From a virus, in the IMG/VR virus record IMGVR_UViG_3300032356_000001: a stretch of DNA of 57,438 nucleotides. One strand, given 5' to 3'. The position numbers and the translations under genes are program-made. Positions 1-57,438 of the stretch are shown here, one piece after another. The notes under the pieces were generated by a model that saw nothing but the letters and a program-made list of their open reading frames with translations, was not told the origin of the DNA and did no database searches. The number at the start of each line of letters is the position of its first letter. The stretch's first letter is position 1.

Positions 1-127
1 CGCCCCAGCCCTACGGATTGGGCAGAGGTGAGGGAAGTCGAAGAATCGGCGGGGGCAGCAGGTATGGCGACAGGCGTGCGCCCCCGCCGTCGCGAGGTGT
101 GTATGACCGATGGAAGGCAAGCCTCCT
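1..127. repeat. Terminal overlap: 1-127 is identical to 57312-57438 (circular-contig signature; unique genome about 57,311 bp)
   Basis: Read directly: both ends spell cgccccagccctacggattggg...gatggaaggcaagcctcct. Confidence 0.95.
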
Positions 128-191
128 CGAACCGCTCGAATCCGATGCGACTTATAGGTCTCCCACATCATCCGTCCTTCCGTGCCCTATC

Positions 192-221
192 ACTATACCA
201 TTTCCGCTCGCGCCGAGTCAA
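192..221 (-). promoter_or_regulatory. Sigma70-type promoter TTGACT-18nt-TATAGT (TGG-extended -10) firing leftward across the contig junction
   Basis: Minus strand reads gacTTGACTcggcgcgagcggaaatggTATAGTgatagg; overlaps the stop codon of CDS 193-879. Confidence 0.6.
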
Positions 222-879
222 GTCTCTTCCGACTCACGCGGTCGAGGCGTCGATATCTGTGGTAGTCATCGAGGAGCGTGGTGATGGGCACGCCGAGCGC
301 CTGCGCGATGCGCTCGATGGTATCGAGCGAGTTCGGCAGCACGCCGTACCGTTCCCACTTGCTCAGCGTATAGTTCTGCACTTGGGCGCGGCGCGCCAGC
401 TCCTCGACGCTCAACTTGCGCTCCAGTCGCAAGTCGCGCAGTACCGTCGACTCGACAGGCGTGTAATCCATGTACCGCGTGCCGCGACGACCAAGTGGCG
501 GAACCGTCTCCCCGCGCTCCTGCGCCAAGACGCGCTCGCACATCTCGCGCGTCACATTCTCGATGAGCTGTTTCGCGAGCGCCTCATCGAGACGCGCGAG
601 CGACCGCGCGTAAACATAGATGTGGAGACACCGCGAGAACTCTTCGGGATACCGACGGATGCGCTCCGCGTTCCAGAAATTACCCGTCTGCTCCTGCAGC
701 CGCTTGTAGCGCCACAGGTACTGTGCAATTGTCGAGGTAGTTATCCGTACCGAATATTCATCCCATATCCAGTACGAAATCTCGCGAATCGTATACTTCT
801 CCTTCTCGCGCAGTTCGAGCATCTGCTCGAACAGCTGAGGGTGACTATGGTACAAGTCCCGAAACTCTCTGCGTCGCAT
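193..879 (-). CDS. HTH transcriptional regulator (C-terminal XRE/Cro-CI-type HTH, possible second N-terminal HTH); candidate phage repressor/regulator
   Basis: ORF 193-1041 trimmed to ATG 879, which lies 6 nt downstream of a minus-strand TGGTATAAT. The C-terminus LSVEELARRAQVQNYTLSKWERYGVLPNSLDTIERIAQALGV is a classic XRE HTH. Confidence 0.7.
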   Translation of the reverse strand: MRRREFRDLYHSHPQLFEQMLELREKEKYTIREISYWIWDEYSVRITTSTIAQYLWRYKRLQEQTGNFWNAERIRRYPEEFSRCLHIYVYARSLARLDEALAKQLIENVTREMCERVLAQERGETVPPLGRRGTRYMDYTPVESTVLRDLRLERKLSVEELARRAQVQNYTLSKWERYGVLPNSLDTIERIAQALGVPITTLLDDYHRYRRLDRVSRKRLDSARAEMV

Positions 880-880
880 G

Positions 881-927
881 CCTCTATTATACCACATCTC
901 AGCCTCTGTGATGGGGTATAATAGAGG
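881..927. promoter_or_regulatory. Divergent -10 promoter pair arranged as an imperfect inverted repeat (GCCTCTATTATACC / GGTATAATAGAGGGC)
   Basis: The minus-strand TATAAT (886-891) is 6 nt from ATG 879. The plus-strand TATAAT (917-922) is 7 nt from an ATG at 930. Confidence 0.6.
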
Positions 928-1058
928 GCATGAGGACACGGAATCGGACGATTTCGGGTCATCCCGAAAGCGGGGCTGCGCTGGGCGCAACGAGGACGCG
1001 CCACTGTGCCCGCACGGACGCGGGCTGCGCCTAACCGCCACATATGGAGGACACTGCC

Positions 1059-2174
1059 ATGAAAGTTCAGCTCAATCGCAAGCAGTTTGACGATGCGTTA
1101 AGCGTTGTAGCGGGCGCGGCGTCGGCGCGCGCCTCGTTGCCCATACTCAGCCACCTCTATATCGAAGCGCAAAGCGACACCTTGCGCCTGGTCGGCAGCG
1201 ACCTTGAGCAGTGGGTGGAGTGCCGCATTCCCGCACTGGTCGGCGAGGACGGCGCGACGACGCTGCCCGCGCGCCTGCTGACCGAGCTGGTCGACTCGCT
1301 CGGTGGCGAGGACATCCACATCGAATCGGACGAGCGTTACCAAGCCATCCTGACCTGCGGCGACTCGCGCTACCAGCTGATGGGGCTGCTCGCCGAAGAG
1401 TACCCACCCATCCCCGACATCGAATCGTCCAGCGAACTCGCGCTGCCCGCCAAGCTGTTTCTGGAAATGGTCGAGTCAGTGGGGTTTGCCGTGCCCAAAG
1501 AGGGAATTAACCAGACACTGACGGGCATCCGCATGGAGTTCGAGGGCGACACGCTGCGCTTGGCGGCGACCGACACGCATCGCCTCGCCGTGCGCACGGC
1601 GCGTATCGATTCGGGCGCAGGCGAGCCGACCGCCGCGATTGTGCCTCTGAAAGCCATCCAGCTTGTGCGGAAAATCCCCGCAGGCGAGATGATTACTCTG
1701 CAACTGGGGCAGCATCGCGCCGCGTTTCTGGGCGAGAACGCCGCCGTCTACACGCAGCTGATTGAGGGACAGTACCCGAACTACCAGCGCGTGATTCCGC
1801 AGGAGTTCACTCGCCGCTGGGTGCTAATGGTGAAGGAGTTCCGCGACGCGCTGCGCCGCGCCCACCTCATCGCTAAGAACAACTCCACTGACGGTCACAA
1901 GACCTACACCAGCAAGGTCTATCTGCGCACTGAGAGCGATAGGCTGGTCATCACAGCGCAGAGCTGCGTCGGCGAGGCTAAGGAGACGATCGGTCTGGTG
2001 CGCGAAGGCGACGACCTCGAAATCACCTTCAACGCCAAGTATCTGCTCGATATGCTGGATGTGCTGGAGAGCGAAGAGGTTGCCGTCGAACTCACCGAGT
2101 CGTTGCGACCCGCCGTCTTCAGACCCGCTGATCAAACCGATTACCTGTGCGTGATTATGCCGATGTCGAAGTAA
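1059..2174 (+). CDS. dnaN: DNA polymerase III beta subunit (sliding clamp)
   Basis: N-terminus MKVQLNRKQFDDALSVV..ASLPILSHLYIEAQSDTLRLVGSDLEQ, about 370 aa with three-domain length. GGAGGA SD sits 7 nt upstream of ATG 1059. Confidence 0.9.
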   Translation: MKVQLNRKQFDDALSVVAGAASARASLPILSHLYIEAQSDTLRLVGSDLEQWVECRIPALVGEDGATTLPARLLTELVDSLGGEDIHIESDERYQAILTCGDSRYQLMGLLAEEYPPIPDIESSSELALPAKLFLEMVESVGFAVPKEGINQTLTGIRMEFEGDTLRLAATDTHRLAVRTARIDSGAGEPTAAIVPLKAIQLVRKIPAGEMITLQLGQHRAAFLGENAAVYTQLIEGQYPNYQRVIPQEFTRRWVLMVKEFRDALRRAHLIAKNNSTDGHKTYTSKVYLRTESDRLVITAQSCVGEAKETIGLVREGDDLEITFNAKYLLDMLDVLESEEVAVELTESLRPAVFRPADQTDYLCVIMPMSK

Positions 2175-2205
2175 TTCAGTAAGGCGCGTTATTAGGAGGA
2201 ACAAG

Positions 2206-3477
2206 ATGGCTGGTATGCAACTGAAAATCGATGAGACCATCCGCAGGGTACTTATGCCTCTGCGCGACGACGAACTGCAACTGCTGGAACAGTCGGTACT
2301 CGCCGAAGGCATCCGCGACCCGCTTGTCGCATGGAACCGCAACGGCGAATATGTGCTACTGGACGGACACCACCGCTACCAGCTTGCACATAAGCACGGA
2401 CTCACTTTCAGCACGATTGGTCTGCAGTTCAACAGCCGCGAGGAGGCGATTCAGTGGATACTCCAAAACCAGCTCGCCAGACGCAACCTGACCGACGAGC
2501 AGCGCACCATCGTCATCGGACGCTACTACAATATGCTCAAGCGAGCGCCTCATCGTCCCGCCGATAAGGGTGACAATTTGTCACCCTTATCCGAGTCGGG
2601 CAAGACGGCGGAGCAGGTCGCGACGGTCTTCGGCGTCGACTCGCGCACGGTCTATCGCGCCGCGGAGTTCGCTGATGCGTTCGAACAGTTAGAGTCGGTC
2701 TCGCCTGAGGCGGCGCGTCGCGTCGAATCGGGCGAAGTCAAGGACGCGAAGACCATGCTCCCGAAAATCGAGCCCGACCTGCTGCCGAAGGTCGCTGAGC
2801 GCATCGCAAGAGGCGAGACGCGCGTGCAAGACGCCGTCGAACGCATCCGACGCGAGGAGCGACAGACCACGAGACCTGTCTTGCAGGGCGTCTACGACGG
2901 ACTCGACATCCGACGCGGCGACTTCCGCGAAGTGCTGGCAGACCTGCCCGATCGTTCCGTCGACATCATCCTGACTGACCCGCCATACACGCAGGAGTAT
3001 CTCCCGCTCTGGGATGACCTCGGCGCGTTCGCCGCGCGGGTACTCAAACCGACGGGCGTGCTGCTTGCCTATAGCGGGCAGCTCCATCTCCCGCAGGTCA
3101 TCGCGATGCTCACCCAGCACCTGCGCTGGTGGTGGATGTGTGCTATCCAGCATACAGGCGCAAGTGGATACATCGTCGCAGGTGGACGACGCATCATCAA
3201 CGACTGGAAACCGCTCCTGATACTCACCCCGCGCGATGCGCCGCCGCTCAACGCGCAGTTTAACGATCTCATCGAAGGCGGTGGGCGGCAGAAGGAACTC
3301 CATAACTGGGAGCAGTCGACCGACGAGGCGGTGCGCATCCTGCAGACCTTCGGCAACCCTGACGCGCTCGTCGTCGACCCGTTCGCAGGCAGCGGGAGCT
3401 TCGGACGCGCCGCGCTGCAGGCGGGCATGCGATTCATCGGCGCGGAAATCCTCGCCACGGAAGGAGAGAGCCGATGA
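2206..3477 (+). CDS. ParB-N (ParB/Srx) domain fused to an N6/N4 DNA methyltransferase
   Basis: N-terminal GIRDPLVAWNRNGEYVLLDGHHRYQLA (ParB-like). C-terminal half has DIILTDPPYTQEY and VVDPFAGSGSFG SAM-binding motifs. AGGAGGA SD present. Confidence 0.85.
   Translation: MAGMQLKIDETIRRVLMPLRDDELQLLEQSVLAEGIRDPLVAWNRNGEYVLLDGHHRYQLAHKHGLTFSTIGLQFNSREEAIQWILQNQLARRNLTDEQRTIVIGRYYNMLKRAPHRPADKGDNLSPLSESGKTAEQVATVFGVDSRTVYRAAEFADAFEQLESVSPEAARRVESGEVKDAKTMLPKIEPDLLPKVAERIARGETRVQDAVERIRREERQTTRPVLQGVYDGLDIRRGDFREVLADLPDRSVDIILTDPPYTQEYLPLWDDLGAFAARVLKPTGVLLAYSGQLHLPQVIAMLTQHLRWWWMCAIQHTGASGYIVAGGRRIINDWKPLLILTPRDAPPLNAQFNDLIEGGGRQKELHNWEQSTDEAVRILQTFGNPDALVVDPFAGSGSFGRAALQAGMRFIGAEILATEGESR
2564..2590. 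promoter_or_regulatory. 27-bp perfect palindrome ATAAGGGTGACAAtTTGTCACCCTTAT inside the ParB-MTase ORF; its 26-bp core recurs at 37661-37686
   Basis: Read directly; arms are exact reverse complements around a central T. Confidence 0.8.
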
Positions 3478-3484
3478 GACGCCG

Positions 3485-3490
3485 TATAAT
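3485..3490 (+). promoter_or_regulatory. -10 box (cCGTATAATTg), leaderless class
   Basis: TATAAT lies 8 nt upstream of ATG 3499. Confidence 0.55.
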
Positions 3491-3498
3491 TGCACAGG

Positions 3499-4029
3499 AT
3501 GCGCCGAGACGAGGTGTTCAAGGCGTTACATCAGCGACTCGCGCCGTCCAACTACTACGCTCTCGACGCGGACTTGATCCTCGTCGAGAAGATACCGCCA
3601 GCGACGGTCTATGTCGTCGCGCACCTCGAATTCAAGATGGGCGCGGAGTCCATCACCTTCACCCAAGCGGTCTATTTCAACCAGCTGGTCTCCGCGCCCG
3701 TGCCGTGGCGCGTGCCCGTCTACATCATCCGCGCACGCGAGCCCTACGACATGCCGCCGACGGAAGTGACTCGTCTCTCTTACGATTACTGTCGACACGC
3801 GCGAGAGACCCATCGATTCGATGTGGTAGAATACCTGTATGGAGACTGGAAGCCTGAGCCGCCGCGCGTCGGCGTCGCCACTATCGCGGAGGATATCGGA
3901 TGGCGCGAACTCGTAGAATGGGAACGGGAACTGAGACGAGCCAGACGCGCACAACTCGCGCCCTACATCGACGCGGGCTGGCAAACAAGGCACGAAACGA
4001 CGCAACTCCAGATGGTGCGAGTCGGGTAG
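3499..4029 (+). CDS. Hypothetical protein; possible PD-(D/E)xK-like motif (LDADLILVEK ... VAHLEFK)
   Basis: ORF 3490-4029 trimmed to the first ATG; leaderless context. Confidence 0.6.
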   Translation: MRRDEVFKALHQRLAPSNYYALDADLILVEKIPPATVYVVAHLEFKMGAESITFTQAVYFNQLVSAPVPWRVPVYIIRAREPYDMPPTEVTRLSYDYCRHARETHRFDVVEYLYGDWKPEPPRVGVATIAEDIGWRELVEWERELRRARRAQLAPYIDAGWQTRHETTQLQMVRVG

Positions 4030-4040
4030 CCGCTGAAGGC

Positions 4041-4409
4041 GTGAGCGAACGGCATCTGCAGAACGCCATCGTCAAAGCCGCGCGACTGCTCGGATGGCTC
4101 GTACACCACACGCGACCCGCGCTCAGCCAAACAGGACGCTGGCATACACCCCTGCAAGGACATACGGGGTTTCCTGACCTCGTGCTGGTCTACCCCGCAC
4201 AAAGCGAGAACGAACAGACCGCTATCATCTTCGCCGAACTCAAGTCTGAGCAAGGGCGAGTCTCCGATGCGCAACGCCGCTGGCAAGAGGCGCTCATGCA
4301 AGCGCAGGAGGTAGAATACTACATATGGCGACCGAGCGACCTACCGAGCATCCTCGCACGATTAGAGCGGCGGAACAAATCGCCACGCTCGTCCGAGAGG
4401 GAGACCTGA
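4041..4409 (+). CDS. VRR-NUC domain nuclease
   Basis: Motifs GFPDLVLVYP ... AIIFAELKSEQGRVSDAQRRWQ (D..ExK core). No in-frame ATG, so GTG 4041 is the assumed start. Confidence 0.7.
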   Translation: MSERHLQNAIVKAARLLGWLVHHTRPALSQTGRWHTPLQGHTGFPDLVLVYPAQSENEQTAIIFAELKSEQGRVSDAQRRWQEALMQAQEVEYYIWRPSDLPSILARLERRNKSPRSSERET

Positions 4410-4627
4410 TGGGCGCTATGACACTTCTCCAGCGGTATGACTGCGATGCGCAAATCTATGGCAAAGGTGGACTCATCCGCGTCTCGCGCGACCACGAGAT
4501 CGCGCTGCTCGCTACCTTCAACCCCATGCAGAAACTCCTCGCCGACATCGCGCGAGTCATAGGCGCGCCTCTGCCGCAACACGCAGGGCCATGCAACTGC
4601 CCCGATAGGGAGGTCTTCAACGGGTGA
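4409..4627 (+). CDS. Hypothetical protein (72 aa)
   Basis: ATG 4409 overlaps the upstream TGA (TGATG). GAGGGAG SD sits 6-12 nt upstream. Confidence 0.5.
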   Translation: MGAMTLLQRYDCDAQIYGKGGLIRVSRDHEIALLATFNPMQKLLADIARVIGAPLPQHAGPCNCPDREVFNG

Positions 4628-4965
4628 GACGACTATTGCACCTGAAGTTTGTGCAGACCTGCTACGCTGAAGAGGAACTCCGACGGCTCGTCGCCACGCG
4701 AGGGTACAGCGTCGTCTGCCGCGAATCCACACAACCGCTCCAGTTCACCGTCTACGATCCCGTCACCCCAGAGGAGGCGGACACCGTCATCGAGTTAGAC
4801 CCGCTGAGCGAACGGCGCACAGGCGACTTCGACCTCGCCGTGTACGCACTCTACAGACCCAACACCGCCGTGCGGTTCAACAGCGACTTCCTCGTCGCCG
4901 TCGTGTTCGACTGCATCGCACGCAATATCGCTCAGAAGAGTCGACCCGCGCCCAGCGAGGCATAG
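4624..4965 (+). CDS. Hypothetical protein (113 aa)
   Basis: GTG start overlaps the upstream stop (GTGA); no recognisable motif. Confidence 0.45.
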   Translation: MRRLLHLKFVQTCYAEEELRRLVATRGYSVVCRESTQPLQFTVYDPVTPEEADTVIELDPLSERRTGDFDLAVYALYRPNTAVRFNSDFLVAVVFDCIARNIAQKSRPAPSEA

Positions 4966-5606
4966 GCCGTGCCGTTGACGCCTATTGTCAGCGAGCCAAT
5001 CTCGACCCATGCGTCGGGTGTGTAATAGACGCCGCTGCCTGTGAGAGTCGCGCTGTGCGTCGCGGGCTCAATCGAGCCGTTCGTCAGCCGTCGCCTGCCT
5101 TCGATTATGAACGAGACATTGCCTGTATGCTCGATGCGCACGATGGTGCCTGCGTACTCGTTGGTATCGACCGAGAACCCCGCGGCGATCGGGTCAGCCT
5201 GCGTGTACCCATAGGCGAGAATCGGTTTGCCGCGCCCGCCGCGATAGGTCGCAAACAGCTCTGCGAACAGCGGATGGAGCAGCGCGTCCCACGGCGTCGA
5301 GTTCGTATTCTCGCGTTCCGCCCACAGCTCGATGGTCAGATAATCGTTCTGCGCCTCGCGACCGACGAGACGATTCAGCGTCATAATCATATGATGCAGC
5401 ACGCCGACGCCGACTCGCTCCGCGTCGCCTAACCGTTCCCATGTGTCCAGCGACCTGAGCAACTCCGCACGCACCTCGCGCGGAATCGACATCGCGCTCC
5501 AGTCGGATTCCAGTCCCGCAATCTCACCCGCGCCCGCCTGTAGCGCCGCCCGTACGGGCGCGTACCAGCGCACTATCCTATCCGTCGCACGCAATACCCA
5601 CTGCAT
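4932..5606 (-). CDS. Hypothetical protein (224 aa)
   Basis: ATG 5606 lies 8 nt downstream of the minus-strand GGTATAATT (5615-5620); convergent 34-nt overlap with CDS 4624-4965. Confidence 0.6.
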   Translation of the reverse strand: MQWVLRATDRIVRWYAPVRAALQAGAGEIAGLESDWSAMSIPREVRAELLRSLDTWERLGDAERVGVGVLHHMIMTLNRLVGREAQNDYLTIELWAERENTNSTPWDALLHPLFAELFATYRGGRGKPILAYGYTQADPIAAGFSVDTNEYAGTIVRIEHTGNVSFIIEGRRRLTNGSIEPATHSATLTGSGVYYTPDAWVEIGSLTIGVNGTAYASLGAGRLF

Positions 5607-5614
5607 GGCATGGA

Positions 5615-5635
5615 ATTATACCGCTCGCGTATAAT
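5615..5635. promoter_or_regulatory. Back-to-back divergent -10 boxes (ggAATTATAcc / cGTATAATTa)
   Basis: The minus-strand box serves ATG 5606. The plus-strand box (5630-5635) is 8 nt from ATG 5644. Confidence 0.6.
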
Positions 5636-5643
5636 TAGGCGAC

Positions 5644-5895
5644 ATGGCGCGACCACCCAAACGCTACTATCGGTACGAGACGGGCAAGTATGTGCGCGAG
5701 AAGCTGGGCGACAAGCGCGGATGCGAAGCCTACCGCACGAAGACCATCAAGTCAGGGCGCAAGCTACTCCTGTGCATCAAGTCGAGCGAGGGCGAACGCG
5801 GCGGGCGCACGAAGGGCGTCGCGCTCCTGCGCACTAAGAGTACCCCTAAAGGGCGAGCGCACTGGGACGACGCGGAAATCAAGAGAAGGCGGTGA
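5644..5895 (+). CDS. Small highly basic protein (83 aa), possibly nucleic-acid binding
   Basis: Leaderless ATG; K/R-rich sequence MARPPKRYYRYETGKYVREKLGDKRG... Confidence 0.55.
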   Translation: MARPPKRYYRYETGKYVREKLGDKRGCEAYRTKTIKSGRKLLLCIKSSEGERGGRTKGVALLRTKSTPKGRAHWDDAEIKRRR

Positions 5896-5898
5896 GTG

Positions 5899-6534
5899 AT
5901 GAGTTTCCAGCAGATTCACAGACCTGCTGACGGCGAACTCGTCACCGAGATGCGCAGTCTGCTAAGCCGAATCGCAGACCTGCGCCCGTTCTACCGCTAC
6001 GCCGCCAGTCGCATGCGTCAAGCGTTCCGCGAGAACTTCGCCGTCGGCGGACGACCCCCATGGCGACCGCTCGCTCCGTCGACCGTCGCAGCGAAACGCA
6101 TCATGGGGCTCCCTGCAGGGCTGCGCACGCCGTCGGGGCGCGTCCCGCGCCGACTCCTGCAGCGCGGGCAACTCAACGAGCGTACCATCCTCATCCTCAC
6201 AGGCGAGCTGCGCGACAGCGTCGCGCAGAAGAATCACCCACACCACATCACGCGCATCTCCAAAGACCGCGTCGAAGTCGGCACCTCGCATCCGCTCGCG
6301 CCCATCCACGAATTCGGCACGCGACCCTACTGGATCTACCCGCGACGCGCACGCGCACTCCGATTCGTTGATGCGAATGGACGCTGGGTGTATCGACGAC
6401 GCGTCTATCACCCTGGCGTGCCCGCGCGACCGTTCCTCAGGCTCACACAACAAGACGAGGACGACATCCACGACGCGCTCTTCGAATATCTTGTCGACGC
6501 CGTTATCCGACCCGACACAGAGGGACTGCTATGA
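5899..6534 (+). CDS. Phage virion morphogenesis protein (Mu gpG-like)
   Basis: WRPLAPSTVAAKR ... LILTGELRDSV ... VEVGTSHPLAPIHEFG matches the gpG/Phage_tail_S pattern. ATG 5899 (GTG 5896 also possible). Confidence 0.65.
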   Translation: MSFQQIHRPADGELVTEMRSLLSRIADLRPFYRYAASRMRQAFRENFAVGGRPPWRPLAPSTVAAKRIMGLPAGLRTPSGRVPRRLLQRGQLNERTILILTGELRDSVAQKNHPHHITRISKDRVEVGTSHPLAPIHEFGTRPYWIYPRRARALRFVDANGRWVYRRRVYHPGVPARPFLRLTQQDEDDIHDALFEYLVDAVIRPDTEGLL

Positions 6535-7325
6535 GTGACGAACTCCAACTCTGCACGGTCTACGAGAGCGATGTCTTCGACCTGCTCCGCAAGCTGCCCG
6601 ACCGCTCCGTCGACATGGTCTTTAGCGATCCCGACTACAATATGGGCATACGCTACAACGGGCGACGGCACAGGAAATCGTGGGACGACTACATCGACTG
6701 GTACATTCGGCTCGCGCGTGAGAGTCTGCGCGTGTTAAAAGACGATGGGAACGCTTTCTTCCTGAATATGCCGAAGCAGAACGCCTACCTGCGCGTGCGC
6801 TACCTCGACGACGCTTGCTACGATGTGCATGAGTACGCATGGTGCTACTCGCCCGATGTCGGGTTCAGCCCCTATCGGTTCACCACAGCGCACCGCACAA
6901 TCCTGCACGCGCGGAAGCAGAAGCGCACGCGCTGGTACAAGCACGCCGTCGTGCTGCCGTACAAGAACACGCGCGACAAGCGCATCCAGCGCACGCTCGC
7001 CGAAGGCTCGCCAGGACGCATGCCCTACGACTGGTTCCACATCGAGCTTGTCAAAGCAGGTTCGCGCGAGAAGACAATCCACCCGTGTCAGGTGCCGCGG
7101 CGGCTGTTTGAGCTGCTGCTCCGCGCGTCGACGCAGGAAGGCGACTTGGTGCTGGTGCTGTTCGGAGGCGCAGGCTCAGAAGTCGCTGTCTGCCATGAGC
7201 TGAATCGACGATGGCTCACTGCCGAAATCGACCCCGTGTACGCCGATCTGATTCGCAAGCGCGTCGCGCTCGGACGAATCCCAGACGAATACCGATGGCG
7301 ACCGAAAGGTACAATTCAGCGATGA
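6531..7325 (+). CDS. N6/N4 DNA methyltransferase (beta-class motif order)
   Basis: VDMVFSDPDYNMG (DPPY variant) followed by HPCQVPRRLFE..LVLVLFGGAGSE. Confidence 0.8.
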   Translation: MSDELQLCTVYESDVFDLLRKLPDRSVDMVFSDPDYNMGIRYNGRRHRKSWDDYIDWYIRLARESLRVLKDDGNAFFLNMPKQNAYLRVRYLDDACYDVHEYAWCYSPDVGFSPYRFTTAHRTILHARKQKRTRWYKHAVVLPYKNTRDKRIQRTLAEGSPGRMPYDWFHIELVKAGSREKTIHPCQVPRRLFELLLRASTQEGDLVLVLFGGAGSEVAVCHELNRRWLTAEIDPVYADLIRKRVALGRIPDEYRWRPKGTIQR

Positions 7326-8215
7326 GTGTCAAGTATCGTGTTTGGAAGGTGCGTCGGGATGGTGTGTCCCAGCGGTACAGGGTCGCGCCGACACGCGAGC
7401 ATAACGATGCGGTCACCGCAGTCATGAGCGGCGACCTCGCCAAGGCGAGATCGCGCAAGAAGCAGGAACTTGCACGGCAATTCCTGCAAGTCCCGTCGGT
7501 GCAGGAGTCGGTCTATCGCTCGCTGGTGCGACAGTATGAGGAAACAAACTCGACGGATGCGAAGCCGATGTTGTTCCTGAAATACTACTTGTCGCATGGG
7601 CATCCAGAGGCAGAGTCGCTGCTCGTGCGATTGGCGACCGAACCCTCCAACCTACATGTACGAGCCTCAGCTGTCCTTACGATGACGCTCTCTACGAATC
7701 CGCGTGTCCCGCGCTTGCTTCGCGAGGTTGCCGACAAGGCGCCCAACGAATGGACGGCTCGCTTCGCCATCGGCAAATTGGCAAGCTACCTTTTCATCAC
7801 GATGCAAGACATGATCGGTAAAGGAATCACGCCTGCAAGGGAGGCGGTACTCGATGCGATGGAGGCGCTCGGCATTGCGCTGCAAGGTAAGTGGGGCAGT
7901 CTCGAAGGCGAGATAACCTTCATCCTCGCCGCGTTGGACTACGAGCGGTGGAAATTCGAGAAGGCGGCTCACGGGCAGATACCCACTCGCGTTGAAAAGA
8001 CGGTTATCGACGGGCTGATGTCGCTTCTATCGTCAGGAGACTTGTCCACTGAGGTGTTCGATCGAACGCTAATAGTCATCAAGGAATGGCGATCAGAGTA
8101 CGCGCTCTCCAAGCTCCGTTCCTACTTGAGCGGTTCACTTCCGCACGAGCGTCGAGCGAAGGTTCTCGTCGCTATACAAGAGATAGAACACCGATCGAAG
8201 CGCAAGTCGAGATGA
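7322..8215 (+). CDS. HEAT-repeat protein, paralog 1, with the shared N-terminal tag MSVKYRVWKVRRDGVSQRYRVAPT
   Basis: ATG overlaps the methylase stop (ATGA). GGTACAATT (7310-7315) is 6 nt upstream. Repeats read LVRLATEPSNLHVRASAV..NPRVPRLLREVADKAPNEWTARFAI. Confidence 0.7.
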   Translation: MSVKYRVWKVRRDGVSQRYRVAPTREHNDAVTAVMSGDLAKARSRKKQELARQFLQVPSVQESVYRSLVRQYEETNSTDAKPMLFLKYYLSHGHPEAESLLVRLATEPSNLHVRASAVLTMTLSTNPRVPRLLREVADKAPNEWTARFAIGKLASYLFITMQDMIGKGITPAREAVLDAMEALGIALQGKWGSLEGEITFILAALDYERWKFEKAAHGQIPTRVEKTVIDGLMSLLSSGDLSTEVFDRTLIVIKEWRSEYALSKLRSYLSGSLPHERRAKVLVAIQEIEHRSKRKSR

Positions 8216-8226
8216 ACGTTGCGACG

Positions 8227-9039
8227 ATGAGTGTCAAGTATCGTGTTTGGAAGGTGCGTCGAGACGGAGTGTCCCAGCGGTACAGGGTCGCGCCGACACG
8301 CGAGTACGGTAAGTCGGTCGAGTCGATTGTCGTCAAGCAACTTCAGCACGCTCTGGAGACGGGTCAGCCCCCAGAAATCTCGCCCGCGAGCAACGACGGG
8401 CTGTTCCGCGTGTATGTCAACGCACTGGAGCGGAAGCTCGAACTGCAAGGAGACGCCGAGGCATATCAATTGCTGACTCCTCTCGAACCTTACCTCGCTC
8501 GTAATTTGCCTGAAGCGCATCGATTGATTGTCCGATTGGCAACCGAAGCGCCCCATCGGACACTGCGAAGCATCGCGATGGAGGTGTGCAAGCGTTCTGT
8601 GTACGAGACGCCCTCGCTGCTCAGCGAAATCGCGATTCAGTCACCTGATAGGTGGGGCGTGGACAAGGCGTTGAGAAATTTGCGAGAATACATAGACAAC
8701 GGATTGCGTTACCTCTTCGACACGCTTCTTCAGGGGAGGAAATTGAATGTAGACAAGTCAAAGTTCGAGCGCAGTCTCGTCAAGGGAATCGATGTGCTGC
8801 TCGACGGCTTGAACGGATTCGACGGGAAGTGGCAGATACCCGAATTGACTCTTAGCGGGTCAGTCGTCTGGATGCGCGACAATATTGGCGACATCCTTGA
8901 GCTACCGCTGACACAGAAGGTTCGTCGCAAGATGGAGCGCACGATGCAGGCAATCGCCAAGCGCGACGACCTCGATGATCAGGTACGCCACGATGCAGTC
9001 GGAGTGGCGCGGAAACTGCGGGAACGGCACGAATTGTAA
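8227..9039 (+). CDS. Tagged paralog 2: same N-terminal 26 aa, strongly diverged helical-repeat body
   Basis: The first 78 nt differ from paralog 1 at only 3 positions, then nucleotide identity stops abruptly. No own -10 box was seen. Confidence 0.65.
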   Translation: MSVKYRVWKVRRDGVSQRYRVAPTREYGKSVESIVVKQLQHALETGQPPEISPASNDGLFRVYVNALERKLELQGDAEAYQLLTPLEPYLARNLPEAHRLIVRLATEAPHRTLRSIAMEVCKRSVYETPSLLSEIAIQSPDRWGVDKALRNLREYIDNGLRYLFDTLLQGRKLNVDKSKFERSLVKGIDVLLDGLNGFDGKWQIPELTLSGSVVWMRDNIGDILELPLTQKVRRKMERTMQAIAKRDDLDDQVRHDAVGVARKLRERHEL

Positions 9040-9063
9040 GCAGGTCGGTACAATTCAGCAGCG

Positions 9064-9966
9064 ATGAGTGTCAAGTATCGTGTTTGGAAGGTGCGTCGAG
9101 ACGGGGTGTCCCAGCGGTACAGGGTCGCGCCGACACGCGAGCATGACGATGCGGTTATCGCTGTTATGAGCGACCGTCTCGCCACGGCGGAATCGCGCGA
9201 GGCGCAGGAACTTGCACGGAAACTCCTGCAGAATCCGTCGGTGCAGGAATTGCTCTATCGCTCGCTGGTGCGACAGTATGAGGAAACGAAGTCGTCGGAT
9301 GATGGGCCGATGTCGTTCCTGCAGCACTACTTGTCGCGCGGGCATCCTGGCGCAGAGGCGCTCCTCGTGCGATTGGCAACCGAACCCTCCAACTGGCATT
9401 TGCAATACGCAGCTGTCATTACGATAGCGAAATCTATGAATCCGCGTGCGCCGCGTTTGTTTCGCGAGATAGCCGACAAGGCGACCGACGAATGGACGGC
9501 TCGCTCCGCTATCTTCAACTTGGCAATCAATCTTAAAGTCACGATGGAAAACCTAATCGGTAAAGGAATCACGCCGACAAGGGAGGAGATACTCGATGCG
9601 TTGGAGACGCTCGGACTTGCGATGCAAGGCAAGTGGTTCGAGCCCAAACCCAAAGGCGAGATAAACCCCATCCTTGCCGCGTTGAACTACAAGCGTTCCG
9701 AATTCGAGAAGGCGACTCACGGGCAGATACCCACTCGCATCGAAGAGACGCTTATCGACGGGCTGATGTCGATTCTCTTGACCGAAGACTTGTCCACTGA
9801 GGCGTTCGATAGAACGCTGGATGTCATCAAGGAGTGGGGGTCAGAGTACGCGCTCTCCAAGCTCCGTTCTCTGTTGAGCGGTTCACTTCCGCACGAGCGT
9901 CGAGCGAATGTTCTCGACGCTATACAAGAGATAGAACATCGGCTGAAGCGCAATAGTAGTCAGTGA
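9064..9966 (+). CDS. HEAT-repeat protein, paralog 3, with shared N-terminal tag
   Basis: GGTACAATT (9049-9054) lies upstream; high nucleotide similarity to paralogs 1, 4 and 5 along the whole gene. Confidence 0.7.
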   Translation: MSVKYRVWKVRRDGVSQRYRVAPTREHDDAVIAVMSDRLATAESREAQELARKLLQNPSVQELLYRSLVRQYEETKSSDDGPMSFLQHYLSRGHPGAEALLVRLATEPSNWHLQYAAVITIAKSMNPRAPRLFREIADKATDEWTARSAIFNLAINLKVTMENLIGKGITPTREEILDALETLGLAMQGKWFEPKPKGEINPILAALNYKRSEFEKATHGQIPTRIEETLIDGLMSILLTEDLSTEAFDRTLDVIKEWGSEYALSKLRSLLSGSLPHERRANVLDAIQEIEHRLKRNSSQ

Positions 9967-10012
9967 ACTGCGGGAGCGGTACGAATTGTAAGCACGACGG
10001 TACAATTGAGCG

Positions 10013-10945
10013 ATGAGTGTCAAGTACCGTGTTTGGAAGGTGCGTCGGGATGGTGTGTCCCAGCGGTACAGGGTCGCGCCGACACGCGAGCATGACAGTG
10101 CGGTCGTCGGCGTCGTAAGCGGCGACCTCGCCTCGGCGGAGTCGCACAAGGAGCAGGAACTTGCACGAAAGCTCCTGCAGAATCCGTCGGTGCAGGAGTC
10201 GGTCTACCGCTCGCTGGTGCGACAGCATGAGAAAACGATCTCGACGGATGTGGGGCCGATGTTGTTCCTGCAAAACTACTTAGCGCATGGGTCTCCAGAG
10301 GCAGAGGCGCTGCTCGTGCGATTGGCGACCGAACCCTCCGACAGGAATGTACGATTCGCAGCTATCTATGCGATAGCGACCTCTATGGATCCGCGTGCGC
10401 CGCGCTTGATTCGCGAGGTTGCCGATAAGGCGCCCGACGAATGGACGGCTCGCACCGCCATCACCTACTTGGCAACATACCTTGAAGTCACGATGGAAAA
10501 CCTGATCGGTGAAGGAATCACGCCGACAAGGGATGAGGTACTCGATGCGCTGGAGATGCTCGGACTCGCGCTGCAAGGCGAGTGGTTCAGACCCGAAGAC
10601 GAGATACGCTACATCCTTGCCGCGTTGAACTACAAGCGTTCCGAATTCGAGCAAGCGGCTCACGGACAGATACCCGACAGCGTTGAAAAGCAGGTTATCG
10701 ACGGACTGATGTCGGTTCTCCCGATGGGAAGATTGTCCACCGAGGGGTTCGAGCAAACGCTGAATGTCATCAAGGAGTGGGGGTCAGAGTACGCGATTCG
10801 CAAGCTCCGTTCCTACTTGAGAGGCGCCATTTCCTTATTGAGAGACGCCATTTCGCAACAGCGTCGACGGATGGTTCTCGACGCTATACACGATATAGAA
10901 CAACGGCTGAAGCGCAAGTCGGTACAATTCGGCGATGAGCGGTAG
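10013..10945 (+). CDS. HEAT-repeat protein, paralog 4, with shared N-terminal tag
   Basis: GGTACAATT (10001-10006) lies 6 nt upstream of the ATG. Confidence 0.7.
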   Translation: MSVKYRVWKVRRDGVSQRYRVAPTREHDSAVVGVVSGDLASAESHKEQELARKLLQNPSVQESVYRSLVRQHEKTISTDVGPMLFLQNYLAHGSPEAEALLVRLATEPSDRNVRFAAIYAIATSMDPRAPRLIREVADKAPDEWTARTAITYLATYLEVTMENLIGEGITPTRDEVLDALEMLGLALQGEWFRPEDEIRYILAALNYKRSEFEQAAHGQIPDSVEKQVIDGLMSVLPMGRLSTEGFEQTLNVIKEWGSEYAIRKLRSYLRGAISLLRDAISQQRRRMVLDAIHDIEQRLKRKSVQFGDER

Positions 10946-11828
10946 GTATCAGGTACGGAAGGTGCGTCGGGATGGTGTGTCCCAACGGTACTGGGTCGCG
11001 CCGACAAGCGAGCATGACGATGCGGTTATTGCTGTCGTAAGCGGCGACCTTGCCACGGCGGAATCGCGCAAGATGCAGGAACTTGCACAGCAACTTATGC
11101 AAGCTCCGTCAGTGCAGGAGTCGGTCTATCGCTTGCTAATGCGACAGTATGAGGAAATTGGCACTTCGTATGCAAAGCCGATGTCGTTCCTGCAGCACTA
11201 CTTGTCGCGTGGGTATCCAGAGGCAGAGGCGCTGCTCGTGCGATTGGCGACCGAACCCTCCAACAGGCATGTACGAAGAGCAGCTATCGAAACGATAGCG
11301 ACCTCGACGAATCCGCGTGTCCCGCGCTTGATTCGCGAGGTCATCGACAAGGCGCCCGACGAAGACACGACTCGCTACGCCATCTTCTACTTGGCAACCT
11401 ACCTCAACGACACGATGCAGAATCTGATGACTCAAGGAATCACGCTTGCAAGGGAGGCGGTACTCGATGCGTTGGAGACGCTCGGACTTGCGATGCAAGG
11501 CAAATGGTTCGAGCCCAAAGGCGAGATAAGCAACATCCTCAACGCGTTGAAATACAAGCGTTCCGAATTCGAGCGGGCGGCTCAAGGGCAGATACCCGAC
11601 AGCGTTGAAAAGCAGGTTATCGACGGGCTGATGTCGGTTCTCTCGTTAGGAGACTTGGCTAATGAGGCGTTCAAGCAAATGCTGGGTGTCGTCGAGAAGT
11701 GGGGCTCAGAGTACGCGCTCTCCAAGCTTCGCTCTCTATGGAGCGGTTTAAGTTCGAAACGGCGTCGAGATATGGTCTTCGACGCTATGAACGAGATAGA
11801 ACACCAGCTGAAGCGCAAGTCGGGATAA
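10935..11828 (+). CDS. HEAT-repeat protein, paralog 5, with tag variant MSGRYQVRKVRRDGVSQRYWVAPT
   Basis: GGTACAATT (10923-10928) lies 6 nt upstream; 11-nt overlap with paralog 4. Confidence 0.7.
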   Translation: MSGRYQVRKVRRDGVSQRYWVAPTSEHDDAVIAVVSGDLATAESRKMQELAQQLMQAPSVQESVYRLLMRQYEEIGTSYAKPMSFLQHYLSRGYPEAEALLVRLATEPSNRHVRRAAIETIATSTNPRVPRLIREVIDKAPDEDTTRYAIFYLATYLNDTMQNLMTQGITLAREAVLDALETLGLAMQGKWFEPKGEISNILNALKYKRSEFERAAQGQIPDSVEKQVIDGLMSVLSLGDLANEAFKQMLGVVEKWGSEYALSKLRSLWSGLSSKRRRDMVFDAMNEIEHQLKRKSG

Positions 11829-11852
11829 ACGCGAGAGCGAGTGAGTTATCGG

Positions 11853-11858
11853 TATAAT
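11853..11858 (+). promoter_or_regulatory. -10 box (cGGTATAATTg), leaderless class
   Basis: 8 nt upstream of ATG 11867. Confidence 0.55.
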
Positions 11859-11866
11859 TGCACGGC

Positions 11867-12532
11867 ATGTCGCGGCGGAACCAACAGACGACGGCGCGTG
11901 TTGTGAGTGACGAGCCTATCTGCGATTGTGCGGATGAGCATCGCCTCGATGTTCATCTCGAAAGCGCGGATGGGTATCCAGCGGTTGCGAACCTCTGTAC
12001 CCGATGCGGGCGGATACATCGCTTGCCCGCGAACGCGCGTGTGCGCGAGCGTCACGATGAAGACACAGAGACCGAGCGCATGTTGAATCGCGTCTTGTCA
12101 GCGGATCGCGCCAACGCCCATCGTCTGCAAGAGGAGATGCTCGAATTGTACGAGCGCATCGAGCGCGAGCGCGACGAAATCGAGCGACGCGTCGAGATGT
12201 TCAGGCGACGCTACCCGCAGCCGCCCGTGCAGTCCACGGCACATTACCGTGACGCGCTCGCACAGTACGAAGCGGACATCGAGCGACTCCGCGAACTGGA
12301 GATGGCGGAAGCGCACGCTAACGAAACGCTCGGTATGCTCGGCATGCAGGAAGACCCAGACCCTGAGCAGTTCGAGCGCGTTCGAGCAATCGCGGGTATG
12401 CCGAGCCTTGACGCTACGATTCCGTCAGAACCTGACGACGCCACGCCAGACGCTATCCCATCGGAAGCGGAAACGACAGATTCGGAAGCGACGGATGCGA
12501 CTGCCAATACTGACCGTAGGTATTCTCCGTGA
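11867..12532 (+). CDS. Hypothetical coiled-coil protein with an N-terminal Cys cluster (CDC...CTRC) and an acidic tail
   Basis: ORF 11858-12532 trimmed to the ATG; E/R-rich heptad-like region. Confidence 0.55.
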   Translation: MSRRNQQTTARVVSDEPICDCADEHRLDVHLESADGYPAVANLCTRCGRIHRLPANARVRERHDEDTETERMLNRVLSADRANAHRLQEEMLELYERIERERDEIERRVEMFRRRYPQPPVQSTAHYRDALAQYEADIERLRELEMAEAHANETLGMLGMQEDPDPEQFERVRAIAGMPSLDATIPSEPDDATPDAIPSEAETTDSEATDATANTDRRYSP

Positions 12533-14453
12533 TACCGATTCGCAGTGGCATCCCCTGTGTCTTCTGTCGGAACTGTGCGTCCCAGTCGCCATCCCAGCCG
12601 GTCTCCCCGTCCGTTAGCACCAGCACGCCGCTGTACCCGCCCTCTTCATCCCTCTGGCGCGGCACGATTAATTTCTCGACGGCTTGCACGAGACTACCCG
12701 TCACATCCGTGCTGCCCGATACCTGCAGCTGCTTCGCGATGTCTTTAGTTCGACTGCGCAGTTCCTCAGCGCCAACCTCAATCGCGCGTTCAGCGTGCAG
12801 GGATCCCGTGAACGGCACGAAGGTGAACCGCACGCCCTCATCCGCGCCAGAGTTCTCGGCGAGGTCTTGCATGTGCCCCAGAAACTTGCTGAGCATCGCG
12901 TCGTCTATGGAGCCCGACGCATCGACGAGTACCAGTATACGCATCGAGTCGCGTCTTATCCCGCGCGGGAGCAGCACATTCCCGACGGCGAGCTGTGACG
13001 GGTGTCTGCGCCCGATGGCGATGTTCGGACGCCATCGCCTTGCGAATCCCATCGACTCGCTCATAAACTCGCGCAGCACCTGTTGCCAATTCACGCGGCG
13101 CATGCCTCGAATCGCGCTGATGAGACGCTGCGCGTCTGCGCTGCCCTTGCCAGCCTTCCGACCCGTCTCCTCCGACGCCGCGTGCGACTCGCGTGCCGTG
13201 CGGTTCCGCTCACGCTCCATGTATTCCTCAGGCGTCATGCCCGATTCTGCCGCGCGACGCTCGACCGTGCGACGCACCAGCTCATGATTCTCATCCAGCA
13301 TGTCGCTCCCCAGCGGATTCTGGGATGCCTGCTTGCCTGTTGCCCCGCTCGACTGCGACTGCGATGACTGCTGCGTCTGACTCCCGCTTGACTGCGACTG
13401 CGACTGCGATTGCGACGACTGCTGCGACTGCTTCCCGCCCGACTGCGACTGCGACGACTGCTGCGACTGACTCCCGCTCGACTGCGACTGCGACGACTGC
13501 TGCGACTGCTTCCCGCTCGACTGCGATTGCGACGACTGCTGCGACTGCTTCCCGCTCGACTGCGACTGCGACGACTGCTGCGACTGCTTCCCGCTCGACT
13601 GCGACTGCGACGACTGCTGCGACTGCTTCCCGCTCGACTGCGACTGCGACGACTGCTGCGACTGTGCCTCTGCGATTTGGTTCCTCGCATGCGTGCGGTA
13701 GTTCGACTCCCACGGCAGGTAGGGATCGCAATCCTCAAGCTTGTGTATTGCCCAATCGAAGTTCGCTTCTGACGAGACAACACGCGCCTCGCGCATCGAC
13801 TTCAGCAGCCCCTCGATGAGCGTGTTGATTTCCAAGTCCGCTACATCGTTGAATACCGAGTGCGGACTCGCGCCTGCTCGTTCCAGCTCGCCGATAATAT
13901 CGCGATTGAGACGCTTAAAGTCATCGAATCGTGGGAAGTGGGTGAGCGCGAGGTGCAGCGCCTCGTGCAACAGCACCACCTGCACCATGTCGACGGTCGC
14001 CCGCACGCGGTCGGACTCGCTTATCTCCTGTCCCGTGCGTTTCTGGTGCTGTTCCGCCATGATTTTCGGTATCTCGCGCGTCACGAAGTCTGGCGAGATG
14101 TAGAGGTGTCCGAACGGGTCGACCGCCATCGTATCCAGTTCGTTCGTGTAGACAATCTTCTGGAACGGGAGCAAGCGTGACAGGGACGGGAACACCGAGC
14201 GCAGTCGTGTGAAGGCGTTCCCGACGATTTCCTGCGCTCGCGCCAGAGACTGCGAAGGCGATGCAGGCGCGGGTTCCGACGGCGTCCCAGACCCCGCGCG
14301 GGCATGCACGGCAGACTCAGGGAGTACCCAGTACCGCCGTTGGAACACCCCGTGCTGCCCGTGCACCATGTGCGGTTCGGGATGGAGCCTGCCCCCGTGC
14401 GACGGGTCGCTCAGGATGACCGAATCCCACCAAACCACGCGCGACTTGCTCAT
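12453..14453 (-). CDS. Zn-metallopeptidase-like (HExxH) + von Willebrand A domain protein (DUF2201-like) with the N-terminal shared tag and an SQ-rich repeat linker
   Basis: Motifs VLLHEALHLALTH, MIDAS VLVDASGSID and ...LVLTDGETGW. ATG 14453 is preceded by GGAGAGG and TGGTACAAT (14466-14471). Confidence 0.8.
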   Translation of the reverse strand: MSKSRVVWWDSVILSDPSHGGRLHPEPHMVHGQHGVFQRRYWVLPESAVHARAGSGTPSEPAPASPSQSLARAQEIVGNAFTRLRSVFPSLSRLLPFQKIVYTNELDTMAVDPFGHLYISPDFVTREIPKIMAEQHQKRTGQEISESDRVRATVDMVQVVLLHEALHLALTHFPRFDDFKRLNRDIIGELERAGASPHSVFNDVADLEINTLIEGLLKSMREARVVSSEANFDWAIHKLEDCDPYLPWESNYRTHARNQIAEAQSQQSSQSQSSGKQSQQSSQSQSSGKQSQQSSQSQSSGKQSQQSSQSQSSGKQSQQSSQSQSSGSQSQQSSQSQSGGKQSQQSSQSQSQSQSSGSQTQQSSQSQSSGATGKQASQNPLGSDMLDENHELVRRTVERRAAESGMTPEEYMERERNRTARESHAASEETGRKAGKGSADAQRLISAIRGMRRVNWQQVLREFMSESMGFARRWRPNIAIGRRHPSQLAVGNVLLPRGIRRDSMRILVLVDASGSIDDAMLSKFLGHMQDLAENSGADEGVRFTFVPFTGSLHAERAIEVGAEELRSRTKDIAKQLQVSGSTDVTGSLVQAVEKLIVPRQRDEEGGYSGVLVLTDGETGWDGDWDAQFRQKTQGMPLRIGITENTYGQYWQSHPSLPNLSFPLPMG
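13351..13664. repeat. About 8 tandem copies of a 39-bp unit (gactgcgactgcgacgactgctgcgactgcttcccgctc), in frame, encoding (SSGKQSQQSSQSQ)n
   Basis: Read directly; copies differ by a few substitutions and one 6-bp insertion. Confidence 0.9.
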
Positions 14454-17068
14454 CGCCTCTCCGCGATTGTACCATACGGCGCATCGGTCAGGTGACCGTG
14501 TGCGCTCAGCAGATGCATCGCGTGGAGCAGCTCCTCGCGATGCTCGGGCGAGAGATGTTCCCACACATTGTTGACCGTCTGCCAGTGCTGTTCTACCGTG
14601 TCTCGGATTCTGCCGCGTGCGCTCGCATGCAACGGCGCGACATTCACAGCGGGATGCGACAGCACCTGCGCCACATGCTCAGGCGCATGACCTGCCAGCC
14701 GACCGAGTTCCGCATGCTGCTTGCGACGCGCATCCTCATGGTAGGCGCGATACTCGTCGTGAATCTCCTCTGGGAGTATCTCCTGACCCGATTCTACATC
14801 GATGACGGGCGTATGGAGCATCGAGAGCAGTCCCATCCCTGCAGCCGCGCGATGCGCCTCGCGCGAAATCGCATGCACCGTCGATGCATCGCGGTTCTGT
14901 GCGAGAGTCTCCAGCAGACCGTCGAGACGGTTGAGACTGCGTTCCGTCTCCGTGTGCGTGTCGTGCAGGCGCTGTGCGACGATTTCAGGGTTGCCCGAAC
15001 CGAGTATTGCACGCACGCCCCGTCCCAGCGGCGAGCGCGAGTCGACCGCTTCAAGGTGCAGCGCGTGCGCTGCAGGCGCGCCGTGCTGACCCGCCAAGTG
15101 GAGCAGATGCTTCGAGCGCGTGAGGTCGACCGATGCGTGCGAGTCGAACCCTGGCATGTGCAGTTCGGATGTTCCGTCGGGATTCGTACTGACATGCAGC
15201 TTGTCGGTGTCGGTATCCAGATAGTGCAGCGGGAGCGAGAACTCGTAGGGTTGCTGCGACGGGGGCGTGTCGTCGCTGGATAGCACGCGAATCAAGTCGT
15301 CGACGGTCTCAATCGGCTGGCTCTTGAAGGTCGCGCGGGTATGCTTCGCGCCCGCCTCCTTCGCGCGGTCGGAGTGCGTGATGAACACTCCCTCATGCGT
15401 CGCGGCGTCGTGTACCCGCGTCTCGCGATGCACTGTCCGACCGTGATGCGCATCGCTCCCTGCAGCGTCGTCCATAATCGCTTCGACCGATTCCGCGCCT
15501 CGCGGCTTGAGCGCCGTCTGGATAATCTCGTGAATCTTCGGAATGTTCGGGCGTCCCACATTACATGCGAGGAACCGCTCCACCTCTGGCGAGTCCAAGT
15601 CGTATCCCAGCGCGAACAGCACGGACAGCTGGTCAGCGAGTATCATCACGCGTCGCGGCGACATATGCTTGCGGTCGGAATCCATCGAGGCGTAATCGGG
15701 CATATAGTTCGGGTCTGACTTGAAGTTATGCCACATCCCCGCGAGGTCGCCTGATAGCATCGCGTCGATGAGCGCACTCGCGATGCGGTAGTTCGTGCTT
15801 GCGCATTCCGCGCGGAGATCCGAGCGTAGCCCGCGCGACGACATCAGCTTCAGCAGCGTCATCAGATTCTGATGCTCGCGCATCACCTCGCGTGCGGAAC
15901 GACCCGTCTCCAGTTTCGCCCGCATCTGTTCCAGCTCGCCCGCCGCGCCCGCCAGCTCGGGCGACGACGCCTGACGCGACTGACGCGCCTCTTCCGCTTC
16001 CCGCTCCGCATCCTCGTCATAATCCAGAACGAACCGACGCAGGCGATCACGCGCACCTGTCGCTTCGCGCGACGACTCCTGCTCAAACACCGACTGAATC
16101 GCGCGTACATACTCGTCCTCTTCCGACGGCGTCGTCGCATAGTAGAGGAACCTGTCCGCGAACGGAACCAGCGAGGAGCGCATCTTGCCCATCTCGCCTT
16201 CCCAGTCCGCGCGGTTACCGAGCATCACGATGCGGAACGGAACGCCGAGCCGACGGTCAGCGACGATACCGTTCGTGATGAGCGACAGCATCGTCTGCAG
16301 GATCTGGGGCGACTTCGTCGCCTCGTCGAACACCAGCACGAGCGGTACGCCGCGCTGCTTGCAATACTGAATCTTGTGTTCCAAGTCCGCCGTGAACATG
16401 AACCGCACCATGCCCTCGTCGATGGCTTGTGCGCCCATCTGCTCTGTAATGTTGTAGACTGCCGATTGCACATTCAGGATATGGACGCGGAACGGCGCTG
16501 CGTCCTGTTCCGACATAGCGTCGCTCATGTTCATCATCGCTTCCCACAGCGTGGTCTTGCCCACGCCAGGAGCGGAGAGCATCATCACGGGGTGTCCGAC
16601 GGCGCTCCCGTTCTCGTGGATACGCACGGCAAGATGTGCGAGCATCATCTGGCGCTCCATCGGGTTCAGTTGTTCGATGGCGTTGCGCAGCGCCTCGCGT
16701 ACCTCTTCAGGGAGCTGTTCGACATCCAGCCCTGCGGGCGAGGCGCTGGGGGCGCCCGCGCCGTGCGACGGCGCGGGCGCTGGGTGAGGAGACACGGAAG
16801 GAGAAGGTGAGGATGATGGCGATGTAGAGGAAGGCTTCCGCTTGCGTGCTTCGAGCGTCTCGCCGCGCACCCAGAAGGTCTGCTGGAAGGTCGTGCCCTC
16901 GCGATGCACAGTCCGCTCCTCAGGATGTAGACCACGCGACATCGGGTCTTGATGCAGCCCCGAATGGTGCGGGATACTCGGATGGTACTCGTACCGCTCC
17001 GAGAACAGCACCGTGCGCCACCAGACGCGACGCCTGCGATTAATCCGATTCGATGTACCGATTCGCAT
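14450..17068 (-). CDS. Large AAA+ ATPase (MoxR/AAA_5-like core) with the N-terminal shared tag and a long C-terminal extension
   Basis: Walker A LSAPGVGKTT and Walker B LVLVFDEATK. Start chosen at ATG 17068 (GGAGCG SD); 17080 is also possible. Confidence 0.75.
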   Translation of the reverse strand: MRIGTSNRINRRRRVWWRTVLFSERYEYHPSIPHHSGLHQDPMSRGLHPEERTVHREGTTFQQTFWVRGETLEARKRKPSSTSPSSSPSPSVSPHPAPAPSHGAGAPSASPAGLDVEQLPEEVREALRNAIEQLNPMERQMMLAHLAVRIHENGSAVGHPVMMLSAPGVGKTTLWEAMMNMSDAMSEQDAAPFRVHILNVQSAVYNITEQMGAQAIDEGMVRFMFTADLEHKIQYCKQRGVPLVLVFDEATKSPQILQTMLSLITNGIVADRRLGVPFRIVMLGNRADWEGEMGKMRSSLVPFADRFLYYATTPSEEDEYVRAIQSVFEQESSREATGARDRLRRFVLDYDEDAEREAEEARQSRQASSPELAGAAGELEQMRAKLETGRSAREVMREHQNLMTLLKLMSSRGLRSDLRAECASTNYRIASALIDAMLSGDLAGMWHNFKSDPNYMPDYASMDSDRKHMSPRRVMILADQLSVLFALGYDLDSPEVERFLACNVGRPNIPKIHEIIQTALKPRGAESVEAIMDDAAGSDAHHGRTVHRETRVHDAATHEGVFITHSDRAKEAGAKHTRATFKSQPIETVDDLIRVLSSDDTPPSQQPYEFSLPLHYLDTDTDKLHVSTNPDGTSELHMPGFDSHASVDLTRSKHLLHLAGQHGAPAAHALHLEAVDSRSPLGRGVRAILGSGNPEIVAQRLHDTHTETERSLNRLDGLLETLAQNRDASTVHAISREAHRAAAGMGLLSMLHTPVIDVESGQEILPEEIHDEYRAYHEDARRKQHAELGRLAGHAPEHVAQVLSHPAVNVAPLHASARGRIRDTVEQHWQTVNNVWEHLSPEHREELLHAMHLLSAHGHLTDAPYGTIAERR

Positions 17069-17387
17069 GAGACGCTCCATGAGGAGTATACGCCGTCGAG
17101 ACCAGCGCATCGACTCGCGAGACCAAATCCGTGTCGCTTGGCGCGTCGCTGTTGCGCACCTCATCCGCAAGCACATCGATGAGACCGACCAGCACCATCC
17201 ATGGCGAAGTGTCGGTGTCGCCCTGATACGACTCGGCTAAGTCCAGCAGGTGCTGTAGCAGCTCGCGCGGATTCGCATCGCCCAGACGCGCCATGGCGCA
17301 TGCGACGCCGACATCACGGACACGCTCCAGCAGCGCGTCGATGTCCTCAACCTGCAGAATCTCCTGCACAATCGGCGGTTGTCTCAT
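17040..17387 (-). CDS. Acidic hypothetical protein (115 aa) immediately downstream of the sigma factor; anti-sigma or adaptor role is speculative
   Basis: ATGA start/stop overlap with the sigma gene; D/E-rich. Confidence 0.55.
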   Translation of the reverse strand: MRQPPIVQEILQVEDIDALLERVRDVGVACAMARLGDANPRELLQHLLDLAESYQGDTDTSPWMVLVGLIDVLADEVRNSDAPSDTDLVSRVDALVSTAYTPHGASHANRYIESD

Positions 17388-17875
17388 TGAAGCCTCCGAC
17401 GAATCGATTCGATGACTGTCTCCAGATACCTGCTGCTCATGCCCAGCTCGCGTCTGATATCCGAGCGCGATTGACCCGACACGAGCCGTTCCGCCACCTC
17501 ACGCTCCTCTGGCGGCATCACTGCCAGAGTCGCCGTCCATTCCATAGCATCATCCGTCGCCTCAGCGTGCATCGCACACATGATATCCCATTCGTTGTAG
17601 GCAATCTCCTTCCGCTTGCGCAGGTAATCCCGACCCGTGTTCGCAATCGCGCGGCGGATATACCGCTCTGCGCTCTCTAATCGGATACGCGGCGCGTTCA
17701 CCCACAGTTTCACTGCGACCTCGTTCGCCAGCGACTCCGCCTCGTCGGACTCGATATGGTACGCCTTGAGATACCATGCGAACGCGCAGTCCCGCACACG
17801 CTCCGCAAACAGGTCGTACTCGCAGGTCTCATGACCGCGCTCCAAAGCGACGAGCATCTCCCGCCATCGCGTCAT
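17384..17875 (-). CDS. Sigma-70 family (ECF-like, regions 2 and 4) sigma factor
   Basis: Region 2-like YIRRAIANTGRDYLRKRK. Region 4-like MPPEEREVAERLVSGQSRSDIRRELGMSSRYLETVIESIRRRL. Confidence 0.7.
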   Translation of the reverse strand: MTRWREMLVALERGHETCEYDLFAERVRDCAFAWYLKAYHIESDEAESLANEVAVKLWVNAPRIRLESAERYIRRAIANTGRDYLRKRKEIAYNEWDIMCAMHAEATDDAMEWTATLAVMPPEEREVAERLVSGQSRSDIRRELGMSSRYLETVIESIRRRLQ

Positions 17876-17876
17876 C

Positions 17877-18305
17877 TCACCACCCGCTCCCCGTGCGACG
17901 CACACTCCGAATGCTCCGCACGGGCGTCGGCTGCGACTGCGGCGCAAAGACTGGGAGCATCCACTCGACCGACTCGCCCAGCACATGCGCCCAGCCCCGT
18001 TCCAGTCGCTGCAACTCGTCTTCCGCCTGCTGATACAGCTGCTGTGCGTAGGGGTTCATAGACGCGCCGACGTTGGTTATCGCCAGCGTTCGCGCCTCCA
18101 CCAGCGCCGCCGCCAGCTGCATCGTTATCGTCGGTATCGGCGGTTTCGCAGGCGCGTCCGTCACCATCATGCGCGGGTACAACCGCACCAAGCGCGAACG
18201 GATGTACGATTCCGCAGCATCGATAGCCGCCTGCAACACGGAATCGTCTATCGGCTCCAGATTCCGCACATAGAACCGCACTTGCGCTGGCGTCACCCAC
18301 GACAT
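17877..18305 (-). CDS. Head-tail connector/adaptor protein (Mu gp36/DUF1320-like)
   Basis: MSWVTPAQVRFYV..IDDSVLQAAIDAAESYIRSRLVRLYP pattern; sits directly downstream of the MCP. Confidence 0.55.
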   Translation of the reverse strand: MSWVTPAQVRFYVRNLEPIDDSVLQAAIDAAESYIRSRLVRLYPRMMVTDAPAKPPIPTITMQLAAALVEARTLAITNVGASMNPYAQQLYQQAEDELQRLERGWAHVLGESVEWMLPVFAPQSQPTPVRSIRSVRRTGSGW

Positions 18306-18368
18306 GACTAAGTTCTCCCGTAATGTGTGGATGCGGGTGCGCTCCGTATCAGAGCGCACCCGCTATGC

Positions 18369-19319
18369 TTATGCTGCCGACATCACATTCTGGATTAGCA
18401 CCCCGCATGCGCGGGCGATGACCTTGTGCGTGTAAATCCAGTCCACCTCGATCCATGTGCCGCTGTCGCGTTCGACATCGATGTAGGTGCGCACATTCCG
18501 CTGACGCGCCTCGAAGGTCGCCCCGTAGGTCAGACGACGCAGACCTGGCTTATCGACATAGCCCACCCAGACATCGCGTCCCCATATCTCATCCATCCGA
18601 CTGGTCACCGTGATTTCCTGCGGGTCGAGACTGCGCGAGCCGAACGGGTCTGTCGGGAGCTGAAGCGCCGCCGCTTCCAGCACTTCCAGACCCCACAGGT
18701 TCTGTGGGAGCCCGCTCTGGGTCAAGTCCGTCACATAGCGTCGCTCTTCCTTGATTTCCTCGATTGCCAGCATCCGCCGCGCAATCGTCGAGGGAATCAC
18801 GACCACATTCGGACGACGCCCCGTAGCCGTGAAGATGAAGTTGCTCGCGTTAATCAGGTCGACCTTCGGCGACGCGACGGTATAGTTGTCCCACGCCGTC
18901 GACGGCGTGAACGCATGCAGGTTGTTCGCAGGGTCGCGCAGGGTTCGCGCCGCGCGAATCTCGCGGTTGAGCATCAACAGGTCGGTCAGATGCTCCGTCA
19001 TATCGACTTCCAAGTCGATGGGCCCCGACACATTCTCACGCTGGCGCGGTGTGATAATCTCGCGCAGTGAGTGCTGCTCGCACATGTACCAGTCTGCCTT
19101 CCACCCGAACGACGCCTGCTTCGCCGTGTCGCCGTCCTGCCGCGTGTCATCGACATACCGAAACGCGGAGAGGTCGTACACATAGAACAGGTCGCTCTCC
19201 TTGTTCACAGGCATCGACGGGAAGATGCGATCCGCGATGTACCCTTCGGGACGGTACTTAATGCTGACATTCGTCAGCACCTCATCGTAGTGAACTCGTT
19301 GCGCTTGTGCGACTGCCAT
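18369..19319 (-). CDS. Major capsid protein (lambda gpE-like family)
   Basis: 316 aa; SIKYRPEGYIADRIFPSMPVNKESDLFYVYD N-terminal signature; position after the protease/scaffold and a decoration-like gene. Confidence 0.8.
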   Translation of the reverse strand: MAVAQAQRVHYDEVLTNVSIKYRPEGYIADRIFPSMPVNKESDLFYVYDLSAFRYVDDTRQDGDTAKQASFGWKADWYMCEQHSLREIITPRQRENVSGPIDLEVDMTEHLTDLLMLNREIRAARTLRDPANNLHAFTPSTAWDNYTVASPKVDLINASNFIFTATGRRPNVVVIPSTIARRMLAIEEIKEERRYVTDLTQSGLPQNLWGLEVLEAAALQLPTDPFGSRSLDPQEITVTSRMDEIWGRDVWVGYVDKPGLRRLTYGATFEARQRNVRTYIDVERDSGTWIEVDWIYTHKVIARACGVLIQNVMSAA

Positions 19320-19332
19320 CTTCTTAGCCTCC

Positions 19333-19995
19333 TTATTGCACGAATACGGTGCTTGTCAGCATGCGGACAGGGATGACCTGCGGGTTCGTCGCGGCGTCGG
19401 CGGTTGTCGAACGCATCGCGACGCCGATGGGGAAGAACCACTGCTGCTGGTTCGTACCCGTGCGGTTAAACGCTGGGGCATTGTTCGCAAGCGCACGCAC
19501 GGGGGTAATCAGGAAGTTGTAGTCGCGTCCGAACTCTGGGTGGATAATCGGACGGAGTTCGGGGATGCGACTGAACGGCGTCTGCGACGATGAGCGTACC
19601 AGCAGACGGTTGCCTGCCGTCGTGTCGTTGCCTGCCAGCGCCGCGAACAGCAGGTCGCCCGCGTTTACCTGCGCGTTCACGATGAGCGGAGTAATCCCGT
19701 CCAGTGCGACCATGACCTCCTTCCCGTCCAGTGCGTACTGGAGCGTGACGCCGATGATGGGACGCACCAGCGCCCACTGCGGCGTAGCGCCCTGCGCGAC
19801 ATTTGCCCAGTGCTGCGTCGGGTTCCCAGCGGAGACAACCAGTCCCGCTTCGGGGTTGACGCCAGGCTCAGGAATCGAGCCGTGTCCCGCGTCCCACAGG
19901 ATGACCGCTGTGTACCGCGCAATCGCTGCGCGGCGCGTGCGATCGAAGTCGTAGTACCGAAAGGTCGTCGTGAAATGGGTCTTATATGCTTGCAT
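19333..19995 (-). CDS. Putative head decoration or accessory capsid protein
   Basis: Position between the scaffold/protease and the MCP only; no motif recognised. Confidence 0.35.
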   Translation of the reverse strand: MQAYKTHFTTTFRYYDFDRTRRAAIARYTAVILWDAGHGSIPEPGVNPEAGLVVSAGNPTQHWANVAQGATPQWALVRPIIGVTLQYALDGKEVMVALDGITPLIVNAQVNAGDLLFAALAGNDTTAGNRLLVRSSSQTPFSRIPELRPIIHPEFGRDYNFLITPVRALANNAPAFNRTGTNQQQWFFPIGVAMRSTTADAATNPQVIPVRMLTSTVFVQ

Positions 19996-20007
19996 TTATG
20001 TCACCCC

Positions 20008-21000
20008 CTAAATCTCGCGTGCGGCGCGTTTAATCGCCTCACCGAAGGCGATGCCCTCGCTCGCGGCGACGCGCTCAGCGCGTGCGATGAGTTCGCGCGT
20101 GGTGCGTTCCTCGCCCGTGCGTAGCGTGTACCGTAGCGGCTGCTCCGACAGGTTCACGCGCGGGCGGTTCGGAACCATCTGCGCGACCTCTTCGAGTATC
20201 GCGAGTACGAAGTCCTCAACGGGAACTCGCGCGTCCGACGACGCGTTCTCGCTTAGACGCACAATCCGCGACTCGGGCATCTCCGAGCGCACATCCGACA
20301 GCGACACTGCACGACCGCGCAGCGAGTCGAAGATGTACCGCGCGAGACGCAGCATTGACGGCGGAACGGCATGCTCGTACTCCGACAGGAGCAAGTCCCT
20401 GTCCGATTCCCACTGACGCTCCTCAAGCTCCGACAGACGCACTCGCAAATCGCGAACCTCGTCCTGTGGTACGGTTCCTTGCGTATTCATCGAGTTGTAG
20501 CCTCCCTGATGTGTTGCAGTTCGAGCGCGTTCCGATAGCGTGACCACTTGTGCGGGATCCATGCGCTTGATATACGGGCGGTTCGTCAGAGCGACCGCGC
20601 GGAGCGCGGTGACCTCACGGCGCGTCTCAGGATCTCGCCCGCGCACCGTCAGCTCCGCACTGGCAAACCGCAGACGACCATCCCGCACGCGGTCGAGAAC
20701 CTCGTCGGCGGTCGGTCGAATCGTCGCGTACAGCGATTCGCCTTGACGCTCCAGCGCCGTTACCCATCCGACCGCGTCGGTCGAATCGTCCATGTGGTTC
20801 AGATTGACGGGCAGCTCGTACCCGAACACCCCGTCGCGGAAGTTCCGAACGATTTCGTCCAGCTCGCGTTCCGTGACGACGAGGCGCCCCTCAGGCGCCA
20901 TCTCGTGCAGCCATTCGCCCGTGCGAAGCACCTCCACGCGAATCGCAGGGCGCGACCCGCGCGTTACCGTCTCCGCATCCGACAGTGTCACGACTATCAT
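20008..21000 (-). CDS. Mu gpI-like prohead protease/scaffold protein
   Basis: ELPVNLNHMDDSTDAVGWVTALERQGESLYATIRPT...LRFASAEL matches the Mu-like prophage I pattern. GGGAG SD precedes ATG 21000. Confidence 0.75.
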   Translation of the reverse strand: MIVVTLSDAETVTRGSRPAIRVEVLRTGEWLHEMAPEGRLVVTERELDEIVRNFRDGVFGYELPVNLNHMDDSTDAVGWVTALERQGESLYATIRPTADEVLDRVRDGRLRFASAELTVRGRDPETRREVTALRAVALTNRPYIKRMDPAQVVTLSERARTATHQGGYNSMNTQGTVPQDEVRDLRVRLSELEERQWESDRDLLLSEYEHAVPPSMLRLARYIFDSLRGRAVSLSDVRSEMPESRIVRLSENASSDARVPVEDFVLAILEEVAQMVPNRPRVNLSEQPLRYTLRTGEERTTRELIARAERVAASEGIAFGEAIKRAAREI

Positions 21001-21069
21001 TCTGCGCTCCCTAAACGAAGCAGGCGGTGCGCTCGCATGATGCAAGCGCACCGCCTGCTACATCGACCA

Positions 21070-21075
21070 ATTATA
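21070..21075 (-). promoter_or_regulatory. -10 box (cCGTATAATTg) in the gap upstream of the protease/scaffold gene; about 65-nt leader, not leaderless
   Basis: Minus strand reads gccgTATAATtggtcg. Confidence 0.45.
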
Positions 21076-21087
21076 CGGCGGAATTCG

Positions 21088-21465
21088 CTATTTCGCATCG
21101 AGCAGCAGCTCGTCGACTGCCTTGTTCCGCAGCTCCGCACGCGATGGTAAGTCGGGATAATAGTTCCAGCTGACGGGAATACCGTCCTTGACCGCGACTC
21201 GGATGAACCCGCGCTGAACCGAGCGTATCAGGTGGACGAGTCGCTCCTCATTGGGATGGAGTGCGACATCCGCCTCAGGCTCCTGCAGTTCGAACGGCTC
21301 CACGCAGCGCGAGTCGCCCTTCGTGGGATCGATGCGACACTCAATCGCGCGTTCCCCCACCAGATGCGACGGCTCGCGTTCCGAGACATACAGCGCGTCT
21401 ATATGACCGTACCCGATAATCCGACAGAGACGGATGACCCGCTGCTCCGCGACCGAGAGTATCAC
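21088..21465 (-). CDS. Hypothetical protein (125 aa)
   Basis: ORF in an operon-like tight array. Confidence 0.5.
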   Translation of the reverse strand: MILSVAEQRVIRLCRIIGYGHIDALYVSEREPSHLVGERAIECRIDPTKGDSRCVEPFELQEPEADVALHPNEERLVHLIRSVQRGFIRVAVKDGIPVSWNYYPDLPSRAELRNKAVDELLLDAK

Positions 21466-21941
21466 TATCCATCACCTCGCGTGCCGCCGCGCACGATGCG
21501 CGTCACCATCACCTCGCACGACCACCCATGCAACGGATGCTCCTGTATGTAGACGGGCGTCATCGTGACCTGAGGCGTCCATGTATCCGATGTGTAAAAC
21601 TCCGACGCATGCATACGGAACCGATGCGGATGCTGATGCACATAGTCCAGCCAGAGGTCGGCGTACCACTCCTGCTGCAGGATGCTCTCGCGCGGGTCAG
21701 GCGAGTAGACTGCCCCGACGATGCTATACACATGACGCTGCTCGAACAGTTCAGGGAGCGCCAGCGAGAACAGCGAGGACTGCAGCTTGCCCACCATCAC
21801 GATGGGGAACCTGTCGAACGGCACTTCCGACGGATACCATTCGTACACCGTCGGGCGCGCGAGCCCGAACGCCTCGCAGTAGCTCGCGTACTCCATGAGC
21901 CGTTCCATGATCCACTGCCGCATGGGCGCTATCGGGGTCAT
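21465..21941 (-). CDS. Hypothetical protein (158 aa)
   Basis: ORF coupled to its neighbours by start/stop overlaps. Confidence 0.5.
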   Translation of the reverse strand: MTPIAPMRQWIMERLMEYASYCEAFGLARPTVYEWYPSEVPFDRFPIVMVGKLQSSLFSLALPELFEQRHVYSIVGAVYSPDPRESILQQEWYADLWLDYVHQHPHRFRMHASEFYTSDTWTPQVTMTPVYIQEHPLHGWSCEVMVTRIVRGGTRGDG

Positions 21942-22699
21942 CGCTTCTTTCGCAACCTCCTCGGCGTCGTCTTCTGACTCGTCGTGAGTTCCTCGATCCA
22001 GCAGCGACAGTTATTCAAGCAGCGCGTCTTGCCTGTGCCTGGCAGACCCAGCGTGACGAGTTCGTCGTAAGTGTACCCGCCCTTCGCTCGCGATTCCGTC
22101 GCGCGTTGCATGCAGTCCTCGCAGTGTTCCGCATCGGGCGAGAGACGCCACAGGAACCGATGCGAGCGGTCTGCGCCGTAGGCGAACCATGCAGTCATGA
22201 AGACCCCGTACAAGTCGCGCCCGTACAGCTCCAGACGCTGACGGTACGACATCCGTCCGCGACCCGCACGCACATCGCGCATGAACCGATGGAAGTAGCG
22301 CATCTGCTGCGAGTATTGACCGTGCAGGTAGCGCAGCTCGTCGTCCGTGAACCGTGTCTTGCCGCGTATCCCGCGACCTGCCAGACCGAGCGCGAACGCA
22401 TGCACCAGCGTCTCCTGCTGACGCACAGCGAACCAGCCCTCGAACTCTTCCAGCGTCATCTGTCCCGATTCATACTTGTCCCACTGCTCCAAGAGTTCCT
22501 TGCGGAAGGCTCGCTCCAGCTTGGTATACGACGCGCGTGCATCCTGCGGACGCTTATACCCCCGCGTCACCCGACTCGGAACCCCGTGCCTGCGATAACT
22601 TAACAAGATGATTTCGCAGTCGGTCGCGCCAGATTGCCCGCAGCTCAAAGCATAGCCGAGCATATCCTGCAGGAGCATGTTCCAAATCGAGTCGCGCAT
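21938..22699 (-). CDS. Minor head / head morphogenesis protein (Mu gpF / SPP1 gp7 family)
   Basis: C-terminal EHCEDC...TRCLNNCRCW cysteine pattern and its position after the portal. Confidence 0.65.
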   Translation of the reverse strand: MRDSIWNMLLQDMLGYALSCGQSGATDCEIILLSYRRHGVPSRVTRGYKRPQDARASYTKLERAFRKELLEQWDKYESGQMTLEEFEGWFAVRQQETLVHAFALGLAGRGIRGKTRFTDDELRYLHGQYSQQMRYFHRFMRDVRAGRGRMSYRQRLELYGRDLYGVFMTAWFAYGADRSHRFLWRLSPDAEHCEDCMQRATESRAKGGYTYDELVTLGLPGTGKTRCLNNCRCWIEELTTSQKTTPRRLRKKR

Positions 22700-22717
22700 C
22701 GCCTGACTCCCATAGGA

Positions 22718-23152
22718 TTACGAACCTGCTGATGGCGAGCTGGGGCTCGTCGCTGGTGAGGAGTTCGACGCGGGCACGCTCGGCAATATCAGGTTTGGGT
22801 CGGATAGCCTCGTTACCATCGACGCGAGCTTCTCGCCGACGGGTTTAGGAAGCGATGCAATCGTATCCGCGTCGAGTCCCGTCGCTGTCTTCAGCAGTTC
22901 CAACATGTAGCGACTCGCTGAGATGACCGCTTGACTCGTCGCAGCGTCGATGTCGGTCGCAGCGTCCTGCGCACGCAGACTCTCGATATACGATATCGCG
23001 CGTACCTGCACCTCATGCGACTCGGTCACCCGCCACGGCGGCGGCGGGTTATCGTCCGTATGCTCGCACAGCCAGACCGTCCTATCGCCCGTCATCGGAT
23101 TCTCGATAAGGCAGAGTCGAACGGTTATTCGCATCCGTTCCACTGTCCACAT
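22718..23152 (-). CDS. Hypothetical protein; start uncertain (overlaps the portal 3' end)
   Basis: ORF 22718-23167; several candidate Met codons. Confidence 0.4.
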   Translation of the reverse strand: MWTVERMRITVRLCLIENPMTGDRTVWLCEHTDDNPPPPWRVTESHEVQVRAISYIESLRAQDAATDIDAATSQAVISASRYMLELLKTATGLDADTIASLPKPVGEKLASMVTRLSDPNLILPSVPASNSSPATSPSSPSAGS

Positions 23153-24563
23153 CGTCGTCACCTCCAAACATACCGTCTCGTTCGGCGTCTTCGTTCATAT
23201 TCCTGCCGCCCTGCCATGCGACTCCGTGCAGGTAGTCCATCTCCGACGCGGCTTGCGTGCGTACGGGCACGCCCGCGTCTTCGGCGATGAGCGCCCAGTC
23301 GGGCACAATCACATCCCCGTCCGCCGTCGTCACAGGCTGACCTGCCGCCAGACGCTGCACGAACGACTCGACCAGATGCTTCGTGTACGCATGATCGATG
23401 CGCATCACGATTCGTGCCTTTGCATCGCTCCCGAAGTTATAGCGCACCAAGTCGGGAATCAGCTGTTTGTTCAGCACCGACTCGATTTGCGTGAGGTACG
23501 CATCCTCGTTCTGCAAGAAGAGGTCAATCTGCGACTGACCCAGTGCGTAGGTGCCTCGTTGCGGATGAATCGTCGCCAGCGAGGGCACCAGCATCGCTTG
23601 ACGCATCTGCTCGTCGAGGAACTGGATGTAGTTCTCGATGGAGACAGCGGGCGGCACCTCGAACGCCTCGACTTCCCACATCCGCTGACCGTTCGCGTCA
23701 TAGAGTGACGGTAGCACGATGGAGTGCGCGTTTGCCAGCTTATCGAGCTGCTCGCTCAGGTACTGCATGTTATCCACCACGATAGGGTCGCCCGATTCCG
23801 TCGTGCCGATGGGCGTCTTGCCAGGCGGCGCGAACCCCTTCTTCGTCGGCACGGCGTAGGTCGAGTAGTAGGTCGCCATATCCTGCAGGGCGCGTTGCTT
23901 CAGCTCGAAGAACGGCAGCGCGGGCTTAATCAGCGGGTTCCCGTACACCTCGTTGAACTCGGCGTCGAGTGCGAAGTGTATCAGTCGTCCCTCTTCGATG
24001 ATTTCGCCTTCGGGCGCGAACGGCGTCACGAGGTGTCGCACGCCTGCGAACTCGCCTGTGGGATACACCAGCGCCCAGTAGATGGACGGGTCGAGGTGTC
24101 CCACGCGCGAGAGTATCCATACATCGCGCAGGCGCAGTTCCTGCCGTGCGGGCGTCGTCGACATCGTGCGCGTCGTGCGGTAATCCTTACGGTACTCCAG
24201 CACCTTCTCGACGAACGCGACCCCGAAGTCGAACGCCGTGCAGAGCGCCCAGAGCATGTCGTACATGTGGGGCTCCAGCGCGGACTGCAGGAACGCTCCG
24301 ACGCGCTCGTCTTCGGCGTTGATGTACCAGTCGCAGCGCAGGATGGGCAGCTTGATGAGGCGCAGCGAGGCGCGTATCACGGGGTCTTGGCGCAGACGGT
24401 CGAGGTCGCGGATGGTGACATCGTCCAGACGGTACGCCAGCATGCGTCCGTCGGGCGAGTAAGCGGCTGACGGCGCGCCGAGTCGGTTCTGGCCGACTCG
24501 CGCCTGCTGACCCTGCACGGGCGATGCAGGCTTTGCGAACCGCTGCAACAGTTTCCGTATCAT
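23082..24563 (-). CDS. Portal protein (Mu gp29/DUF935-like)
   Basis: 493 aa; DLDRLRQDPVIRASLRLIKLPILRCDWYI motif; sits upstream of MuF. Confidence 0.7.
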   Translation of the reverse strand: MIRKLLQRFAKPASPVQGQQARVGQNRLGAPSAAYSPDGRMLAYRLDDVTIRDLDRLRQDPVIRASLRLIKLPILRCDWYINAEDERVGAFLQSALEPHMYDMLWALCTAFDFGVAFVEKVLEYRKDYRTTRTMSTTPARQELRLRDVWILSRVGHLDPSIYWALVYPTGEFAGVRHLVTPFAPEGEIIEEGRLIHFALDAEFNEVYGNPLIKPALPFFELKQRALQDMATYYSTYAVPTKKGFAPPGKTPIGTTESGDPIVVDNMQYLSEQLDKLANAHSIVLPSLYDANGQRMWEVEAFEVPPAVSIENYIQFLDEQMRQAMLVPSLATIHPQRGTYALGQSQIDLFLQNEDAYLTQIESVLNKQLIPDLVRYNFGSDAKARIVMRIDHAYTKHLVESFVQRLAAGQPVTTADGDVIVPDWALIAEDAGVPVRTQAASEMDYLHGVAWQGGRNMNEDAERDGMFGGDDDVDSGTDANNRSTLPYRESDDGR

Positions 24564-27500
24564 GTGGACTGCGCCTCGTTATGCCGTAGCAGTATACCGC
24601 TATCGTCCATCAGATGTCGTCCTGCGGGCTTGAGCGCCTCCATCGCACGACCCTGCTGCTCCAGCTGCCGTTGCTGAAGTTGCTCCTTCGGCACCTCGGC
24701 GACGATGGTGTGCGTGTGTACGCTGAACCGTTGTCCCTTGCGGAACGCGCGTGCGTTTCGCTGGTCGAGTTCCGCCTTGCTGAACGGCAGCCCGTAGTGG
24801 ACGATGTAGTTCGCGCCTTGCAGGTTCAGCCCCGTGCTACCCGCAGAGGTCGCCGCGACGAGTTTGACGCCCGAACGCGGGTTCTGCTCAGGACGCACGG
24901 TCATTTCGCGTCCATCGTCGAGTCGCACGCGCACGCTACCGCTGCGTCCCACTCGGATCGCGACGCCTTCGCCCCCGTCGAAGATGACGCGTCCGCCTGG
25001 CACAATCGCGCGTTCGTTCACCGCCGCGCGTACCTGCTGACGACGCGCTCCGTTATCCTCGCCCGTGTAGGTCAGCACCTCGCCTGGCTTAAACGCCTGC
25101 TGAATCGTGCGCGTGCCCGAGAGGTAGTTCGCAAACACGATGCCGACAGGATGATGACCCGCGTCGCGCAGGTCGCGCAGGTCGTCGCGCTGATGCTCCG
25201 ACTCCATCACCTGCCGAAGGTGCTGAATCAGCGCGTTGCGCTCAGGATCGCCGTTCTCTATCGCCTGCAGACGCTGGTAATCGCGCTCCGCTGCAGGTGT
25301 CGTGTCCTCTGCAGCGGTTATCCGACGGAGTTCCTCTAACTGGTGCGTGCTGAGGGGAATGCTATGCTCGAAATCGCGACGCTGCACATTCAGCTGGTAA
25401 TGCTCGCTGATGACGACGGGGTCGATAGCGCGGTTCAGGTTCTCCTCCTTGATTTGGTGTACCGCGCTCGCGCCGAGACCAATGCCGTCGAACGCCAGCT
25501 GGAAACTCGATTCGGGGATCATGCGCGGCTCGACCCAGCCCACCATCCTGTGCAAGTTGCTCACGCGCGAGCGAATCGGCGTGCCCGTCATCGCGACCAT
25601 GTAGGTGTCATCGTTCGTCGCCTCGCTAATCTTCTCCATCGCTTGCATAATCTGCGACGCTTCGCCCGTGCCAGGCGAGAACGCTTGGTGCGCCTCGTCG
25701 AGTACGAGCAGCACGCGCCCGTTGTGCTTGCGGATACGGTCGATAATCGCGTCGACATCGTTGCGGATGGTGGCGTGTCCCACGATGAGGAACTGCGCGT
25801 CGCCCTCGCGGATGAGACGCTGTCGTTCCTCTGCGCCCGTTGCATGGGCGTCGGCGAGCGCACGACTCTCAGGCGCGAGGTCGCCCGCGACGCCGACGCG
25901 GATGCCGTTCCCGAAGAACTTGCGATGCTCGTGCAGCATCGTGTCGCGCAGGTTGCTCGGTGCCATCATGATGACCGCGTCGACCTGTCCTGTGTCGAGC
26001 AGGTGCTTACCCAGCGCAATCGACGAGAGCGACTTCCCGATGCCCGCCTTTAAGTCCCATACGACTCGCTTGCGCTGCAGCGCGAACTCTATCGCCGCGC
26101 GTTGCTCCTCGCCCAGCTTCACAGTGGGATCCATCCCGTCGGGACGCCAGTCCTCGCCGAGCGTCAGCTCGTGTCGCTTGATGCGCTTCGCCTCCTCGTC
26201 CTCTTTGAACTCCATCGTCGCGCGTTTCATGAGTTGTGAGACCGCATCGCGCTTGATGACGAGTCGCGTCTGTCCGTCCTGCGTGCGCGAGATGGAGTAA
26301 TCACCCTCCTTGAGCCCCATCCGCCTTGCGATAGCGTTCAGTCGAGACGGCTCAGCGACGCCTTGCACCACCACATCGTCGTTGTAGGTGTCTCTGCGGA
26401 GCGCGTCGGCGAGTGCTGCCGTGAACGCCAGCGACCCTGCGGCTTGTCCCAGCACGGCTTGTCGATACAGCGTGTTCCGCGTCGCGAGTCGACCCGCGTA
26501 GGCAGCCGAGAGCGCATCGCGCGAGCGCAGGTCTTCAATCAGCTGGCGTGTGCGTTCCGCTTCCTCTTCCGCTCGGCGGAGCGTCTCCGCAGGTACTCGC
26601 ATCGCCGCCTCCGCATGCATCTGTTCGATGTCGCGTGTCAGCGCCTCGATGTCCTGCGTTCGCTGTGCGAGGTATATCGCTGTCGCGTGCGCTGCACCTT
26701 CGACGCCCAGCAGTTGCACCAGCGCGGGGTGTACCGCCGCGCCTGTGTGACGCAAAGTGAGGTTCGCCAGCGACTCCGCCGCGCCCTTGCTGTACCGCGC
26801 ATGCACCCCGCGACCCGCGTTGTCAAACGCATCCCAGAACGCGATGTTGCGCCGCGCGGCGACTTCCAGCTCCGCCGCGTTCCGCGCACGCTGCCACGCC
26901 TGCGCAACCGCCGACTCAAGCGCCTCATCGTCGACGGGCTGCCCCGTCAGAATCGACGCCGAGGTCGCCATCGGCGCATTCTCGCGCATGACACGCTCAT
27001 ACCGCGCCTTGTGCCTGCGCAGCTCGTTCGTCAGCAGCCCGATCGCCTCTATCTGCTCCTCGTTCAGGTTGCGCAGACGCTGACCCAAGTCTTCGGGTAC
27101 ATCCTTGATGTCGACGCCGATGGCGAGCCCGAGTTCCTCCAGTGCGCGTTTCGCGATATTGTCCGACGCCTCACGGATGCGCTCCGCCTGCGCGAGCTTG
27201 CGCTTCTCCTCGTCCTCTGGCGACTTCTCAGACGGCGTCTCCGCATCCGCCTCAGGCGGCTTCGGTTCCCGTTGCGGTTTCTCAGGCTGGCGTCGCGTGC
27301 GCTCCACGCGCACGGCGCGGAGCAGATGACCCACGAGTTCGTCGGCATCGGTCTGCTGGAGCGTCTCAGCGTCGTATCCGAGCAGTTTCGCGGCGGATTG
27401 CGCGTACTTGTCGCGTTCCTGCGCCCACGATTCGGAGACGCGCTGCTTGAGCGCCTCGCGCTTCGACTCATCCATCGGTTCGCGCACGCGACGGGAACCG

Positions 27501-27727
27501 CCCTCTGTCACATGCACGCGCAGATGCATGAGATTCGCGCTGCCCGCCCAGACGACGCGGAATCCCGTCGTCGTAGGCTTAATCAGCACATGGCGGTAGT
27601 CAGGGTGATCGGGCCCGTGCGGCTTGATGGTAATCCAGCGACAGTCGGGGCACGCCGCCATGACGGAGTCCCACGGCTTCTCGCTGAGTCGTATCAGTAG
27701 CCGCTCAAGCAACGCAGACGCATGCAT
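24560..27727 (-). CDS. 1055-aa protein with a C-terminal SNF2/DEAH-type helicase core and a long N-terminal region of unknown function
   Basis: Motif I KAGIGKS, motif II LLVLDEAHQAF, MTGTPI, and motif VI QRNARAFRKGQ. Confidence 0.8.
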   Translation of the reverse strand: MHASALLERLLIRLSEKPWDSVMAACPDCRWITIKPHGPDHPDYRHVLIKPTTTGFRVVWAGSANLMHLRVHVTEGGSRRVREPMDESKREALKQRVSESWAQERDKYAQSAAKLLGYDAETLQQTDADELVGHLLRAVRVERTRRQPEKPQREPKPPEADAETPSEKSPEDEEKRKLAQAERIREASDNIAKRALEELGLAIGVDIKDVPEDLGQRLRNLNEEQIEAIGLLTNELRRHKARYERVMRENAPMATSASILTGQPVDDEALESAVAQAWQRARNAAELEVAARRNIAFWDAFDNAGRGVHARYSKGAAESLANLTLRHTGAAVHPALVQLLGVEGAAHATAIYLAQRTQDIEALTRDIEQMHAEAAMRVPAETLRRAEEEAERTRQLIEDLRSRDALSAAYAGRLATRNTLYRQAVLGQAAGSLAFTAALADALRRDTYNDDVVVQGVAEPSRLNAIARRMGLKEGDYSISRTQDGQTRLVIKRDAVSQLMKRATMEFKEDEEAKRIKRHELTLGEDWRPDGMDPTVKLGEEQRAAIEFALQRKRVVWDLKAGIGKSLSSIALGKHLLDTGQVDAVIMMAPSNLRDTMLHEHRKFFGNGIRVGVAGDLAPESRALADAHATGAEERQRLIREGDAQFLIVGHATIRNDVDAIIDRIRKHNGRVLLVLDEAHQAFSPGTGEASQIMQAMEKISEATNDDTYMVAMTGTPIRSRVSNLHRMVGWVEPRMIPESSFQLAFDGIGLGASAVHQIKEENLNRAIDPVVISEHYQLNVQRRDFEHSIPLSTHQLEELRRITAAEDTTPAAERDYQRLQAIENGDPERNALIQHLRQVMESEHQRDDLRDLRDAGHHPVGIVFANYLSGTRTIQQAFKPGEVLTYTGEDNGARRQQVRAAVNERAIVPGGRVIFDGGEGVAIRVGRSGSVRVRLDDGREMTVRPEQNPRSGVKLVAATSAGSTGLNLQGANYIVHYGLPFSKAELDQRNARAFRKGQRFSVHTHTIVAEVPKEQLQQRQLEQQGRAMEALKPAGRHLMDDSGILLRHNEAQST

Positions 27728-27732
27728 ATCTG

Positions 27733-28071
27733 TTAGTCAGGCAGAATCGGGAACTGCGCGGGCGGAATGTCGTTGGGGTCGCCTGTGGTTGTCAGCGCGA
27801 ACAGGCGCGCCGCCCAGTCGCCCAATGTCCAAACTCGCACGGTGTAGCCGAGTCCTGTCGTGAGTTCGGCTTGCGTCGCAGCAACAGCGTTGACCCAATC
27901 GCCAGAGCTGTCGATGGAATCCCAGACGATGGCGAGTCGCGTCTGGGCGGGGTCATGGAACACGCGCACGCCTGATCCCGCCAGTTCGACCCGTCGCTCC
28001 CACAGGCGCCTTAGCAGCTTGCGTGCGCGTCGACGACGCTCCTTCGATGTGCGCAATAGGATTCGGTTCAT
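27733..28071 (-). CDS. Hypothetical protein (112 aa)
   Basis: Leaderless ATG 28071, 8 nt downstream of the -10 box. Confidence 0.5.
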   Translation of the reverse strand: MNRILLRTSKERRRRARKLLRRLWERRVELAGSGVRVFHDPAQTRLAIVWDSIDSSGDWVNAVAATQAELTTGLGYTVRVWTLGDWAARLFALTTTGDPNDIPPAQFPILPD

Positions 28072-28079
28072 CTCGCTCA

Positions 28080-28085
28080 ATTATA
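28080..28085 (-). promoter_or_regulatory. -10 box (gGCGTATAATTg), leaderless class; overlaps the terL stop codon
   Basis: Minus strand reads ggcgTATAATtgagcgagATG. Confidence 0.55.
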
Positions 28086-29385
28086 CGCCGCGCATCCAGC
28101 GGTCATCGACCATCGGCAGGTATCCGACCGAGCGCGTGTACGGGATAGCGAGTTCCCAAGCGAGCGCGACCGCTATCACGATGTCGTCGTGCTTCCCTTC
28201 GGGCGCCTTCACACGGAGTCGTCCCGCGTCTGTGCGCTCGTATTCGAACCGTGTGAACTCGTCGATGAGTATCGGGTCGTTGAGCAGTTGCAGCCCGTCG
28301 TATTCCAGCCCCATCGAGAGCTTGGAGACGACTGCGAGCTTGCTCATCGGCGTGAACACGAACGGGTAGACCGCCAGCCCGTTGCGCAGGAGCGTGTCTG
28401 CCATGTGGTCGTTGCCTGTGGCGTCGATGCATATCGGCGCGTGGAACCTGCGGGCGACATGCATGATGCGCTCCGCTTGCGTGTTCCAGTCGACGCGGTT
28501 GAACCGCTCCATATAGCACAGGTGCTTGCGAGTCGCGTCGATGACGGCGATAACGGTGAAGTCGCGGTACTTGGCGAGGTCGACTCCGACGGTGTATTGG
28601 TGTCCCGTGATGGGCGCGGGCTGCCACTCCGCGCTGAGACAGCGCGTAAAGTTGCGGAACACGCTCCCGCCATCGGGCAGGAACTCGGCATAGATTTCCT
28701 GCCGCGCGGTATCCTCGTCGAGTTCGGCGAGCATCTGCTCAATCTCATCGCGCGGGATGTACGGGTTGCGATGCGTAGGCATCTGGAACGCTGCGAACAG
28801 CGGCTGTGCGGGGTCTTTCCCAGCGACGAACAAGTCCCAGAACCAGTTCATGCGCTTCGGCGTCGAGATGACGAGCGCGTGACCCTCGCGGTCGGTCAGC
28901 ATGGGACGCAGGTACTGCGACCAGATGAACCCCTCGCGGATGGTCGCCGCTTCGTCGATGACGAGCAGGTCAATCGCGCGTCCTTGCAGCGAGCGCGGGT
29001 TCTCCGCCGTGCGCGACTGGAGTATCCCGCCCGTTGTGAACTCTAACTCGTAGGGCACGGAGCGCCGTCGGGCGACGATGTCCTTATACTGCAGCCCCGA
29101 CTTGAGACAGAGGTTGCGCAGGATCGATTCGACGCCGTAGGTGAGCGGTCGCGTGAGGTCATAAGTCGGCGCGACGATCCAGACATGTCCGCCCAGCAGC
29201 GCGTGAGCAACGGCTTCTGCAGACGCGGCGGTCGTCTTGCCAAACCGTCGTCCGCACGCGACGATGCGGAACCGCGCGGGGCTATAGAGTATCTCCGCTT
29301 GCGCGTCGTGCGGGCGGAAGTCCATCAGCTGGTAGAGCTGCGGCTTCCACCGTATCGGCGGGAGACGATTCCACGCTGGGAGCAT
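28081..29385 (-). CDS. terL: Terminase large subunit
   Basis: Walker A ACGRRFGKTT and Walker B LLVIDEAATI; C-terminal nuclease-like half. Confidence 0.9.
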   Translation of the reverse strand: MLPAWNRLPPIRWKPQLYQLMDFRPHDAQAEILYSPARFRIVACGRRFGKTTAASAEAVAHALLGGHVWIVAPTYDLTRPLTYGVESILRNLCLKSGLQYKDIVARRRSVPYELEFTTGGILQSRTAENPRSLQGRAIDLLVIDEAATIREGFIWSQYLRPMLTDREGHALVISTPKRMNWFWDLFVAGKDPAQPLFAAFQMPTHRNPYIPRDEIEQMLAELDEDTARQEIYAEFLPDGGSVFRNFTRCLSAEWQPAPITGHQYTVGVDLAKYRDFTVIAVIDATRKHLCYMERFNRVDWNTQAERIMHVARRFHAPICIDATGNDHMADTLLRNGLAVYPFVFTPMSKLAVVSKLSMGLEYDGLQLLNDPILIDEFTRFEYERTDAGRLRVKAPEGKHDDIVIAVALAWELAIPYTRSVGYLPMVDDRWMRGV

Positions 29386-29887
29386 GCGAGGACAATTCTA
29401 CTTGACTGCGTATCTCTCGTAGTGCCTGCACGAGCGGGTTCGTCTCAGGCGTGCTGGATGTCCATTCGACGCGCGACTCCTCGCGTAGCACGCCGACGCC
29501 ACGCAACACATCAGTCGCTAACGACGCGCGAACATTCGGCGGGGTCTGGTCATCGCGCAGGAGCTGCTCAATCGTTCGCGCCGCCAGCGGGGTCAGATGG
29601 AGCGCGTAGTGCAGACGGATGTTGTTAATCTGCTCTTGGATGCGCTGTTCGTATTCGACGATGCGTTCGCGCCAGCGGTACTTCTGCGCCCATCGCGCGA
29701 TGGTCGGAAGCGATGCGTTCACGGCGACCGCCGCTTGACGCATGGAGCGAGCGACCGTGGCGTAGTGGCAGAACGCGCGGTACGCCCGTGTCGGCTCGCC
29801 CTCAATCGGCTCCAGCAGGATGTTCTGTACGGCGGAGGAGTGCTGTGAAGAGGCGCCCGTCGTACTGCTCTTCGGTGTCTTCGGCAT
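29282..29887 (-). CDS. terS: Terminase small subunit (HTH type)
   Basis: SMRQAAVAVNASLPTIARWAQKYRWRERI HTH; lies immediately upstream of terL with a 104-nt overlap. Confidence 0.55.
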   Translation of the reverse strand: MPKTPKSSTTGASSQHSSAVQNILLEPIEGEPTRAYRAFCHYATVARSMRQAAVAVNASLPTIARWAQKYRWRERIVEYEQRIQEQINNIRLHYALHLTPLAARTIEQLLRDDQTPPNVRASLATDVLRGVGVLREESRVEWTSSTPETNPLVQALREIRSQVELSSHAPSVESSPADTVEAAALPADGLPPARRASGDTL

Positions 29888-30485
29888 ATTCAGAGTCTAC
29901 CTCGCGCAGGTGCGCATGGAGTTGACGCGCGAGCAGGTCATCGTCGCGCGTCACGGCGACCATCACGGTACGGATGATTGCCGCCGCGGCAGGGTTGCGC
30001 ACGGCAGACGCTCCGCGCTCCGTGCGGTCAACAGGCAGGAACTCATTCTGCATCACGGCGTTCGTCTGCGCTTCGAGGATCGCGTCCAGCTCGATTTCAA
30101 CCATGCGCACGAACGATTCGTCGAACACGGGCATCTCCAGCACGGGCTGGAGTTCGGGGATGGCAACCATCGATTCGTAGTCCCACCAGCTGAGTTCCGC
30201 GAGGCGGTTGTCCGCCATGAGTATCGCAAGCGCATGGGTCTCATCGCACTCGACGCGCACGATGCGAATCGTCTCCCAGCCGAGCTGGCGCGCCGCCTCG
30301 TAGACGCCGTTGCCCGCGAGGATGTAATCCGTGCCCGCATGCACGACAATCGGACGGTACTGACCAAACTCGCGCAGCGAGTTCTTAAGCAGTTCGAGCT
30401 GCTCATGCGGGTGACGGCGCGTGTTCTTCGGATGGGAACGAACGGAGTCGATAGGTACGACCTCGACCTGTGGGCTTACCGTCAT
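29802..30485 (-). CDS. ParB N-terminal domain (ParB/Srx nuclease-like) protein
   Basis: VVPIDSVRSHPKNTRRHPHEQLELLKNSLREFGQYRPIVV..ILAGNGVYEAARQLGW. GGAGAG SD precedes ATG 30485. Confidence 0.75.
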   Translation of the reverse strand: MTVSPQVEVVPIDSVRSHPKNTRRHPHEQLELLKNSLREFGQYRPIVVHAGTDYILAGNGVYEAARQLGWETIRIVRVECDETHALAILMADNRLAELSWWDYESMVAIPELQPVLEMPVFDESFVRMVEIELDAILEAQTNAVMQNEFLPVDRTERGASAVRNPAAAAIIRTVMVAVTRDDDLLARQLHAHLREVDSEYAEDTEEQYDGRLFTALLRRTEHPAGAD

Positions 30486-30495
30486 CGCGTCTCTC

Positions 30496-30684
30496 CTATC
30501 GCGTCCGTCGCATGCGCAGCGTCGATTTCGGCGTCCTGCGTCGCTGGAACGAGGGTTGCATACCGCGCCGCGTGGGCACGGTGGATGCCTCATGGTGGCA
30601 GTTGCCGAGCGAATACTTGCCGTACTTGTCGGTTCCGCCCTTCGGGTGCGATGAGCCGATGTGGATGTGTTTCGTCTTCTCCAT
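30496..30684 (-). CDS. Small basic protein (62 aa), MEKTKHIHIGSSHPKGGTDKYGKYSLG...
   Basis: ATG 30684 lies 8 nt downstream of the -10 box; the longer in-frame alternative (30689) belongs to a different frame. Confidence 0.4.
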   Translation of the reverse strand: MEKTKHIHIGSSHPKGGTDKYGKYSLGNCHHEASTVPTRRGMQPSFQRRRTPKSTLRMRRTR

Positions 30685-30692
30685 AGCATTCA

Positions 30693-30698
30693 ATTATA
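30693..30698 (-). promoter_or_regulatory. -10 box (gTCGTATAATTg), leaderless class
   Basis: Overlaps the stop codon of the 806-aa gene. Confidence 0.55.
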
Positions 30699-33114
30699 CG
30701 ACGGCGTCGCCGAAGTACCGCGCGGTGAGCGTCGTCTCGCCGTGCGAGCCGCCCCAGACGCGATGCTGCACGCTGGTCACCAAGTACCGCTTGTTATTGA
30801 TACCGAACCTGTTATTGCGCGAGATGAACCGCACGCCCGCGCCAGGGAACAGGTTCGGCGTGAGCGGCACGCGCATGGTGATCGTCTCGTTCGGCTGGCG
30901 GAAGAGCTGGAAGATGGTATCGGCGGCGGCGCGTGCGAACTCCAGCCGTGCGAACTGCGAGTCTGCCCAGACGAACGGCTGTGGGTAGCCGATGTAGTTT
31001 GGCGCGGTCGGGTCGTTCATGCTGGCAGTGTCGATGCGATGCGAGACGATGGGCAGCTGGAGCGGGGCGTAGGCGTCGACGCCGATGATGGTGACCGTGT
31101 TGCGCACATCGCCGAGGTCGCGCTGGAGCGAGACGGTCGACTCCTGCTCGGTAAAGACGAAGTCGTCGGATGGAGGCGTCTCCAGCCCGCGAAACTTATG
31201 GAACGCGAGTTTCCCGTGCTGGTTGAAGTAGAGCAGGAACCCGATGGTCTTCGCGATGCGTCCCATCACCTCCCAGAGCGGGACGCCTGTGAACCGTGTG
31301 AGCGGCGTGCCTGCCGCGCCGACGGGCAGGAACCATGCGGGCTCGGGCGCGGGAACCTCATCATACGGCGTGCTGGGCACGAGTCCTGCGAAGAGCAGGT
31401 CGTCGGTCGCGATTCCGCCGAGTCCTGCGATGTACGCCATCGCGTAGTAGCTGTTCCAGCCGTCCATCCATGCGAGCCACCAGCGCGGCTGCTCCAGTTG
31501 CGCCACGCGGTCGACGCACTGCACGACGAGCTGCTGCACGCCGCTCTGACCCGTGCTGACCGTACCGCTCCGATGCATGTAGCCTGTGAACACGGTCGTG
31601 AGCGGGATAGTGTGTGGAGGCGGGAGCTGCACATCGACTCCGCCGACGACATCGTGCGCGTACCGTGCGAGCTGGATGCGTATCGCGCGTTGTCCCACCT
31701 GCTGGTTCCAGTTCGCCCAGTACCCGTCGGGGTCGAGGTAGACCAGTTGCGCCTGCGAGCGTATCTGCAATCGCGCGATATCGTAGTGCCACGCGACGGT
31801 TATCTCCTGCGGCTGTGCAAACGACGGGTCGGACAGGTCGCGCTGGGGCGTCGGGTCGAACCCGAAGTCGACGCCGCGCACGATGGGCGTGTCGGGCGCG
31901 ACGGTGCGGTCGCCGACGGTGCGCTGTTGCGTGGAGTCCGTGTGGCGCAGGGTGAGCTTGTACCGCAGGGTGGGGATGTCCTCGATGGTGACATTCGCAT
32001 CGGTATCCGTCGGCTTCGGCACGGCGTAGCGCACTTCTTTGGTGTCGGGCTCGGCGGTGGGCACGAACCCGACCTGCTGCTCGCCGCCCTCAATCTCGCC
32101 GACGGCGTCGAACCACATGGGGCTTAGGGCGAGCATCATGCTGCGCCAGCGCCACCAGCGGATATGCACGACCTCGATGAGCCTATCGGGCGGGATAGGC
32201 GTCGGCTGATACGGCGGGAGCGGGCTGGATGGGTCTTGGGCGTAGTCGCTGAACGCGGGCGGGCGAACCAGCGGGATGACCAGCGGGGCTTGCAGACCTT
32301 CGAGGTCGATGAGCAGTCGCCCGCCGAGAACGATGACGCGCAGCCCGTGCATGAGGCTGGCAGGTCGCGGCTCCTCACGGTAGGTATCCAGCGTTTGGGC
32401 GAGTTCGGCGTCCATGCCGTCGATGCGGAGCGAGCGGAGCGGCGTCCATGTGATGTTGGTGAGCGTGCGCATATCGCTCAGCGTCGCGCGGGTCACGAGC
32501 AGCTCGGGCGCACGGCTCGGCGTGACCTGCAGGGCGTACCAGAGATACTCGGTCGCCTCGTCCGACTCGCGCAGTCCGAGCGTGATACGGATGCCAGGAC
32601 GCGACTCGTTCGTCGCCGTGTGCGGCTCCATGCGCCAGCGGATGATGTACCCGCGTCGGGCGAGCTGGGCGTCCACCCAGCGGTCGTCGCCGCTGGCGGC
32701 GGGGATATGCTCCGCGCGTTCACAGAGTACCGCATACGCCGTATGGGGCGTCATGCGCTCGTACCAGTGCAGGTACTTCTGCCCGCCGAGCGTGTATTCC
32801 CATACTTTGCCGACGCCTGGCACATTCGACGAGACCAGCGTCGGAGTCACGGAGTGGCTCACCTGCAGCGTCGGCGCAGGAGGGTCTTCGGGCGTGGTAC
32901 GATGCGATGCGAGCAGTTCCGTCGGCAGTTCATGCTCGCGCAGTCGCACGGCGTCGATAATCGGCTCGATGACGATGCCCGCGTCGGACTTATCGTACCG
33001 CCACGGACTGCCCCGCGCGGGAAAGTCCGTCCAGCGCAGGCGCGGATAGGGGTAGTAGTCCCAGACCGCGTGGGGCAGGTCAATCACACACTGGGCTGCA
33101 GCGCGTACTCGCAT
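30694..33114 (-). CDS. Large tail structural protein (distal tail / baseplate-like), 806 aa
   Basis: Size and position directly downstream of the tape-measure-like gene; no motif recognised. Confidence 0.45.
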   Translation of the reverse strand: MRVRAAAQCVIDLPHAVWDYYPYPRLRWTDFPARGSPWRYDKSDAGIVIEPIIDAVRLREHELPTELLASHRTTPEDPPAPTLQVSHSVTPTLVSSNVPGVGKVWEYTLGGQKYLHWYERMTPHTAYAVLCERAEHIPAASGDDRWVDAQLARRGYIIRWRMEPHTATNESRPGIRITLGLRESDEATEYLWYALQVTPSRAPELLVTRATLSDMRTLTNITWTPLRSLRIDGMDAELAQTLDTYREEPRPASLMHGLRVIVLGGRLLIDLEGLQAPLVIPLVRPPAFSDYAQDPSSPLPPYQPTPIPPDRLIEVVHIRWWRWRSMMLALSPMWFDAVGEIEGGEQQVGFVPTAEPDTKEVRYAVPKPTDTDANVTIEDIPTLRYKLTLRHTDSTQQRTVGDRTVAPDTPIVRGVDFGFDPTPQRDLSDPSFAQPQEITVAWHYDIARLQIRSQAQLVYLDPDGYWANWNQQVGQRAIRIQLARYAHDVVGGVDVQLPPPHTIPLTTVFTGYMHRSGTVSTGQSGVQQLVVQCVDRVAQLEQPRWWLAWMDGWNSYYAMAYIAGLGGIATDDLLFAGLVPSTPYDEVPAPEPAWFLPVGAAGTPLTRFTGVPLWEVMGRIAKTIGFLLYFNQHGKLAFHKFRGLETPPSDDFVFTEQESTVSLQRDLGDVRNTVTIIGVDAYAPLQLPIVSHRIDTASMNDPTAPNYIGYPQPFVWADSQFARLEFARAAADTIFQLFRQPNETITMRVPLTPNLFPGAGVRFISRNNRFGINNKRYLVTSVQHRVWGGSHGETTLTARYFGDAVV

Positions 33115-33116
33115 GG

Positions 33117-35996
33117 CTATTGCGTCGGTACAGGCACGGTGACGGTCACGGATTCGACCGCTCGCGTCTGGTTATTCATGTTCAGATGCACTTGCTGCGC
33201 GTCGATGAGTCGGTTGCCCGAATCCTCGACGACGATTTGGATGCGCAAGTCGCCGCTGAAGGCGTTCTGTGCGCCCGCCATGATAGACGCCATAGCGGTC
33301 TCGACGATTCCCTCTTGCGTGCCGAGCCTGCCGATGAGCGTGCGGTACATCATCGGCACGGTCTCGCGCATCCACTGGGCGCGTTCGCGCGTGCCGCCGA
33401 ACGCCCACGGCACGATGTCATAGAACAGGCTCGCCTCGCGCCGTGTGAACGATGCCGCGACGGCGTCCATGCGTGCGGGCGCGTTCCAGACCTGCGAGAC
33501 GAGTCGGTCGAGCCAGCGGTTCTCGTAGGCTTGCTGGTACTGCGCGAGTTCGACGACCTGTTGCATCGACTCCTGTCGCCATCGGGTCTCCATCTCCTCT
33601 GTCCACAGCCCGCGCTCGCGCATGCGCTCCCGATGCATCGCCATCCCGCGAAGTCGCTCGCCCGTCTGGCGCATGAGCGATTCGTAGAGGGCGCGGATGT
33701 CCGCGAACTGTGCGAAGGTGGTCTGCGCGGTGGTCAGTATCGCTTGCGTCGCGGCGCGTCGTCGGAGCCAGTCCTGCGTGGGCGGTGGGGTAGCCATCGA
33801 TTCGAGACCCGCGATGCGCTGGAGTTCGAGCTGCTGGATTTGCGTCTCGATTTGCATCGATTCGACCTCGCCGACCTGCGCTTGGAGCTGACGGAGCGCC
33901 CCGATTCGCGCGTCGGTCGTGCGCACAAGGGTCTCGGCGCGTGTGAGCATCGCGCCGCCGACAGTATCCACAGTGCCGCGTCGCGCGATGACGAGCCCGT
34001 ACTCCGCCTGCACGGTCGCCAACGCGCTGGTCGTCTCCGTAACCTGCACGCGGAACTGTGCGAAGGACACGGCGATTTCGCGCAGGCGGAGCGCGAGCTG
34101 CTCCGCCGTGACGAGCAGTTGCCTGAACTCGGGCGTGTCCATCAGCGCAGGCGCATACGCTTGTATGTTGGCGATGCGCTGATTGATGAGCTGCGCTTCA
34201 GTGGCGCTCGTCTCGTACAGGCGCTCGAACGCCGCGGTCGTATCGCGGATAGCGCCGAACCGCTGCGCTTGCGCGAGCTGAATCTGTGCGCGTGCGGTCT
34301 CGACGCCTGCGAGCTGCTGCCCGCGCTGGAGATAGAACATCTCCCACGCGATATCGCGTAGGTTTCGCCCATCGGGCGCGTTGGCGAACTGGAGCGAGAC
34401 CATGCGCGGGTCGCCCTGCATCGCGAGCGTCATGAGCGCGTAATCCCAGCGGTTGACTGCGCCCGAGCCGAAGAGCTGCATCATGACGGGCGTGTTGACC
34501 GCCGTGACGAGTTCGTCGAGTACCTGCTCGGCGATGGGGTTGACTACGCCGCTGAACATCGGGAACCGTCGCAGCAGCGTGTGTCGGAGCATGCCCGTGA
34601 ATTCGAGGATGTTGGCGGGCGTGCGCGGGAAGGCGCGCCCTGCGGCGGTGGGCGTGGCGACGGGTGTTTCGGGCACATAGTCCGTATCGAGCAGTTGCTC
34701 GATATACCGATAGCCGCGCAGTTCGGGGATGTCGATGTCAGCGCCGATGCGGTGTCGCTTCAGGCGGATCCTTGTCGCCGGTTTGACACCCGAACGGAGA
34801 AGATGAAAATAGGGCGAATTTGACAACACGGCTCGCGATCGGTCTTCTTCTACGCTCATGGTGTAGAAGTCGAGTTCGCCGCTGAGCGTGCGGGTTCCGA
34901 ATTCGGGTTGCAGTGCGCCGCGCACGGCGAATCCCTGTTGGAATCGGAACCCGCGCAGCATAAGGTCGGCGGCGCGTTGGAGTTCGACGGCACTGTAGTA
35001 GGGTGAGAATCCGAGCAGGTCTGCGCCCATGCCCATGATACCGAGCGTGCCGCCCATGCCTGCGAGCGGGAGCGCCATGAGCGGTTGCTGGCGCGTGATG
35101 CTCGCGGCGATGTATTGCGACTCGTAGGCACGCATGAACCGCGCGTGTCCCTGCACGGCGGCTTCCATCTGGGGCCCGAAGAAGGGTATCCACGACAGCA
35201 CGCGGAAGATGGGGTTCGCGGTGACGGCGTCGTAGAAGATGCTGCTGGGCGTGGTGCCGCCTTGTCCCGTGACGCCCGCCATCATCTCCGCGCCGAGGTT
35301 GCGCCCGACGGCGTTGAGCGACGGGGAGATGAGGAACATCGCCGCGGCGGCTGCCATCGTGGCGGGATTGAGCGCGAGTCCGAGCGCGGGGATGGATTGC
35401 ATCGCGGTGGCAAGTCCAGAAGCGACCTGTCCCATCGCCCAAGTGCCGAGTCCCATGCGCCCGCCTGCGTACCCCATGCGGGCGATATTCTGGAGCATCG
35501 TGACCATCGGATCGTATAGGTCAGGCGGTTGCGGGGGTGTCTGCGGCGTGAGTACCTGCGTCGGGTTAGCCATGCTAATCGTCGGCTGCTGCTGTGCTGG
35601 CTGTTGTGCTGATTGTTGTGTTGGCTGCGAGGTCGCACTCGGCGTTGGCGGAGGCGGTTGCGTCGCCTGCGTGATTTGCTGAGTCGCCTGCACATACGGT
35701 TGCGTCGCGTGTTGAAGCGTCTGCGCAGGGCTGGGTGGCGGCGTGGGTGGTCGAGTCTGTTGCGTGGCTTGCATGCCGTGTGCGTGCGCTTGCTGGGCTA
35801 CTGGGAGACTCGACGGGATCGCGGTGGGCGTCGGGGGCACAGCGATTCCTGACGGCGCGACGCTCCAGCCCGTCGGCATGGCGGGTGCGCTGGGCATGAG
35901 CGATTGGAGCGTTTGTACGAGCGATTCGAGGTCGGACTTGAGCTTCTCAAGTCCGTCCAGCCGAACTTTGAAGGTTACATCGCGCTCGCGTTCCAT
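33117..35996 (-). CDS. Tape-measure-like protein (959 aa) with an N-terminal P/T/Q-rich tract
   Basis: Length, Gly/Ala/Met-rich hydrophobic segments (GMGLGTWAMGQVASGLATAM...) and a long helical C-terminal part. Confidence 0.5.
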   Translation of the reverse strand: MERERDVTFKVRLDGLEKLKSDLESLVQTLQSLMPSAPAMPTGWSVAPSGIAVPPTPTAIPSSLPVAQQAHAHGMQATQQTRPPTPPPSPAQTLQHATQPYVQATQQITQATQPPPPTPSATSQPTQQSAQQPAQQQPTISMANPTQVLTPQTPPQPPDLYDPMVTMLQNIARMGYAGGRMGLGTWAMGQVASGLATAMQSIPALGLALNPATMAAAAAMFLISPSLNAVGRNLGAEMMAGVTGQGGTTPSSIFYDAVTANPIFRVLSWIPFFGPQMEAAVQGHARFMRAYESQYIAASITRQQPLMALPLAGMGGTLGIMGMGADLLGFSPYYSAVELQRAADLMLRGFRFQQGFAVRGALQPEFGTRTLSGELDFYTMSVEEDRSRAVLSNSPYFHLLRSGVKPATRIRLKRHRIGADIDIPELRGYRYIEQLLDTDYVPETPVATPTAAGRAFPRTPANILEFTGMLRHTLLRRFPMFSGVVNPIAEQVLDELVTAVNTPVMMQLFGSGAVNRWDYALMTLAMQGDPRMVSLQFANAPDGRNLRDIAWEMFYLQRGQQLAGVETARAQIQLAQAQRFGAIRDTTAAFERLYETSATEAQLINQRIANIQAYAPALMDTPEFRQLLVTAEQLALRLREIAVSFAQFRVQVTETTSALATVQAEYGLVIARRGTVDTVGGAMLTRAETLVRTTDARIGALRQLQAQVGEVESMQIETQIQQLELQRIAGLESMATPPPTQDWLRRRAATQAILTTAQTTFAQFADIRALYESLMRQTGERLRGMAMHRERMRERGLWTEEMETRWRQESMQQVVELAQYQQAYENRWLDRLVSQVWNAPARMDAVAASFTRREASLFYDIVPWAFGGTRERAQWMRETVPMMYRTLIGRLGTQEGIVETAMASIMAGAQNAFSGDLRIQIVVEDSGNRLIDAQQVHLNMNNQTRAVESVTVTVPVPTQ

Positions 35997-36929
35997 CTAT
36001 GAGGTCGCATGGTATATCGGCGGCGTGCCCGTCGCGTTCGCGATGGGCGTGCCCAGGGCGACGCACTGCACTTGTTTGAACATCGGGCCGTAGTTGACGG
36101 GCAGGTCGATAGGGTTCTCGGCGACGAGCCGCGGGAATCGGATGAATCGGTTGCTCGGCGTACTGAATCGGACGCCGAAGTCGAACCCGTTCGGGTTGTA
36201 GAGGCTGGCGAGCTGGTCGTCGCGGTAATACTGGAGCGTGATAGTCGCCGAGGCTTGCACCTGTCCGCCGTCCCATCGCGACAGCGCCGTGCCGAAGTTG
36301 TCAGTGCCTTCAGCGATGGGCGCGTTCATGACGAGGTTGTTGGCGACAGAGAACTCAACGCTGTAGATGGGCTGAAGGTCGATGTCGCCGCCCGAGACGA
36401 ACAGCACATCGCGCCAAGTGAGCGGCGTGTCGGCGAACTGGGGATAGACGAGCTGGGACGGGTTCGTGCTGAGCTGCGCGCCGATATTCGGCGCTTGCGC
36501 GACGATGTTCCACATGACCAGCTCACCTTTGGTCAGGGTCATCTGCGCCGTCTGCACCTTGCAGCCGTGAAACTGGTAGGTCGCGTTGCCGTCGTAGAGA
36601 CGGATCGACGCGGCATAGGAGTCGCCGTCGGCTTTGCGAGCCATAATCCAGTCGAGCAGCGTCGCGTCCATGCCGAGTCCGAATCCAGTCGCGTGTCGCA
36701 TGCAGAGGATGCGCAGCTGAATCTGCGCGAACTGCACGCCGTCGCTATAGAGGAACGCCCAGTCGCGCGAGTGGATGGGCGGAACGATGAGATTGCGCCG
36801 TCGCATGACCGCCGCGCCAACGAGCGGGTACGGCGTGTAGTTGGCATCCGCTGGGGGCGCAGCGGGATCAAGCGTCTGCGCGATGCCGAGTACGGCGCGC
36901 CTACCATGCGGGATGTAGAGTACGGGCAT
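35997..36929 (-). CDS. Putative major tail (tube) protein
   Basis: Position immediately upstream of the tape-measure-like gene only. Confidence 0.35.
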   Translation of the reverse strand: MPVLYIPHGRRAVLGIAQTLDPAAPPADANYTPYPLVGAAVMRRRNLIVPPIHSRDWAFLYSDGVQFAQIQLRILCMRHATGFGLGMDATLLDWIMARKADGDSYAASIRLYDGNATYQFHGCKVQTAQMTLTKGELVMWNIVAQAPNIGAQLSTNPSQLVYPQFADTPLTWRDVLFVSGGDIDLQPIYSVEFSVANNLVMNAPIAEGTDNFGTALSRWDGGQVQASATITLQYYRDDQLASLYNPNGFDFGVRFSTPSNRFIRFPRLVAENPIDLPVNYGPMFKQVQCVALGTPIANATGTPPIYHATS

Positions 36930-37279
36930 CAGTCGTCACCTCCCTCGCCGAGACGAACCGTGACAACACCGCCGAAATCCGTCACGCGACAACGGAACGC
37001 CAGCTCGCGCGAGATGGTCATGAAGCTGGCGAGGTCGTCGAGGATGCGTTGGAAGGCGTCCCATTCGTCCGCGCGGAGACAGCGGTAGCGACTGCCGTCC
37101 TGCGGGTCGGGTACGCCGTAGTAGACGCCGCCCTTCGTGACGAGTCGTCGCACGCTCTCGTAGCCGTCGACAATCTCGCACTCCGTCGCCACGATTCCGT
37201 CCGCTGCAGGCTGTACCACCACCTGCGGCTCGTTCGCAGTCGTCGTCTCGTTTACCGTGCGCTTGCGTCGGGTAGCCAT
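36929..37279 (-). CDS. Hypothetical protein (116 aa), first gene of the tail operon
   Basis: Leaderless ATG 37279, 6 nt downstream of the -10 box. Confidence 0.5.
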   Translation of the reverse strand: MATRRKRTVNETTTANEPQVVVQPAADGIVATECEIVDGYESVRRLVTKGGVYYGVPDPQDGSRYRCLRADEWDAFQRILDDLASFMTISRELAFRCRVTDFGGVVTVRLGEGGDD

Positions 37280-37285
37280 CGCTGA

Positions 37286-37291
37286 ATTATA
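37286..37291 (-). promoter_or_regulatory. -10 box (gGCGTATAATTc) of the tail operon, leaderless class
   Basis: Minus strand reads ggcgTATAATtcagcgATG. Confidence 0.6.
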
Positions 37292-37320
37292 CGCCGCGCG
37301 TTAGCCTTTGCGAGCGGATG

Positions 37321-37376
37321 ACTACATGTCAACCACATGTCGACTACATGTCAACCACATGTCGACTACATGTCGA
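37321..37376. promoter_or_regulatory. Array of five ACATGT hexamers at exact 11-bp spacing (2.5 copies of a 22-bp unit ACTACATGTCAACCACATGTCG)
   Basis: ACATGT begins at 37324, 37335, 37346, 37357 and 37368. The array lies 33-85 nt upstream of the tail-operon -10 box. Confidence 0.85.
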
Positions 37377-37566
37377 GTCGTTTCTGCTCGGTGTTCGGCT
37401 TCTTCGCGGGCTTCGGCTGGCTGGCACGCTTGCGCGGGATGCGCAAGGTGTATTGCGGCGTGCGCGGTTTCGCGAGTTCGTCGGTCACCTCGCGTCCGTT
37501 CAGTTCGCGCTTGAGCGCCTCGACGAGTTCGTCGCCGCTGAGCCATCGTTCGCGCTTGCGAGCCAT
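37366..37566 (-). CDS. Small basic protein (66 aa), MARKRERWLSGDELVEALK...; possible DNA-binding regulator
   Basis: Leaderless ATG 37566, 7 nt downstream of CGTACAATT (37574-37579); its 3' end overlaps the ACATGT array. Confidence 0.5.
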   Translation of the reverse strand: MARKRERWLSGDELVEALKRELNGREVTDELAKPRTPQYTLRIPRKRASQPKPAKKPNTEQKRLDM

Positions 37567-37573
37567 CGTTAGA

Positions 37574-37579
37574 ATTGTA
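37574..37579 (-). promoter_or_regulatory. -10 box (cCGTACAATTc), leaderless class
   Basis: Read directly; a second GGTATAATT lies at 37646-37651 on the same strand. Confidence 0.5.
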
Positions 37580-37660
37580 CGGCAGGAAGTGGAGTCGCGC
37601 GTCGTGACGCCTCCCATTGGATTCGAGCCGTGTGTGTGGTGACGAATTATACCGCATGCT

Positions 37661-37686
37661 TAAGGGTGACAATTTGTCACCCTTAT
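37661..37686. promoter_or_regulatory. Second copy of the TAAGGGTGACAAtTTGTCACCCTTAT palindrome, abutting the left end of the tnpB element
   Basis: 26/26 identity with 2565-2590. Confidence 0.8.
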
Positions 37687-37730
37687 ATCTGTCGCCTTTA
37701 TGCGACAGAGGAATGCCGCCAATCACCCCC

Positions 37731-37759
37731 TTGACAAATTCTGGAATGTAGGGTACAAT
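37731..37759 (+). promoter_or_regulatory. Consensus promoter TTGACA-17nt-TACAAT driving tnpB; GTG start lies 7 nt downstream
   Basis: Sequence ccTTGACAaattctggaatgtagggTACAATccaagcgGTG. Confidence 0.7.
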
Positions 37760-37766
37760 CCAAGCG

Positions 37767-38927
37767 GTGGAACTGACCGTTGTCGCCAAACTTGACCTGT
37801 CGCAACAGGATAAGGAGCGGTTGGAACGAACGCTCGAAGTGTTCGCCGTCGCCTGCAACGCCATCAGTCAAGTGGCATTTGCCGAGCGATGCTTCCATCC
37901 CGTCGCTCTTCAGCAACTGACCTACTACGACATCCGACAACGGTTCAACCTCCTCGCTAATTATACCGTCCGTGCCATTAGCCGTGTGGCAAAAGCATAC
38001 AAAACCGCCAAAGCCAAGAACCAACCCCTGAAACTTCTGACCTTCAAAGTCCAATCGTTGGATTTGGACGCGAGACTCTTCCGACTGTTTCTGAAAGACG
38101 ACGAAGTTTGGGTGAGCCTCGCGGCTTGCGACGGAAAACGAATCAAGTGCCCTGTCAAGGTCGGGCAACGCTACCTGCCAATCCTCAAAGCCTCCAACCC
38201 GACTTCTGCAGTTCTCAAACGCCACAGGGACGGAGAACTCTACCTGCATATCGCTGTTTCTGTTCCAGTCCCTAAGCCGAGCGACCCGCCACAGAATGTT
38301 GTCGGTGTTGACCTCGGCGAGATTGACTTGCTTGTGGCTTCTAACGGTGTTAAGATTTCGGGTGTAGAATCGATTGAGCGGCGCAAGCGGTTCCGTGCCC
38401 GACGGAGTATCCTTCAACGCAAAGGCACGAGAGCCAAACGGGCTCGGACACGGCTGGGCGATAAGGAACGCCGTTGGGCACGCAACTACTTGCATACCGT
38501 TAGCCGTCGCTTCGTCGATAGTCTCCCACCCAACAGCCTCGTTGTGCTGGAAGACCTCGGCGGTATCCGCGATCGCTGTAAGCGTCGCGGCGCCGAGCAG
38601 CGGGCGCAGTTCCACACTTGGGCGTTTCGGCAACTCCAGTTTATGATTGACTACAAAGCCCGATTGGCGGGTCATCAAGTGGTGTTCGTTAGACCCGCCT
38701 ACACTTCGCGAACTTGTCCTCGCTGTGGTCATGTCAGTTCTTCCAATCGTCTAAGTACCCGTCTATTCCGTTGCCAGCAGTGTGGCTTCCAGCACAACGC
38801 TAACTTTGTTGCATCCATAAACATTGCTACTCGTGCCGTCCAAGCGGGCTTGGGCGGTGCTGGGCTGCCGTCAACCAGCCTCAGGCTGAGAGAGTTCCAT
38901 CCTCTCTCAGCAAACTGTCGGCTTTAG
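37767..38927 (+). CDS. tnpB: TnpB (RuvC-like, OrfB_Zn_ribbon) with the third catalytic Asp replaced by Asn
   Basis: RuvC-I VVGVDLGE, RuvC-II LVVLEDLG, zinc ribbon CPRCGH..CQQCG. The RuvC-III position reads QHNANFVASINIA where NADxNAAxNI is expected. Confidence 0.85.
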   Translation: MELTVVAKLDLSQQDKERLERTLEVFAVACNAISQVAFAERCFHPVALQQLTYYDIRQRFNLLANYTVRAISRVAKAYKTAKAKNQPLKLLTFKVQSLDLDARLFRLFLKDDEVWVSLAACDGKRIKCPVKVGQRYLPILKASNPTSAVLKRHRDGELYLHIAVSVPVPKPSDPPQNVVGVDLGEIDLLVASNGVKISGVESIERRKRFRARRSILQRKGTRAKRARTRLGDKERRWARNYLHTVSRRFVDSLPPNSLVVLEDLGGIRDRCKRRGAEQRAQFHTWAFRQLQFMIDYKARLAGHQVVFVRPAYTSRTCPRCGHVSSSNRLSTRLFRCQQCGFQHNANFVASINIATRAVQAGLGGAGLPSTSLRLREFHPLSANCRL

Positions 38928-38945
38928 CCGACAGTAGTTGACCCT
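38880..38945 (+). ncRNA. Candidate 3' part of a TnpB omega/right-end RNA scaffold
   Basis: Two hairpins: ctgagagag-ttccatc-ctctctcag (38886-38910) and ctgtcggc-ttta-gccgacag (38915-38934). They overlap and follow the tnpB stop codon. Confidence 0.4.
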
Positions 38946-38948
38946 TAC

Positions 38949-41900
38949 TTATGTGAGGCAGGTCTCCCAGTTGATGCCGTCAGTGGAGCGTGCGATAGCG
39001 ACGGTTGCGCTGCGTTTGTAGGTGAGGTATAGCACGCGATGTCTGCGGTCGAGCGTGCAGTCGCCGAGGTCGTCGGCGTCGAAGGGTGCGCTGTCGAGTA
39101 TGCAGTCGGTTGGGTTTGTCCATGTGCGTGCGTGGTCGCGTGAGACTCGCATGCGCACGCGGCTGTCCTGTCCGAGTATCCATGCGTAGATGGCGTACTC
39201 CTCGCCCCAAGTCTGTATGAGGATTCGCTTCCCGTTCATCGTCCAGACCTCTGTGATTGTACCGTCGGCGGGCAGGATGGCGAGCGTGACGCTGGTATCG
39301 TGCTGGTATCCGATGAGGAGTTGCGGGAGGTCGGTACGGTCGTTGGCTTCGAGCGCGTGGAGCGGTCGCGGCGTGCTGCGCGGCGTGCGCTGCCTGAGCA
39401 GGGGCGGCGCGACGAATTCGAGTGTGTTGGCTTGCAGGGCGAAGTAGAGTCGGTCGCGCAGTTGCGACACGACGATGGGGATAGCGAGCGATGGCGAGGT
39501 CTGTACGGTTGCGGAGACGCATGCGTGCGAGAAGAAGGGCGTGGTGCGTGCGAGCGTGCGCGTGCCGACACGGATGCGCCACTGCTTGGTGGGGTGTTGC
39601 ATCGTCTCCGTGCCGTCGACGGACATGTCGTGTCGCGTGATGAGGTAGCGTCCGACAGTGCGGTCAGTCACCGTGCGCTGAGTCTCTGTAGTGCCCTCAA
39701 TCTCCCAGAGGTGCGCGTTCTCGTCGGGATGGAGATAGTAGCGTCGGCTGGGCGCGGCGAAGTAGCACCACTGTCCCCAGTTGCCTGTGAACCCGAATTG
39801 TGGGCTGAGCTGGAATCGGCGCGTCGGCAGCGTCGGGAGCGCGGGGCACTCGCGCAGGTCGTTAATCAGCCAGAGCGCGAGCCGAGTCGTGTAGGGCAGC
39901 AGCGCGGCGCGGCACATCTGCCTGACGCGCGGCACGCCTGCAGGATGACCGCCCGTCTCAACATCATCAATACCCCACTCCAGAATCTGCGCCATAATCG
40001 CGGCTGTGCTGGCTGCGTCTTGCCCCAGTTGCAGCTGGCGATAGAGGGCGGCGGCGTCGTAGAGCGTCATGGGCTGATGAGGCAACCGCACGCTCGGCGC
40101 GTTGCTCGCAGTAGGATAGACGAGCAGACCCCAGTTGAGCGTTTGCGGATTGCGCACATGGGAGTAGGTGTGTGCGCCGTTATCGGTGGCAATCGCGTTC
40201 GTGACCGAGTCGCGATAGAAGGTGGGGTACTCCATCACATACGGCGTCGGTGTGGTTTGTGTGATGGTGATGCGCAGCCGTGCGCCCGCGCGTGCCCCAA
40301 GCAGTTGCCAAAGCGTCGCGCGTCTGGCGTCGCCGAAGGTCGCGTTGCTTACCCCGTCGGCGTCCCAGTCGCTGCCAAGCTCAGAGTAGCCCGCTGCAAG
40401 CGCGGCGTATTGCCTGCGCCATGTCCCAGCGTACTTCGTGTCGTCTCCGTGCGGGATGGCATGCGTGCCGCGTGTGTTGGCGATGAGAGCGATCTCGTTC
40501 TCGGCGCTCACGAGTTCGATGTTGACGCTGGTATAGGCGGTGTCAGTCAGCCAGATACGGACGCGGTCAGCAACAGCGGGATAGAGGAACGGCGACGCGT
40601 TCCAGTCTGCCAGCGTGAATTCGAGCGTGTGTGTGGCGCTGGTTGGCGTGACGGTAATACCGAGCGGGGTAAACGCCAGCGTCGCGTTAGTGGCGCTCCA
40701 GCGCGGCGCAGAGTCGGATGTGAGCTGCAGGTCGCTCGGCGGGAGCCACTCCACGAGCGCAGGGCGCACACTGCCCACCCAGCCGCTCGGCACGCCGTAC
40801 AAAGCGTCAATCCACGCGCTCCATGTGCCGTGCGCGAGCGCATCGAGCAGTAAGTAGCTCCGTCGCCTACTGCGGATAGCACTTGGCAGCGCGGGATGCT
40901 CGATGTGCTGGCACTGATGCGGACGCCAATAATCCGCCACAGGCGTCGGCTCCGCTAACCCGTCCCCGTCGCGGTCTAATCCCCAGTTCTGCAACCAGCA
41001 GATGTACGACCACATCGGCGCGGCGTGCGTGTTCCAGAAGCGTGCGTGCAGGCTGCCGTGGCGATACTGCGGATGACAGTGCGCGTTGACCTCCAGCATG
41101 TGCGACTCGCTGTAGTTCACAAGGCTATCTGTGAGCGTGCCGCAGCATGGGTCAGTGCTGCCCTGGTAATCAGGCGGGCATACGGGGCAGGGCCACGGAC
41201 AGATGTTGTGCGTCACGGCGCGAGTGAGTGTGATGCCCAGCGTGTATGGGCAGTGCAGCGGCTCACCCATCGGCTCGTTGAGTGGGTTGCTCGCGCCGCC
41301 GTCATGCACATAAAGCAGCTCGTCGCGCTGGGGGTGGAGCAGAACGGGTTCGCTCAGCATGCTGCTGCACGGCGTCGCGTTGCCCGTGTCGCAGTTATAC
41401 TCCGTGCGCACGCCACTCGCATGCCGCGCGACGCGCACCTCTGGAAACTTAGCACGGTACATCAGGTATTCGTGCGTGAGGCTCTCGCCGAGCGGCACGA
41501 ACTCGCGCGGCAGGTCGGGCACGACCCACAGACTCGTGGCACGCTCGCGCGTGGTGGATGTCTGGCGGTAGATGGGAATCGATCCGTAGACAGTGTTGCC
41601 ATTTTCGTCGGGGCACGGGCAGCGACAGGTCACAGTCCCAATCGATGTGTTGCTTGCGGATGAGTGCTGCTCCGCGAATACGACCGCGCTCCAAGTGTCG
41701 TTCCCGCCGAGTTCGGGCGCTGGTGGCGTCTCTCCGCACGGGTTGCCAAGCAGCGGCTGGCGGATAGCGCGGATGGAATACGCTGTCCAGTCGTCTGCGC
41801 CATGCGCCCAGATGCGCCAGCCGCCCACGACGCGCACGCTCGACTCAGCGGTAAACGACCACGCTTGACACGCCCCGCCCGTGCTGCCAATCCCGCTGCC

Positions 41901-42395
41901 CGCTGTGGCGGTAGCGTGCAATCGCGACATAGCCATCGGCAGCCCCGCAGGCGCGAAGTAGGTGTCGTTCCGCACGCTGCCTGTCGTGGGGAGCGTGTGC
42001 GTGACCTCGACGAAGTCGACGTAATCGATGCCGGTGATGTAGATGCGCAGATTCGACCACCTGAATTCCCACGCGGGCGTGCCGTCCGAAAGCGGCGAGT
42101 TGTACCAGCGCGGCTGCTCGAACTCCACGATAAGCTCGTGCGCCTCAATCGGAGCCGTATCCGTGCGCGTCCAAGTCAGCGAGCCGAGTTGCACAGTTGC
42201 GACGCGCGAGGTGGTGGTTCCGCTCACAGTGAGCGCGAGGGTGAGCTTGAGGTACTCCGTGAGCGTGGATAGGTCGGGAGCGAATGGCACGGTCAGCACG
42301 CCGCTAACGCCCTCGCCGTCCGTGTTCTGCATGCTCGGCTCAATCCGCACGCGCAGTTGCATCTTCTCCCATCCGCCGACGCGCCCTGCGAACAT
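38949..42395 (-). CDS. Large fibre/receptor-binding-like structural protein (1148 aa) with C-terminal BNR/Asp-box repeats and a Cys-rich segment
   Basis: Asp-box-like VSRDHARTWTNP and ARSTDGINWETC; segment CPWPCPVCPP..CCG; size and position next to the lysis and tail genes. Confidence 0.5.
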   Translation of the reverse strand: MFAGRVGGWEKMQLRVRIEPSMQNTDGEGVSGVLTVPFAPDLSTLTEYLKLTLALTVSGTTTSRVATVQLGSLTWTRTDTAPIEAHELIVEFEQPRWYNSPLSDGTPAWEFRWSNLRIYITGIDYVDFVEVTHTLPTTGSVRNDTYFAPAGLPMAMSRLHATATAGSGIGSTGGACQAWSFTAESSVRVVGGWRIWAHGADDWTAYSIRAIRQPLLGNPCGETPPAPELGGNDTWSAVVFAEQHSSASNTSIGTVTCRCPCPDENGNTVYGSIPIYRQTSTTRERATSLWVVPDLPREFVPLGESLTHEYLMYRAKFPEVRVARHASGVRTEYNCDTGNATPCSSMLSEPVLLHPQRDELLYVHDGGASNPLNEPMGEPLHCPYTLGITLTRAVTHNICPWPCPVCPPDYQGSTDPCCGTLTDSLVNYSESHMLEVNAHCHPQYRHGSLHARFWNTHAAPMWSYICWLQNWGLDRDGDGLAEPTPVADYWRPHQCQHIEHPALPSAIRSRRRSYLLLDALAHGTWSAWIDALYGVPSGWVGSVRPALVEWLPPSDLQLTSDSAPRWSATNATLAFTPLGITVTPTSATHTLEFTLADWNASPFLYPAVADRVRIWLTDTAYTSVNIELVSAENEIALIANTRGTHAIPHGDDTKYAGTWRRQYAALAAGYSELGSDWDADGVSNATFGDARRATLWQLLGARAGARLRITITQTTPTPYVMEYPTFYRDSVTNAIATDNGAHTYSHVRNPQTLNWGLLVYPTASNAPSVRLPHQPMTLYDAAALYRQLQLGQDAASTAAIMAQILEWGIDDVETGGHPAGVPRVRQMCRAALLPYTTRLALWLINDLRECPALPTLPTRRFQLSPQFGFTGNWGQWCYFAAPSRRYYLHPDENAHLWEIEGTTETQRTVTDRTVGRYLITRHDMSVDGTETMQHPTKQWRIRVGTRTLARTTPFFSHACVSATVQTSPSLAIPIVVSQLRDRLYFALQANTLEFVAPPLLRQRTPRSTPRPLHALEANDRTDLPQLLIGYQHDTSVTLAILPADGTITEVWTMNGKRILIQTWGEEYAIYAWILGQDSRVRMRVSRDHARTWTNPTDCILDSAPFDADDLGDCTLDRRHRVLYLTYKRSATVAIARSTDGINWETCLT

Positions 42396-42397
42396 GT

Positions 42398-43420
42398 CTA
42401 TCCGAGCAAGTCCGCAAGCAAGACCGCCTGCGGATGCGGCCTGCAGTTCGGCGAGATGTAGAGTACCTCGCGAAGCGGATTGAGACTGACTTTATGTTTG
42501 CTTAATGACGAATATCCACCTTGTGTTCTCCAATTGATGATTCGCCATCCGCCTGCAGCGAGCCGTTCACACCACGGCGGGTTCAAGAACTCGTCATACG
42601 AGGAGAACACGATGCGCATCCACGGCTCGTGCGCGTGCTGGAGACACCACTCCATCGCCTCATAAGCGACTTCGTGAGATTCGTGCGTATACACATCGGC
42701 GCGGTCGGTGGCAGCATACGGCGGATCCATGTAGACGCCGACAGTGAGTTGGGAGCCCGTCGATTCTTTACCGCGCCAGTAGTAGCCTGTGAAGCATCGC
42801 GACCAGTCACCGCAGAGGATACGCACATAGCGTAGTCGCCTTGCGATAGCGTAGAGCTGCGCCGCGCCGCGCTTGTCAAAGATCGCACGACGTAGGTCGC
42901 CATCGCGCACCAGCAGCAGTTGGTAATTGCGTCGGTTGACCGAGTGCTGGGGTTTGGCTACATGGAGAGTTCCCTGCAATTGGACACCGCCAATCATGTT
43001 TCCGAGGCAGTGTAGGTGGTATGCAGCTGCGAGCGAGTCGCATGCGTCGGGATGGCTCTTAACGAGCTGTTCGATGCGCTCCTTGTTCTCGACGAGGTAG
43101 TTGTGCGCCGCGATGAGGTCGACTTCTGCAGGGGGACGATCGAGCCACACAGCGAGCGTTTCGGGGTCTTGTCGGATGCTCCGCCAGATGTTGACGATTG
43201 TGCCGTCGATGTCGTTGACGATCTCATGCACATTCGAGGCGATGGGCATGGGTCGCGCGAGCAGCACGGCGAGTCCGCCCGCGAACGGCTCGATATACGT
43301 CTGCGGGTTGCCTAACAGCTCCCAGACGATTGGAGCGATGCGCCGCTTCCCGCCGAAATACTTGAACGGCGGTTCAAGTCGCGTTGGACGCTTCGATGCC
43401 TTCGACGATGGCTTTGGCAT
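42398..43420 (-). CDS. dam: DNA adenine methyltransferase (Dam, D12 class)
   Basis: PPFKYFGGKRRIAPIVWELL..YIEPFAGGLAV and YMDPPYAATD. Confidence 0.85.
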   Translation of the reverse strand: MPKPSSKASKRPTRLEPPFKYFGGKRRIAPIVWELLGNPQTYIEPFAGGLAVLLARPMPIASNVHEIVNDIDGTIVNIWRSIRQDPETLAVWLDRPPAEVDLIAAHNYLVENKERIEQLVKSHPDACDSLAAAYHLHCLGNMIGGVQLQGTLHVAKPQHSVNRRNYQLLLVRDGDLRRAIFDKRGAAQLYAIARRLRYVRILCGDWSRCFTGYYWRGKESTGSQLTVGVYMDPPYAATDRADVYTHESHEVAYEAMEWCLQHAHEPWMRIVFSSYDEFLNPPWCERLAAGGWRIINWRTQGGYSSLSKHKVSLNPLREVLYISPNCRPHPQAVLLADLLG

Positions 43421-43928
43421 AGGCGATTCGCACCTCGCGCTGCAGGATCAGTCTGAGGTCGGCTGCGGAATCGATGAACCCGATTTCTACAAGCACGACA
43501 GGGCAGCGCATGGAGAGTATACCCATGCGTTTGCCCTTATGCCATGTGGATTCGTGTTTGAGCCCGCGTTCTCGGAGCGGGGACAGGAGCGGTTGTTTGC
43601 GGATTGCGGCGGTAATCGCCTGTGCGAGTCGTCGGTCGTCCTCGTCTCTGTACCAGATTTCCCAGCCTGTGCCGCCGCCCGCGTTGAGATGGATGCTAAT
43701 ACATGCATCGTACCGCTTGAGCAGCGACATCGCGACGCGCAACGGGATGGGTTTACCAGCATCTTCGCCGCGCGTGTAGTCGGCGGAATGTCCGCTAAGG
43801 ACGAGGTGGTGCTTGAGCGTGCGTGCGTAGGCGTAAGCGATGTCCGCCTCGCGCCTTTCAACGCTGTCGTGCGTCGCAACCGCGCCAGGGTCTTTCCCGC
43901 CGTGTCCAGGATCAATCAGCACGGTCAT
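43374..43928 (-). CDS. N-acetylmuramoyl-L-alanine amidase (Amidase_3) endolysin
   Basis: MTVLIDPGHGGKDPGA ... ISIHLNAGGG ... VLVEIGFI motifs. Confidence 0.9.
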   Translation of the reverse strand: MTVLIDPGHGGKDPGAVATHDSVERREADIAYAYARTLKHHLVLSGHSADYTRGEDAGKPIPLRVAMSLLKRYDACISIHLNAGGGTGWEIWYRDEDDRRLAQAITAAIRKQPLLSPLRERGLKHESTWHKGKRMGILSMRCPVVLVEIGFIDSAADLRLILQREVRIAYAKAIVEGIEASNAT

Positions 43929-44331
43929 TGGTTCGTTCTCCTCGCGATTCCTGATATTCCGAGAGTCTGTCGCGCAGCCATTTGGGTACAGGCGCGCCGA
44001 GCAGCGACATCTTCTCGCTGATACTTAGCAGCTCGCCGATGGTATAGAAGATGCACGCTGCGGTTGCAACACCCTCGATACGCACAACAGACTGCTCCAG
44101 CCATACAAGCGCGGCGAGGAAGAGCAGAATCATCGACTTGCGCAATATGCCGTCAGTGTACGATCGGCTGCGGAGCCGACGGCGTGCGCCGAAGTAGAGT
44201 AGCCCCGCAACGACATCAATCATCGCAAGCGTCGCGTAGATAACGATTGGATTCGCAAGTAGCGGGTGCGCCAGCACCGCTGCCGCGAACGAAATCGCCA
44301 CGACGAGCTTACCACCCAGTGCCGCGTTCAT
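43912..44331 (-). CDS. Holin (phage_holin_4-like, multi-TM)
   Basis: Three to four hydrophobic helices and GELLSISEKMSLLG. The leaderless ATG 44331 is preferred over ATG 44373. Confidence 0.7.
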   Translation of the reverse strand: MNAALGGKLVVAISFAAAVLAHPLLANPIVIYATLAMIDVVAGLLYFGARRRLRSRSYTDGILRKSMILLFLAALVWLEQSVVRIEGVATAACIFYTIGELLSISEKMSLLGAPVPKWLRDRLSEYQESRGERTNDRAD

Positions 44332-44337
44332 CGAGGA

Positions 44338-44363
44338 ATTATACGGCGGTTCCTGCGTATAAT
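44338..44363. promoter_or_regulatory. Back-to-back divergent -10 boxes (gGAATTATAcg / gCGTATAATTc)
   Basis: The minus-strand box is 6 nt from ATG 44331. The plus-strand box (44358-44363) is 8 nt from ATG 44372. Confidence 0.6.
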
Positions 44364-44371
44364 TCCCTGCC

Positions 44372-44839
44372 ATGACGATCGAGTATTCGCGGGATGACCA
44401 GCGTACCAAAGAGACCGTCTCGCCGTCGACGCCGCTGCCCGTGCGCGACACGAGGCGGTTCGCCGACACCCTCCTCGTCGCCACAACCAGCGTCACCGCC
44501 GACGCCAACCGCGACCTGCTGGGTAGCACCAGCACGGAACTGCCGACGCTGGATGGGTGCATGCAGTACCGCAAACTCGTCTGGTTCTACTTCCGCGCGG
44601 GCGCAGACGCGACCAACTACCGCGTTCTCGCACGCGCCACCGACCTGAGCGGCGCACCGCTCGGCGCAGGCTGGCAGGAGATTGTGCCCGCCACGACGCT
44701 GCCAGGCGGCGCGAACAGCTGGGGACGCATCGAAATCCCCGCAAGCAGCGACGGCTACTACGACCAGTACCGCATCGAAGTCCAGCGCACAGCGGGCAGC
44801 AACTACAACTTGACCAGCAAGATCGTGGGGGTACGGTAA
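44372..44839 (+). CDS. Hypothetical protein (155 aa)
   Basis: Leaderless ATG; appears beta-rich by composition. Confidence 0.55.
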   Translation: MTIEYSRDDQRTKETVSPSTPLPVRDTRRFADTLLVATTSVTADANRDLLGSTSTELPTLDGCMQYRKLVWFYFRAGADATNYRVLARATDLSGAPLGAGWQEIVPATTLPGGANSWGRIEIPASSDGYYDQYRIEVQRTAGSNYNLTSKIVGVR

Positions 44840-46977
44840 TGCCGCCGAAGGTGTGCCTTATAGTGCGCGAGTTTGGTACCTTCAACCGCGCGTGGACACA
44901 AATCCTGCGCAATCTCGGCATCGACTACACGCTGTGCGCCACCACAGGTAGCGCCACAAGCGCAAGCATCCAGACCCCGCAGGGTGTGTTCGCTGCTAAC
45001 AGCCCAGACCTGCGGGGCTACTTCCGCCAGTTCGACGCCGTCATCCTCTGCGACAACGGGAACAACCTCGCGGCAATTTCGCTCATCAACTACTCCGTCT
45101 TCTGGATGAGCTGGAACGACCCTGAAGACCCTGCGTTCCTGTTTTTCAACCCGCACTTTTCCGCGGCGATTACCGAGAGCGGATACAACAGCAACTTCCC
45201 CAGCGACTTCCCGATTGTGCGTCCCAGCCCCAGCGATATTGCAGGCACGCTCTACGCAGCGGATGGTGGCAGCGCGTCTGCCGTCAATCCACTTGGCGCG
45301 TCGAATGTTGGCGGACGCGGCGCGTGCGTGCTGTTTCTTGCCGAGAACATCCGCGCCCATGTGCAGACCATTTGCAACGCACATACGGATAACATCCCGT
45401 ACTACTGGCGACTGGACACCGCGAAGCACAGCACGCTGGCAAGCACGACCTACACGCATCGCGTCGCTCGAAACGAACGCGCGGGCGAGATTCTCGCTGT
45501 GCCCGCGCCGCCGACCAGCAGCGAAGACACGGAGACCTACCCCAGTGATTGCGTCGTCGCCTACCGCTACCGCAACTGTTTCTGGCTCCCGCACGCGATG
45601 GTGCGTTCCGCGCTGTCGGTAAACCTCTGGGACTCAACGGTCAATAGCTTCCTCTTCTGGCTGCTGTACGGCTTGCAGCTGGCAGGCGTGCGCCCGCGCT
45701 ATCGGCTCCCTGTGCAAATCGAGACCGACCACCCGCTGGAAGCAAAGGGTGCTGGAGCACCGTTTGGTATCGCGTCTCAGATGCGCATTCTCGAGGCAAG
45801 CTGGGACTACATGCGCGATCTCGCACGGCGCAAGGGTACGGCAATCGTGAACGGCGTCGTGGTCGGTACAAAGCATCGCAACACAGCAACAACATTCCAC
45901 TGGCACTCACTTTATAGCACATCGCGCACGCAAGCGGAACGCGACGCGGCGATGCGCGTGCATCAGATCCTCGTAGCGGGACACCGCGAGGGCACGACGC
46001 CTTGTGGGGTGCATGACCACACCATCGGCAGCGGCAACGGCTACTGGTCTGCAGCGGTCAGCGCGAACTTCGTGCGCCACGGTGGGATGCGCTACGGTGC
46101 GCCCAACGATGTGCCGATTGCGCGAGGCGGGTGTTGCGTCGCGCCGCATGTGCTGCCTGCAGGCGTCGCAGGTGCGGACGCGCAAACCGTGCAGGTCGGC
46201 GATACCGAACTGGTGGAATGGGACTTCACAGGGCGCACCAGCGGCACAGGTACGACCTTCGATCTGCCGATGGACAACATTCACGCGGCGCGGGTCATCA
46301 TCGAGAGCGAGATTGAAGAGATGCTGGCGCTCGGGTTCGGCGACGGCTACTGCGCAGGACACAAGTATACGAACACTGCCGCGAACAACTCGGGCGGCGA
46401 ATGCTACTGGCAAGCCCTGAAAGAGTTCGGGTTTCGTGGGATTCGTTCGCGAAGTAGCTGCACGGGGATTGACATCAAGCGTGTGCCGCCAAACCGCATT
46501 TGGCATGGGTTCCACCTTGTAGGCGCTCAACCGATCGACAACTGCAGTTCGGGGGCTACTTTTTCGCGCGGGTTATATTTGCCCAGCGCTCCTGCGGGCG
46601 GGGACGCGGTGAGACACTACTCGCTGGATCACGGCAGCGACATCAGCGCGAACTGGGCGACAGGGCAGGTTGCCGCGTGGCGTGCGTATCGGCGGCTGCT
46701 GTGCCAGACGACGAGCAATTGGCTGCACAGCACGGCGGTAGAACTCAGCGGCGCGTATTTTCATCCGAACCAGTCGCTGATGTGCGTTTCGCTTGCGGAC
46801 GCTGCCTTGCCGTTCGAGGGCTGGTCGCGCTTGGGTCCGTACGGCACGCCGCACTACAACCATGCCGTAGAGCTGCTGGAGAACATGGACGCGGTGGTGC
46901 GGCTCTTGCCTGAGTATCTGTATTGGGGCACGATTACGGATGTGATGGATCATCGCGAGCGGGTGATGAAATCATGA
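44839..46977 (+). CDS. Hypothetical large protein (712 aa); enzyme-like, function unknown
   Basis: ORF 44557-46977 trimmed to the ATG overlapping the upstream stop (TAATG). Confidence 0.55.
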   Translation: MPPKVCLIVREFGTFNRAWTQILRNLGIDYTLCATTGSATSASIQTPQGVFAANSPDLRGYFRQFDAVILCDNGNNLAAISLINYSVFWMSWNDPEDPAFLFFNPHFSAAITESGYNSNFPSDFPIVRPSPSDIAGTLYAADGGSASAVNPLGASNVGGRGACVLFLAENIRAHVQTICNAHTDNIPYYWRLDTAKHSTLASTTYTHRVARNERAGEILAVPAPPTSSEDTETYPSDCVVAYRYRNCFWLPHAMVRSALSVNLWDSTVNSFLFWLLYGLQLAGVRPRYRLPVQIETDHPLEAKGAGAPFGIASQMRILEASWDYMRDLARRKGTAIVNGVVVGTKHRNTATTFHWHSLYSTSRTQAERDAAMRVHQILVAGHREGTTPCGVHDHTIGSGNGYWSAAVSANFVRHGGMRYGAPNDVPIARGGCCVAPHVLPAGVAGADAQTVQVGDTELVEWDFTGRTSGTGTTFDLPMDNIHAARVIIESEIEEMLALGFGDGYCAGHKYTNTAANNSGGECYWQALKEFGFRGIRSRSSCTGIDIKRVPPNRIWHGFHLVGAQPIDNCSSGATFSRGLYLPSAPAGGDAVRHYSLDHGSDISANWATGQVAAWRAYRRLLCQTTSNWLHSTAVELSGAYFHPNQSLMCVSLADAALPFEGWSRLGPYGTPHYNHAVELLENMDAVVRLLPEYLYWGTITDVMDHRERVMKS

Positions 46978-47795
46978 GTAAGGGTACGCAGTGGTGGGCG
47001 ATGCATCGGCACGATATACCCGTAGATGGGGACTGGTCGGGTTTCGCTGGGGTTGCGCACGGGGGATACCGCCGTCAAGACGCGATTATCCGCCGCAACC
47101 CGCACATGTTCAGCGTGGTCTATACCCCGCCGTTCAATAGCGTATCGATGGAGACGAACCGTCCGCTTGACTTCCCAAGCTACGGCAACCTGTTCGATGG
47201 GTACGACGGTGATTTACCGCGCACGGGAAGCGAGTTCCGCTGGAGCTGGTTTCGCGGCTGGTGGGTGGACTGGACGCGCGTGGATATTGACCAGATTATC
47301 GATCGTTGGCGACCGCGCGTGCCGAACCATATCGCTTACTGGATGGTGGATAACATTCCTGAGTGGTACAGCGCTTGCGGGCGGAACGCGACTCGGTTTG
47401 CGGAGCAGGCGCACGCGCTCTGCAAGTGCTTGCGCAATATTGCCGATGTGCCCGTTGTGGGCAACATTTACCAGGGCGGCGCACATGCTGATGCGTTTAT
47501 TCAAAGTGCCGACGGGCTGCTGTATGAGAACTGGCTCTGGTTTTGGTCAGGCGGCAGCCCGCTCAGCGATTCGACTCGTCGCACAATACAGCAGCGCGTG
47601 GAGCGCGTGCTTGCAGACCCGTCGAAGTGCGTGGTGTTGCATGTGCCTGCTATGCCCGCGCATCAGGTCGCGCATGCGCAGGAGCGTATCTTGGATATGC
47701 TTGACCGACATGGCTTTGAGCGCGTGCTGTTTTACGAGCATCGTCCCGCGCAGGGTACAGTGAGTGTGCGGAGGGTCATGCAGGGGTTGCCGTGA
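46974..47795 (+). CDS. Hypothetical protein (273 aa), Trp-rich
   Basis: ATGA start/stop overlap with the upstream gene. Confidence 0.55.
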   Translation: MSKGTQWWAMHRHDIPVDGDWSGFAGVAHGGYRRQDAIIRRNPHMFSVVYTPPFNSVSMETNRPLDFPSYGNLFDGYDGDLPRTGSEFRWSWFRGWWVDWTRVDIDQIIDRWRPRVPNHIAYWMVDNIPEWYSACGRNATRFAEQAHALCKCLRNIADVPVVGNIYQGGAHADAFIQSADGLLYENWLWFWSGGSPLSDSTRRTIQQRVERVLADPSKCVVLHVPAMPAHQVAHAQERILDMLDRHGFERVLFYEHRPAQGTVSVRRVMQGLP

Positions 47796-47830
47796 TGCGC
47801 GTCCCCAGCGCGGAATCGACTGGGGACGCG
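47796..47830. terminator. Bidirectional terminator-like hairpin between convergent genes
   Basis: 12-bp perfect stem gcgcgtccccag / ctggggacgcgc with an 11-nt loop. Confidence 0.6.
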
Positions 47831-47846
47831 CGGTGGAGGAGACATG

Positions 47847-48440
47847 TCAGGTGGAAGACGCTCGCTCTAACTGTTCGACATGCTCCTCGCTTGTAGTGAG
47901 GCATAGCACGATTGCCGTCTCGTGCTTGCGTGCGATGTCCTGAAGGTAGCCCGTGAGTTCCATCGCGTCGTCGGGGTCTTTCGCCACGGCGTCGGGCGCG
48001 TAGAAGAAGACCACCGACGGCGACAGTTCGCCGATCACCTCTTCCAGCACTGGCACCGCCTCACGGCGCGGTATATTTACCACGCCGAACTTTGCGTGCG
48101 GTCTCTCCCAGCCGTTCGACTCGCGTATCCTGTCGGCAATCTCGCCGACGACGGCGATGTCGTCGAGGCTGGCGCGGGGAATCGCGACAAGCACGGTGTT
48201 TGGTCGAAATGTCTGGAATGGATGCACGGACTCGCCGACGCATGTCGCGACGGCGACTCGGAGCATACGCTCCATCATCGCATACATGCGCTCGGTATTA
48301 TCAACGGCTGCGTCGTCGGCGTAGAACCAAATCATGCACTCCCCCATCGCGGCGAGGGGTTGAACCACCCACGCCGCTTCGGGCAGAGTCGGGGGCTCGT
48401 CCTGCCCCTCTCGTCCAATCAGCACCGTAATCTCTCTCAT
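47847..48440 (-). CDS. Hypothetical protein (197 aa)
   Basis: Last ORF of the leftward early operon. Confidence 0.5.
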   Translation of the reverse strand: MREITVLIGREGQDEPPTLPEAAWVVQPLAAMGECMIWFYADDAAVDNTERMYAMMERMLRVAVATCVGESVHPFQTFRPNTVLVAIPRASLDDIAVVGEIADRIRESNGWERPHAKFGVVNIPRREAVPVLEEVIGELSPSVVFFYAPDAVAKDPDDAMELTGYLQDIARKHETAIVLCLTTSEEHVEQLERASST

Positions 48441-48769
48441 GGCATGCCTCCTGTGACCGCCTTGTCGTAGAGGTAGACCGCGACGGCGGCAATCGCGATC
48501 ATGACGAGGAGCGCGACGCGCAGGATGCGGTTCTCGCGTTCAAGCTCCGCGATGCGCTCCGAATCAGTCTCTGTCGCGTCGATGACTGGTGCGGGTATGA
48601 ATCCACCGCATCGCTCACATAGCGAGGGGCGTCGAGACGGGTCGCTGACAGGGATGGGGTAGGTGCAGTAGCACCTTCGCGCTATCCATCGTCGCCAGCG
48701 ACGGTCTTGCGCGTCATCCATGATCGCGTCTTGCTCCAGCCTGACCTTGTCTTGCTCATGCATCTCCAT
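48437..48769 (-). CDS. Small protein with a Cys cluster (CYC..CERC) and a C-terminal transmembrane helix
   Basis: GGGAGGA SD precedes ATG 48769; hydrophobic stretch LLVMIAIAAVAVYLY. Confidence 0.5.
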   Translation of the reverse strand: MEMHEQDKVRLEQDAIMDDAQDRRWRRWIARRCYCTYPIPVSDPSRRPSLCERCGGFIPAPVIDATETDSERIAELERENRILRVALLVMIAIAAVAVYLYDKAVTGGMP

Positions 48770-49547
48770 CTTCGTCCTCCCATTCGTCGAGTTCGATGTC
48801 TGCATACTCGTCGGGCTCCTGCTCCACGCGCACTGGTGGCGGGTCGATGGCGCGGTCGCGGTTTCTCAGTTCGCCGACGATGGCGAGCTGCCGCGCCTGC
48901 GCGAATGTGAGGTCGGAGACGGCGTTCGCGCCGAGGTTCGCAAGCACCTGCCGTACCTCGTCCGCGCTGTAAAGTGCGCGGAGCTGGTCGCGCAACAGCC
49001 GCGCCTCCTCGTCGCCCTGCGCGATGAGTTCGCGCATGAGTCGATCGTCGCGCGATAGAGCATACTCCCACGCCTCGGCGTCGACGGGCTCAAGGCTGGA
49101 CGCCTCGTCAGGGTCGAGCAGACCCATCACGACATCGGGCGCGATTATCCTCAGCGCGTCCCCGATGGCGCGCCAGCGGAGCATCTGGCGTGGGTAGAGC
49201 CGCCAGTTTCGCTGGTCAGCCAACCCCGCGCGCCGCGCGTCCGCGAGGGTGTAGGTGACCGTCACGCGCTCGCCATCGCGCACCAGCGTGACGGTGACGG
49301 CGGTTCCATCCGCCGACTCTTCAAGCGTCTCGACGCGCACGCCCGCTCGCTGACGCGCCATCGCCAGCTGGAGCTGAACGCTCATCGTCAACCTACCCCT
49401 GATGAAGGACATGGTTCTCAGAGCCTGCAACGGTTGCAGACCCATCTCCTGCCCTGCGGCGATGATAATCATCGCCTGCGCGTCATTGATGTCGGGGGGA
49501 ATCATCCCCCCTGTTCGTGCCATTCGGATGGTTTCTACCGCGTTCAT
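48756..49547 (-). CDS. recT: RecT-family single-strand annealing protein
   Basis: GLQPLQALRTMSFIRGRL ... NWRLYPRQMLRWRAIGDALRIIAPDVVMG; acidic tail. Confidence 0.75.
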   Translation of the reverse strand: MNAVETIRMARTGGMIPPDINDAQAMIIIAAGQEMGLQPLQALRTMSFIRGRLTMSVQLQLAMARQRAGVRVETLEESADGTAVTVTLVRDGERVTVTYTLADARRAGLADQRNWRLYPRQMLRWRAIGDALRIIAPDVVMGLLDPDEASSLEPVDAEAWEYALSRDDRLMRELIAQGDEEARLLRDQLRALYSADEVRQVLANLGANAVSDLTFAQARQLAIVGELRNRDRAIDPPPVRVEQEPDEYADIELDEWEDEDGDA

Positions 49548-50327
49548 TTATACCACCTCCATAAGCAGGTCAGCAGTTATCAGCTGCGCGTCTTCAGTCT
49601 CCATCTCCTCGCGCATCTGTTGCATCAGCGCGAGGTAGTGGTCGAGGTGCTTCTTTACTTCCTGCAGTCGCTTCAGGCTCTTCGTCTTCCGCGCATCGGA
49701 CTTCGCAGACTCAAACGCCCGCTGTAACTGTTGCATTAAAGCCGTCAGTAACTTGACTGCGTCCCGCGCGATTTCTCGCGCGACCTCGGACTGTGGATCG
49801 ACCTCTATGGTGCGAACCCTTCCCCCCTCGCGCTGAATCGCTTCGAATACTGGGCTGAGTTCGTCGTAGGCGTCGGGAGGCAGGTAGTACGCACCCCCCG
49901 CCGCCCGCACCGTGACGCCGCCCAGTCGCTCGATGCGTTTCACGATGGCGGGCGTGAGTGCGAGCGCGTCAAACTCAAGCGGGAGCGTCTCCAGAGCAGT
50001 GCGGGTCTCGTCGTCTTTAGACTCGACGACGGACATCGACGGATAGACAATCACGCCGAGTCTTTCGGCACGGTAGTCTGGCGTTAGCGAGTCACTGAAT
50101 TCACAGCGCAGCGCAAACAGCGCCGTCATGCCTTCGAAAGAGCGGTAGAAGATATAATCAGCGTCGTTCAGCACGCCACAGTCTCTCAGGTGCTTCTGCC
50201 ACCGCAACTGGTGGCGATACACCGTCGGCGTCTTCAGCAAGGCTCGTAGCTCTGGGCTCTGCGGGAATCCCATCCCGCGCAAGTCCCAAGTTACGATTAG
50301 TCCGACTCCAGTCGTTGCGTTCATCAT
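49548..50327 (-). CDS. Hypothetical protein (259 aa), first gene behind promoter module A
   Basis: GAGGAGGAG SD precedes ATGATG. Confidence 0.55.
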   Translation of the reverse strand: MMNATTGVGLIVTWDLRGMGFPQSPELRALLKTPTVYRHQLRWQKHLRDCGVLNDADYIFYRSFEGMTALFALRCEFSDSLTPDYRAERLGVIVYPSMSVVESKDDETRTALETLPLEFDALALTPAIVKRIERLGGVTVRAAGGAYYLPPDAYDELSPVFEAIQREGGRVRTIEVDPQSEVAREIARDAVKLLTALMQQLQRAFESAKSDARKTKSLKRLQEVKKHLDHYLALMQQMREEMETEDAQLITADLLMEVV

Positions 50328-50482
50328 GTCTCCTCCTCGGCTGGTATCCAGCCTACCCATATTATACCACATCCCAGACGGGAAAGTCAAGTCCTTTGCT
50401 GGGTAAACCCGAAATCTGGTAAATCTGCGTGGGTCTCGCGCGTTTCGCGCTCCAAAGAGTTTAGCGCGGTTCAGGAGCTGGT
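50328..50482 (-). promoter_or_regulatory. Early promoter module A: TTGACT-18nt-TATAAT (TG-extended), conserved 5'UTR hairpin and strong SD
   Basis: Near-identical to 54026-54180; -10 at 50361-50366, -35 at 50385-50390. Confidence 0.7.
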
Positions 50483-50514
50483 GTCGATGATGCGCTGGGC
50501 ACAGTTGGAATTGG

Positions 50515-50546
50515 CACGCCACGCGCTGTATATCGCGCGTGGCGTG
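50515..50546 (-). terminator. Terminator-like hairpin separating the module-B operon from promoter module A
   Basis: 12-bp perfect stem cacgccacgcgc / gcgcgtggcgtg with an 8-nt loop; no clear U-tract. Confidence 0.5.
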
Positions 50547-50550
50547 TATG

Positions 50551-51021
50551 TCAGGTCTTCGCCGTCATTTTCGCTGCAGTCGCGCGGTTCTGGATTTCGG
50601 CAACCGCGCGTCGCTGCTGTCGTAGCACCTCCTCGGCGTGTCGCTTGTGCCCTTCGGCGCGGGCGCGGAGCCATCGCTCGATGCGCTCCAGCCAGCGCAC
50701 CGCGGCAAGCACGCGCGAGGGATAGCCGTTGAGCTTGTCAACGATAGTCTCGGCATCCTCGCGATTGCCATTGAAGGATATTGTTCGTACACTGCCCCCG
50801 ACATGCATTTCTATCCCGTCGAGCTGCGGCTCGTCGGACATGAAACGCTTTGCAGGGTACACGAACTGCACTCCGCCGAGGCGCAGTTCGAACCGCTTCA
50901 GCCGCCCACGAGGCACTCGTGGGAAGGTGTGCGCCTCATACGCTTTGCGTGCCTCGTTGCACGCCTGCAAAGCGTCGTGGAGCGCAGTAACCATCGCCTC
51001 TCTGAGTTTAGGCTCACTCAT
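50551..51021 (-). CDS. Hypothetical protein (156 aa)
   Basis: AAGGAGGTGG SD; start overlaps the VWA gene stop. Confidence 0.55.
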   Translation of the reverse strand: MSEPKLREAMVTALHDALQACNEARKAYEAHTFPRVPRGRLKRFELRLGGVQFVYPAKRFMSDEPQLDGIEMHVGGSVRTISFNGNREDAETIVDKLNGYPSRVLAAVRWLERIERWLRARAEGHKRHAEEVLRQQRRAVAEIQNRATAAKMTAKT

Positions 51022-52624
51022 CGATAACCACCTCCTTGACCCACGCAGGCGTGTTGTCTCGTCGCCCGCGCGGGGTGATGACGGCGATAACGGGCACGCG
51101 CGTGCGTGGGGCGCGTCCCCACGGCGTCTCGCCGTCGGTGACGACCACCACCAGCTGTGGCGGTCGCGACTTCGGGCTGCTGGAGTCGGCGACCTCACGC
51201 ACAAGGTATCCCATATCCGTGCCGCCGCCCCCGCGCACCCTGCGGAACGCCTTCACAGCTTCCGCCGCTGTGCGCACGCGAGCCTCGGCGCGTACGCTCG
51301 TGTCGCCGAACACGACGCGCATCTCGGCGACTCCGCCTCGCTTGAGTATCGCCTGTACCTCGCGCAGGGCGACGCCCAACTCGCCGTCGCTGATTGAGCC
51401 GCTCGTGTCGACGATGACGGCGACATCGAGCATGGGCTGGCGGAGCGTCGGTAAGACGACATCTGGGATGGCGCTCTGGCGGCGATTGGGTCTCGCGTAG
51501 GAGTAATCGAGGCGTCCCGCGCCGTAAGTGCGCCCTCGCGCAATATGCCGCGCGAGTATCCGCTGCCACGGCAGCGGCTTGTTCGTCGTGGCAGCGTCGT
51601 ACCGCCTCGCCATGTTCGCGCCCTGCGAGCCGCGAGTCTTAGCATACTCGGCGGCGGCTCTAAGGGTGGATTCGACGAGCTGGTCAATCTCCACCTGCGA
51701 GACAGGCTCCTCATCGGTCTCCCACGGCGCAGGTCGTCCCGTGGCAGCGGAGCCTTGTTGCGACGATTGCGTGGATGACGACTCGGGCGCGGAGTCGCTG
51801 CCGCGTGCGTCGTCGTCGCCCGATGCGTCGGACGAACGCTGCGCGTCGCATGCGCCATCTGCGCCGCTCGCTCCGCCACTCTGCCCAACCTGCGACGAGT
51901 CGCCTGCGTTTTCGCTCGATGATTGGGGAGATGAGTCGCCGCGGCTGCGACCACACGCGCCGTGTGAGGACTGGTCTTTACCAGCCCCCTCAGCGGGCGT
52001 GCCCGCGCCCTGCGACGAGTCTGTAGCGTGCGCAGACGAGCCGTCGTCATTAGTAGCAGAGGGAGACGGCGCGTCACCAGCAGATGCACCGTCGCGCCCA
52101 TCCGACTCTTCTTCGGACGAGGATTCCGCGACCGCGCCAGTCGACCCCGCGTCTGAGTCGCCATCCTGCGAGTCGCCATCTTGCGGAGTCGTTGAAGTCG
52201 AACTTGAATCGCTCAACATATCGAGGAGCGCGAGGGCGTACTCCTCTGCGGTACGCCCCGCCTCAAGTCCAACTTCCTGTGGGAGCGTCCAGTCGGGACG
52301 GCTGCCGTACTCGCCCGCGAGGTCGTCGTCGATTTCCATCGCGGAGGCAGTCTCAGCAATATCGCGAGGCAGCGACTTGAGCCGTCGCGCGTGGCGGCGG
52401 ATCAGACGCTCGACCTCACGGCGAAGCTGGATGACGAGAGTCTCCAGCTCCGTCTGCTCTACGACAGTCGGATTGTAATACAGCGTCCAGCCCTCGCTGG
52501 CGGCGAGGGCGTGCGGGCACGCCTCGCTCGCCACCATTCTCAGGCGAATCGTCGCTGTTGCGAGGTACGGACGTCCCCTCATGAGGGCGTACCTCGCAAT
52601 CTGCACCTTCTGACTCGCTTTCAT
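51014..52624 (-). CDS. VWA-domain protein (DUF2201-like; HExxH position degenerate) with an acidic Ser/Asp-rich insert
   Basis: MIDAS VAVIVDTSGSISD and ..VVVVTDGETPW. The N-terminal domain is homologous in layout to CDS 12453-14453 but reads RREVERLIRRH where HExxH is expected. Confidence 0.75.
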   Translation of the reverse strand: MKASQKVQIARYALMRGRPYLATATIRLRMVASEACPHALAASEGWTLYYNPTVVEQTELETLVIQLRREVERLIRRHARRLKSLPRDIAETASAMEIDDDLAGEYGSRPDWTLPQEVGLEAGRTAEEYALALLDMLSDSSSTSTTPQDGDSQDGDSDAGSTGAVAESSSEEESDGRDGASAGDAPSPSATNDDGSSAHATDSSQGAGTPAEGAGKDQSSHGACGRSRGDSSPQSSSENAGDSSQVGQSGGASGADGACDAQRSSDASGDDDARGSDSAPESSSTQSSQQGSAATGRPAPWETDEEPVSQVEIDQLVESTLRAAAEYAKTRGSQGANMARRYDAATTNKPLPWQRILARHIARGRTYGAGRLDYSYARPNRRQSAIPDVVLPTLRQPMLDVAVIVDTSGSISDGELGVALREVQAILKRGGVAEMRVVFGDTSVRAEARVRTAAEAVKAFRRVRGGGGTDMGYLVREVADSSSPKSRPPQLVVVVTDGETPWGRAPRTRVPVIAVITPRGRRDNTPAWVKEVVIDE

Positions 52625-53679
52625 CGTTGCATCGCCTCCTCAACGGCACCCATAAACTCGGAGAACTGAGACAGGTCTGGTGTGCCGTAAAGCGCACGCC
52701 CTCGCTTCAGCAGACGACCCGCTGCCAGTGCAGCGAGGTCTGTTGCACTCTGTGCAACGCCACGGAGGACTTCCCACGCCCTCTCCCAAGACTCGGGCGA
52801 CTCGATTGCCTCTGCCGACTCCGCCAGCGCGGTGAGTTCGGCATGGGCGATGTCGCCTCGGCTTGGCAACCGATAGGCTCGCCCAAGCGCGAGGATTTCG
52901 ACAGGCTCGCGCAAGTCAAGCGTCACCAGCCATGACGAGAACTCAGCCGCAGGCGCGTCGCCGACAAGCGCCGCGGCGAGGTCGCCTGCCGATGTGGGAT
53001 CGAGACTCGCCGCGGCCCACGCGCGGGAAAACATATCCCAAGTTCGCGGGGTCGCGAATCGAGTCTCTTCTCGCGACGGATCGAATGTATAAAGCAGATT
53101 CGGTCGTCGCGTGAGGAATGCTGCCACGCGGGCTCGTGCGCGAGACCAGATAGTCTCTTCCACTCCCTCCAGCTGGGGCGGGTTGCCCCAGTACGAGGGG
53201 AAGTGGCGCACCCACTCACCTGCGTCGAGCGAGTAGGTGAGATGCGCGAAGCGGTTCGCAAGCGGGGGCGCGAGTTCCCATCCGTTCGCTGCCATCTCAG
53301 GGGGATTGGCAGCAGCGACGACGCGCACGCCTGCAGGCAGGCTGTGTGCGCCGACCTTGCGCTCCAGCACCAAGCGCAGCAGCGCCGCTTGCACCGTCGG
53401 CGGCGCGGTAGTCAACTCGTCCAGAAACAGGATGCCCTGCCCGCTCTCCTCGAACTGGTAGACCCAGTCAGGCGGAGCGAAGCGCACGCGCCCATCGTGC
53501 AGCGCAGGCAGCCCGTTGAAGTCGGTCGGGTCGTGCAGGCTGGCGATAATCTCGATGAGTTGCCAGCCCCGTTTGCTCGCCACGGCTCGAATGTGAGCCG
53601 TCTTACCTACGCCAGGGGCGCCCCACACGAGGGTGGGGACGCCCGCGTCTATCAATCTGCCAAGTACCTTACCGTTCAT
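52621..53679 (-). CDS. MoxR-like AAA+ ATPase
   Basis: Walker A VWGAPGVGKT, Walker B ILFLDELTTAPP, VRVVAAANP; 352 aa. Confidence 0.85.
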   Translation of the reverse strand: MNGKVLGRLIDAGVPTLVWGAPGVGKTAHIRAVASKRGWQLIEIIASLHDPTDFNGLPALHDGRVRFAPPDWVYQFEESGQGILFLDELTTAPPTVQAALLRLVLERKVGAHSLPAGVRVVAAANPPEMAANGWELAPPLANRFAHLTYSLDAGEWVRHFPSYWGNPPQLEGVEETIWSRARARVAAFLTRRPNLLYTFDPSREETRFATPRTWDMFSRAWAAASLDPTSAGDLAAALVGDAPAAEFSSWLVTLDLREPVEILALGRAYRLPSRGDIAHAELTALAESAEAIESPESWERAWEVLRGVAQSATDLAALAAGRLLKRGRALYGTPDLSQFSEFMGAVEEAMQR

Positions 53680-54025
53680 CGCATGCCTCCTCCTTGATGG
53701 TAACAGGCTCGGTCAGCATGAGCATGGCATAGAACGGGTACTCCCAGTCGTCGGGCTGCTCGTCGCCGACGATGGGCTGTCGGTAGTCGAGTACCCTTTT
53801 CACGAAGTCCTCATACGCAATCTCGCTGCAATACAGCTTGTGCAAGACGAGCATCGCGTCTGTCCGTTCGTAGTCGACGAGGAGCTGCGCTATCTCGAAA
53901 AGCAGCTCATTCGCGACCTCTTCTATTTTGCGGCCCAGTCCATCGGCGCTCTCGATTGCAAGCGCCCTCATCGACTTAACGGCTTCGACTATCTCGTTCA
54001 GCATCCTCATCTGCATGCGCATCAT
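53669..54025 (-). CDS. Hypothetical protein (118 aa), first gene behind promoter module B
   Basis: GAGGAGGAG SD precedes ATGATG. Confidence 0.55.
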   Translation of the reverse strand: MMRMQMRMLNEIVEAVKSMRALAIESADGLGRKIEEVANELLFEIAQLLVDYERTDAMLVLHKLYCSEIAYEDFVKRVLDYRQPIVGDEQPDDWEYPFYAMLMLTEPVTIKEEACDER

Positions 54026-54180
54026 ATGTCTCCTCCTCGGCTGTTTCCAGCCTACCCATGTTATACCACATCCCAGACGGGAAAGTCAAGTCCTTTGCTG
54101 GGTAAACCCGAAATCTGGTAAATCTGCGTGGGTCTCGCGCGTTTCGCGCTCCAAAGAGTTTAGCGCGTTTCAGGAACTGG
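54026..54180 (-). promoter_or_regulatory. Early promoter module B (copy of module A; -10 is TATAAC)
   Basis: -10 at 54060-54065, -35 at 54084-54089; the 5'UTR hairpin carries compensatory changes (GGCTG-gaaa-CAGCC). Confidence 0.65.
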
Positions 54181-54214
54181 CGCGTTGCAGACCTACAGGT
54201 TGTCGCGTTCTACC

Positions 54215-54358
54215 CTATGCGTCCTGATTTACGATGGGGTACATTATAAATGTGTCGCCCCCCCTCTCTGAATCTTCCAGCAGCCCTTCTGGCGACACAT
54301 TCAAGGCGCGTGCTATCTTCTCGACCGTACTAAACTCTTTGGAGCGCGAAACTCGCAA
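54215..54358 (-). pseudogene. Remnant of a Cro/CI-type HTH gene (only the C-terminal helices, no credible start)
   Basis: Translation reads ..RVSRSKEFSTVEKIARALNVSPEGLLEDSE; there is no Met upstream short of 54559, and that stretch overlaps module C. Confidence 0.3.
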
Positions 54359-54465
54359 GCACCCCGCAAATTTACCATATTTTGGGTTTACCCCATAGGG
54401 ACTTGACTTTCGCGTCTCCGATGTGGTATAATATAGACAGGCTGGATACCAGCCGAGGAGGAGAC
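54330..54465 (+). promoter_or_regulatory. Early promoter module C (inverted, diverged copy of A/B): TTGACT-18nt-TATAAT
   Basis: -35 at 54403-54408, -10 at 54427-54432, same UTR hairpin ggctggataccagcc and the same GAGGAGGAGACATGATG. Confidence 0.7.
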
Positions 54466-54753
54466 ATGATGAAACTATTGGAAGAAGTGCTGGAACTGTT
54501 GGAGCAGTCGGAAGATGTCGTGCGCTTGGATAGTCGCACGCGCGACCATATCGAGTCACTGCCGAAAGCGGAGTGGTGGGACTTGAGCCACTCCCGCGAC
54601 GGGAGCGAGCGACTGGAGATACGGGTCGGTAGACGCTACTACTACATCTACTACTGGACTCGGTATCTGATTGACGGATGGTCTCCTGACCGATGCGTCA
54701 GGATCCGAAGAGACAGCGCCGAGGGCAAGCGGATTGCCGAAATGCTGCAGTAA
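54466..54753 (+). CDS. Hypothetical protein (95 aa)
   Basis: ORF 54382-54753 trimmed to the SD-preceded ATGATG. Confidence 0.55.
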   Translation: MMKLLEEVLELLEQSEDVVRLDSRTRDHIESLPKAEWWDLSHSRDGSERLEIRVGRRYYYIYYWTRYLIDGWSPDRCVRIRRDSAEGKRIAEMLQ

Positions 54754-54767
54754 GGGGAGAAAGGACA

Positions 54768-55571
54768 GTGAGGAGACGATTGCGCTCATTTGAAGTCACG
54801 GTAAACATCCCATTCACTGCGGGGTCGCCCCATCTGGTGCGGGTGACCCCGCGCGACTGGGACGAGTACGACACTGAGCGAGTGCGCGTCCACGACACTG
54901 TAACGGACGAAGAGATTCGACGCGCACTCGCGTCACACAACGAACTTCGCCACGCGCTTGCGCTCGACGCGCACGCGCAGCGCGATGTGGCGCGCCTCAT
55001 CGCCATGGTGCAGTGGCAGGGGCACTATGCCGCGGGGAGCGAGAACGCGATGCAGTGGCTCTGTGACCACTACACGCGCGAGGAGCGACGCGAGCCGCTG
55101 CGTCGCGCGTTCGGGCATGAGGCGGCGCACATCCGCCGCGCGGCGTGTCTGGTCGCGTGGCGAGCGCACGATGAGTTCGTATTAGACACTCTCGTCGCGC
55201 TGGCACAGCACGACGCGGATGACACCGTCGCGGTGACGGCAGTCTCCGCGCTGAGCGCGATGCCGTGCGAGCAAGCGTTTCGAGCGATCCAGAGCGTGGC
55301 GATGAACTCGCAACGGCACTGGGCGACGCGGGTGGACGCCGCGCACATGCTCGGGCAGACCCGTCGCGCAGACGCGATTCCGTATCTGCTGGAAATCACA
55401 CTGCGCTGCGACTGCGAACGGACTGTGGATTGTGCGCGGGAGATGATTGCGCACATCCAACAGGCAGCGCAGGGCGTCTGGGAGCGGTTCGATGCACACG
55501 CGCCTCGCGTCGGTCGACCGATCCCGTACAACCGTCGCTGGTTCTCAATCCAGCGACGGCGAGAGTCATAG
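54768..55571 (+). CDS. HEAT-repeat-like protein (no N-terminal tag)
   Basis: GTG 54768 follows a GGGGAGAAAGG SD. Repeats read DTLVALAQHDADDTVAVTAVSALSAM.. / ..HWATRVDAAHMLGQTRRADAIPYLLEI. Confidence 0.5.
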   Translation: MRRRLRSFEVTVNIPFTAGSPHLVRVTPRDWDEYDTERVRVHDTVTDEEIRRALASHNELRHALALDAHAQRDVARLIAMVQWQGHYAAGSENAMQWLCDHYTREERREPLRRAFGHEAAHIRRAACLVAWRAHDEFVLDTLVALAQHDADDTVAVTAVSALSAMPCEQAFRAIQSVAMNSQRHWATRVDAAHMLGQTRRADAIPYLLEITLRCDCERTVDCAREMIAHIQQAAQGVWERFDAHAPRVGRPIPYNRRWFSIQRRRES

Positions 55572-55761
55572 TACCTCACGCGATTAAACCATCGACGCCC
55601 AACAGCCAGATGTATATGTAAACCAAGACAGCGTGTCAACGCACGAACGATGCGCATGGACGCGAACGCCGCGCCACGCACGCAGCGTATTTAAGCATAA
55701 TTAGACCCTCCTTTAAGACGCCCCGCGATTCGTGCCTGATTTCGACTTAAGTCGTTCCACC

Positions 55762-55810
55762 TGTGACGCGAGGAGTTCCATATGTGACGCGAGGAGTTCC
55801 ATATGTGCCG
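55762..55810. repeat. Tandem 21-bp direct repeats (TGTGACGCGAGGAGTTCCATA x2 plus a partial third)
   Basis: Read directly in the 425-bp non-coding gap. Confidence 0.85.
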
Positions 55811-55909
55811 CATGGGGGGCGTGCAGGTCGCCATCTCGCGCTGTCGGAAGCGATAATCACTATCAACTAAGAGCGATTTTCGCGAGATTTGCGCCGAATC
55901 GGCGTGCAT

Positions 55910-55969
55910 GTGGGGAATTCGCGCGTCTATGAGGCGTGAGAACGCGCCGCGCGTCGCGCGTGGGGAATT
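55910..55969. repeat. Two GTGGGGAATT decamers 50 bp apart (iteron-like)
   Basis: Located at 55910-55919 and 55960-55969. Confidence 0.7.
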
Positions 55970-55996
55970 TCTACCCGCGTGATGGGTGATTATCGC

Positions 55997-56881
55997 CTAC
56001 TCAGGCGGCGGATGTTCGCCGTCGGTCATCGTCAGCGCCCGTGCGCCGTACCTGCGCGTGAGTTCGACCGCCTCTTCGGGGCTCACCCCGCGCCTCACCA
56101 GCTGCAGCACGATCTCGGTCGCGTTCTGAGGACGAGACGAAGGCGACTCGTCACGCGGTACGACTGCTTGCGGCGCTATCGGTTTCGCCGTCTCCAGAGA
56201 GTCCATGTGCTTGCGGAATTGCTGGAAGCCCTCCCTATGAATGCCCACCTCGCGCAAGCGCATCGCCTTCGCGTGGGCAGATGTACCGATGAGGTATCGC
56301 TCCCCGCGCGTGTCCATCACGAGCAGACCCGCCTCGCGCAGCCCGCGCATCGCACGATAGAGACGACTGCGCGACCAGCCGAGCGTCTCCATCAGGCGCA
56401 ACCACGACCACTTCGACGCGTCCTCGCGAAGCTTGAGCAGCATCGCAAGACGCAGACCGTCGACCGTGATGACGCCCTCTTCGAGCTTCTGTGCGAACAC
56501 GCGCGGGAGACGCGCATGCGAGACGCGACCGAAGTCAATCTCTATTGTGCCGTCCGCCGACTTGCGCTTGTAGAGTCGGCGCTCTGCGTTCGGCGTGACG
56601 AGTTTGCAACGCACGCGCAATCCGTCATACTCGTACCGCGCGAGGTATCCCATCGCCTGCAGCGTGTGAATCGCGCGACGCACGCGATGCTCGCACACAT
56701 GCAGACTCCGCGCGAGCGCAGGGGTATTGACACGGCGCGGCTCAATAAGGTACAATTGGAGCAGGTAAAACACGCCTGCTGCAACAGAATCACCGATCAG
56801 CTCGGCAGGTATGTTGAACCCAACCGAACCACTCTCCGATGGGGGAGCCCCACGCTCCCCCACTCTCTTTAACTGTCTCAT
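55997..56881 (-). CDS. Winged-helix DNA-binding protein; candidate replication initiator
   Basis: Two MarR/wHTH-like segments (LARSLHVCEHRVRRAIHTLQAMGYLAR and LMETLGWSRSRLYRAMRGLREAGLL). AAGGAGGTGA SD precedes ATG 56881. Confidence 0.45.
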   Translation of the reverse strand: MRQLKRVGERGAPPSESGSVGFNIPAELIGDSVAAGVFYLLQLYLIEPRRVNTPALARSLHVCEHRVRRAIHTLQAMGYLARYEYDGLRVRCKLVTPNAERRLYKRKSADGTIEIDFGRVSHARLPRVFAQKLEEGVITVDGLRLAMLLKLREDASKWSWLRLMETLGWSRSRLYRAMRGLREAGLLVMDTRGERYLIGTSAHAKAMRLREVGIHREGFQQFRKHMDSLETAKPIAPQAVVPRDESPSSRPQNATEIVLQLVRRGVSPEEAVELTRRYGARALTMTDGEHPPPE

Positions 56882-56914
56882 CGTCACCTCCTTAGTGCGA
56901 AGTCGCTCCGCCAT

Positions 56915-57268
56915 TCATGCATCGCGTCTCTCCTCGCTCGTAAAAGACGCGGCGGGGATGCAAGGAGAGCAACCATCCCCGCCGCTATTTGCAGACTCGC
57001 TCCGTGTAAAGACGCCAAGCTCTTCAGCGACCAACTGCCACGCCACAAGGCAAGCGTGCAACGCCTGCAGCCCATCCTCCAACTCGCGCAGGAGTCTCAC
57101 ATTATTCGTCGACGCAGCTGCCACGATGCGATCTGCGTACTTGCCCAGAGCATGCTGCAATCGCTGCCCAAAGCTCAGAAACATCGCAAGAGAAGCCTTC
57201 TCAAATTCACTGTCGCCCACTGCACGGGCATCCACTATCCTCTTGCGCAACATCTCAACCGTGTCCAT
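56915..57268 (-). CDS. Hypothetical protein (117 aa)
   Basis: ORF 56915-57280; ATG 57268 is preferred because GGAGG sits 5 nt upstream. Confidence 0.5.
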   Translation of the reverse strand: MDTVEMLRKRIVDARAVGDSEFEKASLAMFLSFGQRLQHALGKYADRIVAAASTNNVRLLRELEDGLQALHACLVAWQLVAEELGVFTRSESANSGGDGCSPCIPAASFTSEERRDA

Positions 57269-57281
57269 GTCGGCCTCCATT

Positions 57282-57322
57282 AAAAAGCGGGCTGGGGCGG
57301 AACTGCGGCAACGCCCCAGCCC
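57282..57322 (-). terminator. Intrinsic terminator (11-bp GC stem plus TTTTT on the minus strand)
   Basis: Minus strand reads gggctggggcg-ttgccgcagttc-cgccccagccc-gcTTTTTaa. Confidence 0.65.
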
Positions 57323-57438
57323 TACGGATTGGGCAGAGGTGAGGGAAGTCGAAGAATCGGCGGGGGCAGCAGGTATGGCGACAGGCGTGCGCCCCCGCCG
57401 TCGCGAGGTGTGTATGACCGATGGAAGGCAAGCCTCCT
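57312..57438. repeat. Second copy of the terminal overlap (identical to 1-127)
   Basis: Exact identity read directly. Confidence 0.95.

Follow-up and report, generated by a model that had tools for sequence, protein, structure and literature searches.

The window analysed here, a stretch of 57,438 nucleotides (IMG/VR virus record IMGVR_UViG_3300032356_000001), carries a discrete 1.26-kb insertion in the genome of an uncultured, probably thermophilic, tailed phage. The insertion encodes a TnpB in which the RuvC catalytic triad D-E-D has become D-E-N. Since the Asn is fixed throughout the clade and the gene is under purifying selection, this is no decaying copy but a functional protein whose active site is non-canonical. 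The best explanation, to which we give about an even chance, is a transposon-type TnpB/omega-RNA module of a phage-associated D-E-N clade, in which the catalytic site is rearranged and which serves homing and retention of the element, and not a TldR with a dedicated target.

The features of the element are as follows.

37687-38942, plus strand: tnpB-only IS200/IS605-type element, about 1256 bp, GC content 0.555 versus about 0.64 in the flanks
37689-37708, plus strand: subterminal hairpin of the left end (LE), CTGTCGCC-TTTA-TGCGACAG, with one mismatch
37731-37759, plus strand: tnpB promoter TTGACA-17-TACAAT, 11 of 12 positions matching the consensus
37767-38927, plus strand: tnpB coding sequence, 386 aa, GTG start (ATG in most other copies)
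38310-38327, plus strand: RuvC-I motif D182-L-G-E185-I-D187, with D182 within VGVDLGE
38550-38552, plus strand: GAA codon of Glu262, RuvC-II motif VLEDLG
38715-38783, plus strand: CCCC zinc ribbon of the TNB domain (C317, C320, C336 and C339)
38802-38804, plus strand: AAC codon of Asn346 at the position of the RuvC-III catalytic Asp, motif H-N-A-N-F-V-A

The boundaries were derived from two comparisons. With 37 other copies, DNA homology extends over 37687-38942 and no further, and an element-free relative (L040) joins window position ~37692 straight to ~38941. The interval 37686-38945, proposed in an earlier note on this DNA, thus corresponds to the element to within a few nucleotides. As is typical of IS200/IS605, subterminal imperfect palindromes are present at both ends (LE, CTGTCGCC-TTTA-GGCGACAG; right end, RE, CTGTCGGC-TTTA-GCCGACAG) and the element occurs as a discrete unit at multiple sites, with at least 20 distinct right flanks. 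The left end in the window is truncated, as its outer ~22 nt (CATAGAAGATAGCGGCAGGAGA in other copies) are gone. Left ends are variably lost among the copies, and the right end is always intact; BLAST together with regular expressions picked up the right ends of all loci examined. There are also degraded derivatives, namely an internally deleted copy (L036), a solo RE (L001) that starts at the equivalent of window position 38829, and an RE remnant (L022). The window itself contains no further copies of the element or of its RNA. The absence of tnpA, pointed out earlier, holds not only for the element but for the whole window: a Y1_Tnp search revealed no Y1 (HUH) TnpA in any ORF, and the space between the LE hairpin and the tnpB promoter is too small for tnpA. 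Because Tnp-less elements of the IS1341 type are known, the missing TnpA does not exclude membership in IS200/IS605.

The gene was described as intact, with a consensus promoter, and both points are borne out. The ORF is full-length in the window and in all other fully covered copies (32 of 32), it looks expressed, and the promoter is kept in every copy that retains the region. As the start codon lies 7 nt downstream of the -10 element, the tnpB mRNA is probably leaderless. The protein is assigned to TnpB by NCBIfam NF040570 (guided_TnpB, 188 bits against a cut-off of 100) and by two Pfam families, PF07282 (80 bits) and PF01385 (32 bits), with the domains OrfB_IS605 and Cas12f1-like_TNB. In the AF2 model (pLDDT 89, pTM 0.77), the protein has the full-length TnpB/Cas12f fold with RuvC and the inserted CCCC zinc ribbon (TNB). 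Foldseek matched the model to AsCas12f and OsCas12f (TM 0.71-0.74) and to TnpB structures from ternary complexes (TM 0.59-0.62). The four zinc-ribbon cysteines are invariant in the homologue alignment. A CRISPR repeat array, which accompanies Cas12f of Type V-F together with a tracrRNA, is absent both from the surroundings of tnpB and from the rest of the window. When 20 kb of the window was compared by Megablast with 50,697 phage records, no DNA relatives came up. Nor did 185,579 species-representative genomes yield a close relative; with no more than six peptide patterns of the window protein as queries, however, this does not prove absence.

The 3' end of tnpB coincides with a predicted omega-RNA, the parts of which are listed below.

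38833-38942, plus strand: omega-RNA scaffold, supported by covariation, overlapping the last ~31 codons of tnpB and ending at the right end
38833-38860, 38862-38881, 38885-38911 and 38914-38935, plus strand: four omega-RNA stems, the last of which is also the RE hairpin
38870-38875 with 38937-38942, plus strand: pseudoknot of GUCAAC with GUUGAC

The right-end hairpins, previously likened to an omega-RNA scaffold, are real: they form four covarying stems. Overall, 98% of the alignment cells are paired, and there are 28 double-change cells compared with 9.2 in shuffles. The predicted folding energy is -68 kcal/mol (z -6.7), and dS is low in tnpB codons 361-386, which overlap the omega-RNA. The arrangement expected of TnpB, a structured RNA over the 3' end of the gene followed by a guide derived from the flank, is thus present at the level of sequence. 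Rfam, searched at both gathering and permissive thresholds, returned no TnpB-associated RNA family, only a chance-level match to psRNA14 (E 0.12).

The Asp-to-Asn change at the third RuvC position, noticed earlier from the sequence, is genuine. In four solved Cas12f/TnpB chains, the residue aligned with N346 is the catalytic Asp of the 'NAD' motif (e.g. D411 of 8j3r_A). Asp occupies this column in 84 of the 119 homologues, and in 146 of the 150 nearest family representatives, that have a residue there. Instead of an intact D-E-D triad the window protein has D182-E262-N346. Asn346 is shared by all of the ~33 relatives (close clusters) at 76-90% identity, by 25 unique CDS, and by a sister protein (P0035) at 49% identity; it is encoded by AAC or AAT, never by GAY. 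Among the 150 nearest representatives Asn is restricted to this clade and P0035, and every other complete protein has Asp. The neighbouring Val348 ('NAN-F-V-A') had been noted as a departure from a conserved Asn. It is not a second lesion, because V or I is normal here in this subfamily: 96 of 121 sequences have one or the other, those of the Asp-bearing sister clade included.

A second peculiarity lies in RuvC-I. Asp187, at position +5 relative to the RuvC-I Asp, stands where relatives have Asn or His, and only the close Asn clade has it. Judging by the alignment, this reciprocal Asn187-to-Asp change beside the RuvC-I Asp is a candidate for compensation, as it may relocate the carboxylate; Glu185 is a further candidate. 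P0035 keeps D182 and E262 and combines Asn346 with Gln187, so Asn346 seems to have existed without the putative compensator. Replacing a metal-binding Asp by Asn is a classic way of inactivating enzymes of the RuvC/RNase H fold. Mutating any D-E-D residue abolishes TnpB cleavage (10.1101/2023.11.30.569447). According to Wiegand et al. (10.1101/2023.11.30.569447), single-site D-E-D variants are often spurious 'dead' calls, and such variants were left out of their set because a catalytic residue can occupy an alternate position. On the present data, nuclease death of the D-E-N TnpB is unproven, neither confirmed nor excluded.

Selection on the gene can be traced over a synonymous tree length of 4.4. 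The median dN/dS of tnpB is 0.18, indicating purifying selection, and falls to 0.079 for residues 301-360, which makes the stretch with the zinc ribbon and RuvC-III the most tightly constrained in the protein. D182, E185, D187, E262 and N346 are all invariant despite synonymous codon changes. However, one residue in two is invariant across the clade, and the conservation of D182 and E262 is therefore not specific evidence for catalysis. What can be stated is that constraint persists on two residues of the triad and throughout the RuvC/TNB region.

The insertion site includes the following features.

37664-37682, minus strand: hairpin GGGTGAC-AATTT-GTCACCC, likely the terminator of an 1148-aa ORF
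37680-37686, no strand assigned: CCCTTAT, the left copy of a 6-7-nt target stretch that recurs at the right junction as CCCTTAC (38942-38948) and is single in the empty site
38943-38958, plus strand: predicted guide CCTTACTTATGTGAGG, the first 16 nt of the right flank, starting at the boundary where all copies diverge

In the element-free relative the hairpin sits right after the stop codon of the 1148-aa ORF, and the insertion has parted the two. The predicted guide spans the stop codon (38949-38951) and the last codons of this convergent ORF. The antisense geometry toward the 3' end of the ORF was thus described correctly, and it is a by-product of the landing place. The ORF has no Pfam or PHROG match, so that its earlier label 'fibre' is unverified. 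Shared synteny with L003, where an 1148-aa ORF also lies beside tnpB, was considered and rejected, as the two ORFs are unrelated by BLASTP. More generally, the neighbours of the copies are unrelated across sites, and no accessory gene is linked to the element.

L040 comes from metagenome 3300043544, the source of L003 as well. Its uninterrupted allele (...TTTGTCAC/CCTTATCTATGTGAGGCAGG...), the sole empty allele found for this site, contains the guide sequence with two mismatches, at positions 6-7. Because L040 carries it without the element, the window guide represents a pre-existing insertion flank. It has no second match elsewhere in the window. Altogether there are at least 20 insertion sites, each with a different guide, and at least five of them are in relatives of this phage. 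At least 17 of the element-bearing loci are related to this phage; all others lie on short contigs from metagenomes or IMG/VR. Both occupied and empty alleles are found in close phage relatives, and the window itself is the empty allele for the insertion of L006/L028.

IS200/IS605 elements typically insert 3' of a specific tetra- or pentanucleotide, without target duplication. In ten LE-bearing flanks and four empty-site comparisons, only the base at -1 is common (T in 12 of 14, C in 2), and the 'TCAT' at the left junction could be part of either the LE or the TAM. Compared with the empty sites, the junctions are not clean: L006 has gained 20 nucleotides and lost 6, L021 lacks 175 bp, and the window has the 6-7-nt duplication. 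The RE terminus (GAC/GAT) is hard to tell from the weak motif 5' of the targets (-1 = T or C). Signs of recent spread are lacking, the identity between copies from different sites reaching no more than 96% (median 83.5%).

We propose that these observations are best accounted for by a homing module with a rearranged active site. The tnpB gene would be transcribed as a leaderless mRNA, the 3' end of which would become the omega-RNA. The resulting ribonucleoprotein would recognise, in co-infecting relatives, the version of its own locus that lacks the element; for the window locus such an allele does exist, in L040. Most likely the site is rearranged and not dead, Asp187 supplying a carboxylate next to the RuvC-I Asp, with chemistry that is possibly attenuated or altered. 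Cutting of the empty allele would then lead to recombination that copies the element in. Homing of this kind would explain the universal retention of tnpB and the right end despite decaying left ends and a missing TnpA.

The first alternative is that Asn346 does kill cleavage and that the complex has been kept as a useful RNA-guided binder; we consider this possible, at somewhat under one chance in three. Such a binder might silence co-infecting relatives with the uninterrupted allele or block their replication. It might also act in cis, as a roadblock or insulator at the right flank between tnpB and the convergent 1148-aa gene; cis binding is conceivable because the RE terminus is not clearly distinct from the weak 5' target motif. 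In favour of a dead binder, the Asp is lost clade-wide where 146 of 150 representatives keep it, purifying selection implies that the protein does something, P0035 retains the Asn without Asp187, and the lack of near-identical copies at different sites means that active spread is not evident. Binding-only relatives provide precedents (TldR, Cas12m and Cas12k; 10.1101/2023.11.30.569447; PMC10691335). However, each site has its own guide, and that of the window finds no second target in the phage, which leaves no consistent regulatory target; nor is an accessory gene linked. The ZnF/RuvC-III region, dispensable and often lost in TldRs, is the most constrained here, and even the sister at 49% identity still has D182 and E262. 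Finally, a dead enzyme has no known benefit to a transposon.

The earlier note had gone further and compared the protein to TldR repressors, and this comparison is not supported. A TldR-like domesticated transcription factor, with a guide selected for repression of one particular phage or host promoter, is very improbable. The RuvC substitution and the position beside a promoter-rich intergenic region would fit, and phage-encoded TldRs exist. However, the L040 empty site proves that the guide is a pre-existing flank, guides vary among the at least 20 sites, and the window guide corresponds to an ORF's 3' end instead of a promoter. In addition, transposon ends are present, the zinc finger and RuvC-III are constrained, and with two of three D-E-D residues and an intact C-terminus the protein falls outside the operational definition of TldR. 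This reading is thus largely refuted. The remaining alternative, an inactivated TnpB in a stranded element heading to pseudogene, is very improbable too: the truncated or lost left ends, the missing tnpA and the degraded derivatives (L036, L001 and L022) would suit a relic, but the reading is contradicted by the selection data, that is, by the intact ORF in 32 of 32 fully covered copies, the dN/dS of 0.18 over a synonymous tree length of 4.4, the Asn kept across AAC/AAT changes, and a promoter and omega-RNA conserved with compensatory changes.

Both Cas12 and the TldR repressors descend from TnpB, and the present clade bears on how and when nuclease activity was lost or rewired along those lines of descent. 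It offers a clean natural test case, as it pairs Asp-to-Asn with Asn-to-Asp in an otherwise canonical, constrained, transposon-like module. If the D-E-N(+D187) site is active, RNA-guided nucleases tolerate a wider set of RuvC catalytic arrangements, and a probably thermostable enzyme of 386 aa becomes available. If it is dead, selection can maintain a binding-only TnpB before domestication, in phages, with programmable flank-derived guides. It is a tentative idea, and we rate it at about one chance in four, that a truly nuclease-dead TnpB/omega-RNA lineage with a flank guide at each site has long been kept in phages by purifying selection, as an RNA-guided binder that either interferes, without cleaving, with co-infecting rival phages by way of their uninterrupted alleles or forms a cis roadblock. 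Such a lineage would be an undescribed stage between a selfish nuclease and a domesticated TldR. Both homing and interference are directly testable, since occupied and empty alleles coexist in close phage relatives.

Among known systems, the closest are the canonical IS200/IS605 TnpBs (ISDra2, IS608 and the tnpB-only IS1341 type), which belong to the same family and have the same WED/REC/RuvC/TNB fold and CCCC zinc ribbon. Their elements likewise have near-identical subterminal hairpins at both ends, occupy many sites, and encode a pseudoknotted omega-RNA over the 3' end of tnpB with a guide from the right flank. In contrast to them, the window clade has Asn for the third catalytic Asp and Asp instead of Asn/His at RuvC-I +5; no TnpA partner was found for it, and its left ends are often decayed. 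The 6-7-nt target duplication at the window junction also differs from clean peel-and-paste insertion, which makes none.

TldRs, including those associated with fliC in phages, are similarly described by Wiegand et al. (2023/2024) as phage-carried TnpB descendants with a RuvC lesion; the window TnpB, like them, is predicted to keep guide-RNA binding. TldRs have fewer than two D-E-D residues, frequently lose the ZnF/RuvC C-terminus, are immobilised and lack identifiable transposon ends, sit beside accessory genes such as fliC and oppF, and use fixed guides against TAM-flanked promoters (Wiegand et al., 10.1101/2023.11.30.569447). None of these features is seen in the window element: two of three residues are retained, the ends are present, the element is found at many sites next to unrelated neighbours, and the guide is specific to each site, that of the window being the flank at the 3' end of an ORF, with no other match in the window.

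A functional analogy can be drawn with free-standing homing endonuclease genes of phages. They too are small selfish cassettes in intergenic positions with their own promoter, show coexisting occupied and empty alleles, and persist without a transposase. Unlike in those genes, recognition by the window element would be RNA-guided and not protein-based, with both cleavage and homing putative.

Finally, altered catalytic sites have been catalogued in TnpB before. About 15% of Y1-associated TnpBs have altered catalytic residues (PMC10691335), and the RIIIr/altered branches include six large ones, some branches being virus-specific (Altae-Tran et al., PNAS 2023, PMC10691335). Conserved RuvC-III alterations were interpreted as probably active (PMC10691335). 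By its description, the RIIIr type resembles the window clade in the clade-wide replacement of the RuvC-III Asp (here in 33 close clusters, 25 unique CDS and P0035) in an otherwise intact 'derived' TnpB of the NADXN type. The largest described case is Asp to His without a zinc finger (PMC10691335), whereas the window clade has Asp to Asn, keeps the zinc finger and adds the reciprocal Asn-to-Asp change in RuvC-I.

The tnpB-only insertion of IS200/IS605 type at window 37687-38942 (+) contains a 386-aa TnpB ORF with a GTG start (37767-38927, +). The protein scores 188 bits against NCBIfam 'guided_TnpB' (cut-off 100), matches Pfam OrfB_IS605 and Cas12f1-like_TNB, and keeps D182 (VGVDLGE), E262 (VLEDLG) and all four zinc-ribbon cysteines, which bears out the earlier description of a TnpB with RuvC-I, RuvC-II and a zinc ribbon. 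AlphaFold2, run on a 90-sequence alignment, gave a confident model (pLDDT 89.1, pTM 0.77; disorder limited to residues 363-386) that fits AsCas12f, OsCas12f and TnpB ternary complexes at TM 0.59-0.74. In pairwise alignments with solved Cas12f chains 'HNAN' falls under 'ANAD/SANAD' and N346 stands opposite D411 of 8j3r_A; the proposed replacement of the third RuvC Asp by Asn thus holds. Of the 121 sequences in the family alignment, 84 have Asp in this column and 35 have Asn. The Val-Ala that follows had been noted as a departure from a conserved Asn-Ala, but the same alignment shows Val348 to be the usual residue in the subfamily, Asp-bearing relatives included.

HNAN is present in all ~33 protein clusters at 76-90% identity and in P0035 (49% identity), which is the sister of this Asn clade in the neighbour-joining tree and finds the clade as its nearest relatives in the reciprocal search. 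NAD is the reading in the next clade outward (45-51% identity) and in all proteins beyond it. Searched exhaustively, a set of 1.84 billion representatives at 50% identity yielded 14,067 hits. In the top 150 of these, which were inspected, the RuvC-III Asn is confined to one cluster, that containing the Asn clade, and D182 and E262 are universal. At the DNA level, codon 346 is AAC or AAT and never GAY. The synonymous tree length is 4.4 substitutions per site over 25 unique tnpB genes, and a neutral codon is therefore expected to change about a dozen times. The median dN/dS (Nei-Gojobori) is 0.18 (range 0.11-0.35), with the tightest constraint (0.079) in residues 301-360, the zinc ribbon and RuvC-III segment. 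Together with an intact 380-390-aa ORF in 32 of 32 fully covered copies, the constant codon and the low dN/dS exclude a pseudogene. Judged from these sequences, Asn346 is a clade character under selection.

The close Asn clade also has a distinct RuvC-I motif, D-L-G-E-I-D, where relatives have D-L-G-(I/M)-x-(N/H). The resulting Asn-to-Asp swap at residue 187 is reciprocal to the Asp-to-Asn change in RuvC-III and unique to the close clade. Since in the model's secondary structure the D182-bearing beta-1 strand is followed by one that begins at residue 187, a relocated carboxylate is plausible.

When 37 further copies taken from metagenomes and IMG/VR were compared with the window, DNA similarity was limited to 37687-38942, and the flanks differed. 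All copies share the right end (RE) ...CTGTCGGC-TTTA-GCCGACAG-TAGTTGA(C/T), beyond which they diverge into at least 20 unrelated flanks. The left end (LE), where present, reads CATAGAAGATAGCGGCA-N5-6-CTGTCGCC-TTTA-GGCGACAG after a T or C and lies ~20 nt ahead of the promoter. By sequence, the ends are of IS200/IS605 type. A search for the TAM extracted only T or C at -1, from which the RE terminus GAC/GAT is not clearly distinct. Several features proposed in the earlier note were recovered. TTGACA-17-TACAAT (37731-37759) is the sole strong sigma-70-like match in the region and ends 7 nt ahead of the GTG start codon, so that the tnpB mRNA is probably leaderless. tnpA is absent: the gap between LE and promoter leaves no space for it, and no Y1 transposase was found among the window ORFs.

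The right-end hairpins, too, were recovered, as a predicted omega-RNA scaffold. An alignment of 25 unique right ends revealed four stem-loops (window 38833-38935), in which nine base pairs keep pairing despite changes on both sides. Paired cells amount to 98%, compared with 25-49% when partners are slid, and double-change cells number 28 compared with 9.2 +/- 2.5 in shuffles (0 of 500 reach 28). In addition, a pseudoknot can form between two invariant, complementary segments, the stem-2 loop GUCAAC (38870-38875) and the terminus GUUGAC (38937-38942); it is paired in 100% of sequences, its sole variable base (terminal C/U) remaining compatible with the G partner. For the window RNA the predicted folding energy is -68 kcal/mol (z = -6.7). 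The scaffold overlaps codons 361-386, which encode the disordered tail and have a low dS (0.26) and dN/dS of 0.79. An Rfam search of the element RNA matched no family. By covariation the right-end RNA has omega-RNA anatomy.

The window represents a tailed phage with a large terminase, Mu-type portal and protease, tail tube, sliding clamp, helicase, three DNA methyltransferases, amidase and holin. Thermus phages are its nearest cultured relatives (terminases 30-33% identical). At least 17 element-bearing loci are relatives of this phage, with the element at no fewer than five other genome positions. One such target, that of the L006/L028-type insertion, is uninterrupted in the window at ~5617. 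It lies in a divergent promoter region (~5601-5640, -; ...TAATTATACGCGAGCGGTATAATTCCATGCCATG...) that is an element hotspot in these relatives, being the target in L006, L023 and L028, with that of L027 16 nt away. Conversely, the IMG/VR contig L040, which matches the window at 88-90% identity across 12 kb, lacks the element and joins window ~37692 to ~38941:

L040, empty site: ...GGGTGACAATTTGTCACCCTTATCTATGTGAGGCAGG...
Window, left junction: ...GTCACCCTTAT-AT-[LE hairpin...
Window, right junction: ...GTTGAC]-CCTTACTTATGTGAGG...

As this empty site shows, the predicted guide (16-20 nt 3' of RE) is simply phage DNA that was already there, at the end of a 1148-aa ORF. It has no second match in the window. 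Against L040, the only empty allele found, it has two mismatches (guide positions 6-7), no more than ~10% background divergence would lead one to expect. The target CCCTTAT (37680-37686) / CCCTTAC (38942-38948) flanks the element over 6-7 nt and is single-copy in L040; an IS200/IS605 insertion would not be expected to duplicate its target. In L021 the insertion comes with a 175-bp deletion.

The 1148-aa ORF (38949-42395, -), called a fibre in the earlier note, has no Pfam or PHROG match and lies directly downstream of a methyltransferase and amidase/holin cassette. The 1148-aa ORF beside tnpB in L003 is unrelated, the equal length being a coincidence. Elsewhere in the window, five tandem 11-bp units (GACTACATGTC / AACCACATGTC; perfect 22-bp period x2.5) occupy 37320-37376, between two minus-strand ORFs (83 aa and 116 aa) that lie upstream of the gene for the tail tube, and a related ACATGTG-containing 21-bp repeat (x2.8) occupies 55754-55811; by sequence both look like regulator-binding-site arrays. 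Five tandem ~300-aa paralogues (7211-11828, +) with the common N-terminus MSVKYRVWKVRRDGVSQRYRVAPTRE and a HEAT-repeat match lie in a low-GC island (0.55-0.58 versus 0.62), and a further HEAT-repeat ORF is at 54693-55571. Two pairs of a DUF2201-type metallopeptidase/VWA protein and an AAA/MoxR-like ATPase-type protein lie at 12453-17176 (-) and 51014-53679 (-), the former with a long Ser/Gln-rich 39-bp tandem repeat (13344-13664).

RE and tnpB are retained in every copy, and left ends vary. The window copy misses the outer 22 nt of LE, L006 lacks the hairpin, and LE is absent in L001, L010 and L025. In L027, L036 and L012 LE is replaced, the tnpB -10 box GGTATAAT being fused to phage promoter sequence, with the 5' boundary exactly at the promoter box. 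A phage promoter motif, GCGGTATAAT, recurs at 37643-37652 (-), at ~5610 (-) and in the flanks of L007, L011, L026 and L027. It lies 7-8 nt ahead of an ATG, which implies that the genes are leaderless, and the -10 of the element (GGTA(C/T)AAT) is similar to it. Copies at different sites are at most 96% identical (median 83.5%) and, by this divergence, are old. Fragments also occur: a solo 115-bp RE in L001 (5799-5913, -), 3.5 kb from the full copy on that contig, consists of the omega-RNA scaffold alone, its terminal hairpin carrying compensatory changes, and may be an RNA-only mini-element. L036 has an internally deleted copy (2984-3257; tnpB codons 1-74 joined to the last 38 nt of RE) and, 1.5 kb downstream, a 5'-truncated one (4771-4956). 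L022 has a 20-nt RE remnant (2274-2294) 65 nt past the full RE.

Since RE and tnpB are always kept, left ends decay and old copies keep the ORF, we infer that the cassette may persist by homing or retention, with TnpB and omega-RNA targeting those alleles of co-infecting relatives that are still uninterrupted, rather than by continued TnpA-driven transposition. Nucleases of the RNase H fold usually lose their activity when a metal-ligand Asp is changed to Asn. TnpB no longer cleaves once any one D-E-D residue is mutated, a statement given in 10.1101/2023.11.30.569447. Inactivity is also favoured by the near-universal Asp at the RuvC-III position elsewhere and by P0035, which carries Asn without an obvious compensator; selection might then keep a TnpB that only binds. 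We lean towards retained or altered activity and consider a binding-only protein less likely. In no other part of the protein is constraint as strong as in the RuvC-III/zinc-ribbon region, D182 and E262 persist even in P0035, and the module, of a kind whose only known function needs cutting, has kept its transposon-like character and flank-derived guides. The D187 unique to the close clade could supply a relocated carboxylate. Altae-Tran et al. described six large TnpB branches with altered RuvC-III (the largest Asp to His) and altered catalytic residues in ~15% of Y1-associated TnpBs, and read conserved alterations as probably active (PMC10691335). We give roughly even chances to a rearranged, possibly attenuated nuclease taken jointly with homing.

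A TldR, the TnpB-derived nuclease-dead RNA-guided repressor to which the earlier note related this protein, is rejected. According to Wiegand et al., TldRs have fewer than two surviving D-E-D residues, often lose the ZnF/RuvC C-terminus, lack transposon ends, and have new gene associations and fixed promoter-directed guides; single-site variants were left out, as the catalytic residue can sit elsewhere (10.1101/2023.11.30.569447). The window's element shows none of these traits: ends are present, two D-E-D residues and the C-terminus are kept, and guides differ by site. Whereas TldRs shed the ZnF/RuvC C-terminus, in the clade of the window's TnpB the region of RuvC-III and zinc ribbon is the most constrained. 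Phage-borne tnpB genes are common, and catalytically altered TnpB branches have already been catalogued. The tnpB matches in 416 phage records include none in the Asn clade, the best being Thermus phage MN1 (37% identity), and every occurrence of the D-E-N clade found here has a phage or viral-metagenome context. Relative to these known systems, the novelty lies in a D-E-N clade that pairs its substitution with an N-to-D swap, has a complete omega-RNA and is documented with both occupied and empty alleles.
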